Below, piece by piece: positions 1 through 64,000 of a stretch of 64,000 bases of DNA. The number at the start of each line of letters is the position of its first letter. The stretch's first letter is position 1. This stretch comes from a virus. Its lineage: Duplodnaviria; Heunggongvirae; Uroviricota; Caudoviricetes. Below the pieces are notes generated by a model. The model did not search any database. It had not been told where the DNA came from and saw only the letters and a program-made list of their open reading frames with translations. Location: IMG/VR virus record IMGVR_UViG_3300009500_000011, positions 104,585 through 168,584 of that record. One strand, 5' to 3'. A program made the translations under genes and the position numbers.

Positions 1-10038: not shown

Positions 10039-10110
10039 AATTATACCCTTTATGTATCAATTCTGGTTATATAATAAGAATATGCAATTGATACAAAATG
10101 AGAGTCAAAT

Positions 10111-10644
10111 ATGTTAAGACAATTAGAAGATTTAGATGAATTTTTTAAACTAAAATCTGCCGATGCTGATATTTATGCCGAACATGTTGCTGCCGAACTA
10201 TTTCGGTTTCAAACTGCTGTAAGAGCAGGAATAGAAACTGTTTTAGAAACTGCTAAACCGCACCATAATGGTATGAGTCGGGCTGTTAAAATTTTAGCTT
10301 TATGTTCGAGTATGGAAATTATACAGGCTCTTAGAAGATATTTTGCTAAAAAATCTTCTGAGGAAAGAGATACAAATATCAAAATTTTGATTCGTTCAAT
10401 TTTGGAGAATCATTCTATTGATATTTACTCAAAAATTGATATACTTCAAAATTATATTGGCAATCCAAGATTTGAACAATCTATAGATATTAAACATGAA
10501 ATAATTGATGCTTTATGTATCCTTAAATATCAATTAGATGATATAATTGAAGAAATTAAGCAATTATTGTTTAAATATTACTCAGATAAAGATGTTCGCG
10601 AGATATCTAAAAAAACTGTTGCAAAATTATTTTCATCTGATTAA
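10111..10644 (+). CDS. hypothetical protein
   Basis: Intact ORF; no motif recognised. Confidence 0.45.
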   Translation: MLRQLEDLDEFFKLKSADADIYAEHVAAELFRFQTAVRAGIETVLETAKPHHNGMSRAVKILALCSSMEIIQALRRYFAKKSSEERDTNIKILIRSILENHSIDIYSKIDILQNYIGNPRFEQSIDIKHEIIDALCILKYQLDDIIEEIKQLLFKYYSDKDVREISKKTVAKLFSSD

Positions 10645-10647
10645 ATG

Positions 10648-10676
10648 TTGACAATATTTAACTTTTATGGTATTAT
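10648..10676 (+). promoter_or_regulatory. sigma70-type promoter
   Basis: TTGACA-17 nt-TATTAT upstream of the AdoMetDC gene. Confidence 0.55.
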
Positions 10677-10714
10677 AATAATTTGTTCGTCTTCTTAAAG
10701 GATTTTATGTTAAA

Positions 10715-11146
10715 TTGGAAGCTTTTGGAACTCATGTGATTCTTGAATTATCACAATGCGTAAATATACATTCATTTGATTCTAACGAAACGCTTGAAGT
10801 GATGATGTTGGAATCTGTGCAAAAAGGAAATTTAAGTCCTTTGCTAATAAAGACTCATAAATTTGACCCTCAAGGCATTAGCTCTGTAGCTATTTTGCAA
10901 GAAAGTCATTTAAGTTGTCATTTATTTCCTGAGATAGGATATGCTTCAATGGATGTTTATACCTGTGGAGAACAAAATAGAGTGGGTGCATATCTTGCTG
11001 CATCTAATTTTGCTTTTTGTATAGGTGCAAAAGAAATAACTATTTTAGGCTTAAAAAGAGGTATTCCCTTTACTAAAGGTTATACCTATAGAATAGATAC
11101 AGAATCATATAATTTATTTTATGATGATTTCTTAGGGAAAATATAA
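10715..11146 (+). CDS. S-adenosylmethionine decarboxylase proenzyme (small prokaryotic class)
   Basis: TTG start. GTHVILEL..C, self-cleavage-type ES motif in LQESHLSCHLFPE, and MDVYTCG. These match the AdoMetDC pattern ESH..iHT.PE...a.D.ftCG. Confidence 0.8.
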   Translation: MEAFGTHVILELSQCVNIHSFDSNETLEVMMLESVQKGNLSPLLIKTHKFDPQGISSVAILQESHLSCHLFPEIGYASMDVYTCGEQNRVGAYLAASNFAFCIGAKEITILGLKRGIPFTKGYTYRIDTESYNLFYDDFLGKI

Positions 11147-11659
11147 ATGGATTTTTTAGTTGGCGATATATTAGTTTTAAAACAAGATGCTCTTGACCTT
11201 GAAGATAAAACTGGCAAAACAATTTTATATCCCGCAGGTTCCGAAGCTGAAATTATACAAATAAAAAATGAAAATGAATATCATCTGCAATTTCCAGATG
11301 CCAAAATATGGCCTCATGACTTGGCAACTTTATTGATTTTCTTTAATCGTAAAAAAGATGGTAAAAATGTTTATACTCGCCAGGTTTCAGAGTATGGTAC
11401 GCCACCAAAAGAGCTTGCTTTTTATATACCTAGAGAAGTTGATTGGCGTAAAAACTATAGGTATACTGTCAGAATTGAAGCAGAAGATTGTGGCTTTAAA
11501 AAATTGATTTGTCCTAGTTGTTTCAATGACCTGGGAGAAAATGGCGAACCAGATAATGAAGGTTTGCAAAAATGTCAAAAATGTGGTACAATGGTTCTCC
11601 CGATAGACCCATTAACATTCAAGTATCCACATGATGACGGAAATGAACACACAACTTAA
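11147..11659 (+). CDS. hypothetical protein with C-terminal zinc ribbon
   Basis: CPSC...CQKCG pair of CxxC motifs. Confidence 0.45.
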   Translation: MDFLVGDILVLKQDALDLEDKTGKTILYPAGSEAEIIQIKNENEYHLQFPDAKIWPHDLATLLIFFNRKKDGKNVYTRQVSEYGTPPKELAFYIPREVDWRKNYRYTVRIEAEDCGFKKLICPSCFNDLGENGEPDNEGLQKCQKCGTMVLPIDPLTFKYPHDDGNEHTT

Positions 11660-12935
11660 GAGTAATTCTCAAAAATTCTTAGAAGCAGCAAATTGGGCTC
11701 TTGTAAAAGAACGCTTTGGCGAAGATACAGGAGTTAATATTCGTCGCGCTTCTATAGATAATGTGCAAAATATTACGCTTTTCAATGGTTCAAAAGGTTT
11801 ACTTTTTGATGGATATTCGTTTCCTGAACAAGAACATCTTAAAGGCTTGATTGTTCACGAAGTATTAGGAAGCGCACATTCGGTTATAGCGGCATGTTTT
11901 CCTAAATTCTATAACTATGGCGAACCTGCTGAAAAACAAAAGCATCTTGAATACTTAAATGACGATTCTATGAGTGTGTTATTTGCTAAGAAAGAGGATG
12001 GAGTAAATATTCGTCCTTATTTCAATGCTGCAACAAATAGAGTTGAATTTGCTACGCGCGGAACCTTGCTTGTTGTTTCTGATATTGAAGAAACGTCTAA
12101 TCTTGATTATGGCGCAATGGCTCGTTCAATTGCAGAAGAAAAATATCCAATTCTTTTGGATGAGGAATTTGTAAAGAAATACTCTTGTATTTTTGAAATG
12201 ATTCATCCTGATTCCAAAATTCTTACGGATTATGGACAAAGAAAAGACCTTATTCTTCTGTCAGTATTTGATTTAGAAAATAACTGCTATGAATTTTCGC
12301 GTGAATGGGTAGCATCTTGGGCAAATATAATTGGGTTAAATTATGTTGAATATTGGTTTGACCAATATGCGCCTGTTTCTGAATTTTCTTCTTTAGTTGA
12401 AAAACTACTTAAAAAATGGAACGAAACGGATGTAGAAGGTTCTGTTGTTATATTTGTAAACTCTGAAGCAGAACCTGTATATCGTCTTAAAGTTAAAAAT
12501 GCTTATTATTTACAAATGCTTCGACTTGCAAAATTTTGCACTTTGAAGAATTTAGTCTCAATCATGGAAGAAAATAACTTTTCAAATTGGGAACAACTTC
12601 GTGCATATTTGTACGAAAGCCCTTCAATGAATGAAGAATTAGAAATGGCATATAAGGCTCATTTTGATGTATATGAAAATTGGTTAGCAAATCTTGAAAT
12701 CGAAAAACAAAATGTTTTAAAAGAATATCAAGAATTACCTTCTTTCGAATTACAAAAAGATTTTGCTTTATACATCTTAAAAGATGGCGCTTATCCATAC
12801 AATCCGCTATTCTTTGCTATTCGCAAATGGTTAGCAGAAGCCAAAAATCCTAATTTAGAACAATTCTTTGAAGAAAATGTTAAAGCAACAGTAATGTTGA
12901 AGAAAATCTATCCACTATCGGAAGTAGAGGAATAA
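11631..12935 (+). CDS. ATP-dependent RNA ligase (Rnl1-like)
   Basis: Covalent nucleotidyltransferase motifs: motif I KKEDGVN (T4 Rnl1 has KEDG), FEMIHP, motif IV-like VEGSVVIF, motif V-like RLKVKNAYY. Confidence 0.7.
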   Translation: MMTEMNTQLKSNSQKFLEAANWALVKERFGEDTGVNIRRASIDNVQNITLFNGSKGLLFDGYSFPEQEHLKGLIVHEVLGSAHSVIAACFPKFYNYGEPAEKQKHLEYLNDDSMSVLFAKKEDGVNIRPYFNAATNRVEFATRGTLLVVSDIEETSNLDYGAMARSIAEEKYPILLDEEFVKKYSCIFEMIHPDSKILTDYGQRKDLILLSVFDLENNCYEFSREWVASWANIIGLNYVEYWFDQYAPVSEFSSLVEKLLKKWNETDVEGSVVIFVNSEAEPVYRLKVKNAYYLQMLRLAKFCTLKNLVSIMEENNFSNWEQLRAYLYESPSMNEELEMAYKAHFDVYENWLANLEIEKQNVLKEYQELPSFELQKDFALYILKDGAYPYNPLFFAIRKWLAEAKNPNLEQFFEENVKATVMLKKIYPLSEVEE

Positions 12936-12936
12936 C

Positions 12937-13443
12937 ATGGGTTTATTTGATTATGTAATTTGTGATTATCCTTTACCTGATTCATATAAAGGGAGTATTA
13001 AGTTTACAACTAAAGACTTAAATTCTTTTATGAATACTTTTACTATTACTGAATCAGGTCAACTTTTAGAACACAAATTTCATTTTGAAGAAGTTCCTGA
13101 AGAAGAACGTCCTAAATTTAATACACCCGAATGGAATTCTGATAACGAAACAATTAAAACTTGGACACGCTTAATGGGTTCAAAGATTCAAGTATTTGAT
13201 GGCTTGGAACCCTACCTTTACACAGGTGCTGTTTGTTTTTACGGTTCAAATTTAGATAGTTGTAATTCGGATGGATATTATACTACAGAAAATGATGAAC
13301 CTTATGAATACAAAGAATACATTGCTTTGTTTAAAAATGGTATGTTAATTAACATTATTGAAAATAATGAAAAAGACAATGAATTTTTTACTCCAGAATG
13401 TTTTTTAACACAAAAACAGTATAAAGAAAAATATAATGAATGA
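12937..13443 (+). CDS. hypothetical protein
   Basis: Intact ORF between the RNA ligase and the Thg1-like gene. Confidence 0.45.
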   Translation: MGLFDYVICDYPLPDSYKGSIKFTTKDLNSFMNTFTITESGQLLEHKFHFEEVPEEERPKFNTPEWNSDNETIKTWTRLMGSKIQVFDGLEPYLYTGAVCFYGSNLDSCNSDGYYTTENDEPYEYKEYIALFKNGMLINIIENNEKDNEFFTPECFLTQKQYKEKYNE

Positions 13444-14197
13444 CTCGCTTGGCGACCGAATGAAAACATATTATGAAGATGTGACGCGGCATTACTTGCC
13501 TCGGCGAACTCATACAATTATTCGGTTAGATGGAAAATCTTTTCATACGTATACAAAAAAATTAGCAAGACCATTTGATGCTGGTTTGATTGAAGATATG
13601 CAAAAAACCACAATTCGACTTTGTGAGAATATTCAGGGCGTTGTTCTTGGTTATACGCAATCTGATGAAATATCTCTTGTTTTATGTGATTATAAAGAAA
13701 AAGAAACTGAATCCTTTTTTAAAGGTAATATTCAAAAAATTTGTTCAGTATCTGCAAGTATGGCTACTGCATTCTTCAATGCTTTTAGACAAGCCCGTAA
13801 TTTTGAAGGTGGTCCAGCATTTTTTGATGCTAGAGTATTTACTATTCCAGAAAAGGTAGAAGTTCTTAATTATCTTATTTGGAGACAAAAAGATGCAACA
13901 AGAAATTCTATTCAAATGGCCGCACAATCTGTTTATTCTCATAAAGAACTTAATAAAAAGAAGTGGTCTGATTTAAATGAAATGCTTTTTCAGAAAGGTA
14001 TTAATTTTAATGATTATTCTTCTTCTGAAAAACGTGGTTCTTTAATTGTGAAAGAATATTTTGAAGGGGAAGCCTATGATAAGCGTAAGCAAGAAAATGT
14101 TATAGTTACTCGGTCGCGTTGGATTGTAGAACCTGAAACACCTCTTTTTACTGCTGAAGAAAATAGAGATTTATTTGAAAGGTATTTATATAAATAA
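13436..14197 (+). CDS. tRNA-His guanylyltransferase (Thg1)-like protein, 3'-5' nucleotidyltransferase
   Basis: LGDRMK.YE....., IIRLDGKSFHTYTK, GYTQSDEISLVL. These are the hallmark Thg1/TLP motifs. Confidence 0.85.
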   Translation: MNDSLGDRMKTYYEDVTRHYLPRRTHTIIRLDGKSFHTYTKKLARPFDAGLIEDMQKTTIRLCENIQGVVLGYTQSDEISLVLCDYKEKETESFFKGNIQKICSVSASMATAFFNAFRQARNFEGGPAFFDARVFTIPEKVEVLNYLIWRQKDATRNSIQMAAQSVYSHKELNKKKWSDLNEMLFQKGINFNDYSSSEKRGSLIVKEYFEGEAYDKRKQENVIVTRSRWIVEPETPLFTAEENRDLFERYLYK

Positions 14198-14282
14198 ATT
14201 TAGTTATTTTCTGACTTCTTTTCATGTCGAATCGCGTACTCTATTGACATGAAGAAATTTCTCGGAAATTTTCCCTACAAAA

Positions 14283-14321
14283 AAGCCAACCATTTGTAAT
14301 AATAATGGGTGGCTTTTTGTT
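14283..14321 (+). terminator. intrinsic terminator after the Thg1-like gene
   Basis: AGCCAACCAT...ATGGGTGGCT followed by TTTTT. Confidence 0.6.
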
Positions 14322-14349
14322 TGAAAAACACTATTTATGATGGAGAGCA

Positions 14350-15051
14350 ATGTATATGCCAAAAAAACAATCTTCTCAAACACCTAGAAGAATTCCAACC
14401 ATAAGAACGGTACAATTTGAAGCCCAAACAATAAATCAAGAGAAGTTTGTAAAAAATATAGAAAGAAATGTTGTTTCATTCGGAATAGGTATACCAGGTT
14501 CAGGAAAAACGTATTTAGCATTAGCAACTGCTCTTAAAGCATTAGTTGAACAAAAATGTGAACGAGTTGTAATAACTAGACCAATGGTTGAAGCAGGTCC
14601 TTCTATCGGATTCCAACCTGGAAATGAAGAAGAAAAACTTGGAGTATATTTAAAACATATTTATGATATGATATATAAATTACTACCAAAAGTTTTGGCA
14701 GATGATTTGCTTGATTCAGGAAAAATATCAATTGGTGCTATTACATTTATGAGAGGAATGAATTTTGAAAACTCATATGTAATAATAGATGAAGCCGAAA
14801 ACTTAGACAAAAAATCATTTTATTTGTTATTAACAAGAATTTGTGAAGGGTCTAAAATGATTTTTTGTGGTGATACTGGCCAGGTTGATTTAAAAAATCC
14901 TAGTGAAAGCGGATTAAATGATGCAGTTTTAAAATTTCAAGGTAAAGAAAATTTTAGTGTAACTGAATTTACTATTGAAGATTGTCGCAGAAGTAAAGTT
15001 GTTATGGAAGTTATTAAAGCATATTTCCCTAACTCAACCAAGACAAAGTAA
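14350..15051 (+). CDS. phoH: PhoH-like ATPase
   Basis: Walker A GIPGSGKTYLALA, Walker B IIDEAENL, GDTGQVDL motif. Confidence 0.9.
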   Translation: MYMPKKQSSQTPRRIPTIRTVQFEAQTINQEKFVKNIERNVVSFGIGIPGSGKTYLALATALKALVEQKCERVVITRPMVEAGPSIGFQPGNEEEKLGVYLKHIYDMIYKLLPKVLADDLLDSGKISIGAITFMRGMNFENSYVIIDEAENLDKKSFYLLLTRICEGSKMIFCGDTGQVDLKNPSESGLNDAVLKFQGKENFSVTEFTIEDCRRSKVVMEVIKAYFPNSTKTK

Positions 15052-15102
15052 AACAAATTGCGTACTTAATTATGCAAACTTATTTTATGAGGCTTTTTTA
15101 GT

Positions 15103-16095
15103 ATGTTGTTTTTTGCAAATAAAATTAAAAAAATTGCATCAACCCCTTTATGGGCAAATGTTGTAAATTTAGATGACGGCTCTGGTCCTGTACAAGGGTT
15201 TTGGGTTGATTCAAGTTTGGGTATGCCATTCTTTTTAAGAAAATCCGACCATGTGATTTGGTTGCCTAAAACTTTACGTGGCAAAAAAATTGATTCTTTA
15301 ACACCAGAAGAATTACAAAATGTTCCGAAAGAAGATTCTGGAAAAGTTCATTATAAAAATTGGAAAGCAAATTCAGATAAAAGAAATATTGCCGCAAAAT
15401 TATTTAATGGATATGCTTTTACGGACGCTGGAATTCAATTAGTTCAAGGATTAAAAAAATTAGCAGATAAATATGAATTAGATGATGTTACAAATGTTCG
15501 TCTTGAACGTCGTCTTTCCATCAATCCTGGTCTTTTTGATAGACTTTTACAATGTAATAATCTTCAAGATGTTCAACGTCTTGGGCGTCTTATAGTAAGA
15601 AAATTTGTTTTCATTATTAAAAATATGAGTTTAACTGAACCTAAAATTGCCAAAAGATTAGATGCTGATTTTATGTATCAATACAAAAAAATTGAACCTC
15701 TTTTTGATATTGACCCGCTATCTATAGATGTAGAACTTCCTGAAACATTTGAAGAAAATGAAATTCCAGACCCACGTTTAGACCATGTTAAAGTTTTAAT
15801 GCAAAATTGTGAAGCAGAAATAGAACCAATGATGGATAATGACCTTCAGCTTTCTGCACCTCTCACTTGGCTAAAAGATGCTTCTAAAGTGCTTAAAAAA
15901 GCTCAAGATATTCAATCTGAAAATATAATGGAAGAAGTAAAATTTTATCTTATTTCAATGATTTTTTCTCTTCAAAAATTAGCAAAGGTTGCTCCTGCTG
16001 ACCATCCTCTTGTAGGTAAAGTCGAGCAAATTTTGAATGCTAAAAGTCTAAGTGCCATTTTAATGGCACTTGCAAAGACTGACCCGCAAATGTAA
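15103..16095 (+). CDS. hypothetical protein
   Basis: 330-aa intact ORF; no motif recognised. Confidence 0.45.
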   Translation: MLFFANKIKKIASTPLWANVVNLDDGSGPVQGFWVDSSLGMPFFLRKSDHVIWLPKTLRGKKIDSLTPEELQNVPKEDSGKVHYKNWKANSDKRNIAAKLFNGYAFTDAGIQLVQGLKKLADKYELDDVTNVRLERRLSINPGLFDRLLQCNNLQDVQRLGRLIVRKFVFIIKNMSLTEPKIAKRLDADFMYQYKKIEPLFDIDPLSIDVELPETFEENEIPDPRLDHVKVLMQNCEAEIEPMMDNDLQLSAPLTWLKDASKVLKKAQDIQSENIMEEVKFYLISMIFSLQKLAKVAPADHPLVGKVEQILNAKSLSAILMALAKTDPQM

Positions 16096-16104
16096 TATAG
16101 AGTC

Positions 16105-16287
16105 ATGGAAGAAATAATTCGGGGTCGTTCTAATGAAGTTATTGGACGCCTCATCAAATCAAATGGCGAAACTAGTGTGTACGGTGACCGAGGTCAATAT
16201 CTTGGTTATGCTAACCAAAATGGAACTTTCGATGCTTCTGGGCGTCTTGTAAGCAATTCGGAATCTCCTACCCTACTTCTTCGGTAA
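16105..16287 (+). CDS. hypothetical small protein
   Basis: 60-aa ORF in the tiling. Confidence 0.35.
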   Translation: MEEIIRGRSNEVIGRLIKSNGETSVYGDRGQYLGYANQNGTFDASGRLVSNSESPTLLLR

Positions 16288-16302
16288 TAGTCGATAAAAT
16301 TG

Positions 16303-16331
16303 TTGACAAATCTATTTTAATAGACTATACT
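16303..16331 (+). promoter_or_regulatory. sigma70-type promoter
   Basis: TTGACA-17 nt-TATACT. Confidence 0.6.
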
Positions 16332-16337
16332 TTCAAT

Positions 16338-16467
16338 AGGACCCGTTGTAGGGACACCCGCCTGGGTATGACAGTCACTTGTCGTTTTGCCGGGCTGACC
16401 AAGAAATAGTGAACATTTTGCGGTCGTATTAAATAACCCCAGCGTGACTTATGTTCGCTGGGTTTTT
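16338..16467 (+). ncRNA. candidate ~130-nt sRNA bounded by a consensus promoter and terminator
   Basis: TTGACA-17-TATACT at 16303-16331. No ORF or RBS. Ends in CCCAGCG...CGCTGGG-TTTTT. Identity unknown. Confidence 0.45.
16437..16467 (+). terminator. intrinsic terminator of the candidate sRNA
   Basis: CCCAGCG...CGCTGGG followed by TTTTT. Confidence 0.6.
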
Positions 16468-16509
16468 AATTTGTTGGAAAACACTCTCAAAAATTTTTTT
16501 GAACGAATG

Positions 16510-16538
16510 TTGACAAAACTAAAAAAATGGCATATACT
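16510..16538 (+). promoter_or_regulatory. sigma70-type promoter
   Basis: TTGACA-17 nt-TATACT; fires into the CAT tRNA-like gene and the tRNA array. Confidence 0.6.
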
Positions 16539-16543
16539 ATAAA

Positions 16544-16618
16544 TGCGAGCGGGCGGTTTAGTATCGCGTGAGTCTCATAAGCTCATCAAACTGGCGCAAA
16601 TCCACGGCTACGCAACCA
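16544..16618 (+). tRNA. atypical tRNA-like gene, anticodon CAT, with its own promoter
   Basis: D arm GCGG/TCGC. Anticodon arm TGAGT-CTCATAA-GCTCA. 3' ACCA. However, the acceptor needs a bulged A and the T arm is only TGG-CGCAAAT-CCA. Confidence 0.4.
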
Positions 16619-16652
16619 ATTTTTTAAATATTGAGGGAAGGAGATAATCAAA

Positions 16653-16775
16653 ATGTTGAACATTGCTTGTATTAATGAATGCATCAATTATCAAGGTACG
16701 AACGATAATCAGTTCGATACCCAATTTTTTCCGATTATCTCAGACTTCAATTCCGCAAGGGCTGTACCGGCTTAA
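16653..16775 (+). CDS. candidate 40-aa small protein
   Basis: Not in the ORF track. Strong RBS GGAAGGAGA lies 7 nt upstream of the ATG. A hairpin terminator at 16803-16836 follows. Confidence 0.3.
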   Translation: MLNIACINECINYQGTNDNQFDTQFFPIISDFNSARAVPA

Positions 16776-16802
16776 TAAAACCGAAAAAGCCTAAAAAGAG
16801 TC

Positions 16803-16836
16803 AAGGACTGAGATAGTAAAAATCTCGGTCCTTTTT
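16803..16836 (+). terminator. intrinsic terminator
   Basis: AAGGACTGAGAT...ATCTCGGTCCTT followed by TTT. Confidence 0.6.
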
Positions 16837-16875
16837 GTTTAATAGAACTTTGAAAACTGAATAAGATTTATTTTT

Positions 16876-16950
16876 GGCTCTATAGTGTAGTGGTCTGCAT
16901 AAAAGCTTGTCACGCTTTAGGTCGGGGGTCGGAACCCCGTAGAGTCGCCA
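16876..16950 (+). tRNA. tRNA-Asp(GTC)
   Basis: Acceptor GGCTCTA/TAGAGTC, anticodon loop TTGTCAC. T arm CGGGG-GTCGGAA-CCCCG (non-canonical loop). Encoded CCA. Confidence 0.8.
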
Positions 16951-16951
16951 T

Positions 16952-17027
16952 CCCCTTGTCGCTTAATGGTCTAAAGCAACTTACTGATAATGAGTAGATG
17001 AAAGTTCGATTCTTTCCGAGGGGACCA
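16952..17027 (+). tRNA. tRNA-Ile(GAT)
   Basis: Acceptor CCCCTTG/CGAGGGG, anticodon loop CTGATAA, T arm GAAAG-TTCGATT-CTTTC, CCA. Confidence 0.85.
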
Positions 17028-17049
17028 AAATACATATAATTTGGAATAT

Positions 17050-17126
17050 GGCAACATAGCCAAGGGGATAAAGGCGAAGGTCTGCAAAACCTTCATGCGT
17101 TGGTTCGAATCCAACTGTTGCCTCCA
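17050..17126 (+). tRNA. tRNA-Cys(GCA)
   Basis: Acceptor GGCAACA/TGTTGCC, loop CTGCAAA, T arm GTTGG-TTCGAAT-CCAAC, CCA. Confidence 0.9.
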
Positions 17127-17137
17127 ATTTAATTTAT

Positions 17138-17224
17138 GGAAGTATCGCATAGCGGCGATTGCATCTGACTGTAAATCAGACGCGCGAAAGCGCCTCGGAG
17201 GTTCGAGTCCTTCTACTTCCACCA
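17138..17224 (+). tRNA. tRNA-Tyr(GTA), type II
   Basis: Acceptor GGAAGTA/TACTTCC, loop CTGTAAA. Variable arm GCGC-GAAA-GCGC. T arm GGAGG-TTCGAGT-CCTTC, CCA. Confidence 0.9.
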
Positions 17225-17235
17225 TTTTAATAATA

Positions 17236-17371
17236 TTTTGAGTTGCGCTAGAATAAAGTTACTTCGTCTGTAAAACGAGGAATCCGGGTTCGAGTCCCGG
17301 TCGGAATCTAACGATTTCGGTACTTTAATCGGTAAAATCCTAAACACTTTGTTCGCTACCTTCGCTCAAAA
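17236..17371 (+). ncRNA. Y-RNA-like / YrlA-like element with tRNA-mimic module, embedded in the tRNA array
   Basis: TTTTGAG/CTCAAAA terminal helix. TTGCG...AAAGT pairs with ACTTT-gtt-CGC, followed by TACCTTCG, the same 3' box as element B. TTACTTCGT box. Anticodon-like arm CTTCGT-CTGTAAA-ACGAGG. Perfect T arm CCGGG-TTCGAGT-CCCGG. Confidence 0.55.
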
Positions 17372-17399
17372 TATTTTAAAAACTTGTTGCCCATAGTAT

Positions 17400-17474
17400 G
17401 CCGAACTAGTATAATGGCTATTACATCTGTTTCGTAATCAGAGAATCTCAGTTCAATTCTGGGGTTCGGCCCCA
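17400..17474 (+). tRNA. tRNA-Thr(CGT)
   Basis: Acceptor GCCGAAC/GTTCGGC, loop TTCGTAA with a U-U at the loop-closing pair. T arm CTCAG-TTCAATT-CTGGG, CCA. Confidence 0.7.
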
Positions 17475-17485
17475 AAAAAATTTAT

Positions 17486-17562
17486 TCCTCTATAGCACAA
17501 TTGGTAGTTGCATCTGACTGTTAATCAGAGGGTTCCTGGTTCGACCCCAGGTAGAGGAGCCA
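17486..17562 (+). tRNA. tRNA-Asn(GTT)
   Basis: Acceptor TCCTCTA/TAGAGGA, loop CTGTTAA, T arm CCTGG-TTCGACC-CCAGG, G73, CCA. Confidence 0.9.
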
Positions 17563-17567
17563 ATTAT

Positions 17568-17641
17568 TCCTTCTTCGTTCAATGGTAGGACGTCTGGTTG
17601 TTACCCAGATAATCGCGGTTCAAGTCCGTGAGAAGGAGCCA
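17568..17641 (+). tRNA. tRNA-Asn(GTT), second copy
   Basis: Acceptor TCCTTCT/AGAAGGA, anticodon arm TCTGG-TTGTTAC-CCAGA, T arm CGCGG-TTCAAGT-CCGTG, CCA. Confidence 0.75.
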
Positions 17642-17712
17642 ATTTATTCAGTTCGAAAATTATTATAAATTCAAACTAACTTACATACTATACATTTCAG
17701 AGGTACAAAATA

Positions 17713-25197: not shown

Positions 25198-25274
25198 GGG
25201 ATAGTAGGAGAATTGGCATATCTACCACGTTTAGACCGTGGGTTCTGTGGGTTCAAGTCCCACCTATCCTACCA
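25198..25274 (+). tRNA. type I (5-nt variable loop) tRNA with anticodon TAG
   Basis: Acceptor GGGATAG/CTATCCT, perfect arm CCACG-TTTAGAC-CGTGG, variable GTTCT, T arm GTGGG-TTCAAGT-CCCAC, A73, CCA. Confidence 0.65.
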
Positions 25275-25282
25275 AATATTTA

Positions 25283-25306
25283 AAAGACCTGATATCAGGT
25301 CTTTTA
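25283..25306 (+). terminator. intrinsic terminator after the tRNA pair
   Basis: AAAAGACCTGAT/ATCAGGTCTTTT perfect palindrome. Confidence 0.6.
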
Positions 25307-25329
25307 TCATTCAAAAAGTTTAATTTAAT

Positions 25330-25473
25330 ATGGCAAGAAAAAACATAGATGATATTTATAACGAAAACAATTATGTTCAGAAAAATTATACAGGCAGCGG
25401 TTTTGCCCTTGGTTTAGCCTTGGCGGCGACATGTTTGATAGCGTTGCACCTTCTGGGAGTTAAATTGATTTAA
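25330..25473 (+). CDS. candidate 47-aa membrane-anchored peptide
   Basis: C-terminal hydrophobic stretch GFALGLALAATCLIALHLLGV. Confidence 0.3.
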   Translation: MARKNIDDIYNENNYVQKNYTGSGFALGLALAATCLIALHLLGVKLI

Positions 25474-25587
25474 TATGGTAAGATTAAAATTAAAATGGAA
25501 AATAAAAAAAGATGGATATGGTTTAAAATCATCTTGGAAAAAGAAAAACAAACATAAAAAATCTTTTATTATCTGGAAATAAAAATA

Positions 25588-26253
25588 ATGCCTTTAAAAA
25601 TCGTGTGTATTTCTGATACTCACAATTCATTAAATCAACTTGAACTTAATGGATTAAAAATGCCAGAAGCAGATGTTCTTATACATGCTGGTGATTTAAC
25701 ATTTAAAGGCCAACTTCCAGAAATTTCAAAAGCAAATTATCATTTAGGGAAAATTAAACATAAGTATAAACATGTGGTTTTTGTTCCAGGAAATCATGAT
25801 TTTCTTTTTCAAAAAGATGAAGCAATTGCAAGGGCTGTATTGTCTAATGCAACCGTATTAATTGACCAACCTTTAGAAATTGAAGGTTATAAATTTTACG
25901 GTAGTCCTTGGCAACCCTGGTATCAAGATTGGGCATTTAATTTTAAAAAATATTCAGCAGGAGGAAAAGAACAGTCAATTCGTATTTGGGGAGCTATTCC
26001 TGAAGAGACTGATATTTTAATTACTCATGTCCCGCCATATATGATGATGGATAAAACTGAATATGGTGAAAATATTGGTGATGCTTGGCTTGCTAAACGT
26101 TTGAAAGAACTTCCTAATCTTAAACTTCATGTTTTTGGGCATGTTCATGAAAGATACGGTAAAGTAGAAGCAAAAATTACCTTTGTTAATGCAGCTTCTA
26201 TGAACCGTAGATATAGCATTGTGAATCCACCAATTGTTATAGATTTGCCTTAA
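25588..26253 (+). CDS. metallophosphoesterase (calcineurin-like)
   Basis: Motifs ISDTHN, GDLTFKG, GNHD, GHVHE. Confidence 0.85.
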   Translation: MPLKIVCISDTHNSLNQLELNGLKMPEADVLIHAGDLTFKGQLPEISKANYHLGKIKHKYKHVVFVPGNHDFLFQKDEAIARAVLSNATVLIDQPLEIEGYKFYGSPWQPWYQDWAFNFKKYSAGGKEQSIRIWGAIPEETDILITHVPPYMMMDKTEYGENIGDAWLAKRLKELPNLKLHVFGHVHERYGKVEAKITFVNAASMNRRYSIVNPPIVIDLP

Positions 26254-26262
26254 AATAAGAAT

Positions 26263-26742
26263 ATGGATAACAAAGATTTGGTAGTTCATTGTAAGATAAA
26301 ACCTTACGACGTTTATATTGGGCGAAGCAAAGACCCTAAAAAAGGTAAGTGGGGGAATCCTTATTCTCATGAAGAAGGAACCCTTGCCGAATATAAAGTG
26401 GCAACCCGAGAAGAAGCGGTAGAATGTTTTCGTAAATATTTATTAAAAAATGTCGATTTAATGAAACAAATTTTAACCTTAAAAGGTAAAGTTTTGGGAT
26501 GCTGGTGTAAGCCTAAATCTTGTCATGGAGATATTATTGTAGAATTTATTAATAAAATTGACAATGGTGAATCCTTGTGCGATAATTGTGAAGAGGAAGA
26601 TTGTTATTATTGCAATCTTGGTTGTCCTTGGTGTGGACATGCACACAGTTTAGATGGTTCATGTAAAAATTGTTGGTTAGAAGCATGTCAAATAAATGAT
26701 GAAGAAATGCTTCTAAGAATAAAAGATTTAATACCTAAATAA
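26263..26742 (+). CDS. DUF4326-like protein with C-terminal Cys cluster
   Basis: YIGR....WGNPY...R..A...F..YL......L.GKVLGCWCKPKSCHGD pattern. This is the DUF4326 signature as I recall it. Confidence 0.6.
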   Translation: MDNKDLVVHCKIKPYDVYIGRSKDPKKGKWGNPYSHEEGTLAEYKVATREEAVECFRKYLLKNVDLMKQILTLKGKVLGCWCKPKSCHGDIIVEFINKIDNGESLCDNCEEEDCYYCNLGCPWCGHAHSLDGSCKNCWLEACQINDEEMLLRIKDLIPK

Positions 26743-26746
26743 AATT

Positions 26747-26833
26747 GGCCGAATGGCGGAATTGGTAGACGCGGCAGACTCAAAATCTGTTGTCCGAAAG
26801 GGCGTGTGGGTTCAAGTCCCACTTTGGCCACCA
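26747..26833 (+). tRNA. tRNA-Leu(CAA), type II
   Basis: Acceptor GGCCGAA/TTTGGCC, arm GCAGA-CTCAAAA-TCTGT, variable arm GTCC-GAAA-GGGC, T arm GTGGG-TTCAAGT-CCCAC, A73, CCA. Confidence 0.9.
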
Positions 26834-26862
26834 CAAATTGAATTCTTTAAGAAGAGGAAAAA

Positions 26863-27309
26863 GTGATTAACTTTATTAAAAAGATTTTTAAACTAGGTAG
26901 TACCCAACCGAAGAATATTTCGTCAAATTCAAAACCATCGACAGCGAGTAATTCAATTAATTACAATGTTCATCCCATTGTGATTGAGCGACCTCTTCCG
27001 ACTCCTAAGCCGGTGTATTACGATGATACATCTTCGCAATTAACGAATATGTTGTTAATGGAAGAGATTATTGATTCAAGTTATCAACCTACCACAACGG
27101 TAATTGTAGAACCACCAGCACCTGTTGATAATTACAATAACTATTCGGCACCAGAACCTTCGCCGTCTTCGTCGCCAAGTCCATCATATGATAGCGGTTC
27201 ATCATATTCAGATAGTAGTTATTCGTCGTCTTCTTCATGGTCTTCTTCGTCATATGATAGCGGTAGTAGTAGTTCGTCTTCATCATATGATAGTGGTGGT
27301 GGTTGGTAA
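26863..27309 (+). CDS. Ser/Pro-rich low-complexity protein with SYDSG repeats
   Basis: GTG start. The C-terminal third is about 60 percent Ser, with three SYDSG units. Confidence 0.4.
   Translation: MINFIKKIFKLGSTQPKNISSNSKPSTASNSINYNVHPIVIERPLPTPKPVYYDDTSSQLTNMLLMEEIIDSSYQPTTTVIVEPPAPVDNYNNYSAPEPSPSSSPSPSYDSGSSYSDSSYSSSSSWSSSSYDSGSSSSSSSYDSGGGW
27184..27297 (+). repeat. three copies of a 15-nt unit TCATATGATAG(C/T)GGT within Ser-rich coding sequence
   Basis: Copies at 27184-98, 27250-64 and 27283-97. Each encodes SYDSG. Confidence 0.7.
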
Positions 27310-27320
27310 ATAATAATAAA

Positions 27321-27403
27321 GGGCAAGTGGTGGAACTGGTATACACGTATGTCTAAGAAGCATATGCGAAAGCATGTGGGTTCGAGTCCCACCTTGCCCA
27401 CCA
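27321..27403 (+). tRNA. tRNA-Leu(AAG), type II, A34
   Basis: Acceptor GGGCAAG/CTTGCCC, arm TATGT-CTAAGAA-GCATA, variable arm TGC-GAAA-GCA, T arm GTGGG-TTCGAGT-CCCAC, A73, CCA. Confidence 0.75.
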
Positions 27404-27428
27404 TAATTTAAGGGAATATAAATCTTTG

Positions 27429-27881
27429 ATGTTAGATGATTTAATTACGCCACTTAATTCTTTTCAAGAATTAAAAAATATTCTTGAAGAAAATCCTAGA
27501 CTACATTATAGCAAAGGTTATGCAGGTAATATTTCTACGATACCTGGTCCTGTAATTCTTTATCCAATTATTGGTGTGGTTAGAAATAAGGCTAATTGGC
27601 GTTTGATAAATGGCAAAATTTATGGCGGAGAAATTTTAATAAAAGTTTTTGCAGAAGTCGATTATACAACTACTGTTTATCCTTTAGATTATTTACTTGA
27701 TGATTTAAATGAACTTACTCTTGAAGAATTAGCACGACCTATTTTGATTTCTCCATGTAAGAGAAATCAAAATATCGAAGAAGTCACTCTATATGCAGAG
27801 TGTGCAGGAATTTTAACTCGACCAGATGAATTTGATACCAACCTATATTTAGGTTTTGGAAAATTGCCAGAAATCATATAA
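27429..27881 (+). CDS. hypothetical protein
   Basis: Intact ORF in the tiling (ATG one codon after the TTG at 27426). Confidence 0.4.
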   Translation: MLDDLITPLNSFQELKNILEENPRLHYSKGYAGNISTIPGPVILYPIIGVVRNKANWRLINGKIYGGEILIKVFAEVDYTTTVYPLDYLLDDLNELTLEELARPILISPCKRNQNIEEVTLYAECAGILTRPDEFDTNLYLGFGKLPEII

Positions 27882-27889
27882 TGAAATTT

Positions 27890-27979
27890 GGGGATATGGT
27901 GAAATTGGTCAGACACAACAGGCTTAAACCCTGTCGGGCGTTATATCCCATGTCGGTTCGAATCCGACTATCCCTACCA
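27890..27979 (+). tRNA. tRNA-Leu(TAA), type II
   Basis: Acceptor GGGGATA/TATCCCT, arm ACAGG-CTTAAAC-CCTGT, long variable arm, T arm GTCGG-TTCGAAT-CCGAC, A73, CCA. Confidence 0.85.
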
Positions 27980-27987
27980 ATTAAATA

Positions 27988-28155
27988 ATGAAATGCATTG
28001 AAAACACTAAATCCTGTAGTAATATAATTTTTACTTGCAGGATTTGTAATAATAAGAATTGTTTTATTCATTCTAATTTGCTTCATTGGTCAACAATGAA
28101 AGCGATTTGTTTGCATTGTCAAAAGGAAAAGAAGAGTAATGATGCACAATTATAA
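27988..28155 (+). CDS. candidate 55-aa zinc-ribbon protein
   Basis: C..C/CRIC...CLHC motifs; below the ORF-track cutoff. Confidence 0.3.
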   Translation: MKCIENTKSCSNIIFTCRICNNKNCFIHSNLLHWSTMKAICLHCQKEKKSNDAQL

Positions 28156-28615
28156 AGTGTCAGAAAAATATTGGGCGCAATTTGATACTGATGAGAAACT
28201 TATAGAATTTGCGTATAGTCGTCTTTTAAAATATTCTTTAAAAGATTTAAATAAATTAGCGCGCGAATGGTTATCCGAGATTGGTGCCATTGAAGGTAAA
28301 GAATTTTATATAGAATATATTATTGAAAATAATATTGATACTGATGATGTTGAATATCATGAACTAGATACACTTGATAAATGGGATTTAGAAGATTACA
28401 TCGTTTCAGATATGTATTTTTATACACCTTCTGATGTTGTTCTTTGGTTAAAAGATACAAATTATTTTAATCTTGATAAAGAAATTCTTCGTAGTGAACT
28501 TATTGCTTTTGTAGAAAATACTTTTAGCGATTTTGATGATTGGCCAGATGAACAATCTATAATTGAAGTGTTCAAGAACCCTAATCAATTAGAATTTAAT
28601 TTTGATGAAATATAA
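28139..28615 (+). CDS. hypothetical acidic protein
   Basis: Intact ORF in the tiling. Confidence 0.4.
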   Translation: MMHNYKVSEKYWAQFDTDEKLIEFAYSRLLKYSLKDLNKLAREWLSEIGAIEGKEFYIEYIIENNIDTDDVEYHELDTLDKWDLEDYIVSDMYFYTPSDVVLWLKDTNYFNLDKEILRSELIAFVENTFSDFDDWPDEQSIIEVFKNPNQLEFNFDEI

Positions 28616-28862
28616 AACCATAAAATACTTTGATTGTCAAGATATGCCTGAAAAAGTAAAAGAGGCATTTTTTAATACTTTTGAAATTTTTGAAAAATAT
28701 TATCCAAATAATATCATTATTGAATGGTTTGAAGAATATTCAAAAAGTGGATTTAAAAAACAATTTCCAAATAATGCTGATAATTTAAACAAAGTAAATC
28801 TTTGGTTGAAAAAAAATGGAGCATTACCTGGAGAATTAGTATTAATTAAACATTGGTGGTAA
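28602..28862 (+). CDS. hypothetical protein
   Basis: Intact ORF in the tiling. Confidence 0.4.
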   Translation: MMKYKTIKYFDCQDMPEKVKEAFFNTFEIFEKYYPNNIIIEWFEEYSKSGFKKQFPNNADNLNKVNLWLKKNGALPGELVLIKHWW

Positions 28863-28864
28863 AT

Positions 28865-29404
28865 ATGTCTAAAGAAATTTTAACCGTGTATTTAGCCGGT
28901 CGTATAGATGGTATTAGTGCAGATAGAGCAACAAATTGGCGCGATGAAGCATTAAAGTTACTTGCAAAAAATAAATTTGCAGGTCTTTGTCCTATTACTC
29001 ATGGTGTTGATTTAGAACTTAACTCTGGTGTTCCCGCCGATTTGACTAAACCAGAAATACATAATAAAATTTTTGAAATAGATTTAGATTTAATTTTTAG
29101 AAGCGATGCAGTTATTGCAAATATGGAATATATATCGTTTGGAACCGCACAAGAAATATTTTATGCAGATAAAATATTAAATATTCCTGTAATTGCATTT
29201 AATAATAAAAGTTGCACTTCTGCTTTTCTTTATGCAACAACTTACAAAATAGTTGACACATTAGAAGATGCTATTGAAGTGTTAAAAACATTAAATAAAA
29301 AATCAGAAATGTTAACAATTGGTGGTTTAAGAGAAGTTCTTTGGAGTACAAGAGAGACATACGATATTCCTTTAGAAAAACTAAAAAAACGTAATTCTTT
29401 TTAA
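28865..29404 (+). CDS. nucleoside 2-deoxyribosyltransferase-like protein
   Basis: N-terminal VYLAGRIDG....W motif typical of the NDT-like fold. By-eye call. Confidence 0.45.
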   Translation: MSKEILTVYLAGRIDGISADRATNWRDEALKLLAKNKFAGLCPITHGVDLELNSGVPADLTKPEIHNKIFEIDLDLIFRSDAVIANMEYISFGTAQEIFYADKILNIPVIAFNNKSCTSAFLYATTYKIVDTLEDAIEVLKTLNKKSEMLTIGGLREVLWSTRETYDIPLEKLKKRNSF

Positions 29405-29408
29405 AAAT

Positions 29409-29609
29409 ATGGGTTGTTTTGATGACTTTCAAGCATATTATAATGCTATATGTCCTAACTGTGACCCCGATGATATTCATGAAAATTTCGCATCTTTGCA
29501 TCAACGATGTTTTGAATATTACACATCCTTAATAATTATGCGTTTAGATTATGGCCTTCATATGAATATCCTAAATCTTATACTAGGATTAGAAGATTTA
29601 GGATATTAG
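29409..29609 (+). CDS. hypothetical small protein
   Basis: 66-aa ORF. Confidence 0.3.
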   Translation: MGCFDDFQAYYNAICPNCDPDDIHENFASLHQRCFEYYTSLIIMRLDYGLHMNILNLILGLEDLGY

Positions 29610-29622
29610 GAACAATTCTCGT

Positions 29623-29651
29623 TTGACTTTTCTTTCTAAATATGTTATCAT
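29623..29651 (+). promoter_or_regulatory. sigma70-type promoter
   Basis: TTGACT-17 nt-TATCAT upstream of the PPP phosphatase. Confidence 0.5.
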
Positions 29652-29682
29652 ATAAGGGTAATATAAAAAAAGGAAAAGAAAA

Positions 29683-30408
29683 ATGATTAATACATATGTT
29701 GTAGGGGACGTACACGGTTGCTACGATTCTCTAATCGAATTACTAGAATTGGTTAATTTTAATGTTGACCGAGATATGTTAATAAGTGTTGGCGACCTTG
29801 TAGATAAGGGTCCAAAAACCAAGGAAGTTTTAGACTTCTTTATGAAGTATGGTTATCCTGTGGTTAGAGGCAATCATGAAGATAAGATTGCTCGTCTTGC
29901 CAAGGGAAACAAGATTAAGATTAACTCTGAAATTCAAGATACTGTTGAACAACTTGGAGAAGGTTGGCAGGAAACGTATGGCCTATTTCTTCAATCAATG
30001 CCATTATATCTTCCGTTTGAAGATGCTTTGGGTAAGGGATATATTGTCCACGGTGGCGTTGCACCAGACCTTCCTATCGAAAGGCAAAGTTCTAATTTCT
30101 TAATGCGTCTTAGAACGTGGCCTTTTGAAGAATATGTACGTGGGGTAGAGGCAACTCAACCTCCTTGGCAGACTGAATATAGAGGTCACTTAGGAACAAT
30201 ACTTCACGGGCATATTCCAAGTGCAGGCGTAATGTATGCAGGTTCTGAAAAGCATGGAAATCCCAATGTATATTCATTGGATGGTGGATGTGTTTACGGG
30301 AATGACCGTCCTTGGGGCGGTAGTCTTCGGGCTATTAAACTTGATACTAGAGAGATTTTCTCTGTTCCCGGTAATCAAGAACAAACAGAACATTATAACA
30401 GTTTGTGA
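29683..30408 (+). CDS. PPP-family Ser/Thr phosphatase / ApaH-like diadenosine tetraphosphatase
   Basis: GDVHGC, GDLVDKGP, RGNHE motifs (lambda-phosphatase/ApaH family). Confidence 0.85.
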   Translation: MINTYVVGDVHGCYDSLIELLELVNFNVDRDMLISVGDLVDKGPKTKEVLDFFMKYGYPVVRGNHEDKIARLAKGNKIKINSEIQDTVEQLGEGWQETYGLFLQSMPLYLPFEDALGKGYIVHGGVAPDLPIERQSSNFLMRLRTWPFEEYVRGVEATQPPWQTEYRGHLGTILHGHIPSAGVMYAGSEKHGNPNVYSLDGGCVYGNDRPWGGSLRAIKLDTREIFSVPGNQEQTEHYNSL

Positions 30409-30420
30409 AATAATCACAAA

Positions 30421-30462
30421 TTGACAAAACAATAGCCTACATTGTAATATATGTAGGCTATT
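30421..30462 (+). promoter_or_regulatory. promoter overlapped by an 11-12 bp perfect inverted repeat
   Basis: TTGACA-18 nt-TAATAT. Inverted repeat AATAGCCTACAT (30431-42) / ATGTAGGCTATT (30451-62) brackets the -10 and abuts the ATG at 30463. No RBS is visible. Confidence 0.5.
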
Positions 30463-30888
30463 ATGTTTTCTGAAGAACTTGCCACTTTACCTTTTGGTTT
30501 GAAGATGGCTCAAAAAGTATTTCAAAATACTCCTGATAAAAAGAAGCGGGTAACTGCTTGTTTTGTGAAAGGAGGTTTATTTCTTGCTGACACCAATCAA
30601 TTTAAGACCGACCCTACAGGCCATAAATTGAATAGTCGGGGTTGTCGCCTTCATGCTGAAATGAAAGTTCTAAAAAGACTTCGTTTCCAAGAAACAAATG
30701 GTGGCAAGTTGTTTGTTTATAGAGAAGATATGTCCGGTGCAATTAAAAATGCCAGGCCGTGTCGTGCTTGTAGAAAAATGATAGTAGAATGTGGAATTAA
30801 CACAGTTTACTATACAATAGAAGAAGGATACATAAAAGAGAAGATAAACAACTCAGCAGATTATATAGGCTCAGATAATGAATATTGA
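30463..30888 (+). CDS. CDA-fold zinc deaminase (dCMP/cytidine/tRNA-adenosine deaminase-like)
   Basis: HAEM...(about 35 aa)...PCRACRKMI zinc-binding signature. Substrate cannot be told from the sequence alone. Confidence 0.8.
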   Translation: MFSEELATLPFGLKMAQKVFQNTPDKKKRVTACFVKGGLFLADTNQFKTDPTGHKLNSRGCRLHAEMKVLKRLRFQETNGGKLFVYREDMSGAIKNARPCRACRKMIVECGINTVYYTIEEGYIKEKINNSADYIGSDNEY

Positions 30889-31186
30889 TGATAAGTGCGA
30901 AACATGCGATGGTAAAGGTACATGGGAAGTACCCTGGGATGAAGTTGATGATGCAACCAAGGCTATGCTTGGTGGCATTGATGACTTGATAAGTAAATTT
31001 CCTGGTTCTAAATTGGGTCCATTAGTTTATAATTGTCCTGATTGTCAACAAACTGGTTCGCAAGCCGTTCGAGAACAATGGTCAATAAATCGTTTAGACC
31101 CTAAAAAACATGAGTATGTTTTTCAATGTACTGATGGTGACCCTTGTTGGGAATGTAAAGCAGAGAAAAAAGAGCATTTAAAATGA
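30878..31186 (+). CDS. small zinc-binding protein (DnaJ-type CxxCxG-like)
   Basis: CETCDGKG and CPDCQQTG motifs. Confidence 0.4.
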   Translation: MNIDDKCETCDGKGTWEVPWDEVDDATKAMLGGIDDLISKFPGSKLGPLVYNCPDCQQTGSQAVREQWSINRLDPKKHEYVFQCTDGDPCWECKAEKKEHLK

Positions 31187-32001
31187 TTGATTATACAACA
31201 AAACCGGATTTAGGAAAATTATCTGAATCAGAATTTTTTGATTTAGATAATCCGCCTTTTGATATTCAAAAACATTGTTTATATTCAGTCATATCTGGTT
31301 CAAAAGCATATGGATTAGATACGCCTACAAGCGATACTGATATTCGTGGAGTTGTATATTTACCAGAAAGAATGTTGCTTGGTTTAGGTAGATTTGAACA
31401 AATTGAAAATCAAAGCAAAGATATTTGTTATTACAGTCTACAAAAACTTTTTAATTTGGCATTAAAAAATAATGTTCATGCAATGGAAATGCTTTGGATG
31501 CCAAAAAGAACGGTTAACTTTATACATCCTTTATTTGAGCAAGTTCTAGATAATAAAAATTTATTTATGTCTAAACGCATTGCATATACTTGTGGTGGAT
31601 ATGCTTTCCAACAAGTTAAGGTTGCCTTTACAAAGATGAAAAATAAGACTGGTAGAGTTAGTTTATTAGAACAATTTGGCTATGATACTAAATTTATGAG
31701 TCATAGTATTCGTATTTATAGAATGGCCCGTGAAGCATTAGAAACAGGTTTTCTAAATGTCTATCGACCTGATAGAGAGTTTTTACTTGATGTTAAGGTT
31801 GGTAAATATAAACTTGAAGATATTGTTGTTATGGGTAAAAATTCAGAAGGTAAAGATACTTTTGTTGGTGGATTATTAGCAGAAGAATTGCGACTTTTTA
31901 ATGAAGCACTTGCAAAAACAAAATTACCAACCGACCCTCCTTTCCAAAAAATTGAAAATCTTTTAATTAAAGTTCAAAAAGAAGCTTTATCTTTTAATTA
32001 A
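31183..32001 (+). CDS. Pol-beta superfamily nucleotidyltransferase (RlaP/PF10127-like)
   Basis: ISGSKAYGLDTPTSDTDIRGV matches the GS..YG......SD.D..G NTase signature. This family is often annotated as RNA-repair associated. Confidence 0.7.
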   Translation: MIDYTTKPDLGKLSESEFFDLDNPPFDIQKHCLYSVISGSKAYGLDTPTSDTDIRGVVYLPERMLLGLGRFEQIENQSKDICYYSLQKLFNLALKNNVHAMEMLWMPKRTVNFIHPLFEQVLDNKNLFMSKRIAYTCGGYAFQQVKVAFTKMKNKTGRVSLLEQFGYDTKFMSHSIRIYRMAREALETGFLNVYRPDREFLLDVKVGKYKLEDIVVMGKNSEGKDTFVGGLLAEELRLFNEALAKTKLPTDPPFQKIENLLIKVQKEALSFN

Positions 32002-32003
32002 CC

Positions 32004-32321
32004 ATGCCTTTTTCCCGAATAAATAGTATTTCTGATTTAGAATATCTTCCCAAGTTTAATAAAGCAATTCAACAACGATATAATAAGAATGCTGTTGGAA
32101 TTACTATTTATCATTCTTATTCTGATTTGAATAAACTAGAAATAGTTTTTGATTTCAGAATCGTTAAAAGAGAAAATATTAAATTAATAAAAAGATTACC
32201 TTTTTGTATATTGAAGGATAATTGTGCAAAAACAGCCAATTTAGTTTCTTTTGTAGACGAAGCAAGAGAAGAATTAGAACAGAATTTCTTTGAGAAAGCA
32301 CATTTTAGTGTATTTGAGTAA
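32004..32321 (+). CDS. hypothetical protein
   Basis: Intact ORF in the tiling. Confidence 0.4.
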   Translation: MPFSRINSISDLEYLPKFNKAIQQRYNKNAVGITIYHSYSDLNKLEIVFDFRIVKRENIKLIKRLPFCILKDNCAKTANLVSFVDEAREELEQNFFEKAHFSVFE

Positions 32322-32324
32322 TTG

Positions 32325-33611
32325 ATGAGTTTTGATATAACACCAGTAACAACATTTATAAAATCAAATCCTTGGGTAATTGGAGGATTTTCTTTTATCG
32401 CAGGCGGAAGTTTTGTTGCAGCAATAAAAGAAATTCCTATTGCTATTTTTCAAGGTATTCGTCGTCAATGTATTCTTAGTTTAGATATTACTGATGAAAC
32501 AGAATTATATAATATTGTTCTTGAATGGTTAAATGACCATCAATATTCAAAAAAAACAAGACTTGTTACTGCTAATATTGACGACGATGACGACGATGAT
32601 AACAGACCTGGAACAAGTTATTCTTCTAATAAAAAGCAAAATGTTTATAATTTAAAAATGACACCTGCTCCGGGTAATCATTTTATTTGGCATAAACGTA
32701 AATTGATTTGGATGAATAGATATCGTCGTCCCTCTAATGCTGGTAATCACAAAAGTTATGTTCAAGGTTTCGAGATTGTTTGTGTAGGTAGAAATCAGAA
32801 ATTTCTTCGTACTTTTCTTGAAGAAATAATAAAATCTTATGCAGAAAAACATGAAGATAAAATTTCACTTCATGCCAATGTTGATGGAAGTTGGCGTTTG
32901 GTTAAAGAATTACCACAACGTGAACTTTCAAGTGTTATTTTAAAAGAAAATGAAATGGAAAATATTATAAATGATTTAACTGAATTTCAATCTAATGAAG
33001 AATGGTATCATAAATTAGGTATACCCTATCATAGAGGTTATCTTTTATATGGTTTGCCTGGAACAGGAAAATCAAGTTTAATTCAAGTCTTAGCACAAAA
33101 TTTTAAGAAAAATCTGTATGTTATCAATCTATGTGAAAAATATATGAGTGATGCTACATTAACTAATCTTATTTTGAGAATGCCTCATAGTTCTTTTCTA
33201 TTATTAGAAGATATTGATGCTGTTTTTAAATCTAGAGAAGAAATTCAAAATAAAACAGATTATCAAGGTGATGATAGCGAAGTAACCCTTTCTGGTTTGT
33301 TAAATGTATTAGATGGCGTAGTTGCTAAATCTGGTATTATCACATTTATGACAACAAATTATAAAGAAAAATTAGATACAGCATTAATTCGCCCAGGTCG
33401 TATAGACTATGAGTTGGAATTTACTTATGCAGATAAATTTCAGTTTAAAAAAATGTTTGAACGATTTTATCCAAATGCTGGAAAATCAGAAATGACAGAA
33501 CTTTTAAAAATAATTCAAGATAAACAAATGACAATGGCACAAATTCAAATGATTTTCTTAAAGAATAAAGACAATCCAAAAGGCGCAATAAAGGATATTG
33601 CAAAAATATGA
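32325..33611 (+). CDS. BCS1-like AAA+ ATPase with N-terminal TM segment
   Basis: N-terminal hydrophobic helix. GYLLYGLPGTGKSS, LLLEDIDAVF, LSGLLNVLDG, TTNYKEKLDTALIRPGRID. These are the typical BCS1-clade motifs. Confidence 0.85.
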   Translation: MSFDITPVTTFIKSNPWVIGGFSFIAGGSFVAAIKEIPIAIFQGIRRQCILSLDITDETELYNIVLEWLNDHQYSKKTRLVTANIDDDDDDDNRPGTSYSSNKKQNVYNLKMTPAPGNHFIWHKRKLIWMNRYRRPSNAGNHKSYVQGFEIVCVGRNQKFLRTFLEEIIKSYAEKHEDKISLHANVDGSWRLVKELPQRELSSVILKENEMENIINDLTEFQSNEEWYHKLGIPYHRGYLLYGLPGTGKSSLIQVLAQNFKKNLYVINLCEKYMSDATLTNLILRMPHSSFLLLEDIDAVFKSREEIQNKTDYQGDDSEVTLSGLLNVLDGVVAKSGIITFMTTNYKEKLDTALIRPGRIDYELEFTYADKFQFKKMFERFYPNAGKSEMTELLKIIQDKQMTMAQIQMIFLKNKDNPKGAIKDIAKI

Positions 33612-34465
33612 GCAGAATTTATTTTCATTCACTAGATAAAGAATCAGAAGTTTATGGTTCTGAAAGAGCATATATGGGTCATTTGTGTACAGACTTGGCT
33701 TATAGTGTTTCAGACCTTGATTCGTTCTTTTTTGAAAAATCTCCGATGCTTAAAATTTTAGAAGAATCTAATAATCGTAAATACAACAAAGAAGATGCAA
33801 AAATGGCATTTAATCCATTTAATTCAATGTTTTTTAATATTAACTGGAAGGTCAACGATAGAAATGTAAATCCTTTTGCAGTTGTTTTAAATACAGCAAT
33901 GGCTCTTGGCGGTGATGCCATAAAACTATATGCCAGATTACATGGCCAATGCGAGATTCATGCATATGTTGAAGGAGAATACAGAAGTTGGCTTGCTGAT
34001 ATTATTGATAAAGGCGTCGAATCAAAAATTTTGCGTGTTTTTCCTGAAGATGGCGAAAAAGAATATTTACAAAATCAAAAAAGATTTATTGGATGGAATC
34101 AAGTTTCTAAACATTTAAGAGAAAATAATGTTAATCCTGTTGTAACTTCTTATAGTGTTTGTGAATCTTTTCCCAATTATCAATTTACTTTTGATTATCA
34201 AAATTTAAAAGATAAGTTGTCCAAAAAAGAAGATTTATCAAAAGATAATTTTCACAAGAAAATTGAGGATTGGACTGAAAAGAATTATTATTCATGGTCA
34301 ACAGAAATGCAATGGAGAGAGTGTATGCATTATTTGAGAACATGTGACAACGGATTGAGGGAAATTTGTCCTGAAACTTGGGATAATTTTTATTTTGGAC
34401 CACAAAATGATACTGTTTTTTCAATAATAGAAGAAGTGAATACCGCACAAAAGGAATTAATTTAA
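33608..34465 (+). CDS. hypothetical protein
   Basis: 285-aa ORF translationally coupled (ATGA) to the BCS1-like ATPase. Confidence 0.45.
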   Translation: MSRIYFHSLDKESEVYGSERAYMGHLCTDLAYSVSDLDSFFFEKSPMLKILEESNNRKYNKEDAKMAFNPFNSMFFNINWKVNDRNVNPFAVVLNTAMALGGDAIKLYARLHGQCEIHAYVEGEYRSWLADIIDKGVESKILRVFPEDGEKEYLQNQKRFIGWNQVSKHLRENNVNPVVTSYSVCESFPNYQFTFDYQNLKDKLSKKEDLSKDNFHKKIEDWTEKNYYSWSTEMQWRECMHYLRTCDNGLREICPETWDNFYFGPQNDTVFSIIEEVNTAQKELI

Positions 34466-35905
34466 TTGAACAAAATTTACGACCTTATCATTATTGGAAC
34501 TGGCCCAGCAGGTTTTTTCTGTGCAATAGATTTAGTTAGAAAAGGATATACAAATATCCTTATGATTGATAAAGGTTCTCTTCGTACAGGTAAATCAGAC
34601 GAAAATGTGACAGAAGGATGGGCAGGGGCTGGGGCACATTCCGATGGTAAGGTCAATATGACTCATAAAGTCGGAGGAATCTTAGCCGACGTTATTGGGT
34701 TAAAGCGTTTCCATGAGTTATTAGAAAAACAAGACCAAATGTGGCTTGATTTTTCTCCAACAAATGAACAAAAAAAATTACGTCAACAAAAATCTCCTGA
34801 TGCTGATTTAGATGTAAGGTTATTCGTTCCAACTGATGAATCTAAAATTTTAAGAGCTAAAGCCTTAGCAAATCACATGGAACTTGAAACATATCCAATA
34901 AGACATTTGGGCACAGATAATATGTTAGATTCAACTAACAATATGCTCGAATATCTTAAATCTAATGGTGTTGAAGTAGTATTAGAGGCTGAAGTAAAGC
35001 AAATCTGTAAATATAAAAATGAAGAAGAATTTGTAGTAAGAGTTCAAAAAAAAGATAGTTGGTGTGACCCAGAATTTGGAGACTATGAACTTGAACATTA
35101 TGACGGGAAGAATGTTCTTATTGCTACAGGACGCTCTGGGGGGCATTTCTTCCGTGAAACCATGCAATGCTTAGATATTCCTATGTTAAATAATGGCGTT
35201 GATATTGGTGTTCGTGTCGAAGTTCCAAATGAGATTACAGATGGACTCTTAAAAGCCGGTATTTATGAACCTAAAATGCTTTATAGAACACCAACATTTG
35301 ACGATTCCGTTCGCACATTTTGCTGGTGTAATAGTGGATTTGTTGCAATAGAAGAATATCGTGATACCGGAATTAAGACAGTTAATGGTCATTCCTATGC
35401 CGACAAGAAATCTAACAATACAAATTTTGCTTTACTTGTTACAAAAACATTTACTTCGCCATTCGATAACCCACAAGCATATGCAGAATCAGTTTCAAGA
35501 ATGGCCAATCTTTTATCGGGTAATTCTGTTTTAGTTCAAAGATATGGAGATTTTAAAGCAGGTAGACGTACAACAGAAAAAAGATTAAATGAAGGAGCCC
35601 TTGTTCCAACTCTTGATGCAGTACCAGGAGATTTATCTCTTGCTATTCCTTATCGTCAAATGTTGGCAATCGGAGAAATGTTAGAAGCTATGGACAAAGT
35701 TTTACCAGGTATTGCAAGTAAATACACCTTGTTATACGGTATTGAAGCTAAATTCTATAGCAATCGAGTTAATATTGATTCAAATAGTATGACAGAAATT
35801 AAAGGTCTTTATGTTGCTGGAGACGGTTCTGGATGGACAAGAGGGTTAAATCAAGCGGCAATTCAAGGACTTGTTGTTAGTGAAGGAATTTTAAATGCAA
35901 AATAA
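34466..35905 (+). CDS. FAD-dependent oxidoreductase (COG2509-like)
   Basis: TTG start. N-terminal dinucleotide fold YDLIIIGTGPAGFFCA. C-terminal GLYVAGDGSG. Confidence 0.75.
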   Translation: MNKIYDLIIIGTGPAGFFCAIDLVRKGYTNILMIDKGSLRTGKSDENVTEGWAGAGAHSDGKVNMTHKVGGILADVIGLKRFHELLEKQDQMWLDFSPTNEQKKLRQQKSPDADLDVRLFVPTDESKILRAKALANHMELETYPIRHLGTDNMLDSTNNMLEYLKSNGVEVVLEAEVKQICKYKNEEEFVVRVQKKDSWCDPEFGDYELEHYDGKNVLIATGRSGGHFFRETMQCLDIPMLNNGVDIGVRVEVPNEITDGLLKAGIYEPKMLYRTPTFDDSVRTFCWCNSGFVAIEEYRDTGIKTVNGHSYADKKSNNTNFALLVTKTFTSPFDNPQAYAESVSRMANLLSGNSVLVQRYGDFKAGRRTTEKRLNEGALVPTLDAVPGDLSLAIPYRQMLAIGEMLEAMDKVLPGIASKYTLLYGIEAKFYSNRVNIDSNSMTEIKGLYVAGDGSGWTRGLNQAAIQGLVVSEGILNAK

Positions 35906-36149
35906 TAAAACAGATTTATGTTTAAAGGCTTGGTTCTTTGCTTTTAATGTCGGAGATAGAATTTCTTTCACTTATAATAGCGCAGAATGTCAAGGCGAAA
36001 TTATTGAAATTCTCTATCAAACAGAATCAGATAATGAATTTGTAGCAGCCGTTAGCTTCTGTAATGATTGGCCAGCACTTGGTAATAGTACGCAGGTGAC
36101 ACTCACTAACAGTAATAACCTTAAATTACTTTATCCTCAAAATTGGTAA
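35895..36149 (+). CDS. stand-alone copy of the C-terminal domain of the 1111-aa repeat protein
   Basis: RISFTYNSAECQGEIIEI...FCNDWPALG...LKLLYPQNW aligns with RVKFRYNGALCQGKIILR...FCSNWKAIG...LLSINPQNW at the end of 41543..44878. Confidence 0.5.
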   Translation: MQNNKTDLCLKAWFFAFNVGDRISFTYNSAECQGEIIEILYQTESDNEFVAAVSFCNDWPALGNSTQVTLTNSNNLKLLYPQNW

Positions 36150-36233
36150 ATAATTAAACCACTTGAGTATAGTATACTTGTGTGGCCATAACTATTATAT
36201 CATGGCTTAATTTTGAAGGAGTATTTAAATTTT

Positions 36234-36779
36234 ATGTTCGAAAAACTAAAAACTTTTTTAAGCGTTGCCTATGATGTAATTCGCGGACGCGCTTTAGTAG
36301 AAACGCTTCATCCACGTAAACGTAATAAAGTTCGTTTGGAAATTATTCGTGCTGATGGCACAAGAGAATTACTTTCCGCAGGATGCAATAGTCGTGTAAA
36401 TAGCGGAGCAAACTGGCAAGCTTCACTTATGGGAAGTGCCGCAGGTACACCAGCAAATTATATGGCCCTTTCAACGGCAACATTATCTCCTGCTCTTACA
36501 GATACTTCACTTACCGGAGAAATTACTTCAGGTACAAATGCTGGACTTGCAAGAACACAAGCAACATATCAAAACTATACAGCACCAACAACCTTGGGCG
36601 GTCCTGCTTCATATCAATTGCAACATACATTTACTTCTTCAGCAACCGCTACAGTAAATAGTGCTGCTCTTTTTAATGCGTCTTCTTCTGGAACAATGTT
36701 CGTTGAAGCAAACCTTTCCCCCTCTGCCACACTTGCTTCTGGGGACCAGATAGTTTTAACGTGGAGTGTTCAAATTTAA
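36234..36779 (+). CDS. putative virion structural protein
   Basis: Start trimmed to the ATG after RBS GAAGGAG. T/S/A-rich beta-type composition. Lies upstream of the fibre genes. Confidence 0.45.
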   Translation: MFEKLKTFLSVAYDVIRGRALVETLHPRKRNKVRLEIIRADGTRELLSAGCNSRVNSGANWQASLMGSAAGTPANYMALSTATLSPALTDTSLTGEITSGTNAGLARTQATYQNYTAPTTLGGPASYQLQHTFTSSATATVNSAALFNASSSGTMFVEANLSPSATLASGDQIVLTWSVQI

Positions 36780-36844
36780 TAATTAATCAATGTTAGGTAA
36801 TTGTTAAATTTGACTTTCTATATTTTTTGTTATATGATTCTATC

Positions 36845-37306
36845 ATGGAAGATATGAATTTATTCAAAAAATGTGGTCATTGCAAATTAGTTTATCGTAA
36901 AACTTTCTTTTTTAATAATAAAGCAAGATATGATGGATTAAGTAGTCAATGCAAAAAGTGCCATCAAGAAGACACTACCAAACGATATAATTCATTAAAA
37001 CAAAAATGTTTTGAAAAATATGGTGGTAAATGTATAAAATGTGGCGATACTGATAGTCGAGTTCTTCAATTTGACCATATAAATGGTGGTGGTGCAAAAG
37101 AATTAAAAAGTCAAATTTTTGGCGGAACTTATGTACCTTCTACTTACTTTCAAAAAGTTTTAAAAGATACTACAAATAAATTTCAATTATTATGTGTAAG
37201 ATGTAATTGGATAAAGAGACATGAGGAACGTGAGCAGTTTACTCGTCTGAATGAGCAGCCAATTACAGGTGAATTACTTCAAAGGTTTATAGAATATAGG
37301 GGCTAA
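36845..37306 (+). CDS. HNH homing-type endonuclease (paralog 2 of 3)
   Basis: CGHC...CKKCH ribbon, LQFDHINGGG, CVRCNWIKRH. Confidence 0.7.
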   Translation: MEDMNLFKKCGHCKLVYRKTFFFNNKARYDGLSSQCKKCHQEDTTKRYNSLKQKCFEKYGGKCIKCGDTDSRVLQFDHINGGGAKELKSQIFGGTYVPSTYFQKVLKDTTNKFQLLCVRCNWIKRHEEREQFTRLNEQPITGELLQRFIEYRG

Positions 37307-37310
37307 TTAA

Positions 37311-40300
37311 ATGCCAGAAGGCTTTGTTTCAGTCCCAGATAATAGTGATGCAAGTATAACAGTTAAGGTAGTTGATACAAATGAAATAAGCATTATATCA
37401 ACTACCTTAACCACAGCAGTTACAGGTGCAGGTATATTTACCGTAACGCCTGCATCTATTACTGGAATTGGTATCGGAACACCATTAATTGTTGACACTC
37501 TTGTAAGTGGTGTACAAGAATCTGTCAATGTTCTTTCTATTGTTGGTTCAAGTTTTTCTGCAAAATTTGCATATGCTCATGCTTCAGGTGTTCCATTAGT
37601 ATTAAATGTAGAGCGCCAGAATATGAGTATAGCAGACCCAACAACTTATGGCAATATTGCTAAGGTTGCAAGTGGTACTGCATCTATAACTGATATTGGT
37701 TTAACTGTAAGACCTATTCCTACTTCGATTCCTGCTGGGACAAATACCATTGGAAATGTTGCTATAACTAGTCCTAATGGTGCTGCTGCTGGTATATATG
37801 GCCTTGTTAATCCTTATGGTACTACTCGTATTAGTGGAGAGCCAATAGGTTTATTTACTGATACTTTTGATGGTACAACTTTTGATACTGTAAATCGTTG
37901 GAATACGCCTACTGTGGTTAATGGTGGTGCATATTCACAAAATAATGGAGATTTAAGTTTAACAACTGGTCTTACTGCTAATGCTCAATCTATTGTTACA
38001 TCGCAACCAAATTTTGTGCATGTAGGTAGTAGTTTTCTTGAATATACAACAGTTGTTCAATTAGAATCTAGTCCAATAGCTACAGGTTGTCATCGTTATT
38101 GGGGAACAGGAACTTCTCCAACAGTTATTTCTGCGACAAACCCTGTTCAAAATGGATATGGATTTGAAGTAACAACTACAGGAACAATGAATGCAGTTGT
38201 TTATGCATCTGGAACTAAAGTTGGTTCTTATCCATTATCTATTCCAACGGATGGACTTCCACATAGATATGCAATTATTATTCGTTCAGATGTTGTTTTT
38301 TATTATGTAGATAACATCGAAGTTCCAGTTGCCGAATTTATGTTTGTTTTACCATCTGTACAAACTCTACCAATAAGATTTCATATTTTAAATGGAACTT
38401 CTGCTTTAACAAAAGCGCCAATTCTTTATGCTTATGGTGTTGCTATGTCCGATACGGCAGAAAATTCATCTGCTATTTCTGATGGTACTTATCCTTGGCG
38501 TAAGGCTTCTGTTGAAAATATAAATCCTAGTTCATCTGATTATGGGTTAGTAACTAGAAATATTCCCAATAGTACATCTAATCAAGCAATCGTTTCAAAT
38601 GATTTATCTACGACAGGAACTATACAAAATTTAAATGATACTGTTTCTTTAACATTAAATGGTATATCAAGTTGGATTGCTGAATTACAAGGAACTTGGA
38701 CAGGAACAGTACAATTTGAAGCATCAATTGATGGTATTAATTTTGTACCATTACGCGGCAGACAAAGTGGTATGGGTGGAAACACTATACTTTCAACTCA
38801 GGTTACAAGTACAAATGGGTATTGGCGTGGTAATGCTGCTGGGTTTAATATTTTTAGAGTACGTGCAATAACTGCTTTAACTGGTCCTGCAACTATAAAT
38901 ATTAAAGCAAGCATTGGTACAGATGCTGTCTTTTTAGATGCAGGTTTACCTCCAGGAACTGATTATATCGGTCAGGTTGGAGGAACTACCACAACATATC
39001 CTGTTACAGCCGGTGCAGTAATTACAACTACTCCAGGAACTACTGGTGTATCCGTTTATTCAGATACATATGGTAATATGAGAACTATTGTTTCTGATTA
39101 TGTTCAAACAGGAACACTTGTTAATTTAAATGATACTATTGTTGTAAATCAAAATGGTGGTTATACTGCTTGGAATGTATCATTATCTGGAACTTGGACT
39201 GGCGTAGTAACTTTTGAAGGTTCAGTAGATGGTACTAATTGGCAATCTATTACGGGTAGATTAGCCGGTGTAGAAAGTGGTCCTTTATATAATTCAACAG
39301 GTCTTAACGGTGTGTATAGAGGAAATGCTGCTGGTCTTCAATTCAGAGTAAGATTAAGTGCTATAACTAGCGGAAGTGTTACTGTTACAATTCGTTTAGG
39401 TCAAGGACCTTATGGAGTTTTCTTAAATTCTGCATTACCTGTTGGAACTAATAATATCGGTAGTATTTCTACTAGCACATTTCCTTCAACAGGCGTAAAC
39501 AATGCCCCAGGTACAGTTGGACAGACGCTATTATCTGATAGTGACGGTTCATTAAGAATACATGCTGCTGATATTTATTCTTCGGGAACAATTAATACAT
39601 TAGGCGCTACTGTTCAAATACAACCTGTTGGTCATGCTACTGCTTTAATTAATATTCAAGGAAGTTTTGTTGGTACGTTTCAATTTGAAGTTTCATTAGA
39701 TAGTTTAACGTATTATCCTATTGAAGTCAAACAAGTAGGTGTTTCAACAACGACATTATTAACAACCTCTAATGTTGGTGGAATTTTTAGAGGAAATATT
39801 GCCGGGGCTTTATATTTTCGTGTTCGCGCAACAAGTTGGACTTCAGGAAGTGCTACAGTTTATATTAACGGTTCACATGCTACTGCCCCTGTATTTTTAG
39901 ATGCTGGTCTTCCTATAGGTACAAATAACCTTGGAAGCACACAATTAGCGGACGGAACAAATAGTTCTCAATTAGCCAAGGTAACATCTGATGGGGCTCA
40001 ACTTGTTGCTATAGATTCAACAACATCATTGCCTGCTGGAACTAATTCAATTGGAAATGTTACATTAAATAACGACCTTACCTATACTGGAACTATTCTT
40101 GCCGGAACACAATTAAGCCATATTATTATACCTTTAAATGGTGCTAATACTATCGGTGTTAGCTGGACAAATAACAGTACAAATGCTATTTTACAATTTC
40201 AAGCAAGTGTTGATGGAGTAAACTATGTAGGTATTGTTCCTTATGAATCAAGTGTTTTGAATTCTTATGTTTCTACAGTATCGTCAGTATTATTTAACGG

Positions 40301-40886
40301 GCGTGTAAGTGTTGCTGGTTATAGTTACTTTAGAATTAGTAATCAATCCGCAACAGGTAGTGTTGGTTCAAATACAATCAATGTTAATTTTACTGTTAGT
40401 GGTAATTCTTCTATTGTAACTCTTGTAGACCCTATTCCACCTGGTACAAATGCTATCGGTACTGTTGGAGTAACAGCATTGCCATCAATACCTGCTGGTG
40501 GTAATACAATTGGAAATGTAAAATTAGTTGATACTGCTGGAAGCAATCAAGCTTCTGTAAATACAAATGGTTCTCTTTCGGTTTTATCTTACAATGATTC
40601 AACTACGACATATTATTATGCTACCGCAGCTAGTGCAAATGTTCTTGTTAAAAATGGTCCCGGCAGATTAATCTCTGTTACTGTTTTTAGTGCAAGTACA
40701 GGCATTTATGGTATTCTTTTTGATACTAATGGAACTCCAGTAGCAGGAACAACCACTCCATTAGTTGTTATACCTGCTTATGCCCCGGCAGGATATACAG
40801 TTTTTTGTGATATTCCTTTTGCAAATGGTTTGACTATTTTTGGAACCGGCTCAACCGGACCTACATATACTGTAAATTATCGTTAA
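37311..40886 (+). CDS. tail-fibre-like protein with four tandem ~120-aa repeats
   Basis: 1191 aa, G/T/S/N-rich. Recurring LP.GTN.IG linkers and four repeated modules between about nt 38610 and 40460. Confidence 0.7.
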   Translation: MPEGFVSVPDNSDASITVKVVDTNEISIISTTLTTAVTGAGIFTVTPASITGIGIGTPLIVDTLVSGVQESVNVLSIVGSSFSAKFAYAHASGVPLVLNVERQNMSIADPTTYGNIAKVASGTASITDIGLTVRPIPTSIPAGTNTIGNVAITSPNGAAAGIYGLVNPYGTTRISGEPIGLFTDTFDGTTFDTVNRWNTPTVVNGGAYSQNNGDLSLTTGLTANAQSIVTSQPNFVHVGSSFLEYTTVVQLESSPIATGCHRYWGTGTSPTVISATNPVQNGYGFEVTTTGTMNAVVYASGTKVGSYPLSIPTDGLPHRYAIIIRSDVVFYYVDNIEVPVAEFMFVLPSVQTLPIRFHILNGTSALTKAPILYAYGVAMSDTAENSSAISDGTYPWRKASVENINPSSSDYGLVTRNIPNSTSNQAIVSNDLSTTGTIQNLNDTVSLTLNGISSWIAELQGTWTGTVQFEASIDGINFVPLRGRQSGMGGNTILSTQVTSTNGYWRGNAAGFNIFRVRAITALTGPATINIKASIGTDAVFLDAGLPPGTDYIGQVGGTTTTYPVTAGAVITTTPGTTGVSVYSDTYGNMRTIVSDYVQTGTLVNLNDTIVVNQNGGYTAWNVSLSGTWTGVVTFEGSVDGTNWQSITGRLAGVESGPLYNSTGLNGVYRGNAAGLQFRVRLSAITSGSVTVTIRLGQGPYGVFLNSALPVGTNNIGSISTSTFPSTGVNNAPGTVGQTLLSDSDGSLRIHAADIYSSGTINTLGATVQIQPVGHATALINIQGSFVGTFQFEVSLDSLTYYPIEVKQVGVSTTTLLTTSNVGGIFRGNIAGALYFRVRATSWTSGSATVYINGSHATAPVFLDAGLPIGTNNLGSTQLADGTNSSQLAKVTSDGAQLVAIDSTTSLPAGTNSIGNVTLNNDLTYTGTILAGTQLSHIIIPLNGANTIGVSWTNNSTNAILQFQASVDGVNYVGIVPYESSVLNSYVSTVSSVLFNGRVSVAGYSYFRISNQSATGSVGSNTINVNFTVSGNSSIVTLVDPIPPGTNAIGTVGVTALPSIPAGGNTIGNVKLVDTAGSNQASVNTNGSLSVLSYNDSTTTYYYATAASANVLVKNGPGRLISVTVFSASTGIYGILFDTNGTPVAGTTTPLVVIPAYAPAGYTVFCDIPFANGLTIFGTGSTGPTYTVNYR
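38610..40460 (+). repeat. four tandem ~360-490-nt coding repeats in the tail-fibre-like gene
   Basis: Protein modules begin TGT(I/L).NLNDT / SGTINTLGAT / TGTILAGTQ. Each contains W(T/V)G.(V/F).FE.S.DG...(W/F/Y) and RGNAAG...FRVR, and ends LP.GTN.IG. Confidence 0.7.
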
Positions 40887-40892
40887 TAAATT

Positions 40893-41540
40893 ATGCCTGG
40901 TTTACAAACGTTATATCTTACAAACACAGAATCCGTTATAACACCTGTTACTTCAATAAAACAGATGAATTTAGCATATGGTACAGCAAGTGATTCGTCT
41001 ACAAAAGTTGTTAATACAGCAAGTGGAACATATCAATTTATTCCAGCAAATGCTGCTAATGGAACTGCTGCAACTGTAAGCACTTCGCCGACTTCTAAAG
41101 GTTGGATATTTGAAAATACAATACCAGGGAGATATTGGCCTGGAACATGGACAATTCAGGCTTATGTTGCTTGTTCAAATAGTGGAGTTTGGACAGGTGA
41201 AACAGGGAATCTTGAAGCAAAATTTTATATTGTAACTCCAGGAACAACCACCGTTACAGAATATGCTGGTAATGCAAGCGGTACATTTACGTCAACAGCA
41301 CAAAATTTATCAGCAAATAATTTTACATTTTCTTCAAATTTAACTGTTAATCAATTTTTTTACATTTATCCAACTGCTTTATTATATGTAGAGCTTTATT
41401 GGGTTCTTGCCAATAATGCTTTTACTACAACAACTGCTTTATGGTTGGATTCACCAAACACATTTATTAAAACTTCATTTTTTGAAGAATATACAAATTT
41501 CAATTATCAAACTAGAAGAAGAACAGGAATGGGGAATTAA
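40893..41540 (+). CDS. putative virion/fibre-associated protein
   Basis: T/S/N-rich 215-aa ORF between the two giant fibre-like genes. Confidence 0.45.
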   Translation: MPGLQTLYLTNTESVITPVTSIKQMNLAYGTASDSSTKVVNTASGTYQFIPANAANGTAATVSTSPTSKGWIFENTIPGRYWPGTWTIQAYVACSNSGVWTGETGNLEAKFYIVTPGTTTVTEYAGNASGTFTSTAQNLSANNFTFSSNLTVNQFFYIYPTALLYVELYWVLANNAFTTTTALWLDSPNTFIKTSFFEEYTNFNYQTRRRTGMGN

Positions 41541-41542
41541 AA

Positions 41543-44500
41543 ATGTCGCTACTCTTGTTGTATAACCGTAAACTTTTTCAGTCTACATTAACTAATTCTA
41601 ATTTAACTTCTGATTCAAATTCAAGAAAAACTTATTTTTCAAGAACTAATGTAGATTCAAGTTTGTTTTCTGATTCTTCTGCTAGAAGTGCAAATTATAA
41701 TAGAGCATCATCAGATATATTCAACTTATCTGATAGTCTTTTGCGTAATACGTTTTATGCACGTAGTTTTCAAGAAATATATTCTTTTTTCGATTCATTA
41801 AATAGACAAGTTGATAACAGTAGAAGTGAATCAGAAATTTTTAGTACGATTGATATTCAAAATTTATCACGATTTTATAATCGTTCATCCACAGATTCTT
41901 TTAATTTTTCTGATAGTAATTCTCGGTTTTTAGATTTTGCTCGTCTTCAATCTGATGTTTTAATTTTTAATGACTTAATTAATCGTTCCACTAATGTAAA
42001 TCGTTCTATAACCGACCAATCTATAGAGATAGATTCTTTAACAAGACAAATTATTGATAATCGCCAAACTTCGGACGTATTCAATACTATTTTATCTTTT
42101 ACAGAACAGCAGTTTTTATCTAGGTCAACTACCGATGGATTAAGTTCTTTTACAGATTCTTCATCGTATAGTCGAGTTTTGCCACGTTCTGTTATGGATA
42201 CTTTTAGTTTTTCGGATTCAAATTCTATTTCTCAATTACTTCTAAGAACATTTAGTGAAAGTTATTCTTTCAATGATGTTCTTAGTAATTCTGGAACTCA
42301 TATCGCTTTTTTAAGTGATGTATTAACAAATTTTGTAGATTCAATAAGCGCCGAACAGTTTGTTTCAAGAACAATGTCTGATAATCTAACGACATTAGAT
42401 TTAGTAACTTCAGTTAAGACTTTTTATAGATTAAATTCAGATAATACTAACTTTGCAGATGCTATCTCTTCTGCTAATATTTTAAATAGATTTAATATTC
42501 AAAATTTAAATTTTAATGATTCACTTAATAATCAAAATATTTTTAATAGAAATAATAGTGATTTAGTTAATAATTTTAATGATTCCACTTTAATATCTCA
42601 ATTTTTAAATCGAACCTCAAATGAGGTGTTTTCAACATCTGATATTTTATCTTTGGCGCAATTTTTGTCTCGTAATCCAACAGATATTCTTACAACGTTA
42701 GATAATAACGGTAGAAATATCTTTATTTCTAAATCAGTAATTGATTCTATTTTAACTTTCGATAGTCTTCAAAGCACGAAGATTGCTAATTTAAATCTTC
42801 AAGAAACATTTAGCTTTAGTGATGTTCTTTTAAGAAATATTATAGATTTCCGTACAAATTCAGACAGTTTTGCGTTTGTTGATTTTGTCAATAATTATAA
42901 TATATTTACAAAATCAATTGTTGAATCTTTCCAAACAAATGATTTGCTAACAAGGGAGTATATCTCAAATCAAAATCTTCAAGAAAACTTTAATTTTTTA
43001 GATATATTATCTGAAAGTCAATTTTTACAAAGACAATGTTCAGAACAATTTAATTTTATTGATGGTATATTGAGAGAAGTAATCATTAATAGGGCCATGA
43101 ACGAAACTCTATTGGAATCAGATGACATTACTACTGCTTTAGTTTTCTTTAGGAATATAAATGAACAATTCTCTACCGCAGCATCTGTAAGTTATGTACA
43201 TTCATTCGTTAGAAATTTGTTAGAAAATTTTGCAACTTCTAATTCCATTAGCAGGGCTCTTATTTCTCCAAGAAATACTTCTGATTTCTTTAATCAAATT
43301 GTCGATACTTTAAATTCATATAAAATTGCCAATTTTAATCTTGATGAAACTTTTGCATTTAATGATTCTTTATCTCAAATGTCTCTGGTTTTTAGGAATT
43401 TTTCAGATTTATTTAGTTTTTTTGATTTTACAACAAGTAATGCAATAATTCCTAGAAATATTGAAGAATCATATCCTATAAGTGATTCATTGTCCAATAA
43501 CAATTTGTTTTCAAGACTTTTCGAAGAAGAATTTAATTTTACTGATGCTGTTAATATAAGTCAGAGTTTGGCGCGTCAATTCTTAGATAGTTTTATTTTT
43601 TTTGATAATGTTTCAACAAATAGTTCAGGCGGTTTGTTTTTAAGAGTAATATCAGATGTTTTAAATACTAATGATTCTAGTGAAATAAATCAATTTTTAA
43701 ATCGTGAAAATACCGATACATCATTAACTAGTGATTCGCTCCAAAACTCCAATATTTTAAATAGACAATTTCAAGACTTATTAAGTATAGCAGATACCTT
43801 AACTTCTACTAATGAATTTAATAGATTTTTTTCTGATTTGTTGCAAACTAATGATGCTGCAAATTCAAATTACGTTTATAATTCAAATTTATCTGATAAT
43901 TTAAACACAAGTGATTCGCTAAATAGATTTTTTCTAAATATTGCAAACTTAGCAGAAACATTTACAACAACAGATTCCAACTCCAGAGAATCTATTTTGG
44001 CGCGAAGTCTATCTGAAACATTTTCTCTATTGGATTTATTAACTAGAGTTTTATCTAAAGTAAGGTTATTAAACGATAATCTTCCCTTTACTTTTGATTC
44101 ACTTGCAACATATAGTACGTTTTTTAGAGAACTGCAAGAAGAGTATATATCATCCGAAGAATTAATTAACGAATCTATTTATAAAAGGCAACTTGAAAAT
44201 ACATTTACAACTTTGGATGAGTTGATGCGTGTTTTACTTATTGCTAGGGAAGTATTTGAAGTCGGAGAAATATCAGATACTGTTGCAAGTAAAGCAGTTA
44301 TTCTAAGATTTGTAGAAGAATTTTTTGAATTAGTAGATAATATTGCCTTAAATCAAAGAATTAATCGTAGTTCTGAGTATCAAAGTAACTTCTCGGATAT
44401 TCTAAATAGAGAAGTTATATTAGAAAGATTTTTGTCTGATTCAAGTCAATTTTTTGACAATTCTTTACTTCAAAAAGTTGGTGCAAGATTTTTCGTTAAT

Positions 44501-44878
44501 TTATTTGATGAATACTCATTTACTGATGAACTTATTGGGACAAGTTTGTTAGAAAGATTTTCTCAGGACATATTACAAACAGCCGATGAAGTTGCTCGTT
44601 TAGTAAATAATAATAGAAGTGTAGAAGAAATTTTTGAATTCTTAGATATTGCTTCGCGTAAACCAGTATTTAAAATTGGTCAAAGAGTTAAATTCAGATA
44701 TAATGGTGCCTTATGTCAAGGTAAAATTATTTTAAGATATTATGCAACAAATCCTAGTGAAGGCATTAGATATCAAGTTAATGTTGATTTTTGTAGTAAT
44801 TGGAAAGCAATTGGAAAAACAACACGAATTGATGTAGATTTAAATGATTTATTATCAATTAATCCTCAGAATTGGTAA
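41543..44878 (+). CDS. giant tandem-repeat protein (~50 x 20-aa units), putative fibrous virion protein
   Basis: Period-20 repeat R-x2-S-[DE]-x-F-x-F-x-D-S-x8 over about 1000 aa. Unique C-terminal domain ending PQNW. Confidence 0.6.
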   Translation: MSLLLLYNRKLFQSTLTNSNLTSDSNSRKTYFSRTNVDSSLFSDSSARSANYNRASSDIFNLSDSLLRNTFYARSFQEIYSFFDSLNRQVDNSRSESEIFSTIDIQNLSRFYNRSSTDSFNFSDSNSRFLDFARLQSDVLIFNDLINRSTNVNRSITDQSIEIDSLTRQIIDNRQTSDVFNTILSFTEQQFLSRSTTDGLSSFTDSSSYSRVLPRSVMDTFSFSDSNSISQLLLRTFSESYSFNDVLSNSGTHIAFLSDVLTNFVDSISAEQFVSRTMSDNLTTLDLVTSVKTFYRLNSDNTNFADAISSANILNRFNIQNLNFNDSLNNQNIFNRNNSDLVNNFNDSTLISQFLNRTSNEVFSTSDILSLAQFLSRNPTDILTTLDNNGRNIFISKSVIDSILTFDSLQSTKIANLNLQETFSFSDVLLRNIIDFRTNSDSFAFVDFVNNYNIFTKSIVESFQTNDLLTREYISNQNLQENFNFLDILSESQFLQRQCSEQFNFIDGILREVIINRAMNETLLESDDITTALVFFRNINEQFSTAASVSYVHSFVRNLLENFATSNSISRALISPRNTSDFFNQIVDTLNSYKIANFNLDETFAFNDSLSQMSLVFRNFSDLFSFFDFTTSNAIIPRNIEESYPISDSLSNNNLFSRLFEEEFNFTDAVNISQSLARQFLDSFIFFDNVSTNSSGGLFLRVISDVLNTNDSSEINQFLNRENTDTSLTSDSLQNSNILNRQFQDLLSIADTLTSTNEFNRFFSDLLQTNDAANSNYVYNSNLSDNLNTSDSLNRFFLNIANLAETFTTTDSNSRESILARSLSETFSLLDLLTRVLSKVRLLNDNLPFTFDSLATYSTFFRELQEEYISSEELINESIYKRQLENTFTTLDELMRVLLIAREVFEVGEISDTVASKAVILRFVEEFFELVDNIALNQRINRSSEYQSNFSDILNREVILERFLSDSSQFFDNSLLQKVGARFFVNLFDEYSFTDELIGTSLLERFSQDILQTADEVARLVNNNRSVEEIFEFLDIASRKPVFKIGQRVKFRYNGALCQGKIILRYYATNPSEGIRYQVNVDFCSNWKAIGKTTRIDVDLNDLLSINPQNW
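41600..44640 (+). repeat. ~50 tandem 60-nt (20-aa) degenerate coding repeats
   Basis: Consecutive 20-residue units such as RASSDIFNLSDSLLRNTFYA / RSFQEIYSFFDSLNRQVDNS / RSESEIFSTIDIQNLSRFYN / RSSTDSFNFSDSNSRFLDFA. Confidence 0.75.
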
Positions 44879-44904
44879 CTTTACAGTTTCTTTACATAGC
44901 ATTG

Positions 44905-44933
44905 TTGCAAATATTGGTATGCTTGTCTATAAT
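44905..44933 (+). promoter_or_regulatory. sigma70-type promoter for the Y-RNA-like array
   Basis: TTGCAA-17 nt-TATAAT. Confidence 0.55.
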
Positions 44934-45030
44934 CTCTAATAGAGTTGAAGCTGAAGGAAACGAAGCAGGTGGTTTAAATGCCATCGGAAGCAAGTGCAAG
45001 TCTTGCCATCTCTGCCATAAAAAACTAAAT

Positions 45031-45258
45031 AAATTTGAGTTGCGTTAGAGTACGGTTACTTCTTAATTGACATATACCTAATGTCCCACCTCAATAAAGG
45101 AGTAAAATCTTTTATTGGGCTAGTCACCTGAGTCGTGGTGAGACGCATTGTGCAAATGTTAGTGGAGGCTCGTAAAATAAGCCTAGAACTAAAAATTCTT
45201 AGACTTAAGATGTAAAAATCAAAAGTCGGTCCCGTACTTGCCCTCTTCTCTCAAATTT
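45031..45258 (+). ncRNA. Y-RNA-like element A (upstream of Ro60 gene)
   Basis: Terminal helix AAATTTGAG/CTCAAATTT. 5' TTGCG..AGTACGG pairs with 3' CCGTACT. Conserved TTACTTCTT box. Same architecture as elements B, C and the one at 17236. Confidence 0.55.
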
Positions 45259-45275
45259 ATTTTAAAAATTAAAAA

Positions 45276-45346
45276 CTTGGGTTGCGACAGATTACAGATA
45301 CTTCTTATATGGAATAAAAAAGCTGTATTCGCTACCTTCTCCCGAG
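45276..45346 (+). ncRNA. Y-RNA-like element B (minimal hairpin version)
   Basis: CTTGGG/CCCGAG terminal helix. Internal loop tt / TACCTTCT. GCGACAG pairs with CTGT-att-CGC. ATACTTCTT box in the apical region. Confidence 0.55.
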
Positions 45347-45362
45347 TATAAATTTTATAATA

Positions 45363-45456
45363 TTTAAATTGCGTTAATTACAGATACTTCTTGTATATTG
45401 GTTCGAGTCCATTAAGTGTAGTCGGTACACAACTGTAGTTGTTCCATTCGTTTAAA
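45363..45456 (+). ncRNA. Y-RNA-like element C with tRNA-like T arm
   Basis: ATTTAAA/TTTAAAT terminal helix, TTGCG...TTACAG pairing with CTGTAG, ATACTTCTT box, TGG-TTCGAGT-CCA T-arm mimic, GTGTA-gtcgg-TACAC hairpin. Confidence 0.5.
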
Positions 45457-45464
45457 TTTTATTT

Positions 45465-45498
45465 AATCCTTGGGAATATATTTCTCAAGGATTTTTTT
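45465..45498 (+). terminator. intrinsic terminator closing the Y-RNA-like array
   Basis: AATCCTTGGGA...TCTCAAGGATT followed by TTTTT. Confidence 0.6.
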
Positions 45499-45519
45499 GT
45501 TGTCATAAAGGAAAAAAGA

Positions 45520-47205
45520 ATGAAATACAATACTAAAACAGTAAATGCTGGTCCAGGAACAAAAATGATAAATCTTGCAGGCGGAGAAGCTTTTAAAGTT
45601 GATAATCGTACTGCATTATATTTAACTTCTGCAACTTCTTTAGGTGGCGGTCAAGGAAATAAATATTATGTTTCTGCAAATCAAGAATACAAAAATATTC
45701 TTGAACTAATTGAAAAGGTTTCCGCTCAAGACCCAGAATTTATTTTCCAATTGGCTGCATATTGTCGTCAAGATTTATACCTTCGTAGTATTCCAACGGT
45801 ATTATTTATCGAAGGTATTCGTGCAATGCATAAGCAAAAAAAGGCCAATGCACCATATCCAGTAGATGCATCTAAGTATGCAAATGCTATTTTTGGTCGT
45901 GCTGATGAAATTGTTGAAGCAGTTGCATATTGGCTTGGAGTTGAAGGCCATCACAAATTGCCTTCCCCTCTTCGTAAATCTTTGACCATTGCTTTAAATT
46001 CATTTGATGAATACCGCTTGCTTAAATATAATCAAGAAGATAAGCAAGTTACATTTAAAGATATTGTTCGTCTTGTGCATCCAGAACCAAAAACTGATGT
46101 GCAAAGTGCAATTTTCAAATACTTCATCAAGGATGAAATCAGTCCAGAATTAATGCCAAAGGCAACTGCCCGCAAGGCTTTGCTTTCACGTACTCAATTT
46201 GATGAAGAAGCACAACGCTTGATGAGAGATTCATCTGCTACTTGGGAAACTGTAATTGCTAAATTCGGTTCGACTAAAGAAATTTGGGAAGCAGTTATTC
46301 CAAATATGGGATACATGGCTTTATTACGTAATCTTAATAATTTTCTTAAAAAAGAAGTAGATTTAGATTTAGTAATTCCTCGCCTTGTGAATCCGCAAGA
46401 AATTCGTAAAAGCAAGCAATTGCCTTTCCGTTTTTACACAGCAATGAAACAACTTGGTGTAGAAGATAACAATAAGAATTCTACGATGACATATTATGGA
46501 TATTCCGATTCAGTAAAAACAGCATTTGAAAAATGGCGTAATGTAAATTCTAGCGATGGAATTTCTCGTTTACGTAATGCTCTTGGTGTTGCTATGAATA
46601 TTGCAGTAGAAAATGTTCCTCACCTTTCAGGTCGTACCGTTGTTGCGGCAGACCTTTCTGGTTCTATGAGTCAACCTCTTAATAACAAATCAAATGTAAC
46701 TTATCGTGAAATCGCTTGTATTATGGCTGGTATTGCTGGTTCAATAGCACCAGATAATGTAATTTGTGGATTTGGTTGTTCATTTGCTGTTGCTAAAAAA
46801 GGCAAAGATATTCTTGAAACTGCAAATAATATTGATAAATTAAATGTTGGAATGTCAACGGATGCATGGCGTATTCTTGATTACTTGCTTACAAACAAAA
46901 TTTTTGTAGATAGAGTCATGTATTTTACAGATACACAATGTTATAATTCATATGGGGGCGCAAATTTAAACGAACTTTGGAAAAAATACAAAGTTCTTTG
47001 CCAATCAACTGGTAAAAAAGTTCCTGTTCTTTATGAAGTAAATCTTGCAGGTGGTAATACATCTAGTTTTAATTCTGAACAAAGAGTTGCTACCATTGGT
47101 GGATGGTCTGAAAGAATTTTTGATTTAATTACTACTTATGAAACTGACCCTCGTCAAGCAATAAGTAAAATTAAAGAAAAATATTCAGATTTAGTATCTG
47201 TTTAA
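45520..47205 (+). CDS. rsr: Ro60-related protein (TROVE domain + vWA), Rsr-like
   Basis: Start trimmed to MKYNTKT behind AAAGGAAAAAAG. TROVE-like helical repeat region (FIFQLAAYCRQDLYLRSIP). C-terminal MIDAS AADLSGSMS. Confidence 0.85.
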   Translation: MKYNTKTVNAGPGTKMINLAGGEAFKVDNRTALYLTSATSLGGGQGNKYYVSANQEYKNILELIEKVSAQDPEFIFQLAAYCRQDLYLRSIPTVLFIEGIRAMHKQKKANAPYPVDASKYANAIFGRADEIVEAVAYWLGVEGHHKLPSPLRKSLTIALNSFDEYRLLKYNQEDKQVTFKDIVRLVHPEPKTDVQSAIFKYFIKDEISPELMPKATARKALLSRTQFDEEAQRLMRDSSATWETVIAKFGSTKEIWEAVIPNMGYMALLRNLNNFLKKEVDLDLVIPRLVNPQEIRKSKQLPFRFYTAMKQLGVEDNNKNSTMTYYGYSDSVKTAFEKWRNVNSSDGISRLRNALGVAMNIAVENVPHLSGRTVVAADLSGSMSQPLNNKSNVTYREIACIMAGIAGSIAPDNVICGFGCSFAVAKKGKDILETANNIDKLNVGMSTDAWRILDYLLTNKIFVDRVMYFTDTQCYNSYGGANLNELWKKYKVLCQSTGKKVPVLYEVNLAGGNTSSFNSEQRVATIGGWSERIFDLITTYETDPRQAISKIKEKYSDLVSV

Positions 47206-47209
47206 TAAT

Positions 47210-47240
47210 GAAGGGGTAGGGGAAATCTTACCCCTTCGTT
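47210..47240 (+). terminator. hairpin terminator after the Ro60 gene
   Basis: GAAGGGGTA...TACCCCTTC; weak T tract. Confidence 0.5.
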
Positions 47241-47282
47241 ATATAATTAGACTATATAAACTTTAATAAAAGGAATGATTTT

Positions 47283-47858
47283 ATGATTTCTTGTTGCGAT
47301 GAATGTGTAAATTATGTTGAGTGTGATAAATGTGAAGGATGTTATGAGTGTGATTCTTGTATTTGTTCGCAATCAAACTCTGGAGAAGAAGACTTTGTGG
47401 CAGAACTTCCTGATGCACCATTTGAAACTTATTATGCTCAAGATGGTTTAATTTCTTTTGGCGCATATTTAGACATTATCTTAATGTATAAAAAATTATT
47501 TTCACCTAATTTAGAAAATTCATTAAGTGTAAATGAAATGTCTATTAATTCTATGCGTGAATTTATTTGGGAAAAACTAAAAGAGCTTTCAACAGAAAAT
47601 GATGAATTTAAAGAATCTGTCGTAAATACTCAACAAAATGTTGATAAAATGCGATTAGAGTTTGAAGCAAATAAAAATAAAATGCAAAGCTTAGAGCAAG
47701 AAAACGTTAATCTTGGTAAAAATATGATTGACAAAGATGCTGAACTTGAAAGATTAAGACGAGAAATAGATACTTTAAAGAGTGAACTTAGAGTTGCCCG
47801 TGGAGTCAATTATTTTCAATCACATAATATTAAAACGGAAGACATGAAGCATGAATGA
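47283..47858 (+). CDS. Cys-rich N-terminus plus coiled-coil protein
   Basis: CCDEC..YVECDKCEGCYECDSCIC, followed by a long heptad region. Confidence 0.45.
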   Translation: MISCCDECVNYVECDKCEGCYECDSCICSQSNSGEEDFVAELPDAPFETYYAQDGLISFGAYLDIILMYKKLFSPNLENSLSVNEMSINSMREFIWEKLKELSTENDEFKESVVNTQQNVDKMRLEFEANKNKMQSLEQENVNLGKNMIDKDAELERLRREIDTLKSELRVARGVNYFQSHNIKTEDMKHE

Positions 47859-48468
47859 AAATAAAAAATACACAGGCATAATTTTTGTTGGTCCTCTTGG
47901 TTCAGGGAAAGATTTTATTTTATCTCGTATTCGTAAAGCTTTTGATGAAAGTTTGACAGAATATCATGTCTGGAATGTTGGAGATTATTATTATAAGCAT
48001 TTAGGCAAACAAATTAATAAATCCGTTAAATATATTGTTGATAATAAAGCTCGTTTTAGAAGTCAACTGCAAGCAATAGGAACAACTCCATCTATTGTTG
48101 AACAAGGTGTTGCGTATTCACTCGGGAAATATCAAGACCTTAGTGCTTGGGGTGTCTTACCTGTTTTAACAGGTAGATTAAAAAATGAAGTTATTGCTTT
48201 AAAAGAATTAGGTATTGCAGTTATTTTTGTTAAAACTTCTGTTGAAACAAGAGCAAGACGTATATATCAAAGAGACGGAAAATTTCCTTCTGAATCCCAA
48301 TTAAATCATCCAGTAGAACCTAAATTTGAAGATTTTGAAGAATTGGCAGATGCAGTAATCATAAATGAAGATGAATCTGGAGATTTTTATGTAAAATTTA
48401 ATCCCGATGTTAATGCATTAACATATCTTAATAAATCATGTCAAGGCAAACTTATTTTTGACATTTAA
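47851..48468 (+). CDS. P-loop kinase-like protein (dNMP / polynucleotide kinase-like)
   Basis: Walker A VGPLGSGKDFI at the N-terminus. Small kinase-size protein. Confidence 0.55.
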   Translation: MNENKKYTGIIFVGPLGSGKDFILSRIRKAFDESLTEYHVWNVGDYYYKHLGKQINKSVKYIVDNKARFRSQLQAIGTTPSIVEQGVAYSLGKYQDLSAWGVLPVLTGRLKNEVIALKELGIAVIFVKTSVETRARRIYQRDGKFPSESQLNHPVEPKFEDFEELADAVIINEDESGDFYVKFNPDVNALTYLNKSCQGKLIFDI

Positions 48469-48495
48469 TGTGTTTTATGATATAGAGAAATAGTT

Positions 48496-49146
48496 ATGGA
48501 AACTCAAAAAACCTTCTTTACTAGTGATAATCACTTCAATCATGAGAATATAATTAAATTTTGTTTTCGTGGTTATGGTTCTTATGAAGAAAGAAAAAAT
48601 AACCCAGAACTTCATTTCAAATCAATAGGTGAAATGAATGAAATTATGGTTCAACGTTGGAATGAAGTGGTTGGACCAACCGATACTGTATATGTACTCG
48701 GTGATTTTGCTATGGGTGATAAATATAAGTCTGTTGAATATTTTAATAGGCTAAATGGAACAAAACATCTAGTTCTTGGAAATCATGATTGTAGTAACTT
48801 TGTCAAAAAAGAAGTTCACCCTGCAATCCTTGAAATGGGTTTTGCTTCAATTACTGAAGAACTATACGCAAAAATAGATGGTCGAAATGTATGGATGGCT
48901 CACATTCCATATGGTCATAATAATGATAAACGTAACTATCTTCGTGAAAAAGTTAAGCCAGGTTTTTCTCTTAAAAAAGATGTTATTCTAAGTGGCCATG
49001 TACATGATAAATGGATTATAAATAATCATAATTCCATTAATGTGGGAACAGATGTTTGGGATTTTTACCCTCAAACCTTGTCTCAACTTCTGGAAAAAAC
49101 AAAAGACCTTCCTCGTTTTGATTCTTCAATATTTCTTCCTGTTTAA
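48496..49146 (+). CDS. metallophosphoesterase
   Basis: FTSDNHFNH, LGDF, GNHD, GHVHD motifs. Confidence 0.8.
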   Translation: METQKTFFTSDNHFNHENIIKFCFRGYGSYEERKNNPELHFKSIGEMNEIMVQRWNEVVGPTDTVYVLGDFAMGDKYKSVEYFNRLNGTKHLVLGNHDCSNFVKKEVHPAILEMGFASITEELYAKIDGRNVWMAHIPYGHNNDKRNYLREKVKPGFSLKKDVILSGHVHDKWIINNHNSINVGTDVWDFYPQTLSQLLEKTKDLPRFDSSIFLPV

Positions 49147-49147
49147 G

Positions 49148-49402
49148 ATGTGGCGACCTTTTTTCTTTTTTTCAAAGGAACCTATTGCCATTGCTAATGG
49201 TAAATTAGATGTAAACGATTATATTTGTGAAAATATGACTGATTTAAAATATGGATTTCCTACACTTTCAGATTTTAAAATAGGTCGCATGTTAGGCATG
49301 AAATATTGTAATTTATTATGGACGAGTGAAACAAGTTTTACTCCTCTTGTAATTGATTATATTAATATACATAAATTCTTTAATTTTGGTAGTGTTCCAT
49401 GA
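49148..49402 (+). CDS. hypothetical protein
   Basis: ORF 49040..49402 trimmed to the ATG at 49148 to remove overlap with the phosphoesterase. Confidence 0.35.
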   Translation: MWRPFFFFSKEPIAIANGKLDVNDYICENMTDLKYGFPTLSDFKIGRMLGMKYCNLLWTSETSFTPLVIDYINIHKFFNFGSVP

Positions 49403-49680
49403 ATCTCTATTTAGCTATTTATTTAATAATTGGGTTAATATGTGTATTAATTGGTTATTTTTTTGCTGAGTATGGCGAAGGATTGGCGATAACAGCAAAA
49501 GAATTTGAAAATCAATATACAAAATATGAATATGAAAATATAAATGAATTAATCGAATATTTTCACTATCTAAAAAATAGACCATTTTTTTCAAGAGTTT
49601 TTGGAGCATTATTGTTTGTATTTATTTGGCCAATATTCTTTTTATTAGTTATATTTCAATTAATTGCTATGCAAAAATAA
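49399..49680 (+). CDS. membrane protein (two TM helices)
   Basis: Hydrophobic N- and C-terminal segments. Confidence 0.45.
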   Translation: MNLYLAIYLIIGLICVLIGYFFAEYGEGLAITAKEFENQYTKYEYENINELIEYFHYLKNRPFFSRVFGALLFVFIWPIFFLLVIFQLIAMQK

Positions 49681-49723
49681 AAATTGTATATCTTATTAAA
49701 GACTTTAAGTTTTTTTAAGAAAT

Positions 49724-50029
49724 GTGGTGGTTGCTATGGCAAGAGATACAGTTTACATCACAATTGATATACAATTAGATTCATATGAAATAGCAAACCT
49801 ACTTTTGGCTTTAGACTATGTTCCAAAAACTGGCGAATGGTATGATAAAATTGTAAATAAAATAGCAGATGCTATGGCTCTAAAAGGTGTGAAAATAGAA
49901 GAATTTTATTATAAGCCTAATTCAGGTTTAAATTTAAAATCTGTTCATAGACACCTCGAACTTATGGAACACAAAGAAAAATATCCACATTTAAAAACAA
50001 AAAAAGTTGACAAAACTACTGAAAAGTGA
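49724..50029 (+). CDS. hypothetical protein
   Basis: Intact ORF, GTG start or ATG at 49736. Contains the promoter for tRNA-His in its 3' end. Confidence 0.4.
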   Translation: MVVAMARDTVYITIDIQLDSYEIANLLLALDYVPKTGEWYDKIVNKIADAMALKGVKIEEFYYKPNSGLNLKSVHRHLELMEHKEKYPHLKTKKVDKTTEK

Positions 50030-50035
50030 TAAAAT
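50007..50035 (+). promoter_or_regulatory. sigma70-type promoter for tRNA-His
   Basis: TTGACA-17 nt-TAAAAT, 12 nt upstream of G-1. Confidence 0.55.
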
Positions 50036-50046
50036 GTAAGAATCTT

Positions 50047-50124
50047 GGTGTTTGTAGTGTAGTGGTTTTAGCACGTTAGCCTGTGAAGCTGAAAGGGCCG
50101 TTTCGAATACGGTCAAACACCCCA
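50047..50124 (+). tRNA. tRNA-His(GTG) with genome-encoded G-1
   Basis: G-1 followed by acceptor GTGTTTG/CAAACAC with C73 opposite G-1. Arm TTAGC-CTGTGAA-GCTGA. T arm GCCGT-TTCGAAT-ACGGT, CCA. Promoter at 50007-50035. Confidence 0.85.
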
Positions 50125-50155
50125 ATTAAATCTTTCTTGAAGAAGAGAAAAATAA

Positions 50156-50284
50156 ATGCACATTATAAAAACTTACTCACCTTATCATGTTGCTTGTACA
50201 TGTAATCATCCTAAATATAAACATATTGAAGGAGCAAAATGTGTAAAAGCAGAATGTAATTGTGAGTCATTTAACCGTAAGTAA
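50156..50284 (+). CDS. candidate 42-aa Cys/His-rich peptide
   Basis: Lies between tRNA-His and tRNA-Gly; C.C..H...H...C...C.C pattern. Confidence 0.25.
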   Translation: MHIIKTYSPYHVACTCNHPKYKHIEGAKCVKAECNCESFNRK

Positions 50285-50291
50285 AATTTTT

Positions 50292-50369
50292 GCGAGTATG
50301 GTGTTTAACGGTTCAGCATGGGTGCCTTCCAAGCATTTGGTGCCGGTTCAAATCCGGCTACTCGCTCCA
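50292..50369 (+). tRNA. tRNA-Gly(TCC)
   Basis: Acceptor GCGAGTA/TACTCGC, arm GGTGC-CTTCCAA-GCATT, T arm GCCGG-TTCAAAT-CCGGC, CCA. Confidence 0.85.
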
Positions 50370-50387
50370 ATTATTTAAGGAATTATA

Positions 50388-50858
50388 GTGGCAAAACATA
50401 GATTAAGTTTTTTTCAACGTTTATCTGGTTTAACAACTGAACTTGATGGATATAAACTTGATGACAATGCCTACTTTATTTATAGTTATCGACCTCATAA
50501 ATTAAATGACGTTTATAGATATGAAATCACATTAGCCCAGGGCAAAATTGTTCAAATATCTACATTTGATTTTGATGATGACTTTCATCCTTACACTATT
50601 AAAACTGAAAAAATTTATCACCATATTCTGGATATTTTCAGAACAAGACAAAAAGTTACACCACTAGTTGATATTGATAGAAACATTGGTGTTAACCGAA
50701 ATAATATTTTTGTTAGTTATGATGCTGCACTTGAAAAATATGAAAAAATTGTTACTGAAACATTTTACTTTTTTAAAGATATGGAAGCAGCATCTTCATT
50801 TAAGAACCAAGCAGACGAATTGAATGCTCATCATGAATATCTTTTGAAGTTTTTGTAA
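50388..50858 (+). CDS. hypothetical protein
   Basis: GTG start. The 3' end overlaps the convergent minus-strand ORF by 59 nt. Confidence 0.4.
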   Translation: MAKHRLSFFQRLSGLTTELDGYKLDDNAYFIYSYRPHKLNDVYRYEITLAQGKIVQISTFDFDDDFHPYTIKTEKIYHHILDIFRTRQKVTPLVDIDRNIGVNRNNIFVSYDAALEKYEKIVTETFYFFKDMEAASSFKNQADELNAHHEYLLKFL

Positions 50859-51162
50859 GAGTTGTTTGCATAAAATCAAGACAATCTTTACACATTAAAA
50901 TTAATTTTGGATTTTGAAAATTTTCTTCATCAATAATTTCAACAAAATTATTTTTTTCTGTCTTGCAAAGCAAACATAAATGTGGTATTCCATCATTAAC
51001 TGCCAAAAAATATAAAGAATTGGAAAATTTTTCAACAATAATAAATGGCCTCATTTGATGAACAATTTCTCCAATATTTAAAAGATATTTTTCCATTAAA
51101 TCGAATTCTTCATCGGTACTAAACCCAGCAGATGTTCCATCGGGCTTGAATTTGAATAGCAT
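50800..51162 (-). CDS. hypothetical protein (reverse strand)
   Basis: 120-aa minus-strand ORF with CLLC...CKDC motifs. No competing + strand ORF across most of its length. Confidence 0.45.
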   Translation of the reverse strand: MLFKFKPDGTSAGFSTDEEFDLMEKYLLNIGEIVHQMRPFIIVEKFSNSLYFLAVNDGIPHLCLLCKTEKNNFVEIIDEENFQNPKLILMCKDCLDFMQTTLTKTSKDIHDEHSIRLLGS

Positions 51163-51186
51163 ATATTGTATAATCTCCTTATATAT

Positions 51187-51263
51187 GGCCGTATACCAGC
51201 CTAATTTCCTAAATTAGTAACTGTAGATGGACAAGGTAGGTTCGAATCCTATTGCGGCCTCCA
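51187..51263 (+). tRNA. atypical tRNA-like gene, CCT anticodon-like loop, no canonical D arm
   Basis: Acceptor GGCCGTA/TGCGGCC and T arm GTAGG-TTCGAAT-CCTAT, then T73 and CCA, are good. The only anticodon-type hairpin, CTAAT-TTCCTAA-ATTAG, starts 5 nt after position 9 and leaves an 18-nt 3' spacer. Confidence 0.45.
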
Positions 51264-51286
51264 TATAATTATAAGAAGATAATAAT

Positions 51287-51637
51287 ATGCTTGAAGATTT
51301 TAGTATTCGTGTATATCCAAATCAAAGCCTTACTCATGAAGAAGTGGTATTTTTTCTAAAAAATCGAATATTATGTTCTGATAGGATAACAAAAAAATTT
51401 ATTGCTTTAAAGAAAAAAACTATTCTAAATGGACTTTTTAGAAATTGTATAACTAGAGGTTCAAAGTGGAAACAAGCTTTTCAAACTAAAGAAGAAGCTA
51501 ATACTTTTGTTGAAAAACGATTTGGTAAAGATAAAGCATATAGTTATAAATGTGAACTTCATGGTTATCACATATCTTGCATAGATGAAAGTACGTATCG
51601 AAGAGGATATTTGAAAAGAGAAGAAGAGACGAGATAA
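51287..51637 (+). CDS. hypothetical protein, paralog of 62970..63194
   Basis: Shared motif W/K-x-F-Q-T-x3-A-x2-[FW]-x2-K-x-F...Y.C..HG[YW]H. Confidence 0.4.
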   Translation: MLEDFSIRVYPNQSLTHEEVVFFLKNRILCSDRITKKFIALKKKTILNGLFRNCITRGSKWKQAFQTKEEANTFVEKRFGKDKAYSYKCELHGYHISCIDESTYRRGYLKREEETR

Positions 51638-51670
51638 ATTTATTGGACCTTTCTCAAAGGAAATAATAAA

Positions 51671-52426
51671 ATGCGCGCTCTTGGTTTAAAATCTTTAGTA
51701 GACCCACGTAGGGACCAATATCCAAAATTAATTTTAAAAGATGGTCCAATTCCTTCAAAAGTTGAATATGCTCCTTTATATCCTCCGGTTGATGACCAAG
51801 GAAATTTTGGTACATGTGTTGCATTTGGAACCGGCAAAGTCTTTGAATACTTTTATAATAAGCAGAACAACAAACAACTTTTAATTTCAAAACGTGCCCT
51901 TTTTTCAGAAATTAAACAAAATTTTTACCCTCATGATACTCAAGATGATGGTGCCCAAGTTTCTGATGGATTACAAATATTATCTTTAAATTACATCTTA
52001 GAATCTGATTTTCCTTATGAACCGGCTGGAGATTTTAGTCAGTTTTTACATGGGGTTCCAGCAAATCTTGAAAAAACAGATTTTAAAATAAAACATTTTG
52101 TATCGGTAAATCCCGTCATTGATGATATGAAAAATGCATTATTTCATCAAGGCCCTTTAGCTATCGGAACATCCTTTGCAAACGAATGGATGGAGATTGG
52201 TAGTGATGGTCGTTTACCTGGTTCTAATCTTACATCTGCTGGTGGACATTGCATGTCTATTACCGGATATGATGATGACTTTGTAAATCTAGATGGTTCA
52301 AAAGGTGCTTTCCATTATATTAACAATTGGTCAACTGCTTGGGGCCAAGAAGGATATGCTTGGTTGCCATATAACGTTGATACAGACTTTTTTCCAACCG
52401 ACCTTTTTACAGTTCAAGTTCAATAA
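51671..52426 (+). CDS. papain-like cysteine peptidase (C1 family)
   Basis: QGNFGTCVAFG (Gln/Cys), GGHCMSITGYDD (His), NNWSTAWGQEGYAW (Asn/Trp). Complete catalytic signature. Confidence 0.85.
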   Translation: MRALGLKSLVDPRRDQYPKLILKDGPIPSKVEYAPLYPPVDDQGNFGTCVAFGTGKVFEYFYNKQNNKQLLISKRALFSEIKQNFYPHDTQDDGAQVSDGLQILSLNYILESDFPYEPAGDFSQFLHGVPANLEKTDFKIKHFVSVNPVIDDMKNALFHQGPLAIGTSFANEWMEIGSDGRLPGSNLTSAGGHCMSITGYDDDFVNLDGSKGAFHYINNWSTAWGQEGYAWLPYNVDTDFFPTDLFTVQVQ

Positions 52427-52437
52427 TAATCAAACTG

Positions 52438-52466
52438 TTGACAAAACAGAGGAAATTGATTATACT
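52438..52466 (+). promoter_or_regulatory. sigma70-type promoter for the tmRNA transcript
   Basis: TTGACA-17 nt-TATACT. Confidence 0.6.
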
Positions 52467-52471
52467 ATAGA

Positions 52472-52602
52472 TATGGTCGTAAGAGACTAGTCGCGGTCTG
52501 AAAAAAAGCCGCCTTGCGTTGACCCTCTTATCACGCCCGTAAACTCGGGACTTAGTAAGTCCTTCCAGAACAAGTCTAATAAACACTCTGGAAGGCAAAC
52601 TT
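52472..52602 (+). ncRNA. structured 5' leader or co-transcribed RNA upstream of the tmRNA
   Basis: Lies between the predicted TSS and the tmRNA 5' end. 9-bp hairpin CCTTCCAGA/TCTGGAAGG and hairpin GGACTT/AAGTCC. Confidence 0.35.
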
Positions 52603-53054
52603 GGGATATAGCAGTTTTGACTGGAAAACCAAGGGCTATAAGACAAGCAGTAGAGCATTAGGCTACTATAAAAAATGCAAACAAACAATCGCAGACTTTT
52701 CTGTAACTGGGTTCAACGACTTCATCGCTCGCGAAGCGGTCGCTGCCTAAAACCTCTCTAGGCTCGTAGAGTAATACGGGCTAAGGGAAACATAGTTTCC
52801 CTACCTTATCCGTGGGGCCACACGGAAGGTTCGATTCACGTTTCAGAGGTTACTACTCTGTAGCACCATAAACGAGAATATTACCCTTATGAATAAGGGC
52901 GACCGGAGGGCTAGGTCGTAAATGGCGCTCATTGTAGGCTGAAATTTCCTACAAAACCAAGTCCTGGTTGAGGGAATAAATATCAGGAAGCTTGTATAAT
53001 CAAATAGTTCGAAGATTCTAGGACTCGGGGGGCGGCTCCCCGAATATTCCACCA
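52603..53054 (+). ncRNA. ssrA: tmRNA (SsrA) candidate, one-piece
   Basis: 5' GGGATAT pairs with 3' ATATTCC-ACCA and gives G3-U70. H-type pseudoknot AGTAG-a-GCATT-agg-CTACT-ataaaa-AATGC at 52649-52678. Then a 12-nt A-rich spacer ending ATC and resume codon GCA at 52691. The tag frame reads ADFSVTGFNDFIAREAVAA, with stop TAA at 52748-52750 in hairpin GCCTA/TAGGC. GGAC precedes the T stem TCGGG/CCCGA. Own promoter and terminator. Confidence 0.75.
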
Positions 53055-53063
53055 AATAATAAT

Positions 53064-53095
53064 AAACCTTCAATGTAAAAGTTGAAGGTTTATTT
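53064..53095 (+). terminator. intrinsic terminator after the tmRNA
   Basis: AAACCTTCAA...TTGAAGGTTT followed by ATTT. Confidence 0.6.
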
Positions 53096-53096
53096 A

Positions 53097-53125
53097 TTGA
53101 CATTCTTAGGTAATTCTGATATAAT
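53097..53125 (+). promoter_or_regulatory. sigma70-type promoter
   Basis: TTGACA-17 nt-TATAAT (full consensus). Confidence 0.65.
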
Positions 53126-53131
53126 ATTGAT

Positions 53132-53335
53132 ATGTACCCAATGAATATTCAAGTAATTTATAAAGATATTCCTGGTTTTAAAGGAATGGGTCGCGTTGTC
53201 GGTGTTGCATCTTATGCTTTTCCTGGAATGGGCTGCATGTATATTGTTGAAGACTTAGATGGTAATATTCCGACCAAAGAATATCCTTATAAAACTTTTA
53301 TTGTTCAAGAATCTTTATTACATTTTTGTACTTAA
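53132..53335 (+). CDS. hypothetical protein
   Basis: ORF behind the consensus promoter at 53097-53125. Confidence 0.4.
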   Translation: MYPMNIQVIYKDIPGFKGMGRVVGVASYAFPGMGCMYIVEDLDGNIPTKEYPYKTFIVQESLLHFCT

Positions 53336-53340
53336 TAAAA

Positions 53341-53538
53341 ATGACAGTTAAAGAATTAATTTTGGGATTATCTAAATTTGACGAAAATTTTACTATTGTT
53401 ACCAGGACTGGAAAATATTATTTAGCAGATAAAGTAACAACCGTTGAAGATGGATGGTTTGATGAAGAAAATATGATTTTTTATATTGAATCTTCATTTA
53501 AAGACATAAATATTAAAAACGCTGTATTAATAGAGTGA
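53341..53538 (+). CDS. hypothetical protein
   Basis: ORF 53326..53538 trimmed to ATG (MTVKEL). Confidence 0.4.
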   Translation: MTVKELILGLSKFDENFTIVTRTGKYYLADKVTTVEDGWFDEENMIFYIESSFKDINIKNAVLIE

Positions 53539-53624
53539 TGGGTGAATTGGTCAAACCACCTTCCTGCTAAGAAGGCGCGACCCCTCAAAAGGTCTTCCGG
53601 GTTCGAGTCCCGGTCACTCTGCCA
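53532..53624 (+). tRNA. tRNA-Ser(GCT), type II
   Basis: Acceptor AGAGTGA/TCACTCT, arm CCTTC-CTGCTAA-GAAGG, long variable arm GACC...GGTC, T arm CCGGG-TTCGAGT-CCCGG, G73, CCA. Confidence 0.85.
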
Positions 53625-53646
53625 ATTTAAATCTAAGAAAATTATA

Positions 53647-53868
53647 ATGCGAAATATAAATGATTCTGTTGCAATTATAGCTTATTCTCAAGATGATTAT
53701 ATTATTGTTACATCTGGAAGAATAGTAGGTATAAAAATCCATGTTACTAAACCTGATTTATATAATGTTCTTAGTATAGATGGCAACATTTATAGTGTAT
53801 CAGATGATAAAATTTTTGATTCTTTTGAATCTGCTTTAGAAATAGCCAAATCAAAACCAAATTTATAA
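53647..53868 (+). CDS. hypothetical protein
   Basis: ORF 53542..53868 trimmed; its first 35 codons are the tRNA-Ser gene. Confidence 0.4.
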   Translation: MRNINDSVAIIAYSQDDYIIVTSGRIVGIKIHVTKPDLYNVLSIDGNIYSVSDDKIFDSFESALEIAKSKPNL

Positions 53869-54287
53869 TGTCTTATAAATTATTAAAAATTATACCTGGG
53901 GCTTCAAAAGGCATAAAATTATTTAGAACAAGTAAATTTAATCGTGATGGTATGCCTAAAATAAAGCCCAAATCTAGCAAATATAGGTCTTCTATGTTTG
54001 CTTCTTATTTTATAGAACATACCCGTTGTGCTTTTAAAGGTCATGTTCCTAAACCTTCGGGTCGCAAAAATCATTTGCCAACATGTAAATATTGTTATCA
54101 TATTTTGCCTGAATATGGATACGGTTATGGATGGACAAAAGAATTAGAAATTTCTATATATGGTGAAAAGGATTGTCGTCGGTATTGTGAGAATTGCACA
54201 TCAGGTTATTATTTAAAGCCAGATTCGATTAAATGTAATAACTATTTTTGCGGTAAAGAAAGAAAATATATTATTAATCATGCATAA
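53868..54287 (+). CDS. hypothetical Cys-rich basic protein
   Basis: Intact ORF in the tiling. Confidence 0.4.
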   Translation: MSYKLLKIIPGASKGIKLFRTSKFNRDGMPKIKPKSSKYRSSMFASYFIEHTRCAFKGHVPKPSGRKNHLPTCKYCYHILPEYGYGYGWTKELEISIYGEKDCRRYCENCTSGYYLKPDSIKCNNYFCGKERKYIINHA

Positions 54288-54567
54288 ATATGCTGTTTTC
54301 CATCAAAATTATAATGAAAAATATGATAAACGTTTGATTGCAGTAGTTGAAATTGCAGAAGGTGTTAATCCTCATGCTGCTCATATGTATGGGCAATCAT
54401 TTTTAAATGACCCTGAGCATTATTATACCATTGTCGAAAGATATGAAGAACCAAAGGTTGTATTGATAACAGAAAAAGTTCTTCAAGCAAGATTGTCTAT
54501 AATAGAAAAGCAACGTGAAATTGCTGAAAGACAAAAAGAAATTAATAAGTTATTAAAGGTTGGATAA
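54280..54567 (+). CDS. hypothetical protein
   Basis: Intact ORF in the tiling. Confidence 0.4.
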   Translation: MHKYAVFHQNYNEKYDKRLIAVVEIAEGVNPHAAHMYGQSFLNDPEHYYTIVERYEEPKVVLITEKVLQARLSIIEKQREIAERQKEINKLLKVG

Positions 54568-54881
54568 TGAAACCAGCAAATAAACCATGTTCAAAAGAGT
54601 ATTGTTTTAAAGAGGCAAAAGAATTTGAAGATGCTTTAATTGAAGATGGCATGGTTGTCACACGAACAAAACCTAAACTTTTTAAGTGTGGCAAATGTGG
54701 TATTCTTGTTTGTGCCTACCATTCGACGGCATTAGTTATGTTTAGGGATGAACATGGAAATCGAAAACAAATTGCGTATAAACCAGCAATTTGTCGTCGT
54801 TGTTCTTGGTTAGAAGATAATGCTGGTTTACATGGTAGACCCGCAGGTTGGATTGCAACGAGAGTCCCTATTCCTTGGTAA
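54567..54881 (+). CDS. hypothetical Cys-rich protein
   Basis: CGKCG...CRRC motifs. Confidence 0.4.
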   Translation: MKPANKPCSKEYCFKEAKEFEDALIEDGMVVTRTKPKLFKCGKCGILVCAYHSTALVMFRDEHGNRKQIAYKPAICRRCSWLEDNAGLHGRPAGWIATRVPIPW

Positions 54882-54924
54882 TAATCAAAATAATAATTGA
54901 CAACACTAGAAAAGAAAGTAAGAT

Positions 54925-55179
54925 ATGAACATGGATACTAAATCACAGAATTCGGAAGAAACAAAAATTGTAGGTCGTACTGCTTTAGTTACTGGCAAAA
55001 TTGGCCCAGACACACTTGGTCAAGTTACTGTTGCTATACGTGAAGGCACAGATACATATTCTGCGCGTTCGGCTCATCCTGACGAAGTAATATCTGTTGG
55101 TTCTGAAGTTGTAATTTCAAAGTTTTTTCCTCCACGGACTGTTTTAGTTTCAAAAACTACTACTTCTACGAAAGAATAA
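54925..55179 (+). CDS. NfeD-like OB-fold protein
   Basis: G.TALVTG.I....G.V.V......Y.A.S......G..V.I pattern of the NfeD C-terminal domain. Sits immediately upstream of an SPFH gene, as in bacterial nfeD-floT operons. Confidence 0.5.
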   Translation: MNMDTKSQNSEETKIVGRTALVTGKIGPDTLGQVTVAIREGTDTYSARSAHPDEVISVGSEVVISKFFPPRTVLVSKTTTSTKE

Positions 55180-55185
55180 TAAATC

Positions 55186-56619
55186 TTGACTAGTTTACTT
55201 ATGACATATGGAATTCCGGTAGGTATCGGATTATTAGCATTATTTTTCATCGTTGGACTTCTTCGTTCAATGTATAAAGTCGCAGAACCGAATGAAGCTT
55301 TAATTATTTCAGGTTTTGGGGCAGGCAAAAAAGGTTCTGACTTAGATTTCAAATCAGTTGCTGGCGGTGGCACATTTGTAATTCCTGGCCTTCAAATTGT
55401 GCGTAAACTTTCTTTAGAAGCCCGTACTGCTAAATTGGTTACAAGTTGTGTTTCTAAGCAGGGTATTGGTGTATCTATTGAAGGTGTTTGTATGTACAAA
55501 ATTGGTGATAGCGCACAATCTATTGCCAACGCTGCACGACGTTTTCTAGGTCAACCAGATGACTTAATTGATAGCAATATTCAAACAGTTCTTGACGGTC
55601 ATCTTCGTTCAATTATCAGTAATTTAACGATTGAAGAAATTCTTCAAAATCGTGAAAAACTTACTGGTGAGACAAGAAGTGCTGCTGATGATGAACTTGC
55701 ACAGATGGGTCTAGTTATTAACTCGCTTCAAATCATTAGTATCAAAGATTCTAGTAATTATGTTGCAAGCATGGCTGCTCCTCATGTTGCAGAAGTTCAA
55801 AAGAATGCTCGTATTGCACAGGCTGCTGCTGAACAAGCAGCAACAATTGCTGAACAAGAGGCTGCTGCTCAAAAGGCCGCTGCTACTAGAGATTCAGAAG
55901 TCAAACAGGCTGCATATTTAGCAGAGATTGAATCTGCGAAAGCAACAGCAGCACAACAAGGCCCTCTAGCGGCTGCTAAAGCGCAACAAGCCGTTATGGT
56001 TGAACAAACTAAAATGACGGAACTTGAAGCTAATCGTAAAGAACAAGAACTTCAAGTTAGTGTTCGTCGTCCTGCTGATGCAGAAGCCTATGCTGTTACA
56101 GTTAAGGCAAATGCTCAAAAGGTTGCTACGATTGCTGCTGCTGAAGCAAATGCACAACAAACTAAACTTGAAGCTGAATCTCGCGCTGCCGCAGCTAGGG
56201 TTCTTGGTGAAGGTGAAGCAGAGGCTACAAAGGCCCGTGGTGCTGGTGAAGCTGCTGCTATTGAAGCCAAAGGTCTTGCTGAAGGTAAAGCAATTCAAGC
56301 GCGTGTACTTGCCGAAGCCGAAGGTATTGCCGCTAGTGGTAAAGCATTCGCTGAAAATAAAGAATCTGTTATTCAAAAGATTCTTGCAGAACATATGCCT
56401 GAAATTGTTAAAGAAGCTGCACAACCATTTGCTGCAATTAAAAACTTCATGGTTCTTGATGGTGCCCAAGGTGTAAATCGTACACTTACCGGAATCATCG
56501 GTGTGGGTGCAACCTTGCTTCCACAAATCATGCAGACTTTTAAAGATGGTGCAGAGGTTGTTAAGAATCAAGTATCACTCACGAATTCTGGAACAGACTC
56601 TGAAAAACCCAAGAAGTAA
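55186..56619 (+). CDS. flotillin-like SPFH (band 7) protein
   Basis: N-terminal TM helix, YKVAEPNEALIISG start of the SPFH domain, long Ala/Glu/Gln-rich flotillin coiled coil. TTG start (alternative ATG at 55201). Confidence 0.85.
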   Translation: MTSLLMTYGIPVGIGLLALFFIVGLLRSMYKVAEPNEALIISGFGAGKKGSDLDFKSVAGGGTFVIPGLQIVRKLSLEARTAKLVTSCVSKQGIGVSIEGVCMYKIGDSAQSIANAARRFLGQPDDLIDSNIQTVLDGHLRSIISNLTIEEILQNREKLTGETRSAADDELAQMGLVINSLQIISIKDSSNYVASMAAPHVAEVQKNARIAQAAAEQAATIAEQEAAAQKAAATRDSEVKQAAYLAEIESAKATAAQQGPLAAAKAQQAVMVEQTKMTELEANRKEQELQVSVRRPADAEAYAVTVKANAQKVATIAAAEANAQQTKLEAESRAAAARVLGEGEAEATKARGAGEAAAIEAKGLAEGKAIQARVLAEAEGIAASGKAFAENKESVIQKILAEHMPEIVKEAAQPFAAIKNFMVLDGAQGVNRTLTGIIGVGATLLPQIMQTFKDGAEVVKNQVSLTNSGTDSEKPKK

Positions 56620-56690
56620 GTAATTTACTACAATCACATAGCAGGTAGATTAATCTCTACCTGCTATGTTTATTTAAAAGGTTCATATAT

Positions 56691-56993
56691 ATGTTAAGCG
56701 AAGAATTTAAAGAAAAAAGATTTAAAGAAAACACATCATTAGATAAAGACCGCATTCTATATTCAGGTGCTTTATATGATGATGTTAGAGCGGCAATATA
56801 TGCTGTAGTTCGTCAATGGCGCGCTTCACATAATAATTTTGGTAAAAATTCTACAATGAAACATGTAGATGAAATTATGACTATGCCTGAAGTAATTCGA
56901 TTATATGACCCATTTTATACAACAAAAAGTTGGTTTAATTATACAGGTTGCACCTGTCGCGGTGATTGCTGCGAAAATCATGAAGAGGAATAA
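56691..56993 (+). CDS. hypothetical protein
   Basis: Intact ORF in the tiling. Confidence 0.4.
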   Translation: MLSEEFKEKRFKENTSLDKDRILYSGALYDDVRAAIYAVVRQWRASHNNFGKNSTMKHVDEIMTMPEVIRLYDPFYTTKSWFNYTGCTCRGDCCENHEEE

Positions 56994-57000
56994 TAAAAAA

Positions 57001-57228
57001 ATGCCGTTTTACAAATTTCGTTGCTCAAATTTTGAATGTAGTTATAACCAAAAAGATTTAAAACCATTAGTATTTGAATTAAATATGTCAATGACAAATT
57101 ATTCTCAATTATCTAAAGATAGTATCACCGGGAATCCAATGGTAAAATGTCCAGAATGTTCTTATGATGCTATTAGAGTATTTGAAGCCCCAGCAGTTCA
57201 TACAGAAACGGGAGTTAAATCAAGATAA
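57001..57228 (+). CDS. FmdB-family zinc-ribbon protein
   Basis: Trimmed to MPFYKFRC..FEC...CPEC, the canonical FmdB N-terminus (MP.YEYRC..C). Confidence 0.55.
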   Translation: MPFYKFRCSNFECSYNQKDLKPLVFELNMSMTNYSQLSKDSITGNPMVKCPECSYDAIRVFEAPAVHTETGVKSR

Positions 57229-57443
57229 TGAATCAAAAAGTTTACCAACCTAGAAAAGAAGATAGAAGAAAATCTTCAAGACGCGAAGCTGATGATAAAG
57301 TTATGGTAACCTTTGAACTTGATAGAGAAGTTTATTTCGAAGTTTTAAAAATTTGTATTGAGACAAAACAAACCTTTGAAGAATTTGTTGTCAAAGCGGT
57401 AAAAGAACAATTAGAAAGAATTAAAAATTCGGATGTTGGGTAG
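57228..57443 (+). CDS. possible ribbon-helix-helix (CopG-like) protein
   Basis: Basic N-terminus, then beta-strand VMVTFELD and two short helices. By-eye call only. Confidence 0.35.
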   Translation: MNQKVYQPRKEDRRKSSRREADDKVMVTFELDREVYFEVLKICIETKQTFEEFVVKAVKEQLERIKNSDVG

Positions 57444-57681
57444 ACAACAATCTTTGTACAATTCTTGTAAAATTAATTTTAATACTTTAAAACAAAATGT
57501 TAAAATTTTGTTGGGTGATAATAAAAAAGTTTTAGATGCCTTACAAGTTGTTGAATTAGAACTAATTAAAGTCAATCCTTATTGTAAAATAACTTCAATT
57601 AAAAATGTTACAGAAGAAGAAAACAATTCTCCTGTTCTAGAAAAAGAGAATACTACTGATGAAAGCAAAACAAGCAATTAA
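57433..57681 (+). CDS. hypothetical protein
   Basis: Intact ORF overlapping both neighbours by a few codons. Confidence 0.35.
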   Translation: MLGRQQSLYNSCKINFNTLKQNVKILLGDNKKVLDALQVVELELIKVNPYCKITSIKNVTEEENNSPVLEKENTTDESKTSN

Positions 57682-57853
57682 AATGCTAAAAAACATAGGA
57701 TTTGATATAGAGCGTATGGGAAAAGGTGACCATATATTATTGCGGAGTCCTGATAATAAAAGAATTGTTCTGCAAAATGGTGCATTAGAATTATCTCCAG
57801 GTTTGACAGGTAAAGTTAGAAGTCTTTTGCAAAAAGGTAAGTTAAATGAGTGA
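57659..57853 (+). CDS. HicA-like mRNA interferase toxin
   Basis: 64 aa. K..IK.L...GF.....GKGDH......D......L.....L..G pattern of the YcfA/HicA family. Confidence 0.55.
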   Translation: MKAKQAIKMLKNIGFDIERMGKGDHILLRSPDNKRIVLQNGALELSPGLTGKVRSLLQKGKLNE

Positions 57854-58106
57854 CCATTATACTTATTCCTATGATTCTCCTCCTTTTTGTTATAAATGTA
57901 AAACATTACATAATAATAATCTAATTTGTGATGTTCTTAAAGAAGAATATCTTAAAAAAAGTTTAGAACCCGAAAGATTTATAAAAGTCCACGAAGAAAA
58001 ACGCTGGATTGATTCGACTAATTTCCGAATAATAGAATATTTCAATCTTTTGCCTAAAAAAATTTATGGAAATTGGGCTAAACCAATATTGTTGACAAAA
58101 CAATAA
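57846..58106 (+). CDS. hypothetical protein
   Basis: ATGAGTGA overlap with the HicA-like gene. Contains the promoter for tRNA-Val in its 3' end. Confidence 0.4.
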   Translation: MSDHYTYSYDSPPFCYKCKTLHNNNLICDVLKEEYLKKSLEPERFIKVHEEKRWIDSTNFRIIEYFNLLPKKIYGNWAKPILLTKQ

Positions 58107-58120
58107 AATTGTGCTATTAT
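58092..58120 (+). promoter_or_regulatory. sigma70-type promoter for tRNA-Val(TAC)
   Basis: TTGACA-17 nt-TATTAT, 10 nt upstream of the tRNA 5' end. Confidence 0.6.
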
Positions 58121-58130
58121 AAAAGTATAT

Positions 58131-58213
58131 CGGCGGGTTCCCGTAGCGGCGAACGGTCTGCTTTTACATGGCAGCATACCACATCGTGGGTTCGAGTCCC
58201 ACCCTGCCGACCA
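58131..58213 (+). tRNA. tRNA-Val(TAC) with 11-nt variable loop
   Basis: Acceptor CGGCGGG/CCTGCCG, arm CTGCT-TTTACAT-GGCAG, variable CATACCACATC, T arm GTGGG-TTCGAGT-CCCAC, CCA. Promoter at 58092-58120. Confidence 0.7.
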
Positions 58214-58230
58214 CTTTAGCAGAGAAACAA

Positions 58231-58560
58231 ATGGCAAAAGTAACAAAAAAATTAGAGCATTGCCCTGATTGTTATGTTAAGATAAATGAACGCCATCATA
58301 AAGGCTGTGACATTGAAAGATGTACGGTTTGTGGCGGTCAAAGACTTGTTTGCGGTTGTAAAGGTCATAAGCCTTGGAGTGCTGTTTGGACCGGATTTTG
58401 GCCCGGTGTAATTGAATGTCAAGTTTTAGGATGGTATTCAAAATTTATTCCGAATTATGGTTGGCGTCAAACTACCCAAGATGACCCAGATGGAATGGAA
58501 GATTTAAACCGATGGGTTATCTATAACATGGAAGTTCATCAGTTGACAAATCTTTCCTAA
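58231..58560 (+). CDS. hypothetical Cys/His-rich protein
   Basis: ORF 58168..58560 trimmed to ATG (MAKVTKK); the first 21 codons are tRNA-Val. CPDC...CTVCGG...CGC. Confidence 0.4.
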   Translation: MAKVTKKLEHCPDCYVKINERHHKGCDIERCTVCGGQRLVCGCKGHKPWSAVWTGFWPGVIECQVLGWYSKFIPNYGWRQTTQDDPDGMEDLNRWVIYNMEVHQLTNLS

Positions 58561-58571
58561 TTTAGTATCAT
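58543..58571 (+). promoter_or_regulatory. sigma70-type promoter for the leader plus tRNA-Arg
   Basis: TTGACA-17 nt-TATCAT. Confidence 0.55.
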
Positions 58572-58577
58572 ATAATT

Positions 58578-58680
58578 GTAAGCACCAAGCGGGTAAGAGA
58601 ATGAATGTAAGAAGTTCTCTCTTCGTAGTGCAATTCCGTGGTTCTTGTCGTCTTAAACCGAACGGCGCTTTTTCGGTTAA
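58578..58680 (+). ncRNA. structured leader RNA upstream of tRNA-Arg(ACG)
   Basis: Lies after promoter 58543-58571. Hairpins AAGAGAA/TTCTCTT, GCAC/GTGC and AACCGAA/TTCGGTT. No ORF. Confidence 0.35.
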
Positions 58681-58685
58681 AATAT

Positions 58686-58776
58686 CTCGGTGTGGTGTAA
58701 CTGGATAGCACAAAACGCTACGAACGTTTAGGGAGCCGCAAGGCCATTGGGGGTTCGAATCCCTCCATCGAGGCCA
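58686..58776 (+). tRNA. tRNA-Arg(ACG) on a type II (long variable arm) scaffold
   Basis: Acceptor CTCGGTG/CATCGAG, perfect arm AAACG-CTACGAA-CGTTT, 19-nt variable region with GCC-GCAA-GGC hairpin, T arm GGGGG-TTCGAAT-CCCTC, CCA. 91 nt. Confidence 0.65.
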
Positions 58777-59009
58777 ATTAAAAAATTCCTTCTAGTAAAG
58801 AAGGGTAAGAGCATGAGTTAGGCGGGTAAACTGTACTATGCCAGGCCAAGGTAGTGGCAGCACAAATCTACTGTAGAGCAAGAGTCGAACAGTTTACATA
58901 AGAACACCTAGCAAACTGGGAGAGTTGAGGCCCAGGGATGCCGCCGAACATTCACTCTGTACAATTCGGCATTCAAAATTTCAAACTGCAAATTGAGTGC
59001 AGTATTTAA
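58777..59009 (+). ncRNA. structured non-coding region downstream of tRNA-Arg(ACG)
   Basis: Nested long-range pairings GGCGG/CCGCC and GTAAACTGT/ACAGTTTAC. Hairpins GCCGAA/TTCGGC and CTGCA/TGCAG. Shares a GGGTAAGAG box with the upstream leader. No ORF. Confidence 0.35.
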
Positions 59010-59294
59010 TTGAAACATTATAGATATCAAAGTCAAGAAGATGGTTACTGTCTTTCAAAAGAAGAATGGTGCTATCTTTGGTCATTAGAAGATGATTATT
59101 TAGGTCCAAATTGGACTCATGAAGATAGTTGGGAAGTTTATTTTGATGAAAGGTTGAATAACAAAAGCTTTATATCTATTGAAGATGAACAACATTCATG
59201 CAATAGATATAAAGGACAAACAATTCAACAAATAGAAGAAGAAATGATTCACTACTTTGAAAAAATTGAAGGAATGAAAAAAATTTCAAAGTAA
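59010..59294 (+). CDS. hypothetical protein
   Basis: TTG start; intact ORF. Confidence 0.4.
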   Translation: MKHYRYQSQEDGYCLSKEEWCYLWSLEDDYLGPNWTHEDSWEVYFDERLNNKSFISIEDEQHSCNRYKGQTIQQIEEEMIHYFEKIEGMKKISK

Positions 59295-59383
59295 GACTTG
59301 TCTTTTCCACAACAATGATATATAATGCTACAAGTGTGGATTTTCCACATAATTTGATTAAAGAAGAAAGGAACTTATCGAAA

Positions 59384-59467
59384 ATGCAAACTGCTAATAA
59401 CGTTGCAATGGCCCCGGTTGTTGTCGTTCCCGCACCTCAAGGTGTGTTAGTTAGTTATGCCCGATAA
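59384..59467 (+). CDS. candidate 27-aa micro-ORF
   Basis: Promoter-like TTGTCT-17-TATAAT at 59298-59326, RBS AAGAAAGGA. Peptide MQTANNVAMAPVVVVPAPQGVLVSYAR. Strong terminator at 59497-59525. Confidence 0.25.
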   Translation: MQTANNVAMAPVVVVPAPQGVLVSYAR

Positions 59468-59496
59468 GTAACCTTAAGGTCTAAAAAAGAATTTAG

Positions 59497-59525
59497 AACC
59501 CCTGGTGAAAACCGGGGGTTTTTTG
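59497..59525 (+). terminator. intrinsic terminator
   Basis: AACCCCTGG-tgaaaa-CCGGGGGTT followed by TTTT. Confidence 0.65.
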
Positions 59526-59626
59526 TATAATCGGGGGTAGGCAAGCGGTGAGCCATCTGGCCTGGACTCATTGTTATTAATCCAAATCAATTGAGTATTT
59601 CTCCTTTAGAAGGAGATTATTCAAAA

Positions 59627-60082
59627 ATGAAAACTTGTTTAAACTGCAAACAAATTAAAGACGAATCTTTATTTAGATGGAAAAATAAATCCAAGGGTTG
59701 GAAAAAAGCTAATTGTATAGAATGTGATAAAGTCTACGATAGAAAATATCATCAAAATCGACCATTAGAAAAGAAAAAAAATAAATTAATTTTAAGTAAA
59801 AAAAGAATAGACGATATAACAGAAAAAATTTGTTTACTTTTATTAAATAAAAAATGTATTGATTGTGGTCAATCTGATATTAGAGCTTTAGATTTTGACC
59901 ATCAAGAAAATAAAACTAATAATATTGGTAATCTTACTAGTATTAAATGGAGTTGGGAAAGAGTTCAAGAAGAAATCGAAAAATGTGTAGTTAGATGTGC
60001 TAATTGTCATAGAATTAAAACTCATAAAGAGAGAAAAACACGAAAATATTTATTTGGTTTAAAATATAATCTCTGGGAGTAA
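59627..60082 (+). CDS. HNH homing-type endonuclease (paralog 3 of 3)
   Basis: Trimmed to the ATG after RBS AAGGAGA. CLNC...CIEC ribbon, LDFDHQEN, CANCHRIKTH. The last 10 nt overlap tRNA-Pro. Confidence 0.7.
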   Translation: MKTCLNCKQIKDESLFRWKNKSKGWKKANCIECDKVYDRKYHQNRPLEKKKNKLILSKKRIDDITEKICLLLLNKKCIDCGQSDIRALDFDHQENKTNNIGNLTSIKWSWERVQEEIEKCVVRCANCHRIKTHKERKTRKYLFGLKYNLWE

Positions 60083-60147
60083 CTCAAAAGTAGAGTGCTA
60101 TGTTTGGAACATAGAAGTTGGGATGGCAGAATTCCCCTCTCAGACCA
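60073..60147 (+). tRNA. tRNA-Pro(TGG)
   Basis: C1-G72 acceptor CTGGGAG/CTCTCAG, D arm ACTC/GAGT, arm CTATG-TTTGGAA-CATAG, A73, CCA. T arm GGGAT-GGCAGAA-TTCCC (non-canonical). The 5' end overlaps the HNH stop codon. Confidence 0.65.
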
Positions 60148-60167
60148 ATCTTTTAGAAAGAAGAGAC

Positions 60168-60515
60168 ATGGGACTGTTTAGAAAAATATCTACGGCCACT
60201 TTACCATCAAATAACGCTGTAATGAAAAGTTATTTGGTAGATACAAAAAATCCAAATCCCTATAAGTATAAAATTTTAAAAACAGAACAATTAGGTGAAT
60301 ATTTGATTGTCAAAATTAATTATCCTAATTGTGAAAATTACGAAGGAAATAAAATTTTAGTTTATAAAAATACTACAATAGATAAATTAGTATCAGGAAA
60401 ATATATAGACCCGCATTTTTTTGATAATAAAATTTACAATTCTCCAATTGCTAGATTTCGACCAACCAAAGAAGGTTGGAATATGGCAATTAATTTTGTA
60501 AAAGGTTTAAAATAA
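60168..60515 (+). CDS. hypothetical protein
   Basis: ORF 60123..60515 trimmed to MGLFRK because its first 25 nt (60123-60147) overlap tRNA-Pro; the first Met after the tRNA was chosen. Confidence 0.4.
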   Translation: MGLFRKISTATLPSNNAVMKSYLVDTKNPNPYKYKILKTEQLGEYLIVKINYPNCENYEGNKILVYKNTTIDKLVSGKYIDPHFFDNKIYNSPIARFRPTKEGWNMAINFVKGLK

Positions 60516-60519
60516 ATAT

Positions 60520-60593
60520 AGCGGAGTGGTGAAATGGTATCATGCGTGGTTTGGGACCATGTGGCGAGGGTTCGATTCCCTCCTCTGCTACCA
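60520..60593 (+). tRNA. tRNA-Pro(TGG), second copy
   Basis: Acceptor AGCGGAG/CTCTGCT, arm CGTGG-TTTGGGA-CCATG (G37), T arm GAGGG-TTCGATT-CCCTC, CCA. Confidence 0.8.
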
Positions 60594-60597
60594 ATTT

Positions 60598-60672
60598 CCC
60601 CGGTTAGTTCAGCGGGAGAACGCCACATTGACATTGTGGAGGTGGTAGGTTCGACACCTACACCGGGGACCA
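60598..60672 (+). tRNA. tRNA-Val(GAC)
   Basis: Acceptor CCCCGGT/ACCGGGG, arm CCACA-TTGACAT-TGTGG, T arm GTAGG-TTCGACA-CCTAC, CCA. Confidence 0.85.
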
Positions 60673-60792
60673 ACAAACTTAAAGAAGTTGCGCTCAATCC
60701 GACGCTACAAGGTCGCTCCTTGTATCTTGTATAGAGAATATCGGAGTGCGAGACGTTTTCGGTTCACTACGAGTAAGAAGGGAACCGTTTAA

Positions 60793-60867
60793 GGGGAACT
60801 AGTGCTAATGGTAACACGACTCGCTTGCACCGAGTAATTCAGAGTTCGATTCTCTGGTTCTCCACCA
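60793..60867 (+). tRNA. tRNA-Ala(TGC)
   Basis: Acceptor GGGGAAC/GTTCTCC with G3-U70. Arm ACTCG-CTTGCAC-CGAGT, T arm CAGAG-TTCGATT-CTCTG, A73, CCA. Confidence 0.9.
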
Positions 60868-60891
60868 AATTTATTCAAGGTAAATAGTAGT

Positions 60892-61110
60892 ATGTCATTT
60901 AGAAAATTTGTATTTGAAAGAAGTGAAGATGTAAGCGGAGTATCAGGAATCGGTATTGTTGCTGAAGGCGTAGAATTTTCAAATGGTAAAACAGTAATTG
61001 CTTGGTGCGTTCCTGGAAAACCAAATTCAGCAGTTATATACGATAATATACACGAAGCAATAGAAGTACATGGTCACGAAGGCCGAACAGTAATAAAATG
61101 GATAGATTAA
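60892..61110 (+). CDS. hypothetical protein
   Basis: Intact ORF after tRNA-Ala. Confidence 0.4.
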   Translation: MSFRKFVFERSEDVSGVSGIGIVAEGVEFSNGKTVIAWCVPGKPNSAVIYDNIHEAIEVHGHEGRTVIKWID

Positions 61111-61111
61111 G

Positions 61112-61513
61112 ATGGATGAATTTGAAGAAATTATTGATGTTTTAGTCCGAAAAATTGAACTATCTGATGATAGATATGTTTTGGTTATAAATGGTAAATA
61201 TCAATTAGTAGTTGATGCAGATTGTTGCTCTGAAACATGGATTGAACATATTATTGGTGTAAAACAATTATTAGGTTCAAAAATAAGAAGTGTAAAAAGA
61301 TTAGAATTTCCATCTGAATATATTGAATGCTTGACGAAAGCAGAACCATCTGCCGACTATACACAATATTATGGATTAGCTATAACTTCTAGAAATGGGC
61401 AAATGATTATTGATTTTCGTAATCGGAGCAATGGTTATTATGGTGGAAGTATTCAGTTGCTTATTAGCGAAAAAATTCCTTCAAATTTAAGATTGATAAC
61501 CGAGGATGAATAA
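61112..61513 (+). CDS. hypothetical protein
   Basis: Intact ORF in the tiling. Confidence 0.4.
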   Translation: MDEFEEIIDVLVRKIELSDDRYVLVINGKYQLVVDADCCSETWIEHIIGVKQLLGSKIRSVKRLEFPSEYIECLTKAEPSADYTQYYGLAITSRNGQMIIDFRNRSNGYYGGSIQLLISEKIPSNLRLITEDE

Positions 61514-61515
61514 TA

Positions 61516-61716
61516 ATGTTCTGCGGTAAAAAACCAACTCAAGATGAAATAATGAAAATCAAAGAGTTTGCTGCTTTCTTAAGAAATATAAATTCTATCG
61601 AAAAAGATGAGAACTTGACAAAAGAAGAAAAAAAAGATAAACTAAACGAAATTATAGCGCAAGCAAATAATAAAATACAAAAAGAATGGGAAAATGGCAG
61701 AAAAAAACGACGATAA
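61516..61716 (+). CDS. hypothetical lysine-rich protein
   Basis: Intact ORF in the tiling. Confidence 0.4.
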   Translation: MFCGKKPTQDEIMKIKEFAAFLRNINSIEKDENLTKEEKKDKLNEIIAQANNKIQKEWENGRKKRR

Positions 61717-61924
61717 GTTTGAACTAAAAGGTTTTGTACTTAAATCACATCCCGGAGCAACTTTTTCAGTTCGATTAGAAGGAATAGAAAAAGATGTTCT
61801 TTGTCATCTTTCTGGGAAAATGCGAATGAATAATATTCGTGTTCTAGAAGGTGATACTGTGGATGTTGAAATGGATGTATATGATTTATCTAGGGGTAAA
61901 ATCATATTTAGGTATAAGAAATAG
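61694..61924 (+). CDS. infA: translation initiation factor IF-1 homologue
   Basis: 76 aa, colinear with bacterial IF-1: G.V........F.V.LE.......H.SGKMR.N.IR.L.GD.V.VE...YDLS.G.I.FR. Confidence 0.9.
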   Translation: MAEKNDDKFELKGFVLKSHPGATFSVRLEGIEKDVLCHLSGKMRMNNIRVLEGDTVDVEMDVYDLSRGKIIFRYKK

Positions 61925-62089
61925 ATGGTCGATAGACTATTACATTTTCTTCAAAATAAATATGTTCCCGCACTATGGGCAGTTTTATTAACAGTATGGT
62001 TAATTGGTGCTATAATTGATACAACTCCCAAAGTATATAATGTAATAAATTTAATAAATAAACAAATAAAGGTCAATCATCATGTTTGA
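61925..62089 (+). CDS. candidate 54-aa membrane peptide
   Basis: TM-like ALWAVLLTVWLIGAII. ATGTTTGA overlap with the next gene. Confidence 0.3.
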   Translation: MVDRLLHFLQNKYVPALWAVLLTVWLIGAIIDTTPKVYNVINLINKQIKVNHHV

Positions 62090-62360
62090 AATTGAATTTG
62101 TTGGTGGATATCATGATGGAAGAATTGAAAAGGTTGCTAAAACAAATCCTACAAAAACATTAACAATTAGCCAAAAAATGTCTACGAATGATTTAACTGG
62201 AGAAATTAAATCTCTTGTAAGCAGCTACAAATTAGATAGGAAAACTGAAGGTGTAAATGGTTTTCCACGCATTATTTATATAATTGATGCAGAAATTATA
62301 GAAACATCATTGATGCAAGATTTAATTAAAAATACAAGACACCTTCCAGAAGGATTATAA
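62082..62360 (+). CDS. hypothetical protein
   Basis: Intact ORF in the tiling. Confidence 0.4.
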   Translation: MFEIEFVGGYHDGRIEKVAKTNPTKTLTISQKMSTNDLTGEIKSLVSSYKLDRKTEGVNGFPRIIYIIDAEIIETSLMQDLIKNTRHLPEGL

Positions 62361-62361
62361 A

Positions 62362-62562
62362 ATGGCAGAAAAAGTTCAAAGTGATTCAACTATGTTTTTT
62401 AATTCGCGAGAAGATTCTGAAAAATTAATTAAAGAAGTTAAACATATTTCGACTACTAAGGTTCAAATTCCATTGCATGATGAATTACAAAAATTGATAT
62501 CCCATTCTGTTGGGATACCTCCTGAAGTAATGAATATTGACAAAACTAAAGAAAAAGAGTAG
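62362..62562 (+). CDS. hypothetical protein
   Basis: Intact ORF in the tiling. Confidence 0.4.
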   Translation: MAEKVQSDSTMFFNSREDSEKLIKEVKHISTTKVQIPLHDELQKLISHSVGIPPEVMNIDKTKEKE

Positions 62563-62577
62563 TATATAAATAAATAT

Positions 62578-62652
62578 GGGGTTATCATATAGTGGCTATT
62601 ATGACGGTTTTGCAAATCGTTCACCTCAGTTCGACTCTGAGTAGCTCCACCA
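62578..62652 (+). tRNA. tRNA-Ala(TGC), second copy
   Basis: Acceptor GGGGTTA/TAGCTCC with G3-U70. Arm ACGGT-TTTGCAA-ATCGT, T arm CTCAG-TTCGACT-CTGAG, A73, CCA. Confidence 0.85.
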
Positions 62653-62662
62653 AACAAAAATT

Positions 62663-62863
62663 ATGGAACATAATGATATAGACCAAAAAACAGTTCATGC
62701 TCTTGTATATAAATTTGCAAATGATTTAAATGCATTATTTGGCTGTGAAACAACTTTTAAAATTTCTAAAATGCCCCATGCAAAATATGGAATGGCTATG
62801 GAAATAAAGGTTCATCCACATTATCCAGTTAATGAAATAAACATTGATTTAACAATAAATTAA
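62663..62863 (+). CDS. hypothetical protein
   Basis: Intact ORF between two tRNAs. Confidence 0.4.
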   Translation: MEHNDIDQKTVHALVYKFANDLNALFGCETTFKISKMPHAKYGMAMEIKVHPHYPVNEINIDLTIN

Positions 62864-62868
62864 AATAT

Positions 62869-62944
62869 GGCTCTATCGTATAGCGGTTTATTATAGGGGT
62901 TTCATAAGCCTTTGACGAAAGTTCGACTCTTTCTAGAGCCTCCA
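62869..62944 (+). tRNA. tRNA with CAT anticodon (Met or Ile2)
   Basis: Acceptor GGCTCTA/TAGAGCC, arm GGGGT-TTCATAA-GCCTT (G-U rich), T arm GAAAG-TTCGACT-CTTTC, CCA. Confidence 0.75.
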
Positions 62945-62969
62945 AAATTCTTACTTTTAAGGAAATCCT

Positions 62970-63194
62970 GTGCAAGTAAACAAGAACGGTATTCCCATTG
63001 CCGGTTTTCGGGTTAAAAATATACCTGCTAGTTGCAGGAATAAAAGCCGTCAAACTGGCATGAAGAAAAGTTTTCAAACTCAAGCCAGCGCACAAAAATG
63101 GCTTGATAAAAAATTTCATGTAGATTTTATAGGAATGGAGCCTTATCCTTGTAGCATACATGGTTGGCATGTAGGCCATTCTATACGTAATTGA
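62970..63194 (+). CDS. hypothetical protein, paralog of 51287..51637
   Basis: GTG start. KKSFQTQASAQKWLDKKF...YPCSIHGWH motif is shared with 51287..51637. Preferred over the antisense 199-aa ORF. Confidence 0.4.
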   Translation: MQVNKNGIPIAGFRVKNIPASCRNKSRQTGMKKSFQTQASAQKWLDKKFHVDFIGMEPYPCSIHGWHVGHSIRN

Positions 63195-63225
63195 TTTTTC
63201 TTGTGCATTCTGGTACAATTTGTGT

Positions 63226-63738
63226 ATGAAAATTACTGATAAATACGTTTTGTTTTTTGGGCCAGAAGATTGTCCTTCCCAATGGTATCCTGTAAAGTTC
63301 AAAACTAGATTATTCGATTTTGAAAATTTAGAATTTAATTGTAGTGAACAATTCATGATGGCTGCAAAAGCATTATTCTTTGATGACAAAGAATCATTTG
63401 TTAAAATCATGAATACGTCTAGCCCCAATCAACAAAAATCTTTAGGTCGAAATGTTCAAGGTTTTGATAAAGATAAATGGAATGCTGTTTGCCGACCTTT
63501 AGTGACAGTTGGCAATATGGCTAAATTTACTCAAAATGATGATTTAAAGCAGTTTATGTTAGACAATGAGGGGAAAATTTTTGTTGAGGCTTCTCCTTAT
63601 GACGATATTTGGGGTGTTAAACTTGGGGCCAACGACCCTAGAATTTTAGACCCTTCTAAATGGAGAGGGACTAATTGGCTTGGAGAAATTTTGACTAGAA
63701 TTAATATTATAATTTGCAAAAAGGAGAAGTCAAAATGA
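63226..63738 (+). CDS. NADAR (YbiA-like) domain protein
   Basis: SEQFMMAAKA, SP...K.LGR, W......V...N.AKF.QN..L...L......VEASP.D.IWG, G.N.LGE.L motifs of the YbiA/NADAR family. Confidence 0.8.
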   Translation: MKITDKYVLFFGPEDCPSQWYPVKFKTRLFDFENLEFNCSEQFMMAAKALFFDDKESFVKIMNTSSPNQQKSLGRNVQGFDKDKWNAVCRPLVTVGNMAKFTQNDDLKQFMLDNEGKIFVEASPYDDIWGVKLGANDPRILDPSKWRGTNWLGEILTRINIIICKKEKSK

Positions 63739-64000
63739 GTATTTGGGAACCTTTCACGGAAAGAGCTAGACGTTCAATTGTTTTAGCCCAAGAAGAATCT
63801 CAACGTCTTGGTAGGGATTATATTGGAACCGAACATATTTTGCTTGGTATAATTTCTGAAAATGCATCTTTTGCAGCAGAAACATTAATCAATGAAGGTT
63901 TAAATCTTCAATCTGTGAGAGGAGAAGTTGAAGCAATTGTAGGTAGAGGTCAAAGAGCAAACAACAATGAAATGGTGTTTACTCCTCGTTCTAAAAAAGT
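63735..64000 (+). CDS. ClpC/ClpB-type chaperone, N-terminal Clp_N domain (partial, runs off the window)
   Basis: ATGA overlap with the NADAR gene. FTERARRSIVLAQEESQRLGRDYIGTEHILLGII...VRGEVEAIVGRGQ...FTPRSKK is colinear with the ClpC N-terminus. Not in the ORF track because it is open-ended. Confidence 0.85.
   Translation, partial: MSIWEPFTERARRSIVLAQEESQRLGRDYIGTEHILLGIISENASFAAETLINEGLNLQSVRGEVEAIVGRGQRANNNEMVFTPRSKK

Follow-up and report, generated by a model that had tools for sequence, protein, structure and literature searches.

The window, by which we mean the whole 64-kb stretch of DNA that was analysed, is phage DNA: it carries 29 tRNAs, genes for a ribonucleotide reductase and an Rnl1-like ligase, and further PHROG matches. 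Its carrier is a large tRNA-rich phage with a Ro60 gene and a Y-RNA-like array. No ORF of note is found between the stop codon of the upstream gene (44878) and the Ro60 ATG at 45520. This stretch holds a promoter, a tRNA-like leader, three RNA elements (A, B and C, 61-489 nt 5' of the Ro60 ATG, + strand) and an intrinsic terminator (Table 1). An earlier note on this DNA had described the ORF-free stretch as flanked by a TTGCAA-17-TATAAT promoter and a strong terminator, and both signals were recovered. A P-loop protein (47851-48468) and a phosphoesterase (48496-49146) were considered as a polynucleotide kinase-phosphatase pair for RNA repair; this candidate was rejected, the P-loop protein giving only a weak match to a dNMP-kinase PHROG and no Pfam hit.

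Table 1. Positions of the features of the Ro60 locus and of the distant fourth element in the window
Feature	Position	Strand	Basis
Sigma-70-like promoter of the RNA array (TTGCAA-17-TATAAT)	44905..44933	+	Promoter scan; identical in L002
tRNA-like leader, encoded CCA at 45015-45017	44941..45017	+	Local search with Rfam tRNA; MFE fold
Y-RNA-like element A	45031..45258	+	Fold z -4.0; CM match to 5' half
Y-RNA-like element B, minimal hairpin (YrlB-like) with A-rich apical loop	45273..45349	+	MFE fold; member of R1 seed
Y-RNA-like element C	45360..45459	+	R1 32.9 bits, E 1e-6; MFE fold
Intrinsic terminator ending the RNA array	45465..45500	+	12-bp hairpin and T-run (45465-45493)
Ro60 (TROVE and probable vWA) gene, 561 aa	45520..47205	+	Pfam, PHROG and PDB matches
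Y-RNA-like element D, full YrlA-type form	17234..17373	+	R1 44.2 bits, E 7e-10

The ORF following the array had been called a clear Ro60/Rsr homologue, a claim that hinged on whether it is a TROVE protein by HMM search. It matches the TROVE domain (PF05731) with an E value of 3.5e-32 and 112.6 bits, far above the cut-off of 23, and PHROG 850 with an E value of 1.8e-46. Its score with vWA_Ro60 (PF25045) is 27.4 bits, slightly below the cut-off of 27.7; the translation contains a DxSxS motif, DLSGS (within AADLSGSM), and the match to D. radiodurans Rsr spans residues 348-475. Relatives of solved structure are phiLo Ro60, D. radiodurans Rsr and Xenopus and human Ro60 (9KOP, 2NVO, 9NEN and 1YVP), the best being Ro60 of Thermus phage phiLo (E 8e-34). 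Homologues number 926 at E ≤ 1e-10, the closest sharing 94, 64 and 59% identity. Searched by megablast against 50,697 phage records, the region gave no DNA match, and a scan of IMG/VR seeded with the protein gave no relative; related Ro60 loci were obtained through a protein database and contig look-ups.

Three elements with a shared architecture had been proposed, and all three are present at, or at most 3 nt from, the positions first given. A, B and C follow a common plan, in which a terminal helix, a UUGC(N)YAG box, an inner helix, a WUACUUC box and a variable module are followed by the inner helix, a YGC-YYCUUCU box and the terminal helix; MFE folds of the window elements yield the same two-helix arrangement. 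Element A reads AAAUUUGAG-UUGCGUUAG-AGUACGG-UUACUUCUU ... CCGUACU-UGC-CCUCUUCU-CUCAAAUUU; its terminal helix has 9 bp and its inner helix 7 bp (AGUACGG/CCGUACU), the conserved boxes are present, and the apical module, about 170 nt long, is structured but of no recognised kind. Element B reads CUUGGG-UUGCGACAG-AUUACAG-AUACUUCUU ... CUGUAUU-CGC-UACCUUCU-CCCGAG and element C AUUUAAA-UUGCGUUA-AUUACAG-AUACUUCUU ... CUGUAGU-UGU-UCCAUUCG-UUUAAAU. The T-arm mimic noted earlier in C, UGG-UUCGAGU-CCA, lies at 45399-45411 and is adjoined by a D-arm mimic, GUGUA-GUCGG-UACAC, at 45416-45430, with no acceptor-like hairpin between them; A and B have no T arm, acceptor-like hairpin or D arm.

What had been read as a 3-nt bulge is instead an internal loop, conserved across the elements, with about 8-9 nt in its 5' strand and 10-11 nt in its 3' strand. 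A GCG:CGC mini-helix, implied by the pairing ascribed to the CGC trinucleotide, fits the window and locus L004 and fails in the clades with GCC and GCA. In an alternative mini-helix, YAG contributes its G to a pair with the C of the CG on the 3' side, and an A-G mismatch comes next; more members fit this form, yet the variation is one-sided only.

Promoter-like sites are not enriched in the window (12 found, 14.2 expected from shuffles). A comparable TTGAC-/TATAAT site nevertheless stands directly before the arrays of L004, L005, L006, L008, L010 and L014, and it is this equivalent position in relatives that makes the array promoter credible. The leader (44941-45014) scores 32 bits (E 1e-4) against Rfam tRNA (RF00005) in a local search, with a mark at 29 bits; neither the whole-window Rfam search at gathering thresholds nor ARAGORN reported it. 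Its MFE fold is a cloverleaf with an anticodon loop of 8 nt, where a standard tRNA has 7, and a non-canonical T-loop, UGCAAGU, and in L002 the stems are kept, changes falling in loops or being compensated within the acceptor stem. At the other end of the array, 19 nt separate the T-run of the terminator from the Ro60 ATG, a ribosome-binding site included, and no promoter is present between terminator and Ro60 in the window or in L002. Since nothing in this short gap would start transcription, Ro60 expression in these two loci is predicted to depend on read-through. Six related loci have a consensus TTGACA/TATAAT promoter between array terminator and Ro60. The CCA-bearing leader and the missing Ro60 promoter after the terminator had both been overlooked before.

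Likewise overlooked was a fourth copy, element D, located between two tRNA genes of a tRNA cluster about 28 kb 5' of Ro60 and on the same strand. It consists of a V stem, a T arm (17283-17300), an acceptor-like hairpin (17302-17319) and a D-like arm (17320-17340), and its fold has a z score of -2.9.

The 5' pattern TTGC-N9-16-TACTTC occurs six times in the window, compared with 1.07 expected, and none of 100 shuffles reached six. A covariance model, R1, was built from 12 minimal training elements, including B and its copy in L002; C and D were outside the seed. Over the 64 kb, R1 recovered C and D with the scores listed in Table 1 and the 5' half of A (E 0.0035), with no other credible match. 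Curation yielded 40 elements from eight sources, 37 of them non-redundant. TTGC, reported earlier (as TTGCG) after the terminal helix of each element, follows it in A, B and C and is present in 36-37 of the 37; TACTTC is kept in 35-37, and CTTCT is found in 29-37. At least 17 of the 37 contain a T-loop.

Covariation between the strands of the inner helix had been put forward from the window copies. Among the family members, cognate strands of this helix pair at 6.16 of 7 positions, versus 4.78 for non-cognate strands, and none of 10,000 permutations reached the observed value. The terminal helix is paired in 84% of cells, with a covariation score of 0.846 against 0.24 after shuffling and at most 0.23 in slid registers. 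As the 3' strand of the inner helix fell out of register when MAFFT aligned composite half-elements, this helix was assessed by permutation and by the CM alignment. In the latter, 29 matches are paired in 94.7% of cells, with double changes at 15 of 15 pairs and a score of 0.938 versus 0.249, pairing counts that are inflated because a CM-derived alignment is fitted to the structure. Both helices thus find support at homologous loci, and the stem / internal loop / stem (stem-bulge-stem) plan predicted from the window copies is shown by covariation.

Ten distinct metagenomic Ro60 loci, with 28-94% identity at the protein level, contain two to eight elements each, on the Ro60 strand and nearly all directly upstream. 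In the eight nearest sources all credible CM matches lie directly upstream of Ro60 on the same strand; at more distant loci they occur on both sides of the gene, some downstream, as are the elements of L136. Among the matches listed in a scan of viral contigs for the 5' pattern (14 fixed bases) were 80 unrelated loci (703 kb), nearly all of them chance matches. CM matches occurred in two of these 80, both with Ro60 just downstream on the same strand; the other 78 served as a specificity control. Unannotated family members are also present in the cultured actinophages Atuin, Rabbitrun and pSt2308, with predicted RNAs at about 91467-91540 and 93769-93845 in Arthrobacter phage Atuin (OK040794) and at about 56972-57050 in Gordonia phage Rabbitrun (NC_060133). 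The elements of Atuin, L135 and L136 are interleaved with tRNA genes. By the encoding criterion of Chen et al. (2014; PMC4201824), a Y RNA lies at most 4 kb from the Ro60 gene on the same strand; A, B and C do so, while D shares the strand but is 28 kb away.

The Rfam models for bacterial Y RNAs, proposed earlier as a means of identification, gave matches below threshold only. A, B and C gave no match to the Rfam Y-RNA models at E ≤ 10, and D matched YrlA only locally (15.5 bits). Relatives score 26-44.5 bits with YrlA (RF02553; E 1e-6 to 1e-2), the best reaching 43.5, 44.5, 43.0 and 41.5 bits (E about 1e-6), all of them below the gathering score of 69 bits. The members that match are those with full T-arm/acceptor-like/D-arm modules. 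The canonical GNCGAAN0-1G (CGAA) motif is not present in the window elements, whose 5' boxes read UUGCGUUAG, UUGCGACAG, UUGCGUUAA and UUGCGCUAG. Gordonia phage Rabbitrun, however, has a canonical CGAA at the same position (AUGCGAAGG), from which we infer that the window box is probably a diverged CGAA homologue. The assignment is ambiguous, since the Rfam alignment places the outer helix of YrlA on the inner helix of the present family and thereby favours the inner helix plus WUAC as the CGAA homologue. On the position and sequence of the Rabbitrun box, we adopt the 5' box as the likely counterpart.

The region is most probably a phage version, divergent in sequence, of the YrlA/YrlB type of Ro60/Y-RNA module known from bacteria, with Ro60 binding as a prediction; the interpretation of the array as Y RNAs put forward in the earlier note is supported at the level of sequence. 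A single sigma-70-type promoter would give rise to one precursor comprising the tRNA-like leader, A, B, C and the terminator. Host enzymes that process tRNA and other RNA may cut it at the short A/U-rich spacers and at the leader, as the cases of D. radiodurans and M. smegmatis suggest. Each freed RNA would adopt the stem / conserved internal loop / stem scaffold to which the covariation points. The phage Ro60 ring is predicted to bind this scaffold through the 5' UUGC(N)YAG box, at the canonical CGAA position. The apical modules (A-rich hairpin, tRNA-elbow mimic or large structured domain) could then assign particles to distinct partners or gates. As invariant pyrimidine boxes, UACUUCU and CUUCU may offer single-stranded handles to exoribonucleases with S1/KH domains, for example host PNPase, a reading based on the RYPER model and on phiLo. 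Mimicry of an anti-Shine-Dalgarno sequence by CUUCU was considered as well and is not claimed here. Ro60 would be translated from transcripts reading through the array terminator and, served by read-through only, its mRNA should be far less abundant than the RNAs. Element D would be made together with the phage tRNAs.

In a phage this rich in tRNAs, the elements might alternatively be degenerate tRNA genes or tRNA-derived repeats with no functional tie to Ro60. The 29 tRNAs of the window, the position of D within a tRNA cluster, the interleaving with tRNA genes in Atuin, L135 and L136, and the T and D arms of many family members all fit such an origin, as does the response of the tRNA model to the leader (32 bits) and, weakly and in a different register, to D (24.8 bits). 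Yet 11 of the 37 elements are plain hairpins without any tRNA feature that still keep all conserved boxes and both covarying helices, and the T-AS-D order is the permuted one of YrlA, unlike that of a tRNA. Moreover, the copies in the eight nearest sources are without exception directly upstream of Ro60, as are three of the four in the window, and the CM matches among the listed viral loci (703 kb) all fall in the two Ro60-encoding loci, with the arrays just upstream. We judge this reading quite improbable. Dependence on the Ro60 protein is known for Yrn1 and Yrn2. Still less probable, in our estimate, is a purely cis-acting leader in which hairpins and terminator attenuate read-through into Ro60 and no trans-acting RNAs are made. 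The terminator ends within 19 nt of the Ro60 start in the window and L002, with a promoter-less gap, so that Ro60 expression there should depend on read-through. On the other hand, the promoter between terminator and Ro60 in six related loci makes the array an independent unit there; D lies 28 kb from Ro60 and the L136 elements downstream of it, and each element is self-contained and covarying, with no conserved alternative pairing between elements.

The elements could also be trans-acting RNAs in which the conserved outer loop is recognised not by Ro60 but by, for instance, the ribosome, a host nuclease or a processing enzyme of the phage, and which share with Ro60 no more than a transcription neighbourhood. 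The canonical Ro-binding motif is indeed missing, the invariant UACUUCU and CUUCU are runs of pyrimidines with complementarity to purine-rich sequences, and the Rfam alignment, by equating the YrlA terminal stem with the inner helix, would make the outer domain an addition. However, linkage to Ro60 persists across 28-94% protein identity and very different neighbourhoods, actinophage members have CGAA at the UUGC(N)YAG position, and the same plan of stem, large internal loop and stem, with the motif in the loop, binds phiLo Ro60 (PMC12135203). We judge this reading improbable, and prefer the Ro60/Y-RNA module.

A more far-reaching version of the module reading, which we offer tentatively and think rather unlikely, is that of a programmable Ro60 toolkit carried by large, tRNA-rich phages. 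One invariant scaffold, in arrays of three to eight RNAs, would carry exchangeable modules that send Ro60 to different host machines or act as tRNA-shaped decoys against host defences targeting tRNA; the outer domain would be phage-specific with a partner of its own, and not merely a diverged CGAA. The scaffold in question consists of the terminal stem, the UUGC(N)YAG / CUUCU loop, the inner stem and the UACUUC box. Across the family the modules comprise tRNA-elbow mimics with or without an acceptor-like arm, large structured domains and A-rich hairpins.

To our knowledge, the role of the Ro60/Y-RNA particle is partly understood in bacteria and barely known in phages, where the phiLo work of 2025 is the sole biochemical study. 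Judged by its sequences, the present family is a known protein-RNA partnership in a form that current RNA databases miss, and it provides a well-covarying Y-RNA family beyond the detection of Rfam YrlA. Many phage and metagenomic Ro60 genes seemingly without an RNA partner may have one. Arrays of up to eight RNAs that share a scaffold and differ in their modules are a natural comparison of module roles, and the Y-like RNAs in or beside tRNA genes (the window phage, Atuin, L135 and L136) connect the system with the biology and the processing of phage tRNAs. With members in the cultured actinophages Atuin, Rabbitrun and pSt2308, expression and binding are directly testable.

Phage Ro60 proteins with Y RNAs were known before (Chen et al. 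2014, PMC4201824; phiLo 2025, PMC12135203), and earlier descriptions of Y RNAs from bacteria and phages contain both the tRNA-mimic module and the arrangement of stem, internal loop and stem (PMC4201824, PMC12135203). The characterised species have at least two Y RNAs each, with a polycistronic Yrn2-tRNAAsp-Yrn1 precursor in one case and YrlA and YrlB of M. smegmatis from one precursor in another (PMC4201824). The claim that three tandem paralogues are unusual was thus overstated, at least two per locus being the rule in characterised systems and relatives having up to eight. Like A, B and C, YrlA/YrlB of S. Typhimurium and M. smegmatis share the strand of the Ro60 gene (Rsr) and lie no more than a few hundred nt from it, at least two per locus, and their ends pair into a stem flanking a conserved internal loop. 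One class has a permuted tRNA mimic (V, T arm, acceptor-like hairpin, D arm); another forms a long hairpin whose loop is rich in pyrimidines. The window family differs in having UUGC(N)YAG in place of GNCGAAN0-1G and in its extra invariant WUACUUC and YYCUUCU boxes; C lacks the acceptor-like hairpin, A has a module of about 170 nt, and the arrays of relatives extend to eight copies.

The closest parallel of phage origin is Thermus phage phiLo (PMC12135203; PDB 9KOP, 9L5Y), in which Y-like RNAs of stem-bulge-stem form, Yrl1 and Yrl2, are likewise found directly upstream of a phage-encoded Ro60. The protein binds both of these RNAs as well as PNPase of the host (PMC12135203), an experimental precedent for RNA binding and host PNPase recruitment. 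The phiLo RNAs were chosen by the CGAA motif absent from the window RNAs, are two in number, compared with three plus one and a tRNA-like leader here, and the Ro60 proteins share about 26% identity. The rsr locus of D. radiodurans, with Yrn1, Yrn2 and tRNA-Asp (PMC4201824), is mirrored by the unit of leader, A, B and C, although the window leader departs from a standard tRNA (8-nt anticodon loop, UGCAAGU T-loop) and the elements do not resemble Yrn1 or Yrn2 in sequence. Comparable to the predicted window RNAs are also the metazoan Y RNAs (RF00019), Ro60 partners with a binding site in the terminal stem, a pyrimidine-rich internal loop and two to four paralogues per genome; they show no sequence match, have no tRNA-like module and are Pol III genes, unlike the single transcribed array described here.

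The gene immediately downstream of the array encodes Ro60. The earlier note had claimed a TROVE and a vWA domain; Pfam recognizes TROVE (E 3.5e-32), and vWA_Ro60 scores 27.4 bits, marginally below the cut-off, with a visible DLSGS MIDAS-type motif. The protein also matches PHROG 850 ('RNA-binding protein', 1.8e-46), and its best solved relative is Ro60 of Thermus phage phiLo (9KOP/9L5Y, E 8e-34), followed by D. radiodurans Rsr and by Xenopus and human Ro60. Ro60 is frequent among phages, with 202 records, each at most 29% identical to the window protein. None of 50,697 phage genomes is near-identical to the window. The window is phage DNA, containing 29 tRNA genes, ribonucleotide reductase, an Rnl1-like RNA ligase and a phage phosphoesterase. 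The ligase, P-loop and phosphoesterase genes may represent an RNA-repair context. The order Ro60, small protein, P-loop protein, phosphoesterase is also found in the related loci L001 and L004, and a phosphoesterase lies downstream in L003.

The promoter, terminator and ORF-free stretch described in the earlier note were all found in the sequence, and the stretch from the stop of the upstream gene (44878) to the Ro60 ATG (45520) contains no meaningful ORF. The 1111-aa ORF that directly precedes the array (41543-44878, + strand) is built from a degenerate, S/D/N/F-rich repeat of ∼20 residues and has no Pfam match. The common architecture claimed for elements A, B and C is likewise readable in all three. 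Their 5' part consists of a terminal helix, UUGCG-N-YA(G/A), a 7-bp inner helix and (A/U)UACUUCUU, leading into a variable module; the 3' part consists of the inner helix, (Y)G(C/U), a pyrimidine box (CCUCUUCU, UACCUUCU or UCCAUUCG) and the terminal helix. When folded by minimum free energy (MFE), every element adopts this two-helix shape, and six occurrences of the 5' half-pattern were counted across the window (expectation 1.07). On the other hand, the search with Rfam Y RNA models that the earlier note had called for returned no Y-RNA family in the A-C region, even at E ≤ 10.

Coordinates of features in the window and in cultured phages (R1, covariance model built from minimal elements of the A-D family; L numbers, fetched loci)
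Feature	Position	Strand	Remarks
Rnl1-like RNA ligase	11631-12935		phrog_562
Element D	17234-17373	+	R1 44.2 bits, E 7e-10; between tRNA genes 17138-17221 and 17400-17471
Promoter	44905-44933	+	sigma-70-like, TTGCAA-17-TATAAT
tRNA-like leader	44941-45014, encoded CCA to 45017	+	cloverleaf; Rfam tRNA 32 bits, local search
Element A	45031-45258	+	
Element B	45273-45349	+	
Element C	45360-45459	+	
Terminator	45465-45493	+	12-bp hairpin and T-run
Ro60 gene	45520-47205	+	561 aa product
P-loop kinase-like protein	47851-48468		just downstream of Ro60
Metallophosphoesterase	48496-49146		just downstream of Ro60; phrog_547
Atuin elements	L137 1938-2011, 4240-4316		OK040794 ∼91467-91540, ∼93769-93845
Rabbitrun element	L142 2095-2173		NC_060133 ∼56972-57050
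Other R1 matches, cultured-phage set	L141 2133-2206; L140 4020-4089		

The closest Ro60 relatives in the protein database form a clade at 94, 64, 59 and ∼50% identity. Every fetched relative contig with enough upstream sequence contains a long ORF-free stretch before Ro60, packed with the same elements, and each of these arrays begins downstream of a sigma-70-like promoter and ends at an intrinsic terminator. Copy numbers are three in L001 and L002, four in L004 and L014, five in L008, six in L005 and L006, and eight in L010, with A/T-rich spacers of 1-21 nt between units. Gene calls overlapping the arrays of L010 (603-875, 914-1114), L004 (2079-2591) and L005 (2209-2415) have no Pfam matches and are probably spurious ORFs on non-coding RNA genes. 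The boxes are conserved throughout the curated set of 40 elements: of the 37 non-redundant ones, 36-37 have TTGC, 35-37 have TACTTC and 29-37 have the CTTCT core on the 3' side.

The two-helix scaffold is conserved as well. The covariation between copies that the earlier note had claimed for the inner helix is borne out, and the terminal helix covaries too. In a composite alignment of 5' half, linker and 3' half, 84% of the terminal-helix cells pair, the seven inner pairs are nearly always paired with many double changes, and the covariation score is 0.846 (shuffles 0.24; slid registers ≤0.23). The inner helix is not registered by MAFFT; instead, each 5' heptamer was compared with the 3' regions of its own and of other elements, giving a mean of 6.16 of 7 pairs for cognate and 4.78 of 7 for non-cognate combinations; 0 of 10,000 permutations attained the cognate value. 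R1, seeded with 12 minimal hairpins only and a structure supplied by hand, also retrieves longer elements outside the seed. In its alignment of 29 matches, pairing extends to 94.7% of cells, each of the 15 pairs has changes on both sides and the score is 0.938 (shuffles 0.249; slid registers ≤0.18); being fitted to the model, this alignment leans to the structure, whereas the terminal-helix and inner-helix tests are free of that bias.

The variable modules are diverse, at least 17 of the 37 elements being tRNA-like, 11 minimal and 9 large or other. Element C carries a previously overlooked D-arm mimic, GUGUA-GUCGG-UACAC, immediately 3' of its T arm and without an acceptor-like hairpin, a T+D build shared with element 1 of L004. 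The ∼170-nt module of A (45065-45240) folds into several hairpins (z -4.0), at least one stem of which shows compensatory changes relative to L002, and has no Rfam match. Large modules are also present in L004-2, L005-1, L005-2, L010-0 and L014-3, with no obvious mutual likeness by eye.

Element D, also overlooked before, lies ∼28 kb from Ro60 and has the boxes and helices of A-C. It is a complete YrlA-type form, with V stem, T arm, acceptor-like hairpin and D-like arm, and closely resembles element 4 of L004. No further credible R1 matches are present in the 64-kb window.

Two features of array transcription had equally escaped the earlier note. The tRNA-like leader occupies the very start of the predicted array transcript. 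Its anticodon loop (UUUAAAUG) is 8 nt long, its T-loop is UGCAAGU and its stems are kept in L002. Like two tRNA genes of the phage that were read, it is followed by an encoded CCA; ARAGORN does not call it as a tRNA. A weak internal tRNA-like match (2152-2222, 28.9 bits) is seen in the L004 array. Secondly, a consensus TTGACA/TATAAT promoter separates array terminator and Ro60 in six relatives among L004-L014. It is absent at 45494-45519 in the window and in L002, where only a TTGTCA remnant is left. Window Ro60 should therefore depend on terminator read-through.

The family is linked to Ro60 beyond the close relatives. R1 recognized two of 80 loci listed from an IMG/VR pattern scan (703 kb), the pattern matches being mostly chance, and in both a 4-5-element array is followed immediately downstream by Ro60 (28-31% identical). 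In L134-L136, members interleaved with tRNA genes accompany, on either side, Ro60s ∼36% identical to that of the window. One of these, the 607-kb JGI contig L134, has a member (36.7 bits) upstream of a 36% identical Ro60 among genes that look cellular rather than phage (TsaD, Sua5/TsaE, glycosyltransferase, mTERF-domain protein), so the RNA family may not be phage-restricted. Weaker R1 matches adjoin Ro60 in Arthrobacter phage Atuin, Streptomyces phage pSt2308 and Gordonia phage Rabbitrun, at sites with no annotated RNA feature; the Rabbitrun match overlaps two small hypothetical CDS, and in Atuin two elements stop just 1-2 nt short of annotated tRNA genes. In phiLo, a weak match (21 bits) lies just downstream of Ro60, whereas the published Yrl1/Yrl2 lie upstream. 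The Ro60 homologue of L086 (8312-6173, - strand) aligns in two pieces (query 2-170 and 166-541) with ∼640 nt of DNA between, which could be an insertion, intron, intein or frameshift.

YrlA (RF02553) matches family members with full T, acceptor-like and D modules (L014, 43.5 bits; L010, 36.7; L008, 30.7; L086, 44.5; L135, 41.5), with E values in relatives down to 1e-6 and every score below the 69-bit gathering score. In Rabbitrun, the terminal helix leads into the box AUGCGAAGG, then into an inner helix and UUACUUC; this box is a canonical CGAA motif and occupies the place where the window has UUGCGUUAG. Because of this positional match, the 5' box is probably a diverged counterpart of the Ro-binding motif. 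Contrary to this reading, Rfam alignments place the YrlA outer stem on the inner helix of the A-D family.

The observation of the earlier note is confirmed, and its interpretation as a phage Ro60 with a Y-RNA array is supported. We propose that a single promoter would yield a precursor of leader, A, B and C, from which host tRNA-processing and single-strand-specific nucleases would release the units, Ro60 being made through terminator read-through; D would mature together with the tRNAs. Ro60 may bind the stem and internal loop via the putative 5' binding box, and pyrimidine boxes and apical modules might bring in partners such as PNPase or control their access. The system could serve as quality control for the phage's own tRNAs, redirect the RNA decay of the host, or supply tRNA-shaped decoys.

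Chen et al. (PMC4201824) found no fewer than two Y RNAs in each characterised species, including a long hairpin whose loop is rich in pyrimidines, and reported polycistronic synthesis, for example of a Yrn2-tRNAAsp-Yrn1 precursor. Moreover, phiLo Ro60 binds two upstream stem-bulge-stem Y-like RNAs and assembles with host PNPase (2025, PMC12135203). Given these precedents, this kind of system is already known, and its principle would not surprise a Ro60/Y-RNA specialist; what it contributes is the definition of the family, the sizes of the arrays and cultured carriers open to testing. In a full-text literature search for YrlA, no title or abstract suggested large Y-RNA arrays or the A-D motif set. 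The window system is set apart by a putative binding box that has diverged from CGAA; its other distinguishing features are extra invariant pyrimidine boxes, the T+D 'elbow-only' module, the uncharacterised ∼170-nt module in A, the tRNA-like leader and, in relatives of the window phage, arrays of up to eight copies.

What the first reader, a model, noticed from the sequence alone, without database searches (positions are those of the whole stretch)
51187..51263. tRNA-like gene with good acceptor/T arms and a CCU anticodon hairpin but no D arm
The acceptor (GGCCGTA/TGCGGCC), T arm and CCA are canonical. The 40 nt between them fold as a 5-nt linker, then a 7-bp hairpin presenting TTCCTAA (anticodon CCU, Arg) as a 5-bp stem with a 7-nt loop, then an 18-nt tail with a 3-bp mini-hairpin. 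D-armless tRNAs are essentially unknown outside metazoan mitochondria. This may instead be a tRNA mimic, a decoy or a degenerate gene. It sits at the switch between a minus-strand gene and the + strand array.
Basis: seen in the sequence. Interest (0 to 1): 0.5.

Follow-up and report, generated by a model that had tools for sequence, protein, structure and literature searches.

The report
Phage arginine tRNA with rewired D arm
This is very probably a working arginine tRNA (anticodon CCU) whose D arm is built from two separated strands rather than a local hairpin, and it belongs to a large family of phage tRNAs that standard gene finders miss and that I could not find described in the literature.

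Summary
Window 51187-51263 (+) has a 7-bp acceptor stem, a canonical T arm, an encoded CCA and a 5-bp/7-nt CCU anticodon arm, but no local D hairpin. ARAGORN misses it and the Rfam tRNA model scores it 27.9 bits (threshold 29).

It is not degenerate.
- It occupies the slot where three related phages carry a canonical tRNA-Arg(CCU).
- It is 100% identical in a sister phage that is only about 92% identical around it.
- It belongs to a family of more than 200 distinct sequences from phage contigs, cultured phages (Pseudomonas PAK_P2, Agrobacterium Atu_ph04, about 80 Streptomyces phage records) and bacterial tRNA arrays.

In this family, nt 11-13 pair across the anticodon arm with nt 35-37. This 3-bp helix shows 18 covarying variants. 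It is followed by a D-loop-like U-A-R..G-G-N motif.

The nucleotide after GG tracks the anticodon: A goes with Arg anticodons and U with Ile anticodons. A family model built without this sequence scores it 61.7 bits, against 34 bits or less for ordinary tRNAs.

Best reading: a functional AGG-decoding tRNA with a topologically rewired core. Expression, charging and decoding were not tested. No description was found in the searchable literature.

The parts
51146..51174 (+). Promoter-like site TTGAAT-17 nt-TATAAT, ending 12 nt before the tRNA 5' end
   Evidence: 10 of 12 consensus matches, the best site in 50900-51500. Both hexamers are kept in L003. This is a consensus match in AT-rich DNA and only weak evidence.
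51187..51193 (+). Acceptor stem, 5' strand (nt 1-7, GGCCGUA)
   Evidence: Pairs 7 of 7 with 51253-51259. All 7 acceptor pairs covary in the family.
51194..51196 (+). U8, A9 and N10 connector
   Evidence: U8 and A9 are invariant in 190 of 190 family members, and no search pattern constrained them.
51197..51199 (+). CAG (nt 11-13): 5' strand of the long-range helix, placed like the D-stem 3' strand (positions 23-25) directly before the anticodon stem
   Evidence: The single-sequence MFE fold pairs it with 51221-51223. RNAalifold predicts the helix on 54 sequences. Covariation is shown.
51200..51200 (+). C14, the single nucleotide between the long-range helix and the anticodon stem (position-26-like)
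   Evidence: Alignments A6 and A7. The family has C, A, U or G here.
51201..51217 (+). Anticodon arm: stem CUAAU/AUUAG and loop UUCCUAA. The anticodon CCU lies at 51208-51210 and reads AGG.
   Evidence: The anticodon-stem pairs covary in the family.
51218..51220 (+). UAA linker between the anticodon stem and the 3' strand of the long-range helix
   Evidence: This linker is 3-11 nt in the family (one case of 16 nt); 3-5 nt and 8 nt are the common classes.
51221..51223 (+). CUG (nt 35-37): 3' strand of the long-range helix, D-stem 5'-strand-like (positions 10-12)
   Evidence: The family has 18 distinct paired variants: CGG/CCG, CUC/GAG, CCC/GGG, CGC/GCG, CAG/CUG, CAC/GUG and others.
51224..51231 (+). 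UAGAUGGA: D-loop-like segment (U13-like, A14-like, G15-like, .., G18 G19-like, A20-like)
   Evidence: U-A and G-G are invariant in alignment A6, which was collected without constraining them. The nucleotide after GG is A in 153 of 154 members with Arg anticodons and U in all 57 with Ile anticodons.
51232..51235 (+). CAAG connector. A48 is conserved. G49 is position-48-like, the partner of G40.
   Evidence: The penultimate A is invariant in A6. The 15-like/48-like pair reads A-U 26, G-G 4 and G-C 1 in the unbiased set A6, and AU 48, GC 2, other 4 in A7.
51236..51252 (+). T arm: GUAGG-UUCGAAU-CCUAU
51253..51263 (+). Acceptor 3' strand UGCGGCC, discriminator U and encoded CCA
   Evidence: Of the 32 ARAGORN-called tRNAs in the window, 29 also encode CCA. 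U73 occurs in 29 other Arg-type family members.

Best explanation
Window 51187-51263 encodes a functional but non-cloverleaf tRNA-Arg(CCU). It belongs to a widespread family of phage and tRNA-array tRNAs, called here "rewired-D" tRNAs.

Shown:
- The acceptor stem, T arm and anticodon arm are canonical.
- There is no D hairpin. Instead, three nucleotides just 5' of the anticodon stem (nt 11-13) pair with three nucleotides 3' of the anticodon arm (nt 35-37).
- This helix encloses the anticodon hairpin and sits where the D stem stacks on the anticodon stem in a normal tRNA.
- It is followed immediately by a D-loop-like string: invariant U-A, then R, then G-G, then an isotype-specific nucleotide.
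- A short connector follows, whose last base covaries with the R in the manner of a 15-48 pair.

Inferred:
- The RNA folds into an L shape using the usual tertiary contacts: U8-A14, 15-48, and G18G19 with the T loop. Only the backbone connectivity differs, as if the block 10-21 had moved into the variable loop. Length stays at 77 nt.
- It is transcribed from the promoter-like site 12 nt upstream and trimmed by RNase P.
- It is charged by the host ArgRS through the A20-like base and C35/U36.
- It reads AGG codons for the phage.

In this phage lineage it has replaced the canonical tRNA-Arg(CCU) that relatives carry at the same position.
For: 1. Positional orthology. The window's tRNA order is His(GUG)-Gly(UCC)-[candidate]-Ser(GCU)-Val(UAC)-Arg(ACG). 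The same order is found in L006 and L010, and its first three genes (His, Gly, Arg-CCU) in L007, with a canonical tRNA-Arg(CCU) in the candidate's place. The upstream ORF (156 aa) is homologous to the ORF directly upstream of Arg(CCU) in L006.

2. Purifying selection. L003 is about 92% identical to the window overall. An identical block at 51183-51265 coincides with the gene, just as for the other tRNAs, while the flanks differ at 2 of 24 and 5 of 23 positions. Only 4.7% of 77-nt windows are free of differences.

3. Family. Together they yielded 212-224 distinct sequences with this architecture.

4. Structure. RNAalifold predicts the long-range helix on its own. In alignment A6, which was collected without reference to the helix, the three pairs are standard in 31/31, 31/31 and 23/31 sequences, with 3-4 pair types each. 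In 224 sequences chosen without the helix, 184 have 3 of 3 pairs and 40 have 2 of 3 at the anchored register. None has 3 of 3 in any shifted register. The covariation score is 0.93 against 0.22 for shuffles.

5. Decoder signatures. Anticodons are only Arg (UCU, CCU, ACG, UCG, CCG) or Ile (UAU, GAU, CAU), plus one CUU. The 20-like base is A with Arg in 153 of 154 members and U with Ile in 57 of 57. The discriminator is A in all 51 Ile members. In tRNA-rich loci only 7 of 90 such tRNAs have a canonical neighbour with the same anticodon. Some phages carry several Arg isoacceptors in this form.

6. Membership. The leave-out model R2 scores the candidate 61.7 bits and canonical tRNAs 34 bits or less. 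CCA is encoded, as in 29 of 32 window tRNAs.
Against: - There are no expression, aminoacylation or decoding data for this gene or for any family member.
- AGG is rare in this phage: 22 of 505 Arg codons in 39 ORFs. Demand for this tRNA is therefore low.
- The conservation test rests on only two lineages, with an empirical p of about 0.05.
- The single-sequence fold is no more stable than shuffled sequences, z=-1.2.
- The candidate's clade has G-G rather than A-U at the 15/48-like position, and U73 rather than the A or G usual for Arg.
- The L-shaped tertiary fold is inferred from conserved motifs and was not modelled.
- Family sampling was driven by search patterns. Scans 2 to 4 fixed GTAA, GG and the T loop, so frequencies are biased and no census is possible.
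Confidence: 0.7

Rival explanations
1. A conserved tRNA mimic that does not decode. It would be a structured RNA derived from tRNA-Arg that serves as a decoy or inhibitor for host tRNA-directed nucleases or other tRNA-binding factors, or as a regulator. It would keep acceptor, T and anticodon features only for recognition.
For: The core is non-canonical and scores below the Rfam threshold. AGG is rare in the phage. The neighbourhood is rich in RNA repair and surveillance genes: Ro60/TROVE, an RNA ligase, a metallophosphatase and a tmRNA-like gene. This context fits conflict over tRNAs.
Against: A decoy does not need a full set of isoacceptors. It does not need an identity nucleotide that switches with the anticodon (A with Arg, U with Ile), nor A73 in all Ile members. 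It would not be expected to fill otherwise empty anticodon slots in arrays. It also replaces the canonical tRNA-Arg(CCU) at the same locus.
Confidence: 0.15
2. The family is functional, but this particular copy is an inactive or decaying relic in a phage that hardly uses AGG.
For: AGG makes up only 4% of Arg codons. The candidate departs from the family majority at the 15/48-like pair (G-G) and has U73. Its Rfam score is the lowest among the members that scored; other members were not reported at all.
Against: All four helices are intact. It scores 61.7 bits against the leave-out model, within the family range of 48-88 bits. There are zero differences from L003 across exactly the gene. G-G and U73 are shared with other members (L029, L036, L103; 29 Arg members have U73), so they are clade traits and not lesions.
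Confidence: 0.08
3. A degenerate pseudogene of tRNA-Arg(CCU) that lost its D arm by deletion and gained junk sequence in the variable loop.
For: ARAGORN misses it and Rfam scores it below threshold. Relatives have a canonical gene at this position.
Against: More than 200 independent sequences from unrelated phages and bacteria share the same "defects". They show covariation in a helix formed by the supposed junk and have invariant U8, A9, U-A and G-G. The gene is perfectly conserved against a 92% identity background.
Confidence: 0.03
4. An ordinary cloverleaf tRNA read in the wrong register or carrying an intron.
For: None beyond the canonical acceptor and T arms.
Against: The Rfam model's best alignment deletes the D arm. 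ARAGORN with relaxed thresholds and with intron search finds nothing. ARAGORN misses 211 of 212 family members. No local complement to nt 10-13 exists before the anticodon arm.
Confidence: 0.01

Closest known systems
Canonical bacterial and phage tRNA-Arg (class I tRNA, Rfam RF00005), for example the tRNA-Arg(CCU) of relatives L006, L007 and L010
   Same: It has a 7-bp acceptor stem, a 5-bp/7-nt anticodon arm with U33 and A37, a GGUUCGAAUCC T arm and an encoded CCA. Total length is 77 nt. The D-loop-like string ..GGA.. has A at the position of the Arg identity base A20. It sits in the same genomic slot.
   Different: There is no D hairpin. The strand that pairs like D-stem 10-12 and the D loop lie 3' of the anticodon arm. 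The junction is three-way rather than four-way. The Rfam score is 27.9, below the threshold of 29.
Metazoan mitochondrial D-arm-lacking tRNAs, such as mt-tRNA-Ser(AGY) and Ascaris mt-tRNA-Ser(UCU) (review PMC7609411)
   Same: There is no D hairpin, the acceptor is joined to the anticodon arm by a short connector, and the connector nucleotides extend the anticodon helix.
   Different: The mitochondrial forms are reduced and flexible, have degenerate T and D-loop elements, and work with specialised organellar machinery. This family keeps a canonical T loop, an invariant G-G, U8, an A14-like base and a covarying 15/48-like pair. Its length is normal and it occurs in phages and bacteria.
Circularly permuted tRNA genes of Cyanidioschyzon merolae (from my own knowledge; not checked here)
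   Same: The order of tRNA segments along the DNA differs from the canonical order.
   Different: There the permutation is undone by circularisation and processing, which gives a normal mature tRNA. Here the block is internal and cannot be restored by processing, so the mature RNA itself would be rewired.
Allo-tRNAs with 8/4 or 9/3 acceptor/T branches, from metagenomes and phages (PMC5389517)
   Same: They are non-canonical tRNA architectures found by sequence mining in bacteria and their phages, and standard annotation partly misses them.
   Different: Allo-tRNAs keep a four-arm cloverleaf with a D hairpin and a long variable arm, and they have Ser identity. This family has a standard 7/5 branch, lacks the D hairpin, and is Arg or Ile.
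tRNA-like domain of tmRNA
   Same: It has an acceptor stem and a T arm, with a D-loop analogue that is not closed by a local D stem.
   Different: tmRNA has no anticodon arm, needs SmpB and is about 350 nt long. Rfam's tmRNA model does not match the candidate.

Membership tests
Canonical tRNA (Rfam RF00005 / cloverleaf) | 7-bp acceptor stem, discriminator base and 3' CCA | tested here: met
   GGCCGUA/UGCGGCC, then U, then CCA.
Canonical tRNA (Rfam RF00005 / cloverleaf) | Local D hairpin (3-4 bp stem, 7-11 nt loop) between positions 9 and 26 | tested here: not met
   The Rfam alignment replaces 15 D-arm positions with 4 nt. ARAGORN finds no cloverleaf at any threshold tried.
Canonical tRNA (Rfam RF00005 / cloverleaf) | 5-bp anticodon stem and 7-nt loop with U33 and a purine at 37 | tested here: met
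   CUAAU-UUCCUAA-AUUAG.
Canonical tRNA (Rfam RF00005 / cloverleaf) | T arm with GUUCRANYC | tested here: met
   GUAGG-UUCGAAU-CCUAU.
Canonical tRNA (Rfam RF00005 / cloverleaf) | Score at or above Rfam's gathering threshold (29 bits) | tested here: not met
   27.9 bits. It is absent from the gathering-threshold scan of the window.
Rewired-D tRNA family (defined here; models R1 and R2) | Match to a covariance model built without the candidate | tested here: met
   R2 scores it 61.7 bits, E about 1e-14. The best canonical tRNA in the window scores 34.1 bits. Family members score 48-88 bits.
Rewired-D tRNA family (defined here; models R1 and R2) | 3-bp helix between the 3 nt preceding position 26-like and the 3 nt preceding the invariant U-A | tested here: met
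   CAG (51197-51199) pairs with CUG (51221-51223).
Rewired-D tRNA family (defined here; models R1 and R2) | Invariant U8 and A9, and a U-A-R-(N)-G-G-N string directly after the helix | tested here: met
   UA at 51194-51195 and UAGAUGGA at 51224-51231.
Rewired-D tRNA family (defined here; models R1 and R2) | The nucleotide after G-G matches the anticodon class (A with Arg, U with Ile) | tested here: met
   A45 with anticodon CCU. In the family, A goes with Arg in 153 of 154 members.
tRNA-Arg identity set (E. coli-type: A20, C35, U/G36, A/G73; from the identity review PMC9976931 and my own knowledge) | C35 and U36 or G36 | tested here: met
   Anticodon C34 C35 U36.
tRNA-Arg identity set (E. coli-type: A20, C35, U/G36, A/G73; from the identity review PMC9976931 and my own knowledge) | A20 in the D loop | tested here: inconclusive
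   An A follows G-G in a D-loop-like string and correlates with Arg anticodons across the family. Whether ArgRS sees it as A20 is a structural question not testable here.
tRNA-Arg identity set (E. coli-type: A20, C35, U/G36, A/G73; from the identity review PMC9976931 and my own knowledge) | Discriminator A73 or G73 (a minor element) | tested here: not met
   The candidate has U73. Among Arg-type members the counts are G 52, A 51, U 29 and C 6.
Mitochondrial D-arm-lacking tRNA | No D hairpin, with the connector extending the anticodon helix | tested here: met
Mitochondrial D-arm-lacking tRNA | Reduced or degenerate T loop and loss of the D-loop/T-loop contacts; organellar origin | tested here: not met
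   The T loop is canonical and G-G is invariant. The host DNA is a phage about 275 kb long.
Functional (aminoacylated, decoding) tRNA | Transcribed, processed, charged and used on the ribosome | not testable with these tools
   Only indirect evidence exists: a promoter-like site, conservation, identity correlations and slot filling.

The most novel reading that the evidence does not exclude
Rewired-D tRNAs would be a translationally active, non-cloverleaf class of tRNA that has spread through phages and mobile tRNA arrays because its altered backbone topology gives an advantage in conflict with the host. It keeps the surfaces read by ArgRS, IleRS, EF-Tu and the ribosome: the acceptor/T arm, the anticodon, the 20-like base and the elbow. 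It changes the core connectivity around positions 8-26 and 44-48. This could let it escape host tRNA-directed nucleases, or make it independent of host core-modifying enzymes. It would then be both a new natural solution to the tRNA L shape and a counter-defence device.
Probability: 0.25. Interest if true: 0.95.

Novelty: new variant of a known kind. Interest (0 to 1): 0.85.

Why it matters
[quoted passage not shown] Nine full-text searches and a 2020 review of non-canonical tRNAs turned up no description of this form. If these RNAs are charged and decode, several things follow.

- The cloverleaf is not the only wiring that natural bacterial-type translation accepts.
- Phage tRNA inventories are systematically undercounted for Arg and Ile. 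ARAGORN misses 211 of 212 members. Annotated phage records leave the gene blank, and one labels it tRNA-Phe.
- Analyses of codon usage against tRNA content for AGA, AGG and AUA in phages would need revisiting.
- The Arg/Ile pair, which differs at the 20-like base and position 35, would be a natural experiment in identity switching.
- The scaffold could serve tRNA engineering and the study of tRNA-targeting immunity.

Cultured carriers make all of this directly testable: Pseudomonas phage PAK_P2, Agrobacterium phage Atu_ph04, and Streptomyces phages of the Samisti12 and Mildred21 group.

Tried and rejected
- ARAGORN with relaxed score thresholds, intron mode and mitochondrial mode found no cloverleaf. 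The mitochondrial mode gave only a spurious 56-nt \"TV-loop\" fold that ignores the real acceptor and T arms.
- BLAST of the 3-kb neighbourhood against GenBank phages hit only the tRNA-Gly gene.
- An exact search for the 3' half in IMG/VR found one unrelated normal tRNA(CAU) that shares the acceptor and T arm (L001). I rejected it as homology evidence because the query forced the match.
- Neighbour-protein searches in IMG/VR with single proteins found nothing. The 156-aa ORF found only its own cluster.
- Loci L005, L008/L017, L019 and L020 carry peptidase homologues but not the syntenic tRNA slot.
Neither is conserved in relatives, whereas the long-range helix is.
- An \"Arg only\" family was my first conclusion. 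It was rejected after I saw that my pattern had fixed GGA. A scan with GGB recovered Ile-type members.
- I looked for a Y RNA upstream of the Ro60 gene and Rfam found none.
- A search of E. coli genomes, intended to find a member annotated by NCBI's PGAP pipeline, gave no match.
- Literature searches for D-armless or non-canonical phage tRNAs found nothing relevant (papers read).

Full report
**1. The observation**

The 77 nt at 51187-51263 (+) read GGCCGUA-UACCAGC-CUAAU-UUCCUAA-AUUAG-UAACUGUAGAUGGACAAG-GUAGG-UUCGAAU-CCUAU-UGCGGCC-U-CCA.
- The acceptor stem (7 bp), T arm (5 bp, UUCGAAU loop), encoded CCA and anticodon arm (5 bp, 7-nt loop, U33, CCU, A37) are all present.
- ARAGORN tRNAs in the window but not this one. 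Relaxed, intron and mitochondrial modes give no credible cloverleaf.
- At gathering thresholds Rfam finds 29 tRNAs and not this one.
- Searched locally, the Rfam tRNA model aligns the sequence end to end at 27.9 bits (threshold 29, E=4.7e-4). It deletes the D arm and inserts 15 nt in the variable region.

**2. Setting**

The window is AT-rich (about 32% GC) and comes from a large phage. A near-identical contig is 274,834 bp long. Besides the dense tRNA complement it encodes:
- ribonucleotide reductase;
- a T4-type RNA ligase;
- a Ro60/TROVE protein;
- a metallophosphatase;
- a papain-like peptidase.

A tmRNA-like element lies 1.3 kb downstream of the candidate.

**3. Positional orthology**

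Homologues of the neighbouring peptidase led to related contigs.
- In L006 and L010 the tRNA order is His(GUG)-Gly(UCC)-Arg(CCU)-Ser(GCU)-Val(UAC). The stretch of L007 held here shows His, Gly and Arg(CCU) in that order. The Arg(CCU) gene is a normal cloverleaf with A20 and A73.
- The window has the same order, with the candidate in the Arg(CCU) slot.
- The 156-aa ORF upstream of the candidate is homologous to the ORF directly upstream of Arg(CCU) in L006.
- The candidate is therefore the positional counterpart of tRNA-Arg(CCU).

**4. Conservation**

- L002 and L018 are identical to the window in this region.
- L003 and L004 represent a sister lineage that is about 92% identical over 12 kb.
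- Against L003, a block free of differences spans 51183-51265, essentially the gene. The same pattern is seen for tRNA-Gly, Val and Pro.
- The flanking intergenic stretches differ at 2 of 24 and 5 of 23 positions. Only 4.7% of 77-nt windows in the region have no difference.
- This supports selection on the whole RNA, including the odd connectors, but it rests on two lineages only.

**5. The family**

- An IMG/VR scan asked only for a UUCCUAA loop placed 23-29 nt before a GGTTCRANTCC T loop. It returned 120 stretches, which is the cap. About 40 matches (31 distinct sequences once the window's own copies and one doubtful hit are set aside) had exactly the candidate's layout.
- Their alignment (A6) showed invariant A9 and a nearly invariant U8, an invariant U-A-(R)..G-G-A string, and a conserved A two bases before the T stem.
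- The three nucleotides before the anticodon stem pair with the three nucleotides before the U-A. The pairs are standard in 31/31, 31/31 and 23/31 sequences, with CG/UA/GC, GC/AU/UA/CG and GC/CG/UA/AU variants.
- The single-sequence MFE fold of the candidate had already drawn this helix, CAG/CUG.
- RNAalifold on a broader 54-sequence alignment predicts the same four helices without being told.
- In 224 distinct sequences selected without reference to this helix, 184 have 3 of 3 pairs and 40 have 2 of 3 at the anchored register. None has 3 of 3 at any shifted register. Eighteen helix variants occur.
- On a model-made alignment of 100 members, 96% of cells are paired and the covariation score is 0.93 against 0.22 for shuffles. 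That alignment was fitted to the structure, so it leans towards it.

**6. Reading the architecture**

- The strand that is followed by the D-loop-like string (nt 35-38, CUGU, then A-G-A-U-G-G-A) corresponds to D-stem positions 10-13 plus loop positions 14-20.
- The strand just before the anticodon stem (nt 10-13, CCAG, then C14) corresponds to positions 22-25 plus 26.
- The base after U-A (15-like) covaries with the base immediately 5' of the T stem (48-like). In the unbiased set this pair reads A-U 26, G-G 4 (the candidate's clade) and G-C 1. In A7 it reads AU 48, GC 2 and other 4.
- U8, the A14-like base and G-G are invariant.
- My inference is that the usual tertiary contacts, and hence the L shape, are kept while three backbone junctions are re-routed.

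**7. Isotypes**

- A scan that did not fix the anticodon but did fix GGA recovered about 110 more members, all with Arg anticodons: UCU, CCU, ACG, UCG, CCG and GCG.
- Because that pattern fixed the A after GG, I repeated it with GGB. This recovered members with U at that position and with the anticodons UAU, GAU and CAU.
- Over 212 members, A goes with Arg in 153 of 154 and U goes with Ile in 57 of 57. One member has CUU.
- The CCU scan did not constrain this base, and all 31 of its members have A.
- All 51 Ile-type members have A73. Arg-type members have G, A, U or C, so the candidate's U73 is not unusual in the family.
- Arg and Ile members share the same core strings, for example UAUCCCC...GAAAGGGUAAYUGG[A/U]. 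UCU and UAU differ only at position 35. This suggests a common origin followed by an identity switch (my inference).

**8. Signs of use as decoders**

- Some phages carry several Arg isoacceptors in this form. L078 has CCU, UCU and ACG, and L037 has UCU, CCU and CCG.
- In loci with at least 8 canonical tRNAs, only 7 of 90 rewired tRNAs have a canonical neighbour with the same anticodon. The caveat is that these loci are partial genomes.
- In Bradyrhizobium sp. C9 the rewired Arg(ACG) sits in an 18-tRNA array next to Ro60 and HNH genes. The array's canonical Arg genes are CCU, UCU and CCG.
- The candidate has a TTGAAT-17-TATAAT site ending 12 nt upstream (weak evidence in AT-rich DNA).

**9. 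Membership of the candidate**

- Model R1, whose seed included the candidate, scores it 65.1 bits. It is the only family-level match in the window.
- Model R2 was built from 100 members, excluding the window, its near copies and its closest relatives L029 and L036. It scores the candidate 61.7 bits (E about 1e-14). The best canonical tRNA scores 34.1 bits.
- A sequence not used in either model, from Streptomyces phage Samisti12, scores 74.1 bits against R1 and is an Ile(GAU) member.

**10. Visibility to annotation**

- ARAGORN misses 211 of 212 members.
- The Rfam tRNA model gives 31-39 bits to some members and does not report others, such as the three in L037.
- Among GenBank phages, 23 records match an Arg-type query. 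Of these, 21 have no annotated feature at that place. The two Mildred21 records label it tRNA-Phe(gaa), although its loop CUUCGAA reads UCG.
- An Ile-type query matches 80 records, 77 of them Streptomyces phages plus crAss-like phages. All 30 listed have no annotated feature there. In Samisti12 the gene lies in an unannotated gap.
- PAK_P2 and Atu_ph04 carry unannotated UCU members.

**11. Literature**

- Nine full-text searches found no description of such tRNAs.
- I read a 2020 review of non-canonical tRNAs, which never mentions phages or viruses. I also read a 2023 survey of viral structured RNAs, which mentions only unspecified tRNA-like candidates, and a 2021 paper on bacterial tRNA arrays. 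None describes this form.
- A 2024 abstract states that all known bacterial tRNAs are cloverleaves (PMC11551756, seen).
- I cannot exclude a description outside the searchable library.

**12. Verdict**

- The finding is real. It is best explained as a functional tRNA-Arg(CCU) of a widespread and, as far as I could find, undescribed structural class.
- The comparative evidence for a conserved, structured RNA with anticodons matched to an identity base is strong.
- Transcription, charging, decoding and the 3D fold are inferred.
- Points against function in this particular phage are the rarity of AGG (22 of 505 Arg codons) and the thin two-lineage conservation test.
- The mimic or decoy reading remains possible. 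The pseudogene and mis-register readings are effectively excluded.

Noticed in passing
window 52603-53054 (+): A tmRNA-like element scores 45.7 bits against Rfam RF00023 (threshold 47, E=6e-15) and is not called by ARAGORN. Blocks at 52635-53059 are 100% identical to L003. A second T-loop-like motif lies inside it at 52829.
   Followed up: partly
window 45349-47205 (+): A Ro60/TROVE gene lies at 45439-47205. A T-loop-like GGTTCGAGTCC sits at 45401 just upstream, and a strong terminator-like hairpin lies near 45470-45500, inside the mechanically listed ORF. This could be a Y-RNA-like partner and a later true start codon, but Rfam finds no Y RNA.
   Followed up: partly
window 23092-23174, 25104-25188, 58131-58213, 58686-58776: tRNAs of isotypes that normally have short variable loops carry 11-20-nt variable regions or extra arms: Thr-UGU, Lys-CUU, Val-UAC and Arg-ACG, at 83-91 nt. 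In relative L010 the Val and Arg counterparts have normal length.
   Followed up: partly
window 50048-50124: tRNA-His is only 76.6% identical to its counterpart in L003, whereas the other tRNAs in the compared region are 99-100% identical. This suggests gene replacement.
   Followed up: no
window 18948-19021 and 17242-17308: ARAGORN reports a tRNA with an 8-nt anticodon loop and a four-base anticodon (atcg), which Rfam scores at 35 bits. It also reports a 67-nt Tyr(GUA) tRNA without CCA that Rfam does not report. These could be a frameshift-type or a degenerate tRNA.
   Followed up: no
L070, L101 and L138 (IMG/VR contigs); also L121, L127, L084: These are tRNAs with a normal D arm, a long class-II-style variable arm and a CCU anticodon, for example GCCCCCGTGAGCGGAGATGGACATCGCAACAGTTTCCTAAACTGTCTATGCCGAAAGGCATCGCAGG.... 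They may be tRNAs of Ser or Leu type that read AGG.
   Followed up: no
L251 1495-1570 (Streptomyces phage Mildred21, NC_042008.1 91367-91442): The record annotates this gene as tRNA-Phe(gaa). The sequence is a rewired-D tRNA whose loop CUUCGAA gives the anticodon UCG (Arg).
   Followed up: yes
L272 (Bradyrhizobium sp. C9), L289, L323, L254, L279: Bacterial genome contigs carry arrays of 13-25 tRNA genes within 8 kb. L272 also has Ro60/TROVE and HNH genes. Each array holds one rewired-D tRNA, and the gene content resembles this phage window.
   Followed up: partly
L401 176-404 (-): A group I intron (Rfam 96 bits) lies within a phage tRNA cluster that also holds two rewired-D Ile tRNAs.
   Followed up: no
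L019 13329-13400: A relative carrying the same peptidase gene has a tRNA with anticodon CUA, which ARAGORN calls "Pyl". It may be an amber suppressor and could point to stop-codon recoding in that phage.
   Followed up: no
L489 160-681 (Streptomyces phage Samisti12): A gene annotated as nucleotidyl transferase ends 13 nt before the unannotated rewired-D tRNA-Ile(GAU).
   Followed up: no

What the first reader, a model, noticed from the sequence alone, without database searches (positions are those of the whole stretch)
52438..53095. Phage-encoded tmRNA with derivable 19-residue tag ADFSVTGFNDFIAREAVAA
An ORF-poor 650-nt unit runs from a consensus promoter to a terminator. It contains the diagnostic tmRNA parts in canonical order.
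- Acceptor GGGATAT/ATATTCC with the G3-U70 alanine identity pair, then ACCA.
- GTTTTGAC after the acceptor (E. coli has GATTCGAC).
- An H-type pseudoknot with the same S1-S2-S1'-A-rich-S2' layout as E. coli PK1.
- A 12-nt A-rich spacer ending ATC, then resume codon GCA (E. coli has ..AGUC GCA).
- A tag ending AVAA, with the stop codon inside a hairpin.
- GGAC preceding the T stem.
Two points are odd: the length (452 nt) and the non-canonical T loop (GGCGGCT).
A phage tmRNA could rescue ribosomes during host mRNA destruction. It could also redirect tagged products, given the ClpC-like gene in the same window.
Basis: partly seen in the sequence, partly recalled or inferred. Interest (0 to 1): 0.75.

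Follow-up and report, generated by a model that had tools for sequence, protein, structure and literature searches.

The report
Phage tmRNA gene with unusual T-arm
A large phage carries its own complete ribosome-rescue RNA (tmRNA) encoding a 19-residue degradation tag; phage tmRNAs are already known, but this one belongs to a structural subtype that the standard detection program ARAGORN cannot see.

Summary
Rfam's tmRNA model (RF00023) matches 52603-53054 (+) end to end. The score is 45.7 bits, just under the curated cut-off of 47, with E = 6e-15 for the whole window. ARAGORN finds nothing.

- a 7-bp acceptor stem with G3·U70, then ACCA;
- the GAC/GGAC junction and helix 2;
- an H-type PK1;
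- a 12-nt spacer with A at -4, then resume codon GCA;
- the tag ADFSVTGFNDFIAREAVAA and UAA;
- a promoter and a terminator.

The "odd" T-arm is a 6-bp stem with loop GGCGGCU, paired with a D-loop side 2 nt shorter than in E. coli. It recurs in other viral tmRNAs that score 60-110 bits, and in the chromosomal tmRNAs of Eremiobacterota. ARAGORN misses all of them. Replacing the arm in silico with a canonical one restores an ARAGORN call at the same coordinates.

A near-identical phage differs at 5 positions in the RNA, all compatible with the structure. A distant relative, L082, has a homologous tag with 5 synonymous codon differences.

Verdict: a genuine and probably functional phage tmRNA. It is a new member of a known kind. 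The ClpC idea is unsupported. Interest is moderate.

The parts
52438..52466 (+). sigma-70-type promoter, TTGACA (52438-52443), 17-nt spacer, TATACT (52461-52466)
   Evidence: 11 of 12 consensus positions; both hexamers are invariant in the sister phage L002/L003, while the 17-nt spacer carries 4 substitutions.
52473..52602 (+). about 130-nt 5' leader of the precursor. The start is approximate (no mapped transcription start). It ends with U at -1, before G1.
   Evidence: several hairpins, z = -2.44. No Rfam family matches it. Removal by RNase P is inferred, not shown.
52603..53054 (+). predicted mature tmRNA, 452 nt, with encoded CCA
   Evidence: RF00023 model positions 1-374 of 374, 45.7 bits, E = 6.1e-15 for the window; the MFE fold recovers the architecture, z = -3.95.
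52603..52609 (+). acceptor stem, 5' strand GGGAUAU (G3 of the G3·U70 pair)
   Evidence: G3·U70 is present in 59 of 59 class members. The window differs from the class majority on both strands at 4 positions and still pairs.
52610..52621 (+). D-loop analogue AGCAGUUUUGAC. It is 12 nt against 14 nt in E. coli, and has AG where E. coli has GG.
   Evidence: side-by-side comparison with E. coli ssrA (L090:294-656).
52621..52648 (+). helix 2, 5' strands: 2a 52621-52626, 2b 52633-52639, 2d 52643-52648
   Evidence: MFE fold; helix 2a pairs in 96.9% of cells, against 52-75% in slid controls; a G to A change in L002 turns a G·U pair in helix 2b into A-U.
52649..52678 (+). pseudoknot PK1: S1 AGUAG/CUACU, L1 A, S2 GCAUU/AAUGC, L2 AGG, L3 AUAAAA
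   Evidence: same layout as E. coli PK1 and as L082, L009, L014, L089, L074 and L031, with different stem sequences.
52679..52690 (+). single-stranded spacer AAACAAACAAUC, with A at -4 and UC at -2/-1 as in E. coli (UAGUC)
   Evidence: A at -4 in all 14 class members tabulated and in E. coli. Its role in frame setting comes from the literature (PMC3968760).
52691..52750 (+). tag reading frame: resume codon GCA, then ADFSVTGFNDFIAREAVAA, then stop UAA (52748-52750)
   Evidence: against L082, the 13 aligned codons are 4 identical, 5 synonymous and 4 conservative replacements.
52751..52989 (+). structured body in the position of helix 5 and PK2-PK4. It has several stable hairpins, including 52784-52802 and 52883-52899. 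The pseudoknots are not confidently assigned.
   Evidence: a compensatory CCC/GGG to CUC/GAG change in hairpin 52883-52899, and an A-U to G·U change in hairpin 52784-52802.
52990..53024 (+). helix 2, 3' strands (2d 52990-52995, 2b 53004-53010, 2a 53016-53021), then the conserved GGAC (53021-53024)
53025..53043 (+). T-arm UCGGGG-GGCGGCU-CCCCGA. It reads as a 6-bp stem plus 7-nt loop, or as a 5-bp stem plus 9-nt loop.
   Evidence: The same arm occurs in viral tmRNAs scoring 60-110 bits and in Eremiobacterota chromosomal tmRNAs. The swap test shows it explains ARAGORN's miss.
53044..53054 (+). acceptor stem 3' strand AUAUUCC, discriminator A (53051), encoded CCA (53052-53054)
   Evidence: 29 of the 32 tRNAs in the window also encode CCA.
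53061..53094 (+). terminator hairpin AAUAAACCUUCAA...UUGAAGGUUUAUU with a U-rich tail, starting 7 nt after the CCA
   Evidence: z = -6.24, 0 of 200 shuffles fold as well.. The next promoter starts at 53097.

Best explanation
This is a complete, one-piece tmRNA (ssrA) gene carried by a large AT-rich phage. A sister genome is a 275-kb contig.

Proposed pathway:
1. Host RNA polymerase transcribes it from its own sigma-70-type promoter to an intrinsic terminator, as a roughly 620-nt precursor.
2. RNase P removes the roughly 130-nt leader at G52603 (inferred).
3. The short 3' trailer is trimmed back to the encoded CCA (inferred).
4. The tRNA-like domain is charged with alanine through G3·U70 and the A discriminator. 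It binds SmpB, presumably the host's since none is seen in this window, and enters stalled ribosomes with EF-Tu.
5. PK1 and the spacer, with A at -4, place GCA in the A site.
6. The ribosome adds the charged alanine followed by the encoded tag ADFSVTGFNDFIAREAVAA, and terminates at UAA.
7. The hydrophobic -AVAA end marks the product for host proteases.

Shown here: homology, the architecture, structure-preserving substitutions, and conservation of the tag at the peptide level. Inferred: every biochemical step and the benefit to the phage. The likely benefit is to keep ribosomes free and recycle amino acids while mRNAs are being cut, which fits the surrounding island of tRNA, RNA-repair and Ro60 genes.

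The T-arm (6-bp stem, loop GGCGGCU) and the shortened AG-containing D-loop side are a natural variant of the tRNA-like domain, not decay.
For: - Full-length RF00023 match at 52603-53054: 45.7 bits, E = 6.1e-15 window-wide.
- The MFE fold recovers the acceptor stem, helix 2 and the T-arm. z = -3.95.
- PK1, the spacer and the resume codon have the E. coli layout, and A at -4 is conserved across the class.
- The sister phage L002/L003 has the same gene. Its 5 differences inside the RNA are one compensatory pair (2 positions), two G·U/A-U exchanges and one loop change.
- The promoter hexamers are invariant while the spacer between them varies.
- The same T-arm is found in five viral tmRNAs at 60-110 bits and in about 43 Eremiobacterota chromosomal tmRNAs.
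- A search by the 5' end alone found that 14 of 15 resolvable viral tmRNAs have a 6-bp stem with loop UGCGACU or GGCGGCU.
- Across 59 distinct class members, G3·U70 is present in 59 of 59. The T stem is 100% paired with 4 pair types at the outer pair. Helix 2a is 96.9% paired, against 52-75% in slid controls.
- The tag is homologous to that of L082, with 5 synonymous codon differences.
- ARAGORN calls a standard tmRNA at these coordinates once the arm is made canonical.
- Phage tmRNAs are documented (PMC7162821, PMC4131195, PMC12484599).
Against: - The score is 1.3 bits under Rfam's gathering threshold, and ARAGORN gives no call.
- The T loop lacks U54 and U55, the sites of m5U and pseudouridine, and the T stem has an extra pair. 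Binding by SmpB and EF-Tu is therefore assumed rather than known.
- No SmpB was found in the window or in any related locus.
- PK2-PK4 could not be assigned.
- Only one near-identical genome and one distant relative are close enough to test the body of the RNA.
- The host is unknown, and there are no expression data.
- Part of the class set was gathered by its T-arm or by acceptor pairing, so those two features are partly true by construction.
Confidence: 0.85

Rival explanations
1. It is an inhibitor or decoy. The RNA mainly soaks up host SmpB (and possibly AlaRS or EF-Tu) and so shuts down host trans-translation instead of performing it. This has been proposed for the tRNA-like-domain-only molecule of mycobacteriophage DS6A.
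For: A DS6A-like molecule strongly inhibits tmRNA, perhaps by titrating SmpB (PMC4131195, PMC11915505). The variant T-arm might be poorly accommodated on the ribosome (inference). No phage SmpB was seen.
Against: Unlike DS6A, this gene keeps PK1, the frame-setting spacer with A at -4, a full tag frame ending in AVAA, and a stop codon. The tag is conserved at the peptide level against L082, with 5 synonymous changes. The same T-arm is the only tmRNA form seen in Eremiobacterota chromosomes, where it presumably works.
Confidence: 0.08
2. It is a decaying or non-functional copy of a captured tmRNA gene. It is still recognisable but is no longer used.
For: It scores below the Rfam threshold. The T loop is non-canonical. 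PK2-PK4 are unresolved. The leader is long.
Against: It has its own well-formed promoter and terminator, conserved in the sister genome. All 5 substitutions are compatible with the structure. The fold is significantly stable. The 'defect' in the T-arm is a shared feature of high-scoring tmRNAs. The tag frame is intact and conserved.
Confidence: 0.05
3. It is a small protein gene (the 49-aa ORF at 52601-52750), or a tmRNA-derived integration (att) fragment, and not an RNA gene.
For: An ORF with a TTG start spans 52601-52750. Many mobile elements carry 3' pieces of ssrA because they integrate there (PMC11915505).
Against: Gene callers on two assemblies call nothing here. The front part of the ORF overlaps the acceptor stem, helix 2 and PK1, whose pairings covary. 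The element is a full-length tmRNA, not a 3' fragment. No integrase is adjacent.
Confidence: 0.02

Closest known systems
Bacterial one-piece tmRNA (SsrA; Rfam RF00023), e.g. E. coli ssrA
   Same: The order of parts is the same: acceptor stem with G3·U70 and ACCA, GAC/GGAC junction, long helix 2, H-type PK1 with an A-rich loop 3, an 11-12-nt spacer with A at -4 and UC at -2/-1, resume codon GCA, a tag ending in two alanines, a stop codon, a structured body, and a T-arm.
   Different: - Length is 452 nt against 363 nt.
- The tag is 19 residues against 10.
- The T stem is 6 bp against 5 bp, and the loop is GGCGGCU against UUCAACU.
- The D-loop side is 12 nt against 14 nt, with AG in place of GG.
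- The leader is about 130 nt.
- It is carried by a phage, and no adjacent smpB was seen.
Phage-encoded tmRNAs (Bxz1-type mycobacteriophages, Bacillus phage G, huge phages from metagenomes)
   Same: A full tmRNA gene in a large phage genome that is rich in tRNA and translation genes (PMC4131195, PMC7162821, PMC12484599).
   Different: Two of those studies state that they called their tmRNAs with ARAGORN (PMC7162821, PMC12484599), and the 2014 survey lists ARAGORN among its primary tools (PMC4131195). ARAGORN cannot detect this gene or its T-arm class. There is no sequence similarity to any phage in INPHARED.
   Same: The T-arm core GGGGGGCGGCUCCCC is identical to that of Eremiobacterota. The literature already records U54U55 to GG, U55 to G, and a possible sixth T-stem pair in some tmRNAs.
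   Different: - Eremiobacterota tmRNAs are 357-363 nt and GC-rich, with the tag ANNEYALAA.
- The window RNA shares only the tRNA-like-domain features with them.
- The Caulobacter and mitochondrial examples are two-piece forms.
L082 tmRNA (metagenome contig Ga0116230_10365954, 407 nt)
   Same: It is the closest relative outside the sister phage. It has the same T-arm including the outer U-A pair, the same D-loop side AGCAG(C)UUUUGAC, and a homologous tag core DFS[VI][TQ]GFN[DE]F[IL]A.
   Different: It is 74% identical in alignment. Both PK1 stems are different, the tag is longer at 24 residues, and the contig is GC-rich. The contig is only 1.1 kb, so its organism is unknown.
Mycobacteriophage DS6A tRNA-like-domain-only tmRNA
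   Same: It is phage-borne and alanine-tRNA-like.
   Different: DS6A lacks a tag frame. This gene has a complete mRNA-like domain.

Membership tests
tmRNA, standard one-piece form (RF00023) | The 5' and 3' ends pair into a 7-bp acceptor stem followed by NCCA | tested here: met
   GGGAUAU/AUAUUCC plus ACCA. The unconstrained MFE fold recovers it.
tmRNA, standard one-piece form (RF00023) | Alanine identity: G3·U70 wobble pair and A discriminator | tested here: met
   G52605·U53048, with A at 53051. G3·U70 is present in 59 of 59 class members. The requirement is taken from PMC3968760.
tmRNA, standard one-piece form (RF00023) | tRNA-like T stem-loop with the conserved T loop (U54 U55 C56 R57 A58) | tested here: inconclusive
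   The stem is present but is 6 bp. The loop is GGCGGCU. It keeps C56, G57, U60 and the closing G-C pair, and lacks U54, U55 and A58. The same variant occurs in tmRNAs that pass Rfam's threshold, and it has precedents in the literature (PMC1168896).
tmRNA, standard one-piece form (RF00023) | Stemless D-loop analogue ending in GAC, opposite GGAC, leading into helix 2a | tested here: met
   AGCAGUUUUGAC and GGAC are present. Helix 2a pairs in 96.9% of cells across the class, against 52-75% in slid controls.
tmRNA, standard one-piece form (RF00023) | Long helix 2 joining the tRNA-like domain to PK1 | tested here: met
   Segments 2a, 2b and 2d appear in the MFE fold. A G·U to A-U change in 2b is seen in L002.
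tmRNA, standard one-piece form (RF00023) | H-type pseudoknot PK1 just upstream of the tag frame | tested here: met
   S1 is 5 bp, L1 1 nt, S2 5 bp, L2 3 nt and L3 6 nt (A-rich). Both stems differ completely from those of L082 while the layout is kept.
tmRNA, standard one-piece form (RF00023) | Internal frame starting at an Ala or Gly resume codon with no start signal, frame-setting nucleotides upstream, a tag of 8-35 residues with a hydrophobic/Ala-Ala end, and a stop codon | tested here: met
   GCA follows CAAUC, with A at -4. The tag is 19 residues and ends AVAA, followed by UAA. The criteria are taken from PMC3968760.
tmRNA, standard one-piece form (RF00023) | Helix 5 and pseudoknots PK2-PK4 between the tag and the 3' strand of helix 2 | tested here: inconclusive
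   The 239-nt body is highly structured, and two of its hairpins have supportive substitutions. The pseudoknots could not be assigned.
tmRNA, standard one-piece form (RF00023) | Score at or above Rfam's gathering threshold (47 bits) | tested here: not met
   The score is 45.7 bits. In the alignment the model's 7 T-loop positions and the 9 loop bases of the sequence are not aligned to each other. Its relative L082 scores 47.6 bits.
tmRNA, standard one-piece form (RF00023) | Works with SmpB; alanylated; tags proteins | not testable with these tools
   No SmpB was found in the window (a weak test). The biochemistry needs experiments.
Two-piece (permuted) tmRNA (RF04321) | Gene order with the acceptor 3' half upstream of the 5' half | tested here: not met
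   Only an 18.8-bit partial hit, against a cut-off of 47. ARAGORN's 'permuted' calls appear only at relaxed thresholds and have inconsistent ends.
Intron-containing tmRNA | Group I intron interrupting the T loop; genes of 545 nt or more | tested here: not met
   The T-arm is contiguous and the gene is 452 nt. No intron family was hit. The size criterion is from PMC11915505.
tRNA-like-domain-only phage tmRNA (DS6A type) | No tag reading frame | tested here: not met
   A complete tag frame and PK1 are present.
Phage-encoded tmRNA | Located in a phage genome, not in host DNA | tested here: met
   The window has a phage primase, a Thg1-like enzyme, an RNA ligase and 32 tRNAs at 32.6% GC. Relatives of the flanking protease lie next to terminase and portal genes. 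The sister contig is 274,834 bp.

The most novel reading that the evidence does not exclude
The tRNA-like domain with a 6-bp T stem, G at position 55 and a shortened AG-containing D-loop side may mark a tmRNA lineage that moves among large phages in both one-piece and two-piece forms, and that is shared with Eremiobacterota. It lacks U54 and U55, so it would escape the usual T-loop modifications. It might also be tuned to a particular SmpB, or be protected from host factors that act on canonical T loops. On this reading, phages use it to replace the host's tag with their own long tag during infection. ARAGORN is blind to the class, so phage surveys that rely on ARAGORN would have missed its members.
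Probability: 0.12. Interest if true: 0.6.

Novelty: new member of a known kind. Interest (0 to 1): 0.4.

Why it matters
Phage tmRNAs are already known, so the gene itself mainly adds one more well-defined example. It does come with a clear promoter, a terminator and an unusually long tag.

The practical point is a blind spot. The standard tool for calling tmRNAs in phage and metagenome annotation is ARAGORN, which Pharokka and the huge-phage surveys also use. It misses this gene, every viral relative tested, and the native tmRNAs of a whole bacterial phylum. The cause is the T-arm geometry. Counts of phage tmRNAs, and of bacteria "lacking" tmRNA, may therefore be too low.

The paired change in the T loop (U55 to G) and the D-loop side (G to A) is also a natural experiment on how the tmRNA elbow tolerates change, and so on how SmpB recognises it.

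Tried and rejected
- **Known phages.** Megablast and blastn of the unit against 50,697 phage records found no match. A tblastn of a neighbouring flotillin-like protein found only distant hits.
- **Exact match in IMG/VR.** The exact 34-mer of the T-arm was absent.
- **Protease-based locus search in IMG/VR.** Nothing was confirmed.
- **Neighbourhoods of five more distant protease homologues (L004-L008).** None has a tmRNA within 4 kb, so the synteny is not conserved.
- **Back-translated tag core scanned against IMG/VR.** 0 hits.
- **Window-specific 5' end scanned against IMG/VR.** 5 hits, none with a matching 3' end. My own estimate is that about 10 chance matches were expected.
- **SmpB search.** This is a weak test.
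- **ARAGORN with relaxed thresholds.** It gave only spurious 'permuted' calls, although it did pick the same tag.
- **Heuristic search for PK2-PK4.** Only weak candidates came up, and I do not rely on them.
- **Flanks of the GC-rich relatives L080 and L089.** The scan found DNA methylases and otherwise unknown proteins. That hints at mobile elements but is not decisive.
- **Readings considered and rejected:** permuted tmRNA, intron-containing tmRNA, the 49-aa ORF as a protein gene, an att-site fragment, and a ClpC link.
- **Not attempted:** a class-specific covariance model.
Full report

- A TTGACA-17-TATACT promoter lies at 52438-52466, matching 11 of 12 consensus positions.
- About 130 nt downstream, GGGATAT (52603-52609) pairs with ATATTCC (53044-53050). 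The third pair is G·U, and ACCA follows.
- After the 5' strand comes AGCAGTTTTGAC, then three helix-2 segments.
- An H-type pseudoknot follows: AGTAG/CTACT and GCATT/AATGC, with loop ATAAAA.
- Then a 12-nt spacer, the codon GCA, and a frame reading ADFSVTGFNDFIAREAVAA before TAA.
- Near the 3' end are GGAC and the arm TCGGGG-GGCGGCT-CCCCGA.
- A strong hairpin at 53061-53094 (z = -6.2) ends the unit. The next promoter starts at 53097.

ARAGORN reports 32 tRNAs in the window and no tmRNA. Rfam at gathering thresholds reports only tRNAs. With E-value thresholds, RF00023 aligns over its whole length (positions 1-374) to exactly 52603-53054 at 45.7 bits. The cut-off is 47. E = 9.1e-17 on the 951-base stretch and 6.1e-15 on the whole window. 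The unconstrained MFE fold of the 452 nt recovers the end-to-end acceptor pairing, helix 2a/2b/2d and the T-arm. Its z-score is -3.95, and none of 100 shuffles folds as well.

**2. What genome is this?**

The window is 32.6% G+C. It encodes:
- ribonucleotide reductase, a T4-type RNA ligase, a Ro60/TROVE protein and a papain-type protease;
- a phage-type primase, a tRNA-His guanylyltransferase, a nucleotidyltransferase and a phosphoesterase;
- 32 tRNAs, 29 of them with encoded CCA and ordinary GTTCRANTC T loops.

It has no close relative among 50,697 deposited phages and is not in IMG/VR. The protease just upstream (51671-52426) led to a 99%-identical protein on a 274,834-bp ENA contig (L002) and on a short Logan contig (L003). 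More distant homologues lie beside terminase and portal genes, or beside TROVE and tRNA genes. This is a large phage, and the tmRNA sits in an island of tRNA and RNA-repair genes.

**3. The sister genome**

L002/L003 carry the same unit, scoring 45 bits. Inside the RNA they differ from the window at 5 positions:
- CCC...GGG becomes CUC...GAG in the hairpin at 52883-52899. This is one compensatory pair and accounts for two positions.
- A G to A change turns a G·U pair in helix 2b into A-U.
- An A to G change turns an A-U pair into G·U in the hairpin at 52784-52802.
- One change lies in a hairpin loop.

The two promoter hexamers are unchanged, while the 17-nt spacer between them has four substitutions. 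This is the pattern expected of an expressed structured RNA. The sample is small.

**4. The 'odd' T loop is a class feature**

*Viral contigs.* A scan for GGGGCGGCTCCC-N6-10-CCACCA gave 11 hits. Six have GGAC-NN-GGGGGGCGGCTCCCC-...-CTCCACCA. Five of those have a tmRNA-style 5' end 387-434 nt upstream. Those five score 60-110 bits against RF00023. The sixth matches the permuted model at 85 bits.

*Bacterial genomes.* The same arm, searched in one genome for each of 185,579 species, gave 54 hits. About 43 are the 357-363-nt chromosomal tmRNAs of Eremiobacterota (WPS-2, Vulcanimicrobiota), with the tag ANNEYALAA. The rest are unrelated coding sequence.

*Metagenomes.* A scan that excluded the Eremiobacterota version gave 16 more loci. 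They include one-piece forms of 354-434 nt and three permuted forms.

*Comparison with E. coli.* Set beside E. coli ssrA (fetched as L090), the class has:
- a T stem of 6 bp instead of 5 bp. Read as a 5-bp stem, its loop is 9 nt (G-GGCGGCU-C) where E. coli has 7 nt (UUCAACU);
- a D-loop side of 12 nt instead of 14 nt;
- AG where E. coli has the GG.

*Removing ascertainment bias.* These sets were chosen by their T-arm, so I repeated the search using the 5' end only (GGGGNNGNGTAGTTTCGAC). Of 15 viral genes whose 3' end could be located, 14 have the 6-bp stem. Ten have loop UGCGACU and four have GGCGGCU. The class consensus is K-G-C-G-R-C-U. UGCGACU differs from a canonical T loop only at position 55.

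*A possible co-variation.* In tRNA, U55 contacts G18, C56 pairs with G19, and U54 pairs with A58 (PMC7912444). The class keeps C56 with the second G. It changes 55 to G together with the first D-loop G to A. Positions 54 and 58 are U and A, or G and G. I read this as co-variation that preserves the elbow. That is an inference, not a demonstration.

*Precedent.* The variant is not unprecedented. Burks et al. 2005 (PMC1168896) recorded GG in place of U54U55 in a mitochondrial tmRNA, G55 in Caulobacter, and a possible sixth T-stem pair in Dehalococcoides.

**5. Why the detectors failed**

ARAGORN finds the E. coli control. It misses all the viral class members tested and all four Eremiobacterota chromosomal loci tested. 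For the window, changing only the loop to TTCGACT or TGCGACT while keeping the 6-bp stem still gives no call. Replacing the arm with a 5-bp stem plus TTCGAAT makes ARAGORN call a standard tmRNA starting at 52603. In the Rfam alignment, the model's 7 T-loop positions and the 9 loop bases of the sequence are not aligned to each other. That, plus the long insertions, is the likely reason for the 1.3-bit shortfall.

**6. Covariation across the class**

The set has 59 distinct sequences.
- G3·U70 is present in all 59.
- The acceptor stem pairs throughout, with up to four pair types per position. Acceptor pairing was used to find the 5' ends, so this result is partly by construction.
- The T stem pairs in 100% of cells, with four pair types at its outer position. 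That position was not part of any search pattern.
- Helix 2a, anchored between GAC and GGAC, pairs in 96.9% of cells. Slid-register controls give 52% and 75%.
- The window's acceptor stem differs from the class majority on both strands at four positions and stays fully paired.
- PK1 keeps its layout in most members I could resolve (window, L082, L009, L014, L089, L074, L031), as in E. coli, and the stem sequences are unrelated.
- All 14 class members tabulated, and E. coli, have A at -4 before the assigned resume codon. Those five upstream nucleotides are known to set the frame (PMC3968760).

**7. The tag**

Relaxed ARAGORN runs pick the same frame. The nearest relative outside the sister phage is L082, a 1.1-kb GC-rich metagenome contig. 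Its tmRNA is 407 nt and scores 47.6 bits. It has the same T-arm down to the outer U-A pair, the D-loop side AGCAGCUUUUGAC, and the tag ANDFSIQGFNEFLAASATKELAVA. Thirteen codons align with the window's tag. Four are identical, five differ synonymously, and four are conservative replacements (V/I, T/Q, D/E, I/L). That points to selection on the peptide, which argues for real tagging and not just SmpB titration. Long tags of 19-27 residues are common among the viral members.

**8. Mechanism, and what is inferred**

Homology, architecture and conservation are shown. The rest follows from what is established for tmRNA (PMC3968760):
- processing by RNase P at G1, with U at -1;
- 3' trimming to the encoded CCA;
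- charging by AlaRS through G3·U70 and A73;
- SmpB and EF-Tu delivery to stalled ribosomes;
- resumption at GCA, termination at UAA, and proteolysis through the -AVAA end.

No SmpB was detected in the window or in related loci. The test was weak, and only 64 kb of about 275 kb is visible. The benefit to the phage is speculative. Freeing ribosomes and recycling amino acids while transcripts are being cut would fit the neighbouring RNA-repair genes. I found no Clp-type gene. The ATPase at 4283-5812 has one generic AAA domain.

**9. Comparison with what is known, and verdict**

Phage tmRNAs are documented in Bxz1-type mycobacteriophages and phage G (PMC4131195, PMC12484599) and in huge phages (PMC7162821). 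A tRNA-like-domain-only form exists in DS6A (PMC4131195, PMC11915505). This gene meets the defining features of a one-piece tmRNA, with three exceptions: the canonical T loop (it has a variant with precedents), a confident PK2-PK4 assignment, and the Rfam cut-off (missed by 1.3 bits). It is not permuted, not intron-bearing and not TLD-only.

I file it as a new member of a known kind. It is a real and probably functional phage tmRNA. Its main added value is to expose a T-arm subtype that routine ARAGORN-based annotation does not detect.

Noticed in passing
window 45439-47205 (+), and the gap 44879-45438, especially 44941-45014: The phage encodes a Ro60/TROVE plus vWA protein. In the 560-nt gap upstream there is a tRNA-like element with encoded CCA that ARAGORN did not call (RF00005, 32 bits, E = 4.5e-4). 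Its T loop reads UGCAAGU, again with G at position 55. In relatives L007 and L008, a weak YrlA (Y-RNA-like) hit lies about 620 nt upstream of the TROVE gene. This may be a phage Ro60 / Y-RNA pair.
   Followed up: partly
L020-L073 (e.g. L071:5324-5680, L031:1443-1803): The chromosomal tmRNAs of Eremiobacterota (WPS-2/Vulcanimicrobiota), 357-363 nt with tag ANNEYALAA, all use the T-arm GGACCCGGGGGGCGGCTCCCCGG. ARAGORN missed all four loci I tested. ARAGORN-only pipelines may therefore score this phylum as lacking tmRNA.
   Followed up: partly
L010:9327-9578 (-), L075:1236-1487, L076:237-452, L088:1179-1393: One viral contig (L010) and three metagenome contigs (L075, L076, L088) carry two-piece (permuted) tmRNA genes, scoring 71-85 bits against RF04321. 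They have the same GGCGGCU T-arm as the one-piece forms.
   Followed up: no
L063:37-397 and L063:6372-6732: An Eremiobacterota MAG contig has two complete tmRNA genes 6.3 kb apart, identical at 356 of 361 positions. This could be a duplication flanking an inserted element.
   Followed up: no
window 18948-19021 (+): ARAGORN reports a tRNA of undetermined identity with a 4-base anticodon (atcg) and no encoded CCA. Rfam scores it at only 35.2 bits. It could be a frameshift-suppressor-like tRNA or a degenerate copy. Two other calls also lack CCA: 17242-17308 (67 nt) and 18606-18677.
   Followed up: no
window 11631-12935, 13436-14197, 29683-30408, 31183-32001: The window has a cluster of RNA-repair and tRNA-maturation genes: a T4-type RNA ligase 1, a tRNA-His guanylyltransferase (phrog_4717, E = 1.9e-84), a phosphoesterase and a nucleotidyltransferase. 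They are interleaved with the tRNA arrays.
   Followed up: no
window 52473-52602: The tmRNA has an unusually long leader of about 130 nt, with several hairpins (z = -2.44). It is conserved in the sister phage with 2 substitutions and a 1-nt indel. One of the substitutions turns a C-G pair into U·G in the 9-bp stem at 52561-52595. No known family matches the leader.
   Followed up: partly
window 37311-40886 and 41543-44878 (+): Two very large ORFs (1191 and 1111 aa) have no Pfam or PHROG match at all.
   Followed up: no
L009:2162-2242: A tRNA next to the viral tmRNA in L009 scores 49.3 bits in Rfam but is not called by ARAGORN. The sequence is shown.
   Followed up: partly

Follow-up and report, generated by a model that had tools for sequence, protein, structure and literature searches.

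A phage-borne variant of the nfeD-flotillin operon with an anchorless NfeD-like protein

Layout and local composition of the gene pair

Two adjacent open reading frames on the plus strand, encoding a small NfeD-like protein (mini-NfeD) and a flotillin-type protein, were analyzed within the window, i.e., the whole 64,000-nucleotide stretch of DNA. The mini-NfeD ORF spans positions 54925..55179 and encodes 84 aa (82 aa when the JGI start at 54931 is used). It is followed by the flotillin ORF at 55186..56619, which encodes 477 aa from a TTG codon; gene callers place the start at an ATG at position 55201, yielding a protein of 472 aa, and this start is the probable one. Depending on the start chosen, the gap between both ORFs comprises 6–21 nt. 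The window harbors 32 tRNAs, is coding almost exclusively on the plus strand, and contains PHROG matches for ribonucleotide reductase (RNR), primase, RNA ligase, Thg1, PhoH and dNMP kinase. No structural genes were found within the 64 kb, and an Rfam scan of the window returned tRNAs only. An exact 49-mer taken from the mini-NfeD ORF had no match in IMG/VR. Judged by gene content, the replicon is phage-like and resembles a very large, tRNA-rich phage.

A sigma-70-like promoter match at 54897..54924 on the plus strand (TTGACA, 16 nt spacer, TAAGAT) abuts the 5' end of the mini-NfeD ORF. It agrees with the consensus at 10 of 12 positions and was the top site in a 3.5-kb scan; promoter-like sites are rarer in the scanned region than in shuffled sequences, and the -10 element touches the mini-NfeD ATG. 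Being a consensus match only, it is regarded as a weak candidate promoter. At the opposite end, the terminator scan identified an intrinsic-terminator-like hairpin at 56636..56679 (plus strand; 14-bp stem with a 6-nt loop), which precedes a T-rich tract and begins 17 nt past the flotillin stop codon. Its predicted RNA fold reaches -22.7 kcal/mol (z = -7.0), a value equaled by none of 200 shuffled sequences.

In combining a promoter-like site with a strong terminator-like hairpin, the unit looks self-contained and is reminiscent of a moron. The pair might serve superinfection exclusion or a moron function, in which a membrane-embedded flotillin would change the envelope and block DNA injection by competing phages, and the predicted membrane anchorage of the product is consistent with such a function. 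This explanation is nevertheless considered very unlikely, since PADLOC defence models match neither protein (E up to 0.1), the carriers of the pair resemble large lytic-type phages with replication genes rather than prophages, and the exclusion proteins known so far bear no relation to SPFH proteins.

The GC content of the locus is 0.41 as compared with 0.326 for the entire window, which the sequence-only reading had interpreted as a sign of capture from a host. The rise is real, but third codon positions and alanine codons are phage-like. The flotillin gene shows a GC3 of 0.20 (0.17 +/- 0.04 in other ORFs), and its choice of alanine codons is that of the phage genome. The elevated GC1 (0.62 vs. 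0.44 +/- 0.05 in other ORFs) and the likewise raised GC2, and hence the local GC increase, are due to the protein consisting of 18% alanine. High GC content as a mark of recent transfer was therefore ruled out by the position-specific GC values (GC1/GC2/GC3) and codon usage, and the agreement of GC3 and alanine codon usage with the phage argues for long residence in phage genomes.

Features of the flotillin and mini-NfeD proteins

The earlier identification of the longer ORF product as a flotillin-type SPFH protein was confirmed by Pfam models. Band_7 (PF01145) matched residues 32-216 with 101 bits (cutoff 23.6; E = 7.8e-29), and Flot (PF15975) was matched marginally, with 28.9 bits (cutoff 27; E = 1.3e-6). 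Human flotillin-1 and flotillin-2 are collinear with the phage protein over its full length (E = 2e-37, approx. 28% identity); in the phmmer comparison with the flotillin-1 chain of the cryo-EM structures of flotillin-1/2, query residues 27-444 corresponded to chain residues 4-408. The protein comprises an N-terminal membrane helix, the SPFH domain, an Ala/Glu-rich helical region and the Flot C-terminal domain. Both the membrane helix and the long Ala/Glu-rich region had been proposed previously and were confirmed: residues 8-26 form a hydrophobic segment (mean Kyte-Doolittle value of 2.3) overlapping an AF2 helix at residues 4-24 (pLDDT 86-93), and residues 187-411 were modeled as one unbroken helix of approx. 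225 residues in a protein containing 18.2% Ala and 8.4% Glu. Top Foldseek matches of the AF2 model are the flotillin complexes 9l3g and 9bq2. The C-terminus (residues 415-469), representing the presumed NfeD binding site, was modeled with pLDDT values below 50. Moreover, all 76 invariant columns of an alignment of 28 sequences are retained.

Concerning its placement among SPFH proteins, the phage flotillin matches phrog_200 (3.8e-13). The equivalog model for Bacillus subtilis FloT (NCBIfam NF058507) yielded 238 bits as compared with a cutoff of 700, and by sequence criteria the protein is classified as a member of the flotillin family and not as a FloT orthologue. By analogy to homologous cryo-EM structures, it may form a membrane-bound oligomeric cage or dome.

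For the shorter ORF, the proposed OB-fold NfeD-like nature stood at the level of homologue profile and fold, whereas the NfeD HMM fails on the protein itself. Searched alone, mini-NfeD obtained zero matches in Pfam, PHROGs, NCBIfam and PADLOC, and Pfam NfeD (PF01957) did not match the window protein even at E-values up to 10. Four of seven homologues do match Pfam NfeD (best E = 3.4e-4). A profile of the homologues searched against the PDB retrieved as its top four 2k5h (1.7e-4), YuaF 2k14 (3.1e-4), 3cp0 and 3wwv, all of which are NfeD C-terminal OB domains. The same four structures were found by Foldseek with the AF2 model of mini-NfeD (pLDDT 82), at E-values from 2e-4 to 7e-4 and TM-scores of up to 0.86, with rmsd values of 1.4-2.0 A to 3cp0, 3wwv and 2k14 and of 3.5 A to 2k5h; the fifth match is a generic OB fold (E = 0.047). 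The predicted assignment as an NfeD-type OB domain thus holds at profile and fold level only.

No transmembrane helix was detected in mini-NfeD, the highest 19-residue Kyte-Doolittle window being 0.89. Its family consists of compact stand-alone proteins of about 70 aa, typically 65-90 aa. The idea that members of 101-154 aa are canonical, TM-bearing NfeD proteins was rejected; their Arg/Pro-rich N-termini lack TM helices and represent over-extended starts in high-GC DNA. To our knowledge, every characterised NfeD protein possesses a membrane anchor. Mini-NfeD is part of an undescribed, anchorless NfeD subfamily that is missed by standard HMMs, and for this reason annotation pipelines under-count NfeD-flotillin pairs in bacteria and phages.

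Many mini-NfeD homologues carry the JGI label COG1585, membrane protein implicated in regulation of membrane protease activity. SPFH cages are moreover known to enclose FtsH, and the corresponding PDB entries 7wi3 and 9cz2 are among the fold matches of the flotillin. The cage could therefore sequester or regulate a host membrane protease, as HflK/C or the B. subtilis flotillins do with FtsH, by which phage proteins would be protected or host proteostasis rewired. However, the protein is of the flotillin and not of the HflK/C type (the hflC model scores only 13.7 bits), mini-NfeD contains neither a ClpP-like protease domain nor a membrane segment, and none of the loci examined links a protease gene to the pair, save for L015, where an unrelated ClpP is encoded at a distance of several genes. 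Protease modulation is accordingly rated as improbable.

Occurrence, ancestry and selection

Related loci were gathered with an alignment-based query; a search from a single sequence had retrieved zero viral and only two genomic loci. The order nfeD-like gene followed by flotillin gene, noted earlier as the canonical bacterial one, recurs in the window and the homologous loci. In the metagenomic loci, the mini-NfeD homologue is directly followed by a flotillin gene in the same orientation without exception (71 of 71), and a small homologous ORF precedes the flotillin gene at every locus examined. Pairing with mini-NfeD is obligate in this flotillin subfamily.

The pair recurs in at least seven phage-like genomes that are unrelated to each other and differ widely in GC content and gene content. 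In L001, L011, L012, L013, L015 and the IMG/VR locus L008, it is embedded among phage replication or recombination genes. The 97-kb L015 lineage was encountered on 19 contigs. Among 50,697 deposited phage records, only eight match the window flotillin, their full-length identity not exceeding 35%; blastn of positions 54000-58000 against these records and tblastn of a neighboring 1191-aa ORF against phages both gave zero matches.

In a bootstrapped neighbor-joining tree of flotillins (Kimura distances; not maximum likelihood), the window sequence groups with L001 at 100% bootstrap, inside a clade (81%) of five phage-like contigs and one Eremiobacterota MAG. Elsewhere in the tree, phage sequences form another clade. 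A one-off capture from a host does not fit these results, the nearest relatives residing mostly on other phage-like contigs, whereas an ultimate origin of the pair from cellular operons was upheld. According to the best explanation, both genes were passed on together within a largely phage-borne clade, which is ultimately related to soil-bacterial operons of Eremiobacterota, Acidobacteriota and Actinomycetota.

Compared with the L001 orthologues, the flotillin gene shows a dN of 0.30 and the mini-NfeD gene one of 0.42, with dS being saturated (1.9-2.4). Both genes are under purifying selection. A host operon captured recently and carried as a neutral passenger without a role in infection would be in line with the total GC above that of the surroundings and with cellular homologues as close as 58% identity. 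It is extremely improbable, since the gene agrees fully with the phage in GC3 and codon choice, dS exceeds dN by far, all invariant residues are kept, and the pair is conserved in the sister phage as well as in several other phages.

Proposed role and comparison with known systems

Based on these results, the pair most likely functions as an accessory operon of two genes by which a huge phage maintains the integrity of the host membrane and its proteins during infection, a reading held with reasonable though not high confidence. The flotillin would anchor in the host cytoplasmic membrane via its N-terminal helix and would assemble, by way of its long helical stretch, into a closed oligomeric dome around a membrane patch, after the models of flotillin-1/2, HflK/C, QmcA and stomatin. 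The soluble OB domain of mini-NfeD may bind and stabilise this oligomer as in FloA-NfeD. The host membrane and membrane proteins, and hence energisation, would be preserved through a long infection cycle, and premature collapse or leakage would be delayed until programmed lysis.

For FloA-NfeD, stabilisation of unfolded membrane proteins without ATP and stabilisation of the flotillin oligomer by NfeD were reported (PMC11222466), and an association of SPFH/flotillin and NfeD proteins with PspA, i.e., with a membrane-stress system, was described (PMC9239133). A solved SPFH-NfeD complex, QmcA-YbbJ (8z5g), is also among the fold matches of the phage flotillin. Applying the FloA-NfeD mechanism to the phage pair is an extrapolation by analogy, because mini-NfeD lacks the membrane anchor of characterised NfeD. 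A structural or assembly role is not supported, nothing in this analysis being in its favor. In the literature, functional work on phage flotillin or NfeD was not found, only passing SPFH gene annotations, and the role of SPFH genes in phages was called unclear (PMC13239085).

The genomic neighborhood offers a further explanation, namely counter-defence. The flotillin/mini-NfeD cage would guard the membrane against membrane-disrupting abortive-infection effectors, namely pore-forming or transmembrane ones (CBASS, retrons, gasdermins, Rex-like), so that the phage completes replication. In the sister contig L001, the pair adjoins NADAR and NAMPT, NMNAT and NUDIX genes, i.e., NAD-salvage genes of counter-defence type, and the window retains a NUDIX homologue a few kb downstream of the pair. 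Recurrence as a self-contained unit in unrelated phages and the connection of flotillin/SPFH proteins to membrane-stress repair in the literature point in the same direction. On the other hand, this is guilt by association at one locus, an SPFH protein acting as anti-defence factor is without known precedent, and the surroundings of the pair in the window contain tRNAs and small unknown ORFs in place of recognised anti-defence genes. Counter-defence is hence judged unlikely, albeit less so than the other alternatives. Equally doubtful is the bolder view that several unrelated phage lineages domesticated a minimal cage of flotillin, clamped by an anchorless NfeD, as a new class of device for infection maintenance or counter-defence, which would shield the host membrane from stress or from membrane-disrupting abortive-infection effectors until the time of lysis; if true, flotillins would gain a clear function that is selectable and accessible to experiments within a system of two genes.

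The function of bacterial flotillins is debated, and raft scaffold, membrane fluidiser, unfolded-protein holdase and Psp adaptor have all been proposed. A stripped-down flotillin and a soluble NfeD, kept under purifying selection and common to dissimilar phages, imply a specific and portable benefit during infection and offer a minimal system of two proteins in which the function of flotillins can be tested. If this benefit consists in membrane protection against abortive infection, a new category of phage counter-defence would emerge; if the pair acts as no more than a housekeeping helper of host type, one further auxiliary gene of huge phages would be added.

SPFH/Band_7 genes were previously reported for the T4-like phages 44RR, Aeh1 and RB43, for Schitoviridae GIB1 and for Xanthomonas phage X1 (PMC1524935, PMC13239085, PMC13384950). 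These genes, including PHROG 200, are accessory genes of large lytic phages like the flotillin gene of the window, whereas their products are short and of the 'lipoprotein' type, with no NfeD partner or Flot domain reported.

Regarding fold, the best matches to the phage flotillin are found in the eukaryotic flotillin-1/2 cage (9bq2, 9l3g), with homology over the full length, and the phage protein may assemble into an equivalent dome on the cytoplasmic leaflet. In eukaryotes, two paralogues make up a hetero-oligomeric cage, which is attached by acylation and a hairpin anchor and devoid of an NfeD partner (PMC11222466). In contrast, the phage flotillin is encoded by a single gene, possesses a predicted N-terminal helix anchor and has an NfeD partner.

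Physical SPFH-NfeD partners encoded by adjacent genes are exemplified by Escherichia coli QmcA-YbbJ and Pyrococcus horikoshii PH1511-PH1510 (3wwv), and comparable binding may occur within the phage pair. The C-terminal OB domain of PH1510 is a top fold match of mini-NfeD (TM 0.86). However, the known SPFH partners are short and stomatin-type whereas the phage one is flotillin-type, QmcA matching it only weakly (9e-7), and the known NfeD partners are membrane proteins, PH1510 additionally containing a protease domain.

PspA-linked Band_7/FloT/NfeD operons were described for Acidobacteriota (PMC9239133). Similarly, PspA/IM30 is encoded immediately downstream of the flotillin gene in some bacterial relatives (L014 and L016) possessing the same flotillin/mini-NfeD family. 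PspA follows the flotillin gene in at least 3 of 42 bacterial loci, this number being a lower bound obtained with one PspA query at E<=1e-5, and the idea of a generally Psp-coupled flotillin family was downgraded on this basis. By contrast, tblastn with the L014 PspA as query detected no PspA in the window or the phage loci.

Bacterial nfeD-flotillin operons include B. subtilis yuaF-floT, E. coli yqiJ-yqiK and Staphylococcus aureus floA-nfeD. Like the phage pair, they feature an NfeD-type gene that directly precedes the gene for a flotillin-type SPFH protein, a flotillin with N-terminal anchor, SPFH domain, Ala/Glu-rich helix and Flot domain, and an NfeD C-terminal OB fold, YuaF (2k14) being among the top matches of mini-NfeD. 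The phage NfeD differs in being reduced to the OB domain (about 70-84 aa) without TM helices and in being too divergent for Pfam NfeD; furthermore, the accompanying flotillin is not a FloT equivalog, and both proteins are phage-encoded. The pair is a phage-borne variant of this known operon type.

The gene pair and its products

The large protein of the pair is a true flotillin. Its ORF (55186-56619), which encodes 477 aa when read from a TTG codon, follows a small ORF (54925-55179, 84 aa), and both were located on the plus strand where the sequence-only reading had placed them. Public gene calls on the identical sequence start the small ORF at ATG 54931 (82 aa, P0121) and the flotillin at ATG 55201 (472 aa, P0001); the gap between the genes amounts to 6-21 nt. 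Just 5' of the small ORF lies TTGACA-16-TAAGAT, a consensus match only, and 17 nt 3' of the flotillin stop codon a hairpin with a 14-bp stem followed by a T-rich tract was found (-22.7 kcal/mol, z = -7.0; equalled by 0/200 shuffles). Two ORFs overlapping the flotillin, 55966-56571 (minus strand) and 56024-56476 (plus strand), were rejected as shadow ORFs of the Ala-rich gene. Approximately 1 kb downstream of the operon, a 64-aa ORF (57659-57853) showed a weak Pfam match to the HicA toxin.

The flotillin matched the Pfam models Band_7 (7.8e-29) and Flot (28.9 bits vs. a cutoff of 27) and aligned end to end with human flotillin-1 (2e-37) and flotillin-2 (2.5e-31) from cryo-EM cages; QmcA and stomatins aligned weakly. 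Its AF2 model (pLDDT 77.5) comprises an N-terminal helix (4-24), an alpha/beta SPFH domain (25-183), an unbroken helix (187-411) and a low-confidence C-terminus. By fold, it comes closest to the flotillin complexes 9l3g and 9bq2; prohibitin, HflK/C, stomatin and QmcA-YbbJ rank next. The Pfam matches, the full-length alignments and helix 4-24 bear out the earlier description of a flotillin-type SPFH protein with an N-terminal helix. Identity with the B. subtilis FloT equivalog was rejected (238 bits vs. a cutoff of 700).

The small protein, mini-NfeD, is an NfeD OB domain without a membrane anchor. Searched alone, it drew no match from Pfam, PHROGs, NCBIfam or PADLOC, and a word-based search retrieved only the protein itself. 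The closest flotillin relatives carry a homologous small ORF immediately 5' of the flotillin gene, and a seven-sequence mini-NfeD profile recovered 941 proteins, mainly of 69-89 aa and many labelled COG1585 by JGI. Among PDB sequences, the first four profile matches were NfeD C-terminal OB domains (2k5h, YuaF 2k14, 3cp0, 3wwv); Pfam NfeD was matched by four of the seven profile members. The AF2 model, based on 46 sequences (pLDDT 82, core >90), retrieved the same four domains in Foldseek (E 2e-4 to 7e-4, TM up to 0.86, lowest rmsd 1.4 A), with generic OB folds next, from E 0.047. No hydrophobic segment was detected in mini-NfeD, and longer family members, considered as TM-bearing NfeD, were rejected as over-extended start calls. 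The earlier claim of an NfeD-like OB-fold ORF thus held for the family profile and the modelled fold, whereas Pfam NfeD fails on the protein itself.

When 1.84 billion representatives were searched exhaustively with HMMER, just 435 mini-NfeD clusters emerged, nearly all short; the family is therefore compact and stays separate from canonical NfeD. Moreover, mini-NfeD is an obligate flotillin partner, since 71/71 metagenome loci having enough downstream sequence carry a flotillin gene after it in the same orientation. At one related locus (L011, 3006-3281), the public gene caller overlooked mini-NfeD and called an opposite-strand ORF instead; partners this small are probably under-annotated at other loci as well. 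Furthermore, the mini-NfeD profile matched 40 and 10 separate stretches of P0265 (7147 aa) and P0308 (3966 aa), respectively, which points to NfeD-like OB domains arrayed in tandem within unrelated, huge proteins.

Recurrence in phages, composition and selection

The nearest flotillin sequences are mostly phage-borne. Phage-like relatives are L001 (67% identity; neighbours NADAR, NAMPT, NMNAT and NUDIX), L011 (exonuclease and Sak4-like annealing protein), L012 (phage RNA ligase), L013 (phrog_2045, dNMP kinase), L015 (97 kb, encoding Prim-Pol, PolA, clamp, ClpP and ligase; found on 19 contigs) and the 129-kb IMG/VR contig L008. Each carries mini-NfeD 5' of flotillin; GC varies among them from 39% to 60%, and beyond the pair just NUDIX, in L001, is shared with the window. 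A NUDIX fragment 55% identical to that of L001 lies at the extreme window end (63705-63998), so NAMPT and NMNAT may sit just past it. In L001 (1444-10565), the pair adjoins NADAR, directly 5' of NAMPT, NMNAT and NUDIX, which are NAD-salvage genes of counter-defence type. This neighbourhood hints at counter-defence against membrane-disrupting abortive-infection effectors as an alternative, less likely role of the pair.

A neighbour-joining tree (200 bootstraps) grouped the window with L001 at 100%, and both with L011, L012, L013 and P0004, the flotillin of a Vulcanimicrobiaceae MAG, at 81%. L008 and L015 made up another phage clade; L009 and L010, both IMG/VR flotillins, branched deeply. Among named cellular homologues, those of Eremiobacterota rank first (Vulcanimicrobiaceae, 58% identity), ahead of Acidobacteriota, Chloroflexota and Actinomycetota. 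The gene is rare among deposited, mostly cultured phages: 8 of 50,697 records matched, mainly as short unannotated fragments, with <=35% identity over the full length.

The pair has a total GC of 0.41 vs. a window mean of 0.326, which had been called consistent with host capture. Compared with other ORFs >=150 aa, the flotillin has a GC1 of 0.62 (0.44 +/- 0.05), a GC2 of 0.43 (0.33 +/- 0.07) and a GC3 of 0.20 (0.17 +/- 0.04), with 18.2% Ala (5.6%); its Ala codons follow the phage's own A/T-ending pattern, and mini-NfeD has a GC3 of 0.18. Given codon-position GC and Ala codon choice, the GC bump reflects protein composition and not recent transfer, and the capture argument was dropped. In the three contigs measured (L011-L013), GC3 of the pair tracks contig GC. 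Between window and L001, dN was 0.30 (flotillin) and 0.42 (mini-NfeD) and dS was saturated (1.9-2.4); both genes are under purifying selection. The two genes are strictly co-inherited, and selection maintains the pair in several phage lineages. The view of the pair as a neutral passenger is contradicted by its ameliorated codons, the purifying selection on both genes and its presence in several phages.

The surrounding replicon

The window (64 kb, GC 32.6%) is coding almost wholly on one strand; its 32 tRNA genes lie without exception on the plus strand (e.g., 16876-19021, 60520-62944). Several mechanical ORFs overlapping tRNA genes are probably spurious (e.g., 53542-53868 over tRNA-Ser, 58168-58560 near tRNA-Val). 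Within a dense cluster, an ARAGORN tRNA of undetermined identity (18948-19021) with a four-base anticodon (atcg) and weak Rfam tRNA support (35.2 bits) could be a frameshift-suppressor-type or degenerate tRNA.

Encoded functions include class I RNR, DnaG-type primase, PhoH, dNMP kinase and AAA ATPases, besides the RNA ligase, Thg1-like and Ro60/TROVE proteins described below; most of these have strong PHROG matches. A T4-type RNA ligase, a Thg1-like tRNA-His guanylyltransferase (phrog_4717, 1.9e-84), a nucleotidyltransferase and two phosphoesterases form a tRNA/RNA repair and maturation set (11631-14197, 29683-32001, 48496-49146). A Ro60/TROVE + vWA orthologue (45439-47205; PHROG 850 2e-46, Pfam TROVE 4e-32) was also observed; no Y-RNA-like partner appeared in an Rfam scan of the window at gathering threshold. 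A papain-like Peptidase_C1 protein (51671-52426) and a BCS1-like AAA ATPase (32322-33611; BCS1_N 1.4e-29) are unusual phage cargo. Two very large ORFs, 37311-40886 (1191 aa) and 41543-44878 (1111 aa), had no Pfam or PHROG match, and tblastn of the former against 50,697 phage records found none. No structural genes lie within the 64-kb window, and blastn of 54000-58000 detected no DNA-level similarity among 50,697 deposited phage records. Proteins identical to those of the window are encoded on a 168,584-bp contig; an exact 49-mer from the small ORF had no match in IMG/VR. We infer, with good support, that the window belongs to a very large phage and represents its accessory/replication region. 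Accessory genes of host origin are a common feature of huge phages.

Proposed role and relation to known systems

Of the two products, the flotillin is membrane-anchored and the NfeD OB domain is soluble. By homology with flotillin-1/2, HflK/C, QmcA-YbbJ, stomatin and prohibitin structures, the flotillin would form a closed dome over the cytoplasmic side of the host membrane. In S. aureus, NfeD is reported to bind and stabilise the FloA oligomer, and the FloA-NfeD complex to hold unfolded membrane proteins independently of ATP and to be required under stress (PMC11222466); the mini-NfeD OB domain may act likewise on its flotillin. Another association of SPFH/flotillin and NfeD proteins is with the PspA membrane-stress system (PMC9239133). 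PspA lies immediately 3' in two bacterial relatives (L014, L016), but it follows flotillin in only 3/42 loci, a lower bound obtained with one PspA query at E<=1e-5, and in no phage locus. On the best reading, the pair would serve as a maintenance module for membrane and membrane proteome, by which the infected cell stays energised up to the point of programmed lysis. Less likely rival explanations are the counter-defence role mentioned above, superinfection exclusion and control over a membrane protease of the host.

Generic SPFH genes in phages have been noted since 2006 (PMC1524935), and their role is still called unclear (PMC13239085, PMC13384950). Literature searches turned up no account of a flotillin-NfeD pair in a phage, nor of the anchorless NfeD subfamily. 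Notably, this minimal pair recurs in phages that are unrelated to one another, and it offers a tractable test of flotillin function. Compared with the classical nfeD-flotillin operons (yuaF-floT, yqiJ-yqiK, floA-nfeD), the NfeD partner of the window lacks a membrane anchor and fails the Pfam NfeD model, and the flotillin falls below the FloT equivalog cutoff, whereas gene order and both folds are the same.

What the first reader, a model, noticed from the sequence alone, without database searches (positions are those of the whole stretch)
57228..58106. Orphan HicA-like toxin gene with overlapping small neighbours but no obvious HicB
The 64-aa ORF 57659..57853 matches the HicA/YcfA mRNA interferase pattern (GF...G.G.H...). 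It overlaps its upstream 82-aa neighbour, and it overlaps the downstream 86-aa ORF (ATGAGTGA). A possible ribbon-helix-helix protein lies two genes upstream. None of these resembles the RNase-H-fold HicB. The antitoxin may be non-canonical, the protein may be repurposed for host mRNA shut-off, or it may counter a host HicAB system.
Basis: partly seen in the sequence, partly recalled or inferred. Interest (0 to 1): 0.5.

Follow-up and report, generated by a model that had tools for sequence, protein, structure and literature searches.

The report
Stand-alone HicA-type RNase gene in phage
A large, tRNA-rich phage genome carries a genuine but divergent member of the HicA RNA-cutting toxin family with no recognisable HicB antidote; it belongs to a small phage-only lineage whose neighbouring genes are never conserved, so it most likely acts alone on RNA during infection. 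This is a modest variant of a known theme.

Summary
ORF 57659..57853 (64 aa) is a real HicA-family protein:
- Pfam PF07927 scores E 5.9e-6, at 26.7 bits against a cut-off of 27.
- A profile of its closest relatives hits solved HicA structures (5YRZ, 4.5e-7).
- The catalytic Gly-x-His (G23/H25) is invariant.

The overlaps with the 82-aa ORF (23 nt) and the 86-aa ORF (ATGAGTGA, 8 nt) are real.

No HicB was found by sequence among the adjacent ORFs, among 73 other small ORFs of the window, or in a six-frame search with a phage small HicB. No RNA-antitoxin-like repeats were found either.

The gene belongs to a small clade of 33 protein clusters known only from metagenomes. Twelve independent contexts were examined. 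All look phage-like, none has HicB, and the flanking genes are unrelated from one context to the next.

The best reading is an antitoxin-free phage RNase, comparable to T4 RegB. A cryptic, lineage-specific antitoxin (the 86-aa or 82-aa ORF) or a non-toxic RNA-binding role remain possible. Orphan phage HicA-like genes are already on record (LeBron gp82). I rate it a new variant of a known kind, of modest interest.

The parts
57659..57853 (+). hicA-like gene. [quoted passage not shown]
   Evidence: Pfam PF07927 E 5.9e-6. PHROG 353 E 2.1e-6. The clade profile hits PDB HicA chains 5yrz_B at 4.5e-7 and 4p78_C at 3.4e-5. AF2 pLDDT 86.3. The top four Foldseek PDB hits are all HicA. pI.
57846..58106 (+). 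Downstream 86-aa ORF, overlapping hicA by 8 nt (ATGAGTGA). It contains C15-x2-C18-x3-H22-x5-C28. Its function is unknown. It occupies the position of a class 1 small HicB, but nothing shows it to be one.
57433..57681 (+). Upstream 82-aa ORF with an acidic C-terminal tail, overlapping hicA by 23 nt. Function unknown.
   Evidence: Gene call and coordinates. Codon-usage score 0.35, best of the six frames. No family or PDB hit.
57228..57443 (+). 71-aa ORF, a weak ribbon-helix-helix (Arc-like) candidate with a basic N-terminal tail.
   Evidence: PHROG 582 Arc-like repressor E 4.6e-4. Pfam PSK_trans_fac E 0.05, below cut-off. No PDB RHH hit.
57001..57228 (+). 75-aa FmdB-like CxxC...CxxC zinc-ribbon ORF in the same tightly packed cassette.
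   Evidence: NCBIfam TIGR02605 E 8.3e-5, below cut-off. Gene call.
56691..56993 (+). 100-aa ORF, the first gene of the six-gene cassette. Function unknown.
   Evidence: No family hits.
56636..56669 (+). Perfect 14-bp hairpin (terminator-like) that closes the preceding SPFH/flotillin gene and marks the upstream edge of the cassette.
58092..58213 (+). Near-consensus sigma-70-type promoter (TTGACA-17-TGnTATTAT, 58092-58120) followed by tRNA-Val(UAC) at 58131-58213. This marks the downstream edge of the cassette.

Best explanation
ORF 57659..57853 encodes a stand-alone HicA-family protein in a large, tRNA-rich phage genome. Its fold and its catalytic Gly-x-His are those of the ribosome-independent HicA endoribonucleases. 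It belongs to a small clade known only from metagenomes and found in phage genomes of very different G+C content. In that clade the gene is inserted among unrelated small early-type genes or between the small and large terminase genes, and it is never found next to HicB. The most likely mechanism is as follows. The gene is co-transcribed with its tightly packed neighbours during infection. The basic 64-aa protein binds RNA and cleaves it through H25. It needs no dedicated antitoxin because it is made only in a cell the phage is already taking over. Its job would be decay of host mRNA or tmRNA, or turnover of phage mRNA, in the way T4 RegB (a RelE/YoeB-fold RNase with no known antitoxin) works. 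What is shown: family membership, fold, conservation of the catalytic motif, absence of HicB by sequence, and lack of any conserved partner. What is inferred: RNase activity, timing of expression, targets, and the absence of any neutraliser.
For: Family. Pfam and PHROG hits. All 11 nearest relatives hit PF07927. The clade profile hits solved HicA chains 5YRZ_B at 4.5e-7, 4P78_C at 3.4e-5 and 1WHZ at 1e-3. In those alignments window G23/H25 lie on YpHicA3 G26/H28 and StpHicA H36, residues the HicAB review (PMC11594946) reports as required for activity or toxicity.
Fold. AF2 pLDDT 86.3 with order H-E-E-E-H. Foldseek ranks 1-4 are 1WHZ, 5YRZ_B and 6G26_E/F, at probability 1.00 and TM 0.63-0.73.
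Conservation. G14, R19, G21, G23 and H25 are invariant, and K52/V53/R54 nearly so, across 33 clusters that are 30-56% identical to the window protein. All members checked are strongly basic, pI 9.9-11.9.
No partner. Adjacent ORFs have no HicB or antitoxin hit. 73 further small ORFs of the window have none. A six-frame phmmer search with the PaV-LD class 1 HicB gave a best E of 2.8. There are no tandem repeats of type III antitoxin kind and no Rfam family other than tRNA.
Comparative. Twelve independent contexts contain ERF, GP3_package, P22_portal, DUF5681, large terminase, Bro-N, Dam, and Acb2/Tad1. No HicB is on record in any of them. All-vs-all blastp and phmmer of the flanking proteins find only the large terminase shared. 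Even the closely related P0010 and P0040 have different neighbours.
Distribution. The clade is absent from 50,697 isolate phage records. Clade-specific patterns found no true member in 185,579 species genomes. Two members are IMG/VR viral genomes.
Precedent. T4 RegB has the RelE/YoeB fold and no known antitoxin (PMC3014915).
Against: No activity data exist. The only orphan phage HicA-like protein tested so far, LeBron gp82, was not toxic on overexpression (PMC13148394), so a solitary HicA may be attenuated rather than a weapon. The 86-aa ORF has the size, position and overlap of a class 1 small HicB (PMC10865869). Its low-confidence model has strand-strand-strand-helix order at its N-terminus, so a very divergent antitoxin is not excluded. 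The 82-aa and 86-aa proteins are singletons, which gives profile methods no power. The 82-aa protein was never modelled. Only 64 kb of a 168.6-kb contig was visible, so a HicB elsewhere in the genome is possible. The scan of concatenated ORFs is slightly less sensitive than separate scans. Expression timing rests only on promoter-like and terminator-like patterns.
Confidence: 0.5

Rival explanations
1. This is a compact two-gene toxin-antitoxin module whose antitoxin is unrecognisable by sequence. The antitoxin would be either the overlapping downstream 86-aa ORF (a class 1 hicAB layout) or the overlapping upstream 82-aa ORF with its acidic tail. The RHH-like 71-aa protein might serve as a separate transcriptional regulator. 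Each phage lineage would then have recruited a different antitoxin.
For: The genes overlap by 8 nt and 23 nt, which fits translational coupling. The 86-aa ORF falls in the 67-97 aa range of class 1 HicBs, which are encoded downstream of hicA and are often overlapping (PMC10865869). The low-confidence AF2 model begins strand-strand-strand-helix. In several related loci a small ORF overlaps hicA by 4-7 nt: L002, L007, L014, L019 and L020 downstream; L010 and L012 upstream. An Arc-like candidate lies two genes upstream.
Confidence: 0.2
2. This is a domesticated, non-toxic HicA-fold RNA-binding protein. It would act for example as a regulator or RNA chaperone within the phage's extensive RNA and translation toolkit, with little or no nuclease activity.
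For: The orphan HicA-like gp82 of mycobacteriophage LeBron was not toxic on overexpression (PMC13148394). The HicA fold is a dsRNA-binding-domain fold (PMC11594946). The window is rich in RNA and translation functions: 32 tRNAs, an Rnl1-like RNA ligase, an Rv2179c-like exoribonuclease, an IF-1 homologue and a PHROG 850 RNA-binding protein. The absence of an antitoxin is what one expects of a harmless protein.
Against: The residues needed for HicA catalysis and toxicity (G23, H25) are invariant across 33 diverged clade members, along with R19 and G21. That pattern is more easily explained by retained catalysis than by binding alone.
Confidence: 0.2
3. This is a counter-defence factor aimed at a host HicAB system or some other host immune system. 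It could act as a decoy that titrates host HicB, or as an RNase that destroys defence transcripts.
For: Phages do carry toxin-antitoxin-derived genes as counter-measures (PMC11594946). One related locus, L010, carries an Acb2/Tad1-type anti-defence gene about 2.7 kb away.
Against: Titrating host HicB would release host HicA and harm the phage, so the useful mimic would be a HicB and not a HicA. No anti-defence family hit was found (PADLOC and Pfam). There is no consistent linkage to anti-defence genes in the other contexts.
Confidence: 0.05
4. The ORF is a chance open reading frame or a decayed gene remnant with a fortuitous motif.
For: The Pfam score (26.7) is just below the gathering cut-off (27.0), and it aligns only residues 4-38. 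The GF..G.G.H motif also occurs by chance in IspF.
Against: The alignment to 32 relatives is full-length, with matching start and end. The HicA fold is predicted with confidence. Codon usage is best in the annotated frame.
Confidence: 0.02

Closest known systems
HicA toxins of type II HicAB systems (E. coli HicA, Y. pestis HicA3 4P78, S. pneumoniae HicA 5YRZ, B. pseudomallei HicA 6G26/4C26, T. thermophilus TTHA1913 1WHZ)
   Same: Single-domain protein of about 60 aa, basic, with the alpha-beta-beta-beta-alpha dsRBD-like fold. The G-x-H catalytic motif sits in the same place, as shown by profile and fold matches.
   Different: Only 20-28% identical to the solved structures. The clade has its own signature, ELS-x-G-M/L-x-G/A-K-V-R-S. 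The window protein reads LQN where canonical HicA such as E. coli HicA has the P-x-H segment (canonical motif recalled from memory). No HicB is adjacent. The genomic setting is a phage gene array and not a bacterial defence island.
Class 1 compact hicAB modules (Gerdes 2024, PMC10865869), e.g. Planktothrix phage PaV-LD ORF031L/ORF030L
   Same: A phage-borne hicA is followed by an overlapping small ORF without a DNA-binding domain. The window has 64 aa + 86 aa with an 8-nt overlap; PaV-LD has 75 aa + 72 aa with a 4-nt overlap.
Orphan HicA-like gp82 of mycobacteriophage LeBron, contrasted with the paired HicA-like toxins of Adephagia and Amelie
   Same: A phage-encoded HicA-like gene with no predicted cognate antitoxin nearby (PMC13148394).
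   Different: LeBron is a temperate-type actinophage. No sequence relationship to the present clade was detected: tblastn of three clade members against 50,697 phage records found nothing. LeBron gp82 was experimentally non-toxic, whereas nothing is known for the present protein.
Bacteriophage T4 RegB endoribonuclease
   Same: This is a functional analogy only. RegB is a small phage-encoded endoribonuclease with a toxin-type fold (RelE/YoeB), no known antitoxin and early expression, and it inactivates mRNAs (PMC3014915).
   Different: The fold family differs (RelE/YoeB versus the HicA dsRBD-like fold). RegB's specificity (GGAG) and its activation by ribosomal protein S1 are established experimentally, whereas nothing is known for the present protein.

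Membership tests
HicA toxin family (Pfam PF07927 / COG1724) | Small single-domain protein of 50-100 aa | tested here: met
   64 aa, with start and stop aligned to 32 relatives of 57-88 aa.
HicA toxin family (Pfam PF07927 / COG1724) | Significant match to the family profile | tested here: met
   Pfam E 5.9e-6, but 26.7 bits against a gathering cut-off of 27.0, which is marginally below. PHROG 353 E 2.1e-6. All 11 nearest relatives hit PF07927, best E 3.7e-9. The clade profile hits PDB HicA chains at 4.5e-7 and 3.4e-5.
HicA toxin family (Pfam PF07927 / COG1724) | [quoted passage not shown] | tested here: met
   AF2 with a 33-sequence alignment: pLDDT 86.3, elements H3-13, E16-20, E25-29, E35-39, H47-62. 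Foldseek ranks 1-4 are HicA structures at probability 1.00.
HicA toxin family (Pfam PF07927 / COG1724) | Conserved catalytic histidine, with a glycine two residues before it | tested here: met
   H25 and G23 are invariant in 33 sequences. They align to YpHicA3 H28/G26 and StpHicA H36. The roles of those residues are taken from PMC11594946.
HicA toxin family (Pfam PF07927 / COG1724) | Ribosome-independent RNase activity and growth inhibition on expression | not testable with these tools
   Requires expression and biochemistry.
HicAB type II toxin-antitoxin module | Adjacent HicB antitoxin with a partial RNase H fold (beta-beta-beta-alpha-beta) N-domain | tested here: not met
HicAB type II toxin-antitoxin module | Antitoxin carries, or is linked to, an HTH/RHH/Phd DNA-binding domain for autoregulation | tested here: inconclusive
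   A separate 71-aa Arc-like candidate lies two genes upstream. Support is weak: PHROG 582 E 4.6e-4 and a Pfam hit below cut-off.
HicAB type II toxin-antitoxin module | Toxin and partner are inherited together across relatives | tested here: not met
   In 12 independent contexts of the clade the flanking proteins are unrelated to one another.
Gerdes class 1 compact hicAB | hicA followed by a closely linked or overlapping small ORF (67-97 aa) without a DNA-binding domain | tested here: met
   The 86-aa ORF overlaps hicA by 8 nt and has no DNA-binding-domain hit. The class definition is from PMC10865869.
Gerdes class 1 compact hicAB | The small ORF is a HicB, by sequence or by fold | tested here: not met
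   No sequence similarity. The fold test is inconclusive because the model is poor.
Type III (RNA antitoxin) systems | Tandem direct repeats encoding an antitoxic RNA next to the toxin gene | tested here: not met
   Only an 11-nt unit repeated 1.9 times was found (57454-57474). The only Rfam hits are tRNAs.

The most novel reading that the evidence does not exclude
A phage-restricted lineage of HicA endoribonucleases has dispensed with antitoxins altogether. Phages would use it offensively, or to programme mRNA turnover, as a HicA-fold counterpart of T4 RegB. In this tRNA-rich large phage it could clear host mRNA or tmRNA while the phage supplies its own tRNAs, IF-1 and RNA-repair enzymes. That would add a fifteenth, 'solitary phage' genetic context to the 14 described for HicA.
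Probability: 0.3. Interest if true: 0.6.

Novelty: new variant of a known kind. Interest (0 to 1): 0.35.

Why it matters
HicA is usually discussed as a bacterial toxin held in check by HicB and used for defence against phages. A conserved clade found only in phages keeps the catalytic residues yet never travels with HicB or any other fixed partner. That suggests phages also use this RNase fold on their own account. If activity is confirmed, it would give a second example beside T4 RegB of a toxin-fold RNase working without an antitoxin in a virus. It would also provide a small, tractable protein for asking how HicA chooses its RNA targets. As it stands this is a modest extension. Orphan HicA-like genes in phages have already been noted, and one of them was non-toxic.

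Tried and rejected
- DNA similarity (blastn) of the 5-kb region, and tblastn of three clade members, against 50,697 phage records: no match.
- Single-protein scans of IMG/VR with the HicA and the 86-aa protein: nothing.
- The first 11-sequence alignment was too diverse for pattern scans.
- The word-indexed protein search found only the proteins themselves, both for HicA and for the 86-aa ORF.
- The long repeat proteins among the HMMER hits (P0003 and similar, FDYDHSGKLDHLVLYRPG repeats) were judged spurious partial matches to residues 12-39.
- A genome-collection scan with clade patterns returned only IspF (MEcPP synthase) false positives.
- I first took PaV-LD ORF047L/048L for its hicAB pair. 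This was wrong. The real pair is ORF031L/030L.
- Considered and rejected:
  - a type III RNA antitoxin;
  - a shared zinc-finger partner: the downstream ORFs of the window, L002 and L014 all have Cys motifs, but of different kinds, without homology, and Cys-rich small ORFs are common throughout these genomes;
  - counter-defence against host HicAB, which has no plausible mechanism;
  - dN/dS analysis, because the only other contig is 100% identical.

Full report
SETTING. The window is AT-rich (about 32% G+C) and almost entirely coded on the + strand. It carries 32 tRNA genes. It also encodes a ribonucleotide reductase, a primase, an Rnl1-like RNA ligase and a PHROG 850 RNA-binding protein. Smaller genes include an IF-1 homologue, a NADAR protein, an AdoMet decarboxylase, an Rv2179c-like exoribonuclease and a dCMP deaminase. 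The HicA-like protein is on record from two contigs, the longer being 168,584 bp. The shorter, a Logan contig, is 100% identical to the window over 11,994 bases. This is part of a large, uncultured phage genome. Nothing similar at DNA level exists among 50,697 deposited phage records.

OBSERVATION. All four ORFs are at the stated coordinates.
- The 64-aa ORF (57659..57853) overlaps the 82-aa ORF by 23 nt.
- It overlaps the 86-aa ORF by 8 nt, within ATGAGTGA.
- An independent gene caller made the same calls.
- A codon-usage log-odds trained on the window's 20 long genes is highest in the annotated frame for each of the six small ORFs from 56691 to 58106.
- These six genes form a tight cassette. 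It lies between a perfect 14-bp hairpin (56636-56669) that follows the SPFH/flotillin gene and a near-consensus sigma-70-type promoter (58092-58120) that precedes tRNA-Val.

IS IT HicA? Yes. The sequence evidence:
- Pfam HicA_toxin gives E 5.9e-6. The score is 26.7 bits, a hair below the 27.0 gathering cut-off, and covers residues 4-38 only.
- PHROG 353 'toxin' gives 2.1e-6.
- The best PDB sequence match is 1WHZ, a T. thermophilus hypothetical protein that I recognise, from memory, as TTHA1913, a HicA-fold structure.
- An exhaustive HMMER scan of 1.84 billion representatives found 21 hits. Ten are 59-88-aa proteins that are 36-53% identical over their full length. The rest are long repeat proteins matching only a short segment, which I discount.
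- All 11 aligned members, i.e. the window protein and its ten short relatives, hit PF07927.
- Their profile hits solved HicA chains: 5YRZ_B at 4.5e-7, 4P78_C at 3.4e-5 and 1WHZ at 1e-3.
- In those alignments window G23 and H25 fall on YpHicA3 G26/H28 and on StpHicA H36. The HicAB review reports these residues as required for RNase activity or toxicity (PMC11594946).

The fold evidence agrees. With 33 sequences, AlphaFold2 gives pLDDT 86.3 and the order helix, three strands, helix. The four best Foldseek matches in the PDB are all HicA structures, at probability 1.00. Viral predicted structures annotated HicA, toxin or RNA-binding protein also match, at only 20-28% identity.

IS THERE A HicB? 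Not by any test I could run.
- The 71-, 82- and 86-aa ORFs, plus the two ORFs before them and the one after, have no HicB or other antitoxin hit in Pfam, PHROGs, NCBIfam or PADLOC at E up to 1.
- The 71-, 82- and 86-aa ORFs have no HicB match among PDB sequences at E up to 10.
- The 86-aa protein is a singleton among 5.8 billion proteins.
- I concatenated 73 further small ORFs of the window and scanned them against Pfam. No HicB or antitoxin domain appeared.
- I recovered the small class 1 HicB of Planktothrix phage PaV-LD (ORF030L; its HicA is ORF031L) and searched all six frames of the window with it. The best E was 2.8.
- There are no tandem repeats of the kind that encode RNA antitoxins, and no Rfam family other than tRNA.
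- The RHH idea for the 71-aa protein rests on one weak PHROG hit (Arc-like repressor, 4.6e-4).

COMPARATIVE EVIDENCE. This is the main new result. A profile search returned 33 clusters of the same clade, nearly all with a precomputed HicA annotation. I examined 12 independent genomic contexts.
- All are arrays of short same-strand genes with phage hallmarks: ERF recombinase, small terminase (GP3_package, DUF5681), large terminase, P22-type portal, Bro-N, Dam methylase, a CI-like repressor, and Acb2/Tad1.
- Their G+C ranges from 34% to 66%.
- In two contexts the gene sits in the packaging operon ahead of the large terminase: directly between the upstream ORFs and terL in L008, and with one small SEC-C ORF between hicA and terL in L014. 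A small terminase gene lies upstream in both.
- No neighbour has a HicB domain on record.
- All-against-all blastp and phmmer of the flanking proteins find nothing shared except that large terminase.
- Even the closely related HicAs P0010 and P0040 have different neighbours.
- The flanking proteins show no consistent acidity, whereas the HicAs are uniformly basic, pI 9.9-11.9.
- Clade-specific peptide patterns found no true member in one genome for each of 185,579 bacterial and archaeal species. The four candidates were IspF enzymes that share the GFD..R.GKGDHILL string by chance.
- Two members are IMG/VR viral genomes.
- None is in the isolate phage collection.

INTERPRETATION. Gerdes (PMC10865869) lists 14 genetic contexts for HicA domains, and a solitary phage hicA is not among them. 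Class 1 is the nearest layout to the window: hicA followed by a closely linked or overlapping HicB of 67-97 aa that lacks a DNA-binding domain. Under that layout the 86-aa ORF would be the antitoxin candidate. Nothing beyond size and position supports this, however, and the lack of any conserved partner across the clade argues that no dedicated partner is required. The conservation of R19, G21, G23 and H25 across proteins only 30-56% identical to the window protein argues for retained catalysis. A phage that expresses the gene only during productive infection has no need to neutralise it. T4 RegB is a RelE/YoeB-fold RNase with no known antitoxin that inactivates early mRNAs, and it is the functional precedent (PMC3014915). 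One fact counts against a confident 'weapon' reading. The orphan HicA-like gp82 of mycobacteriophage LeBron was not toxic when overexpressed, unlike the paired HicA-like toxins of Adephagia and Amelie (PMC13148394).

My estimates are:
- antitoxin-free RNase: about 0.5;
- cryptic lineage-specific antitoxin: about 0.2;
- non-toxic RNA-binding role: about 0.2;
- counter-defence: about 0.05.

LIMITS.
- There is no experimental evidence.
- Only 64 kb of a 168.6-kb genome was visible.
- The two flanking proteins are singletons, which defeats profile methods.
- Expression timing is inferred from sequence patterns only.

VERDICT. The 'orphan' state is real at the level that sequence methods can reach, and it turns out to be the rule for a small phage-only clade. 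This is a new variant of a known kind, of modest interest (0.35).

Noticed in passing
window 16876-27979, 50048-53624, 58131-62944: There are 32 tRNA genes in 64 kb, all on the + strand, interspersed with small ORFs and HNH-like endonuclease ORFs (17713-18174, 36827-37306, 59591-60082). One call (18948-19021) has a four-base anticodon 'atcg'. Several class I tRNAs are unusually long: Val 83 nt, Arg 91 nt, Lys 85 nt.
   Followed up: no
window 61694-61924: A 76-aa ORF matches translation initiation factor IF-1 / eIF-1A (Pfam PF01176, E 3.4e-17). It appears to be a phage-encoded IF-1 homologue sitting among the tRNA genes.
   Followed up: partly
window 63220-63738; 24447-24935; 11631-12935; 45439-47205: An RNA and ADP-ribose toolkit is present: a NADAR domain protein (E 7.7e-42), an Rv2179c-like 3'-5' exoribonuclease (5.9e-14), an Rnl1-like RNA ligase (PHROG 562) and a 588-aa PHROG 850 'RNA-binding protein'.
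   Followed up: partly
window 55186-56619: A 477-aa SPFH/Band 7 protein with a flotillin-like C-terminal region lies immediately upstream of the cassette. It is followed by a perfect 14-bp terminator-like hairpin (56636-56669).
   Followed up: partly
window, whole (e.g. 24077-24104, 50007-50035, 53097-53125, 58092-58120, 58543-58571): Near-consensus sigma-70 promoters (at least 11 of 12 positions) are strongly strand-biased: 11 on + against 1 on -, with a shuffled mean of 2.8. For 7 of the 11 the next feature downstream is a tRNA gene, suggesting that host RNA polymerase transcribes the tRNA region.
   Followed up: partly
window 10715-11146; 26263-26742; 7562-8041; 30463-30888; 28853-29404: Other small-ORF domain hits: AdoMet decarboxylase (1.1e-20), DUF4326 (4.6e-20), sigma-70 region 2 (1.4e-5), dCMP/cytidine deaminase (2.7e-5) and nucleoside 2-deoxyribosyltransferase (2.9e-6).
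   Followed up: no
L021 3986-4459; L022 3983-4462: IspF (MEcPP synthase) N-termini read MRIGHGFDVHRFGKGDHILLGG. This mimics the HicA GF..R.GKGDHILL motif and produces false positives in motif-based searches.
   Followed up: yes
L008 3001-3183; L014 3001-3186: In two unrelated phages (38% and 65% G+C) the clade's hicA sits in the packaging operon, downstream of the small terminase gene and upstream of the large terminase gene. This is a typical 'moron' insertion site, and it implies late expression there.
   Followed up: partly
L017 (Planktothrix phage PaV-LD) 17318-17760, minus strand: The class 1 hicAB pair of PaV-LD (ORF031L HicA, ORF030L small HicB, 4-nt overlap) is annotated only as 'hypothetical protein' in the GenBank record.
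   Followed up: yes
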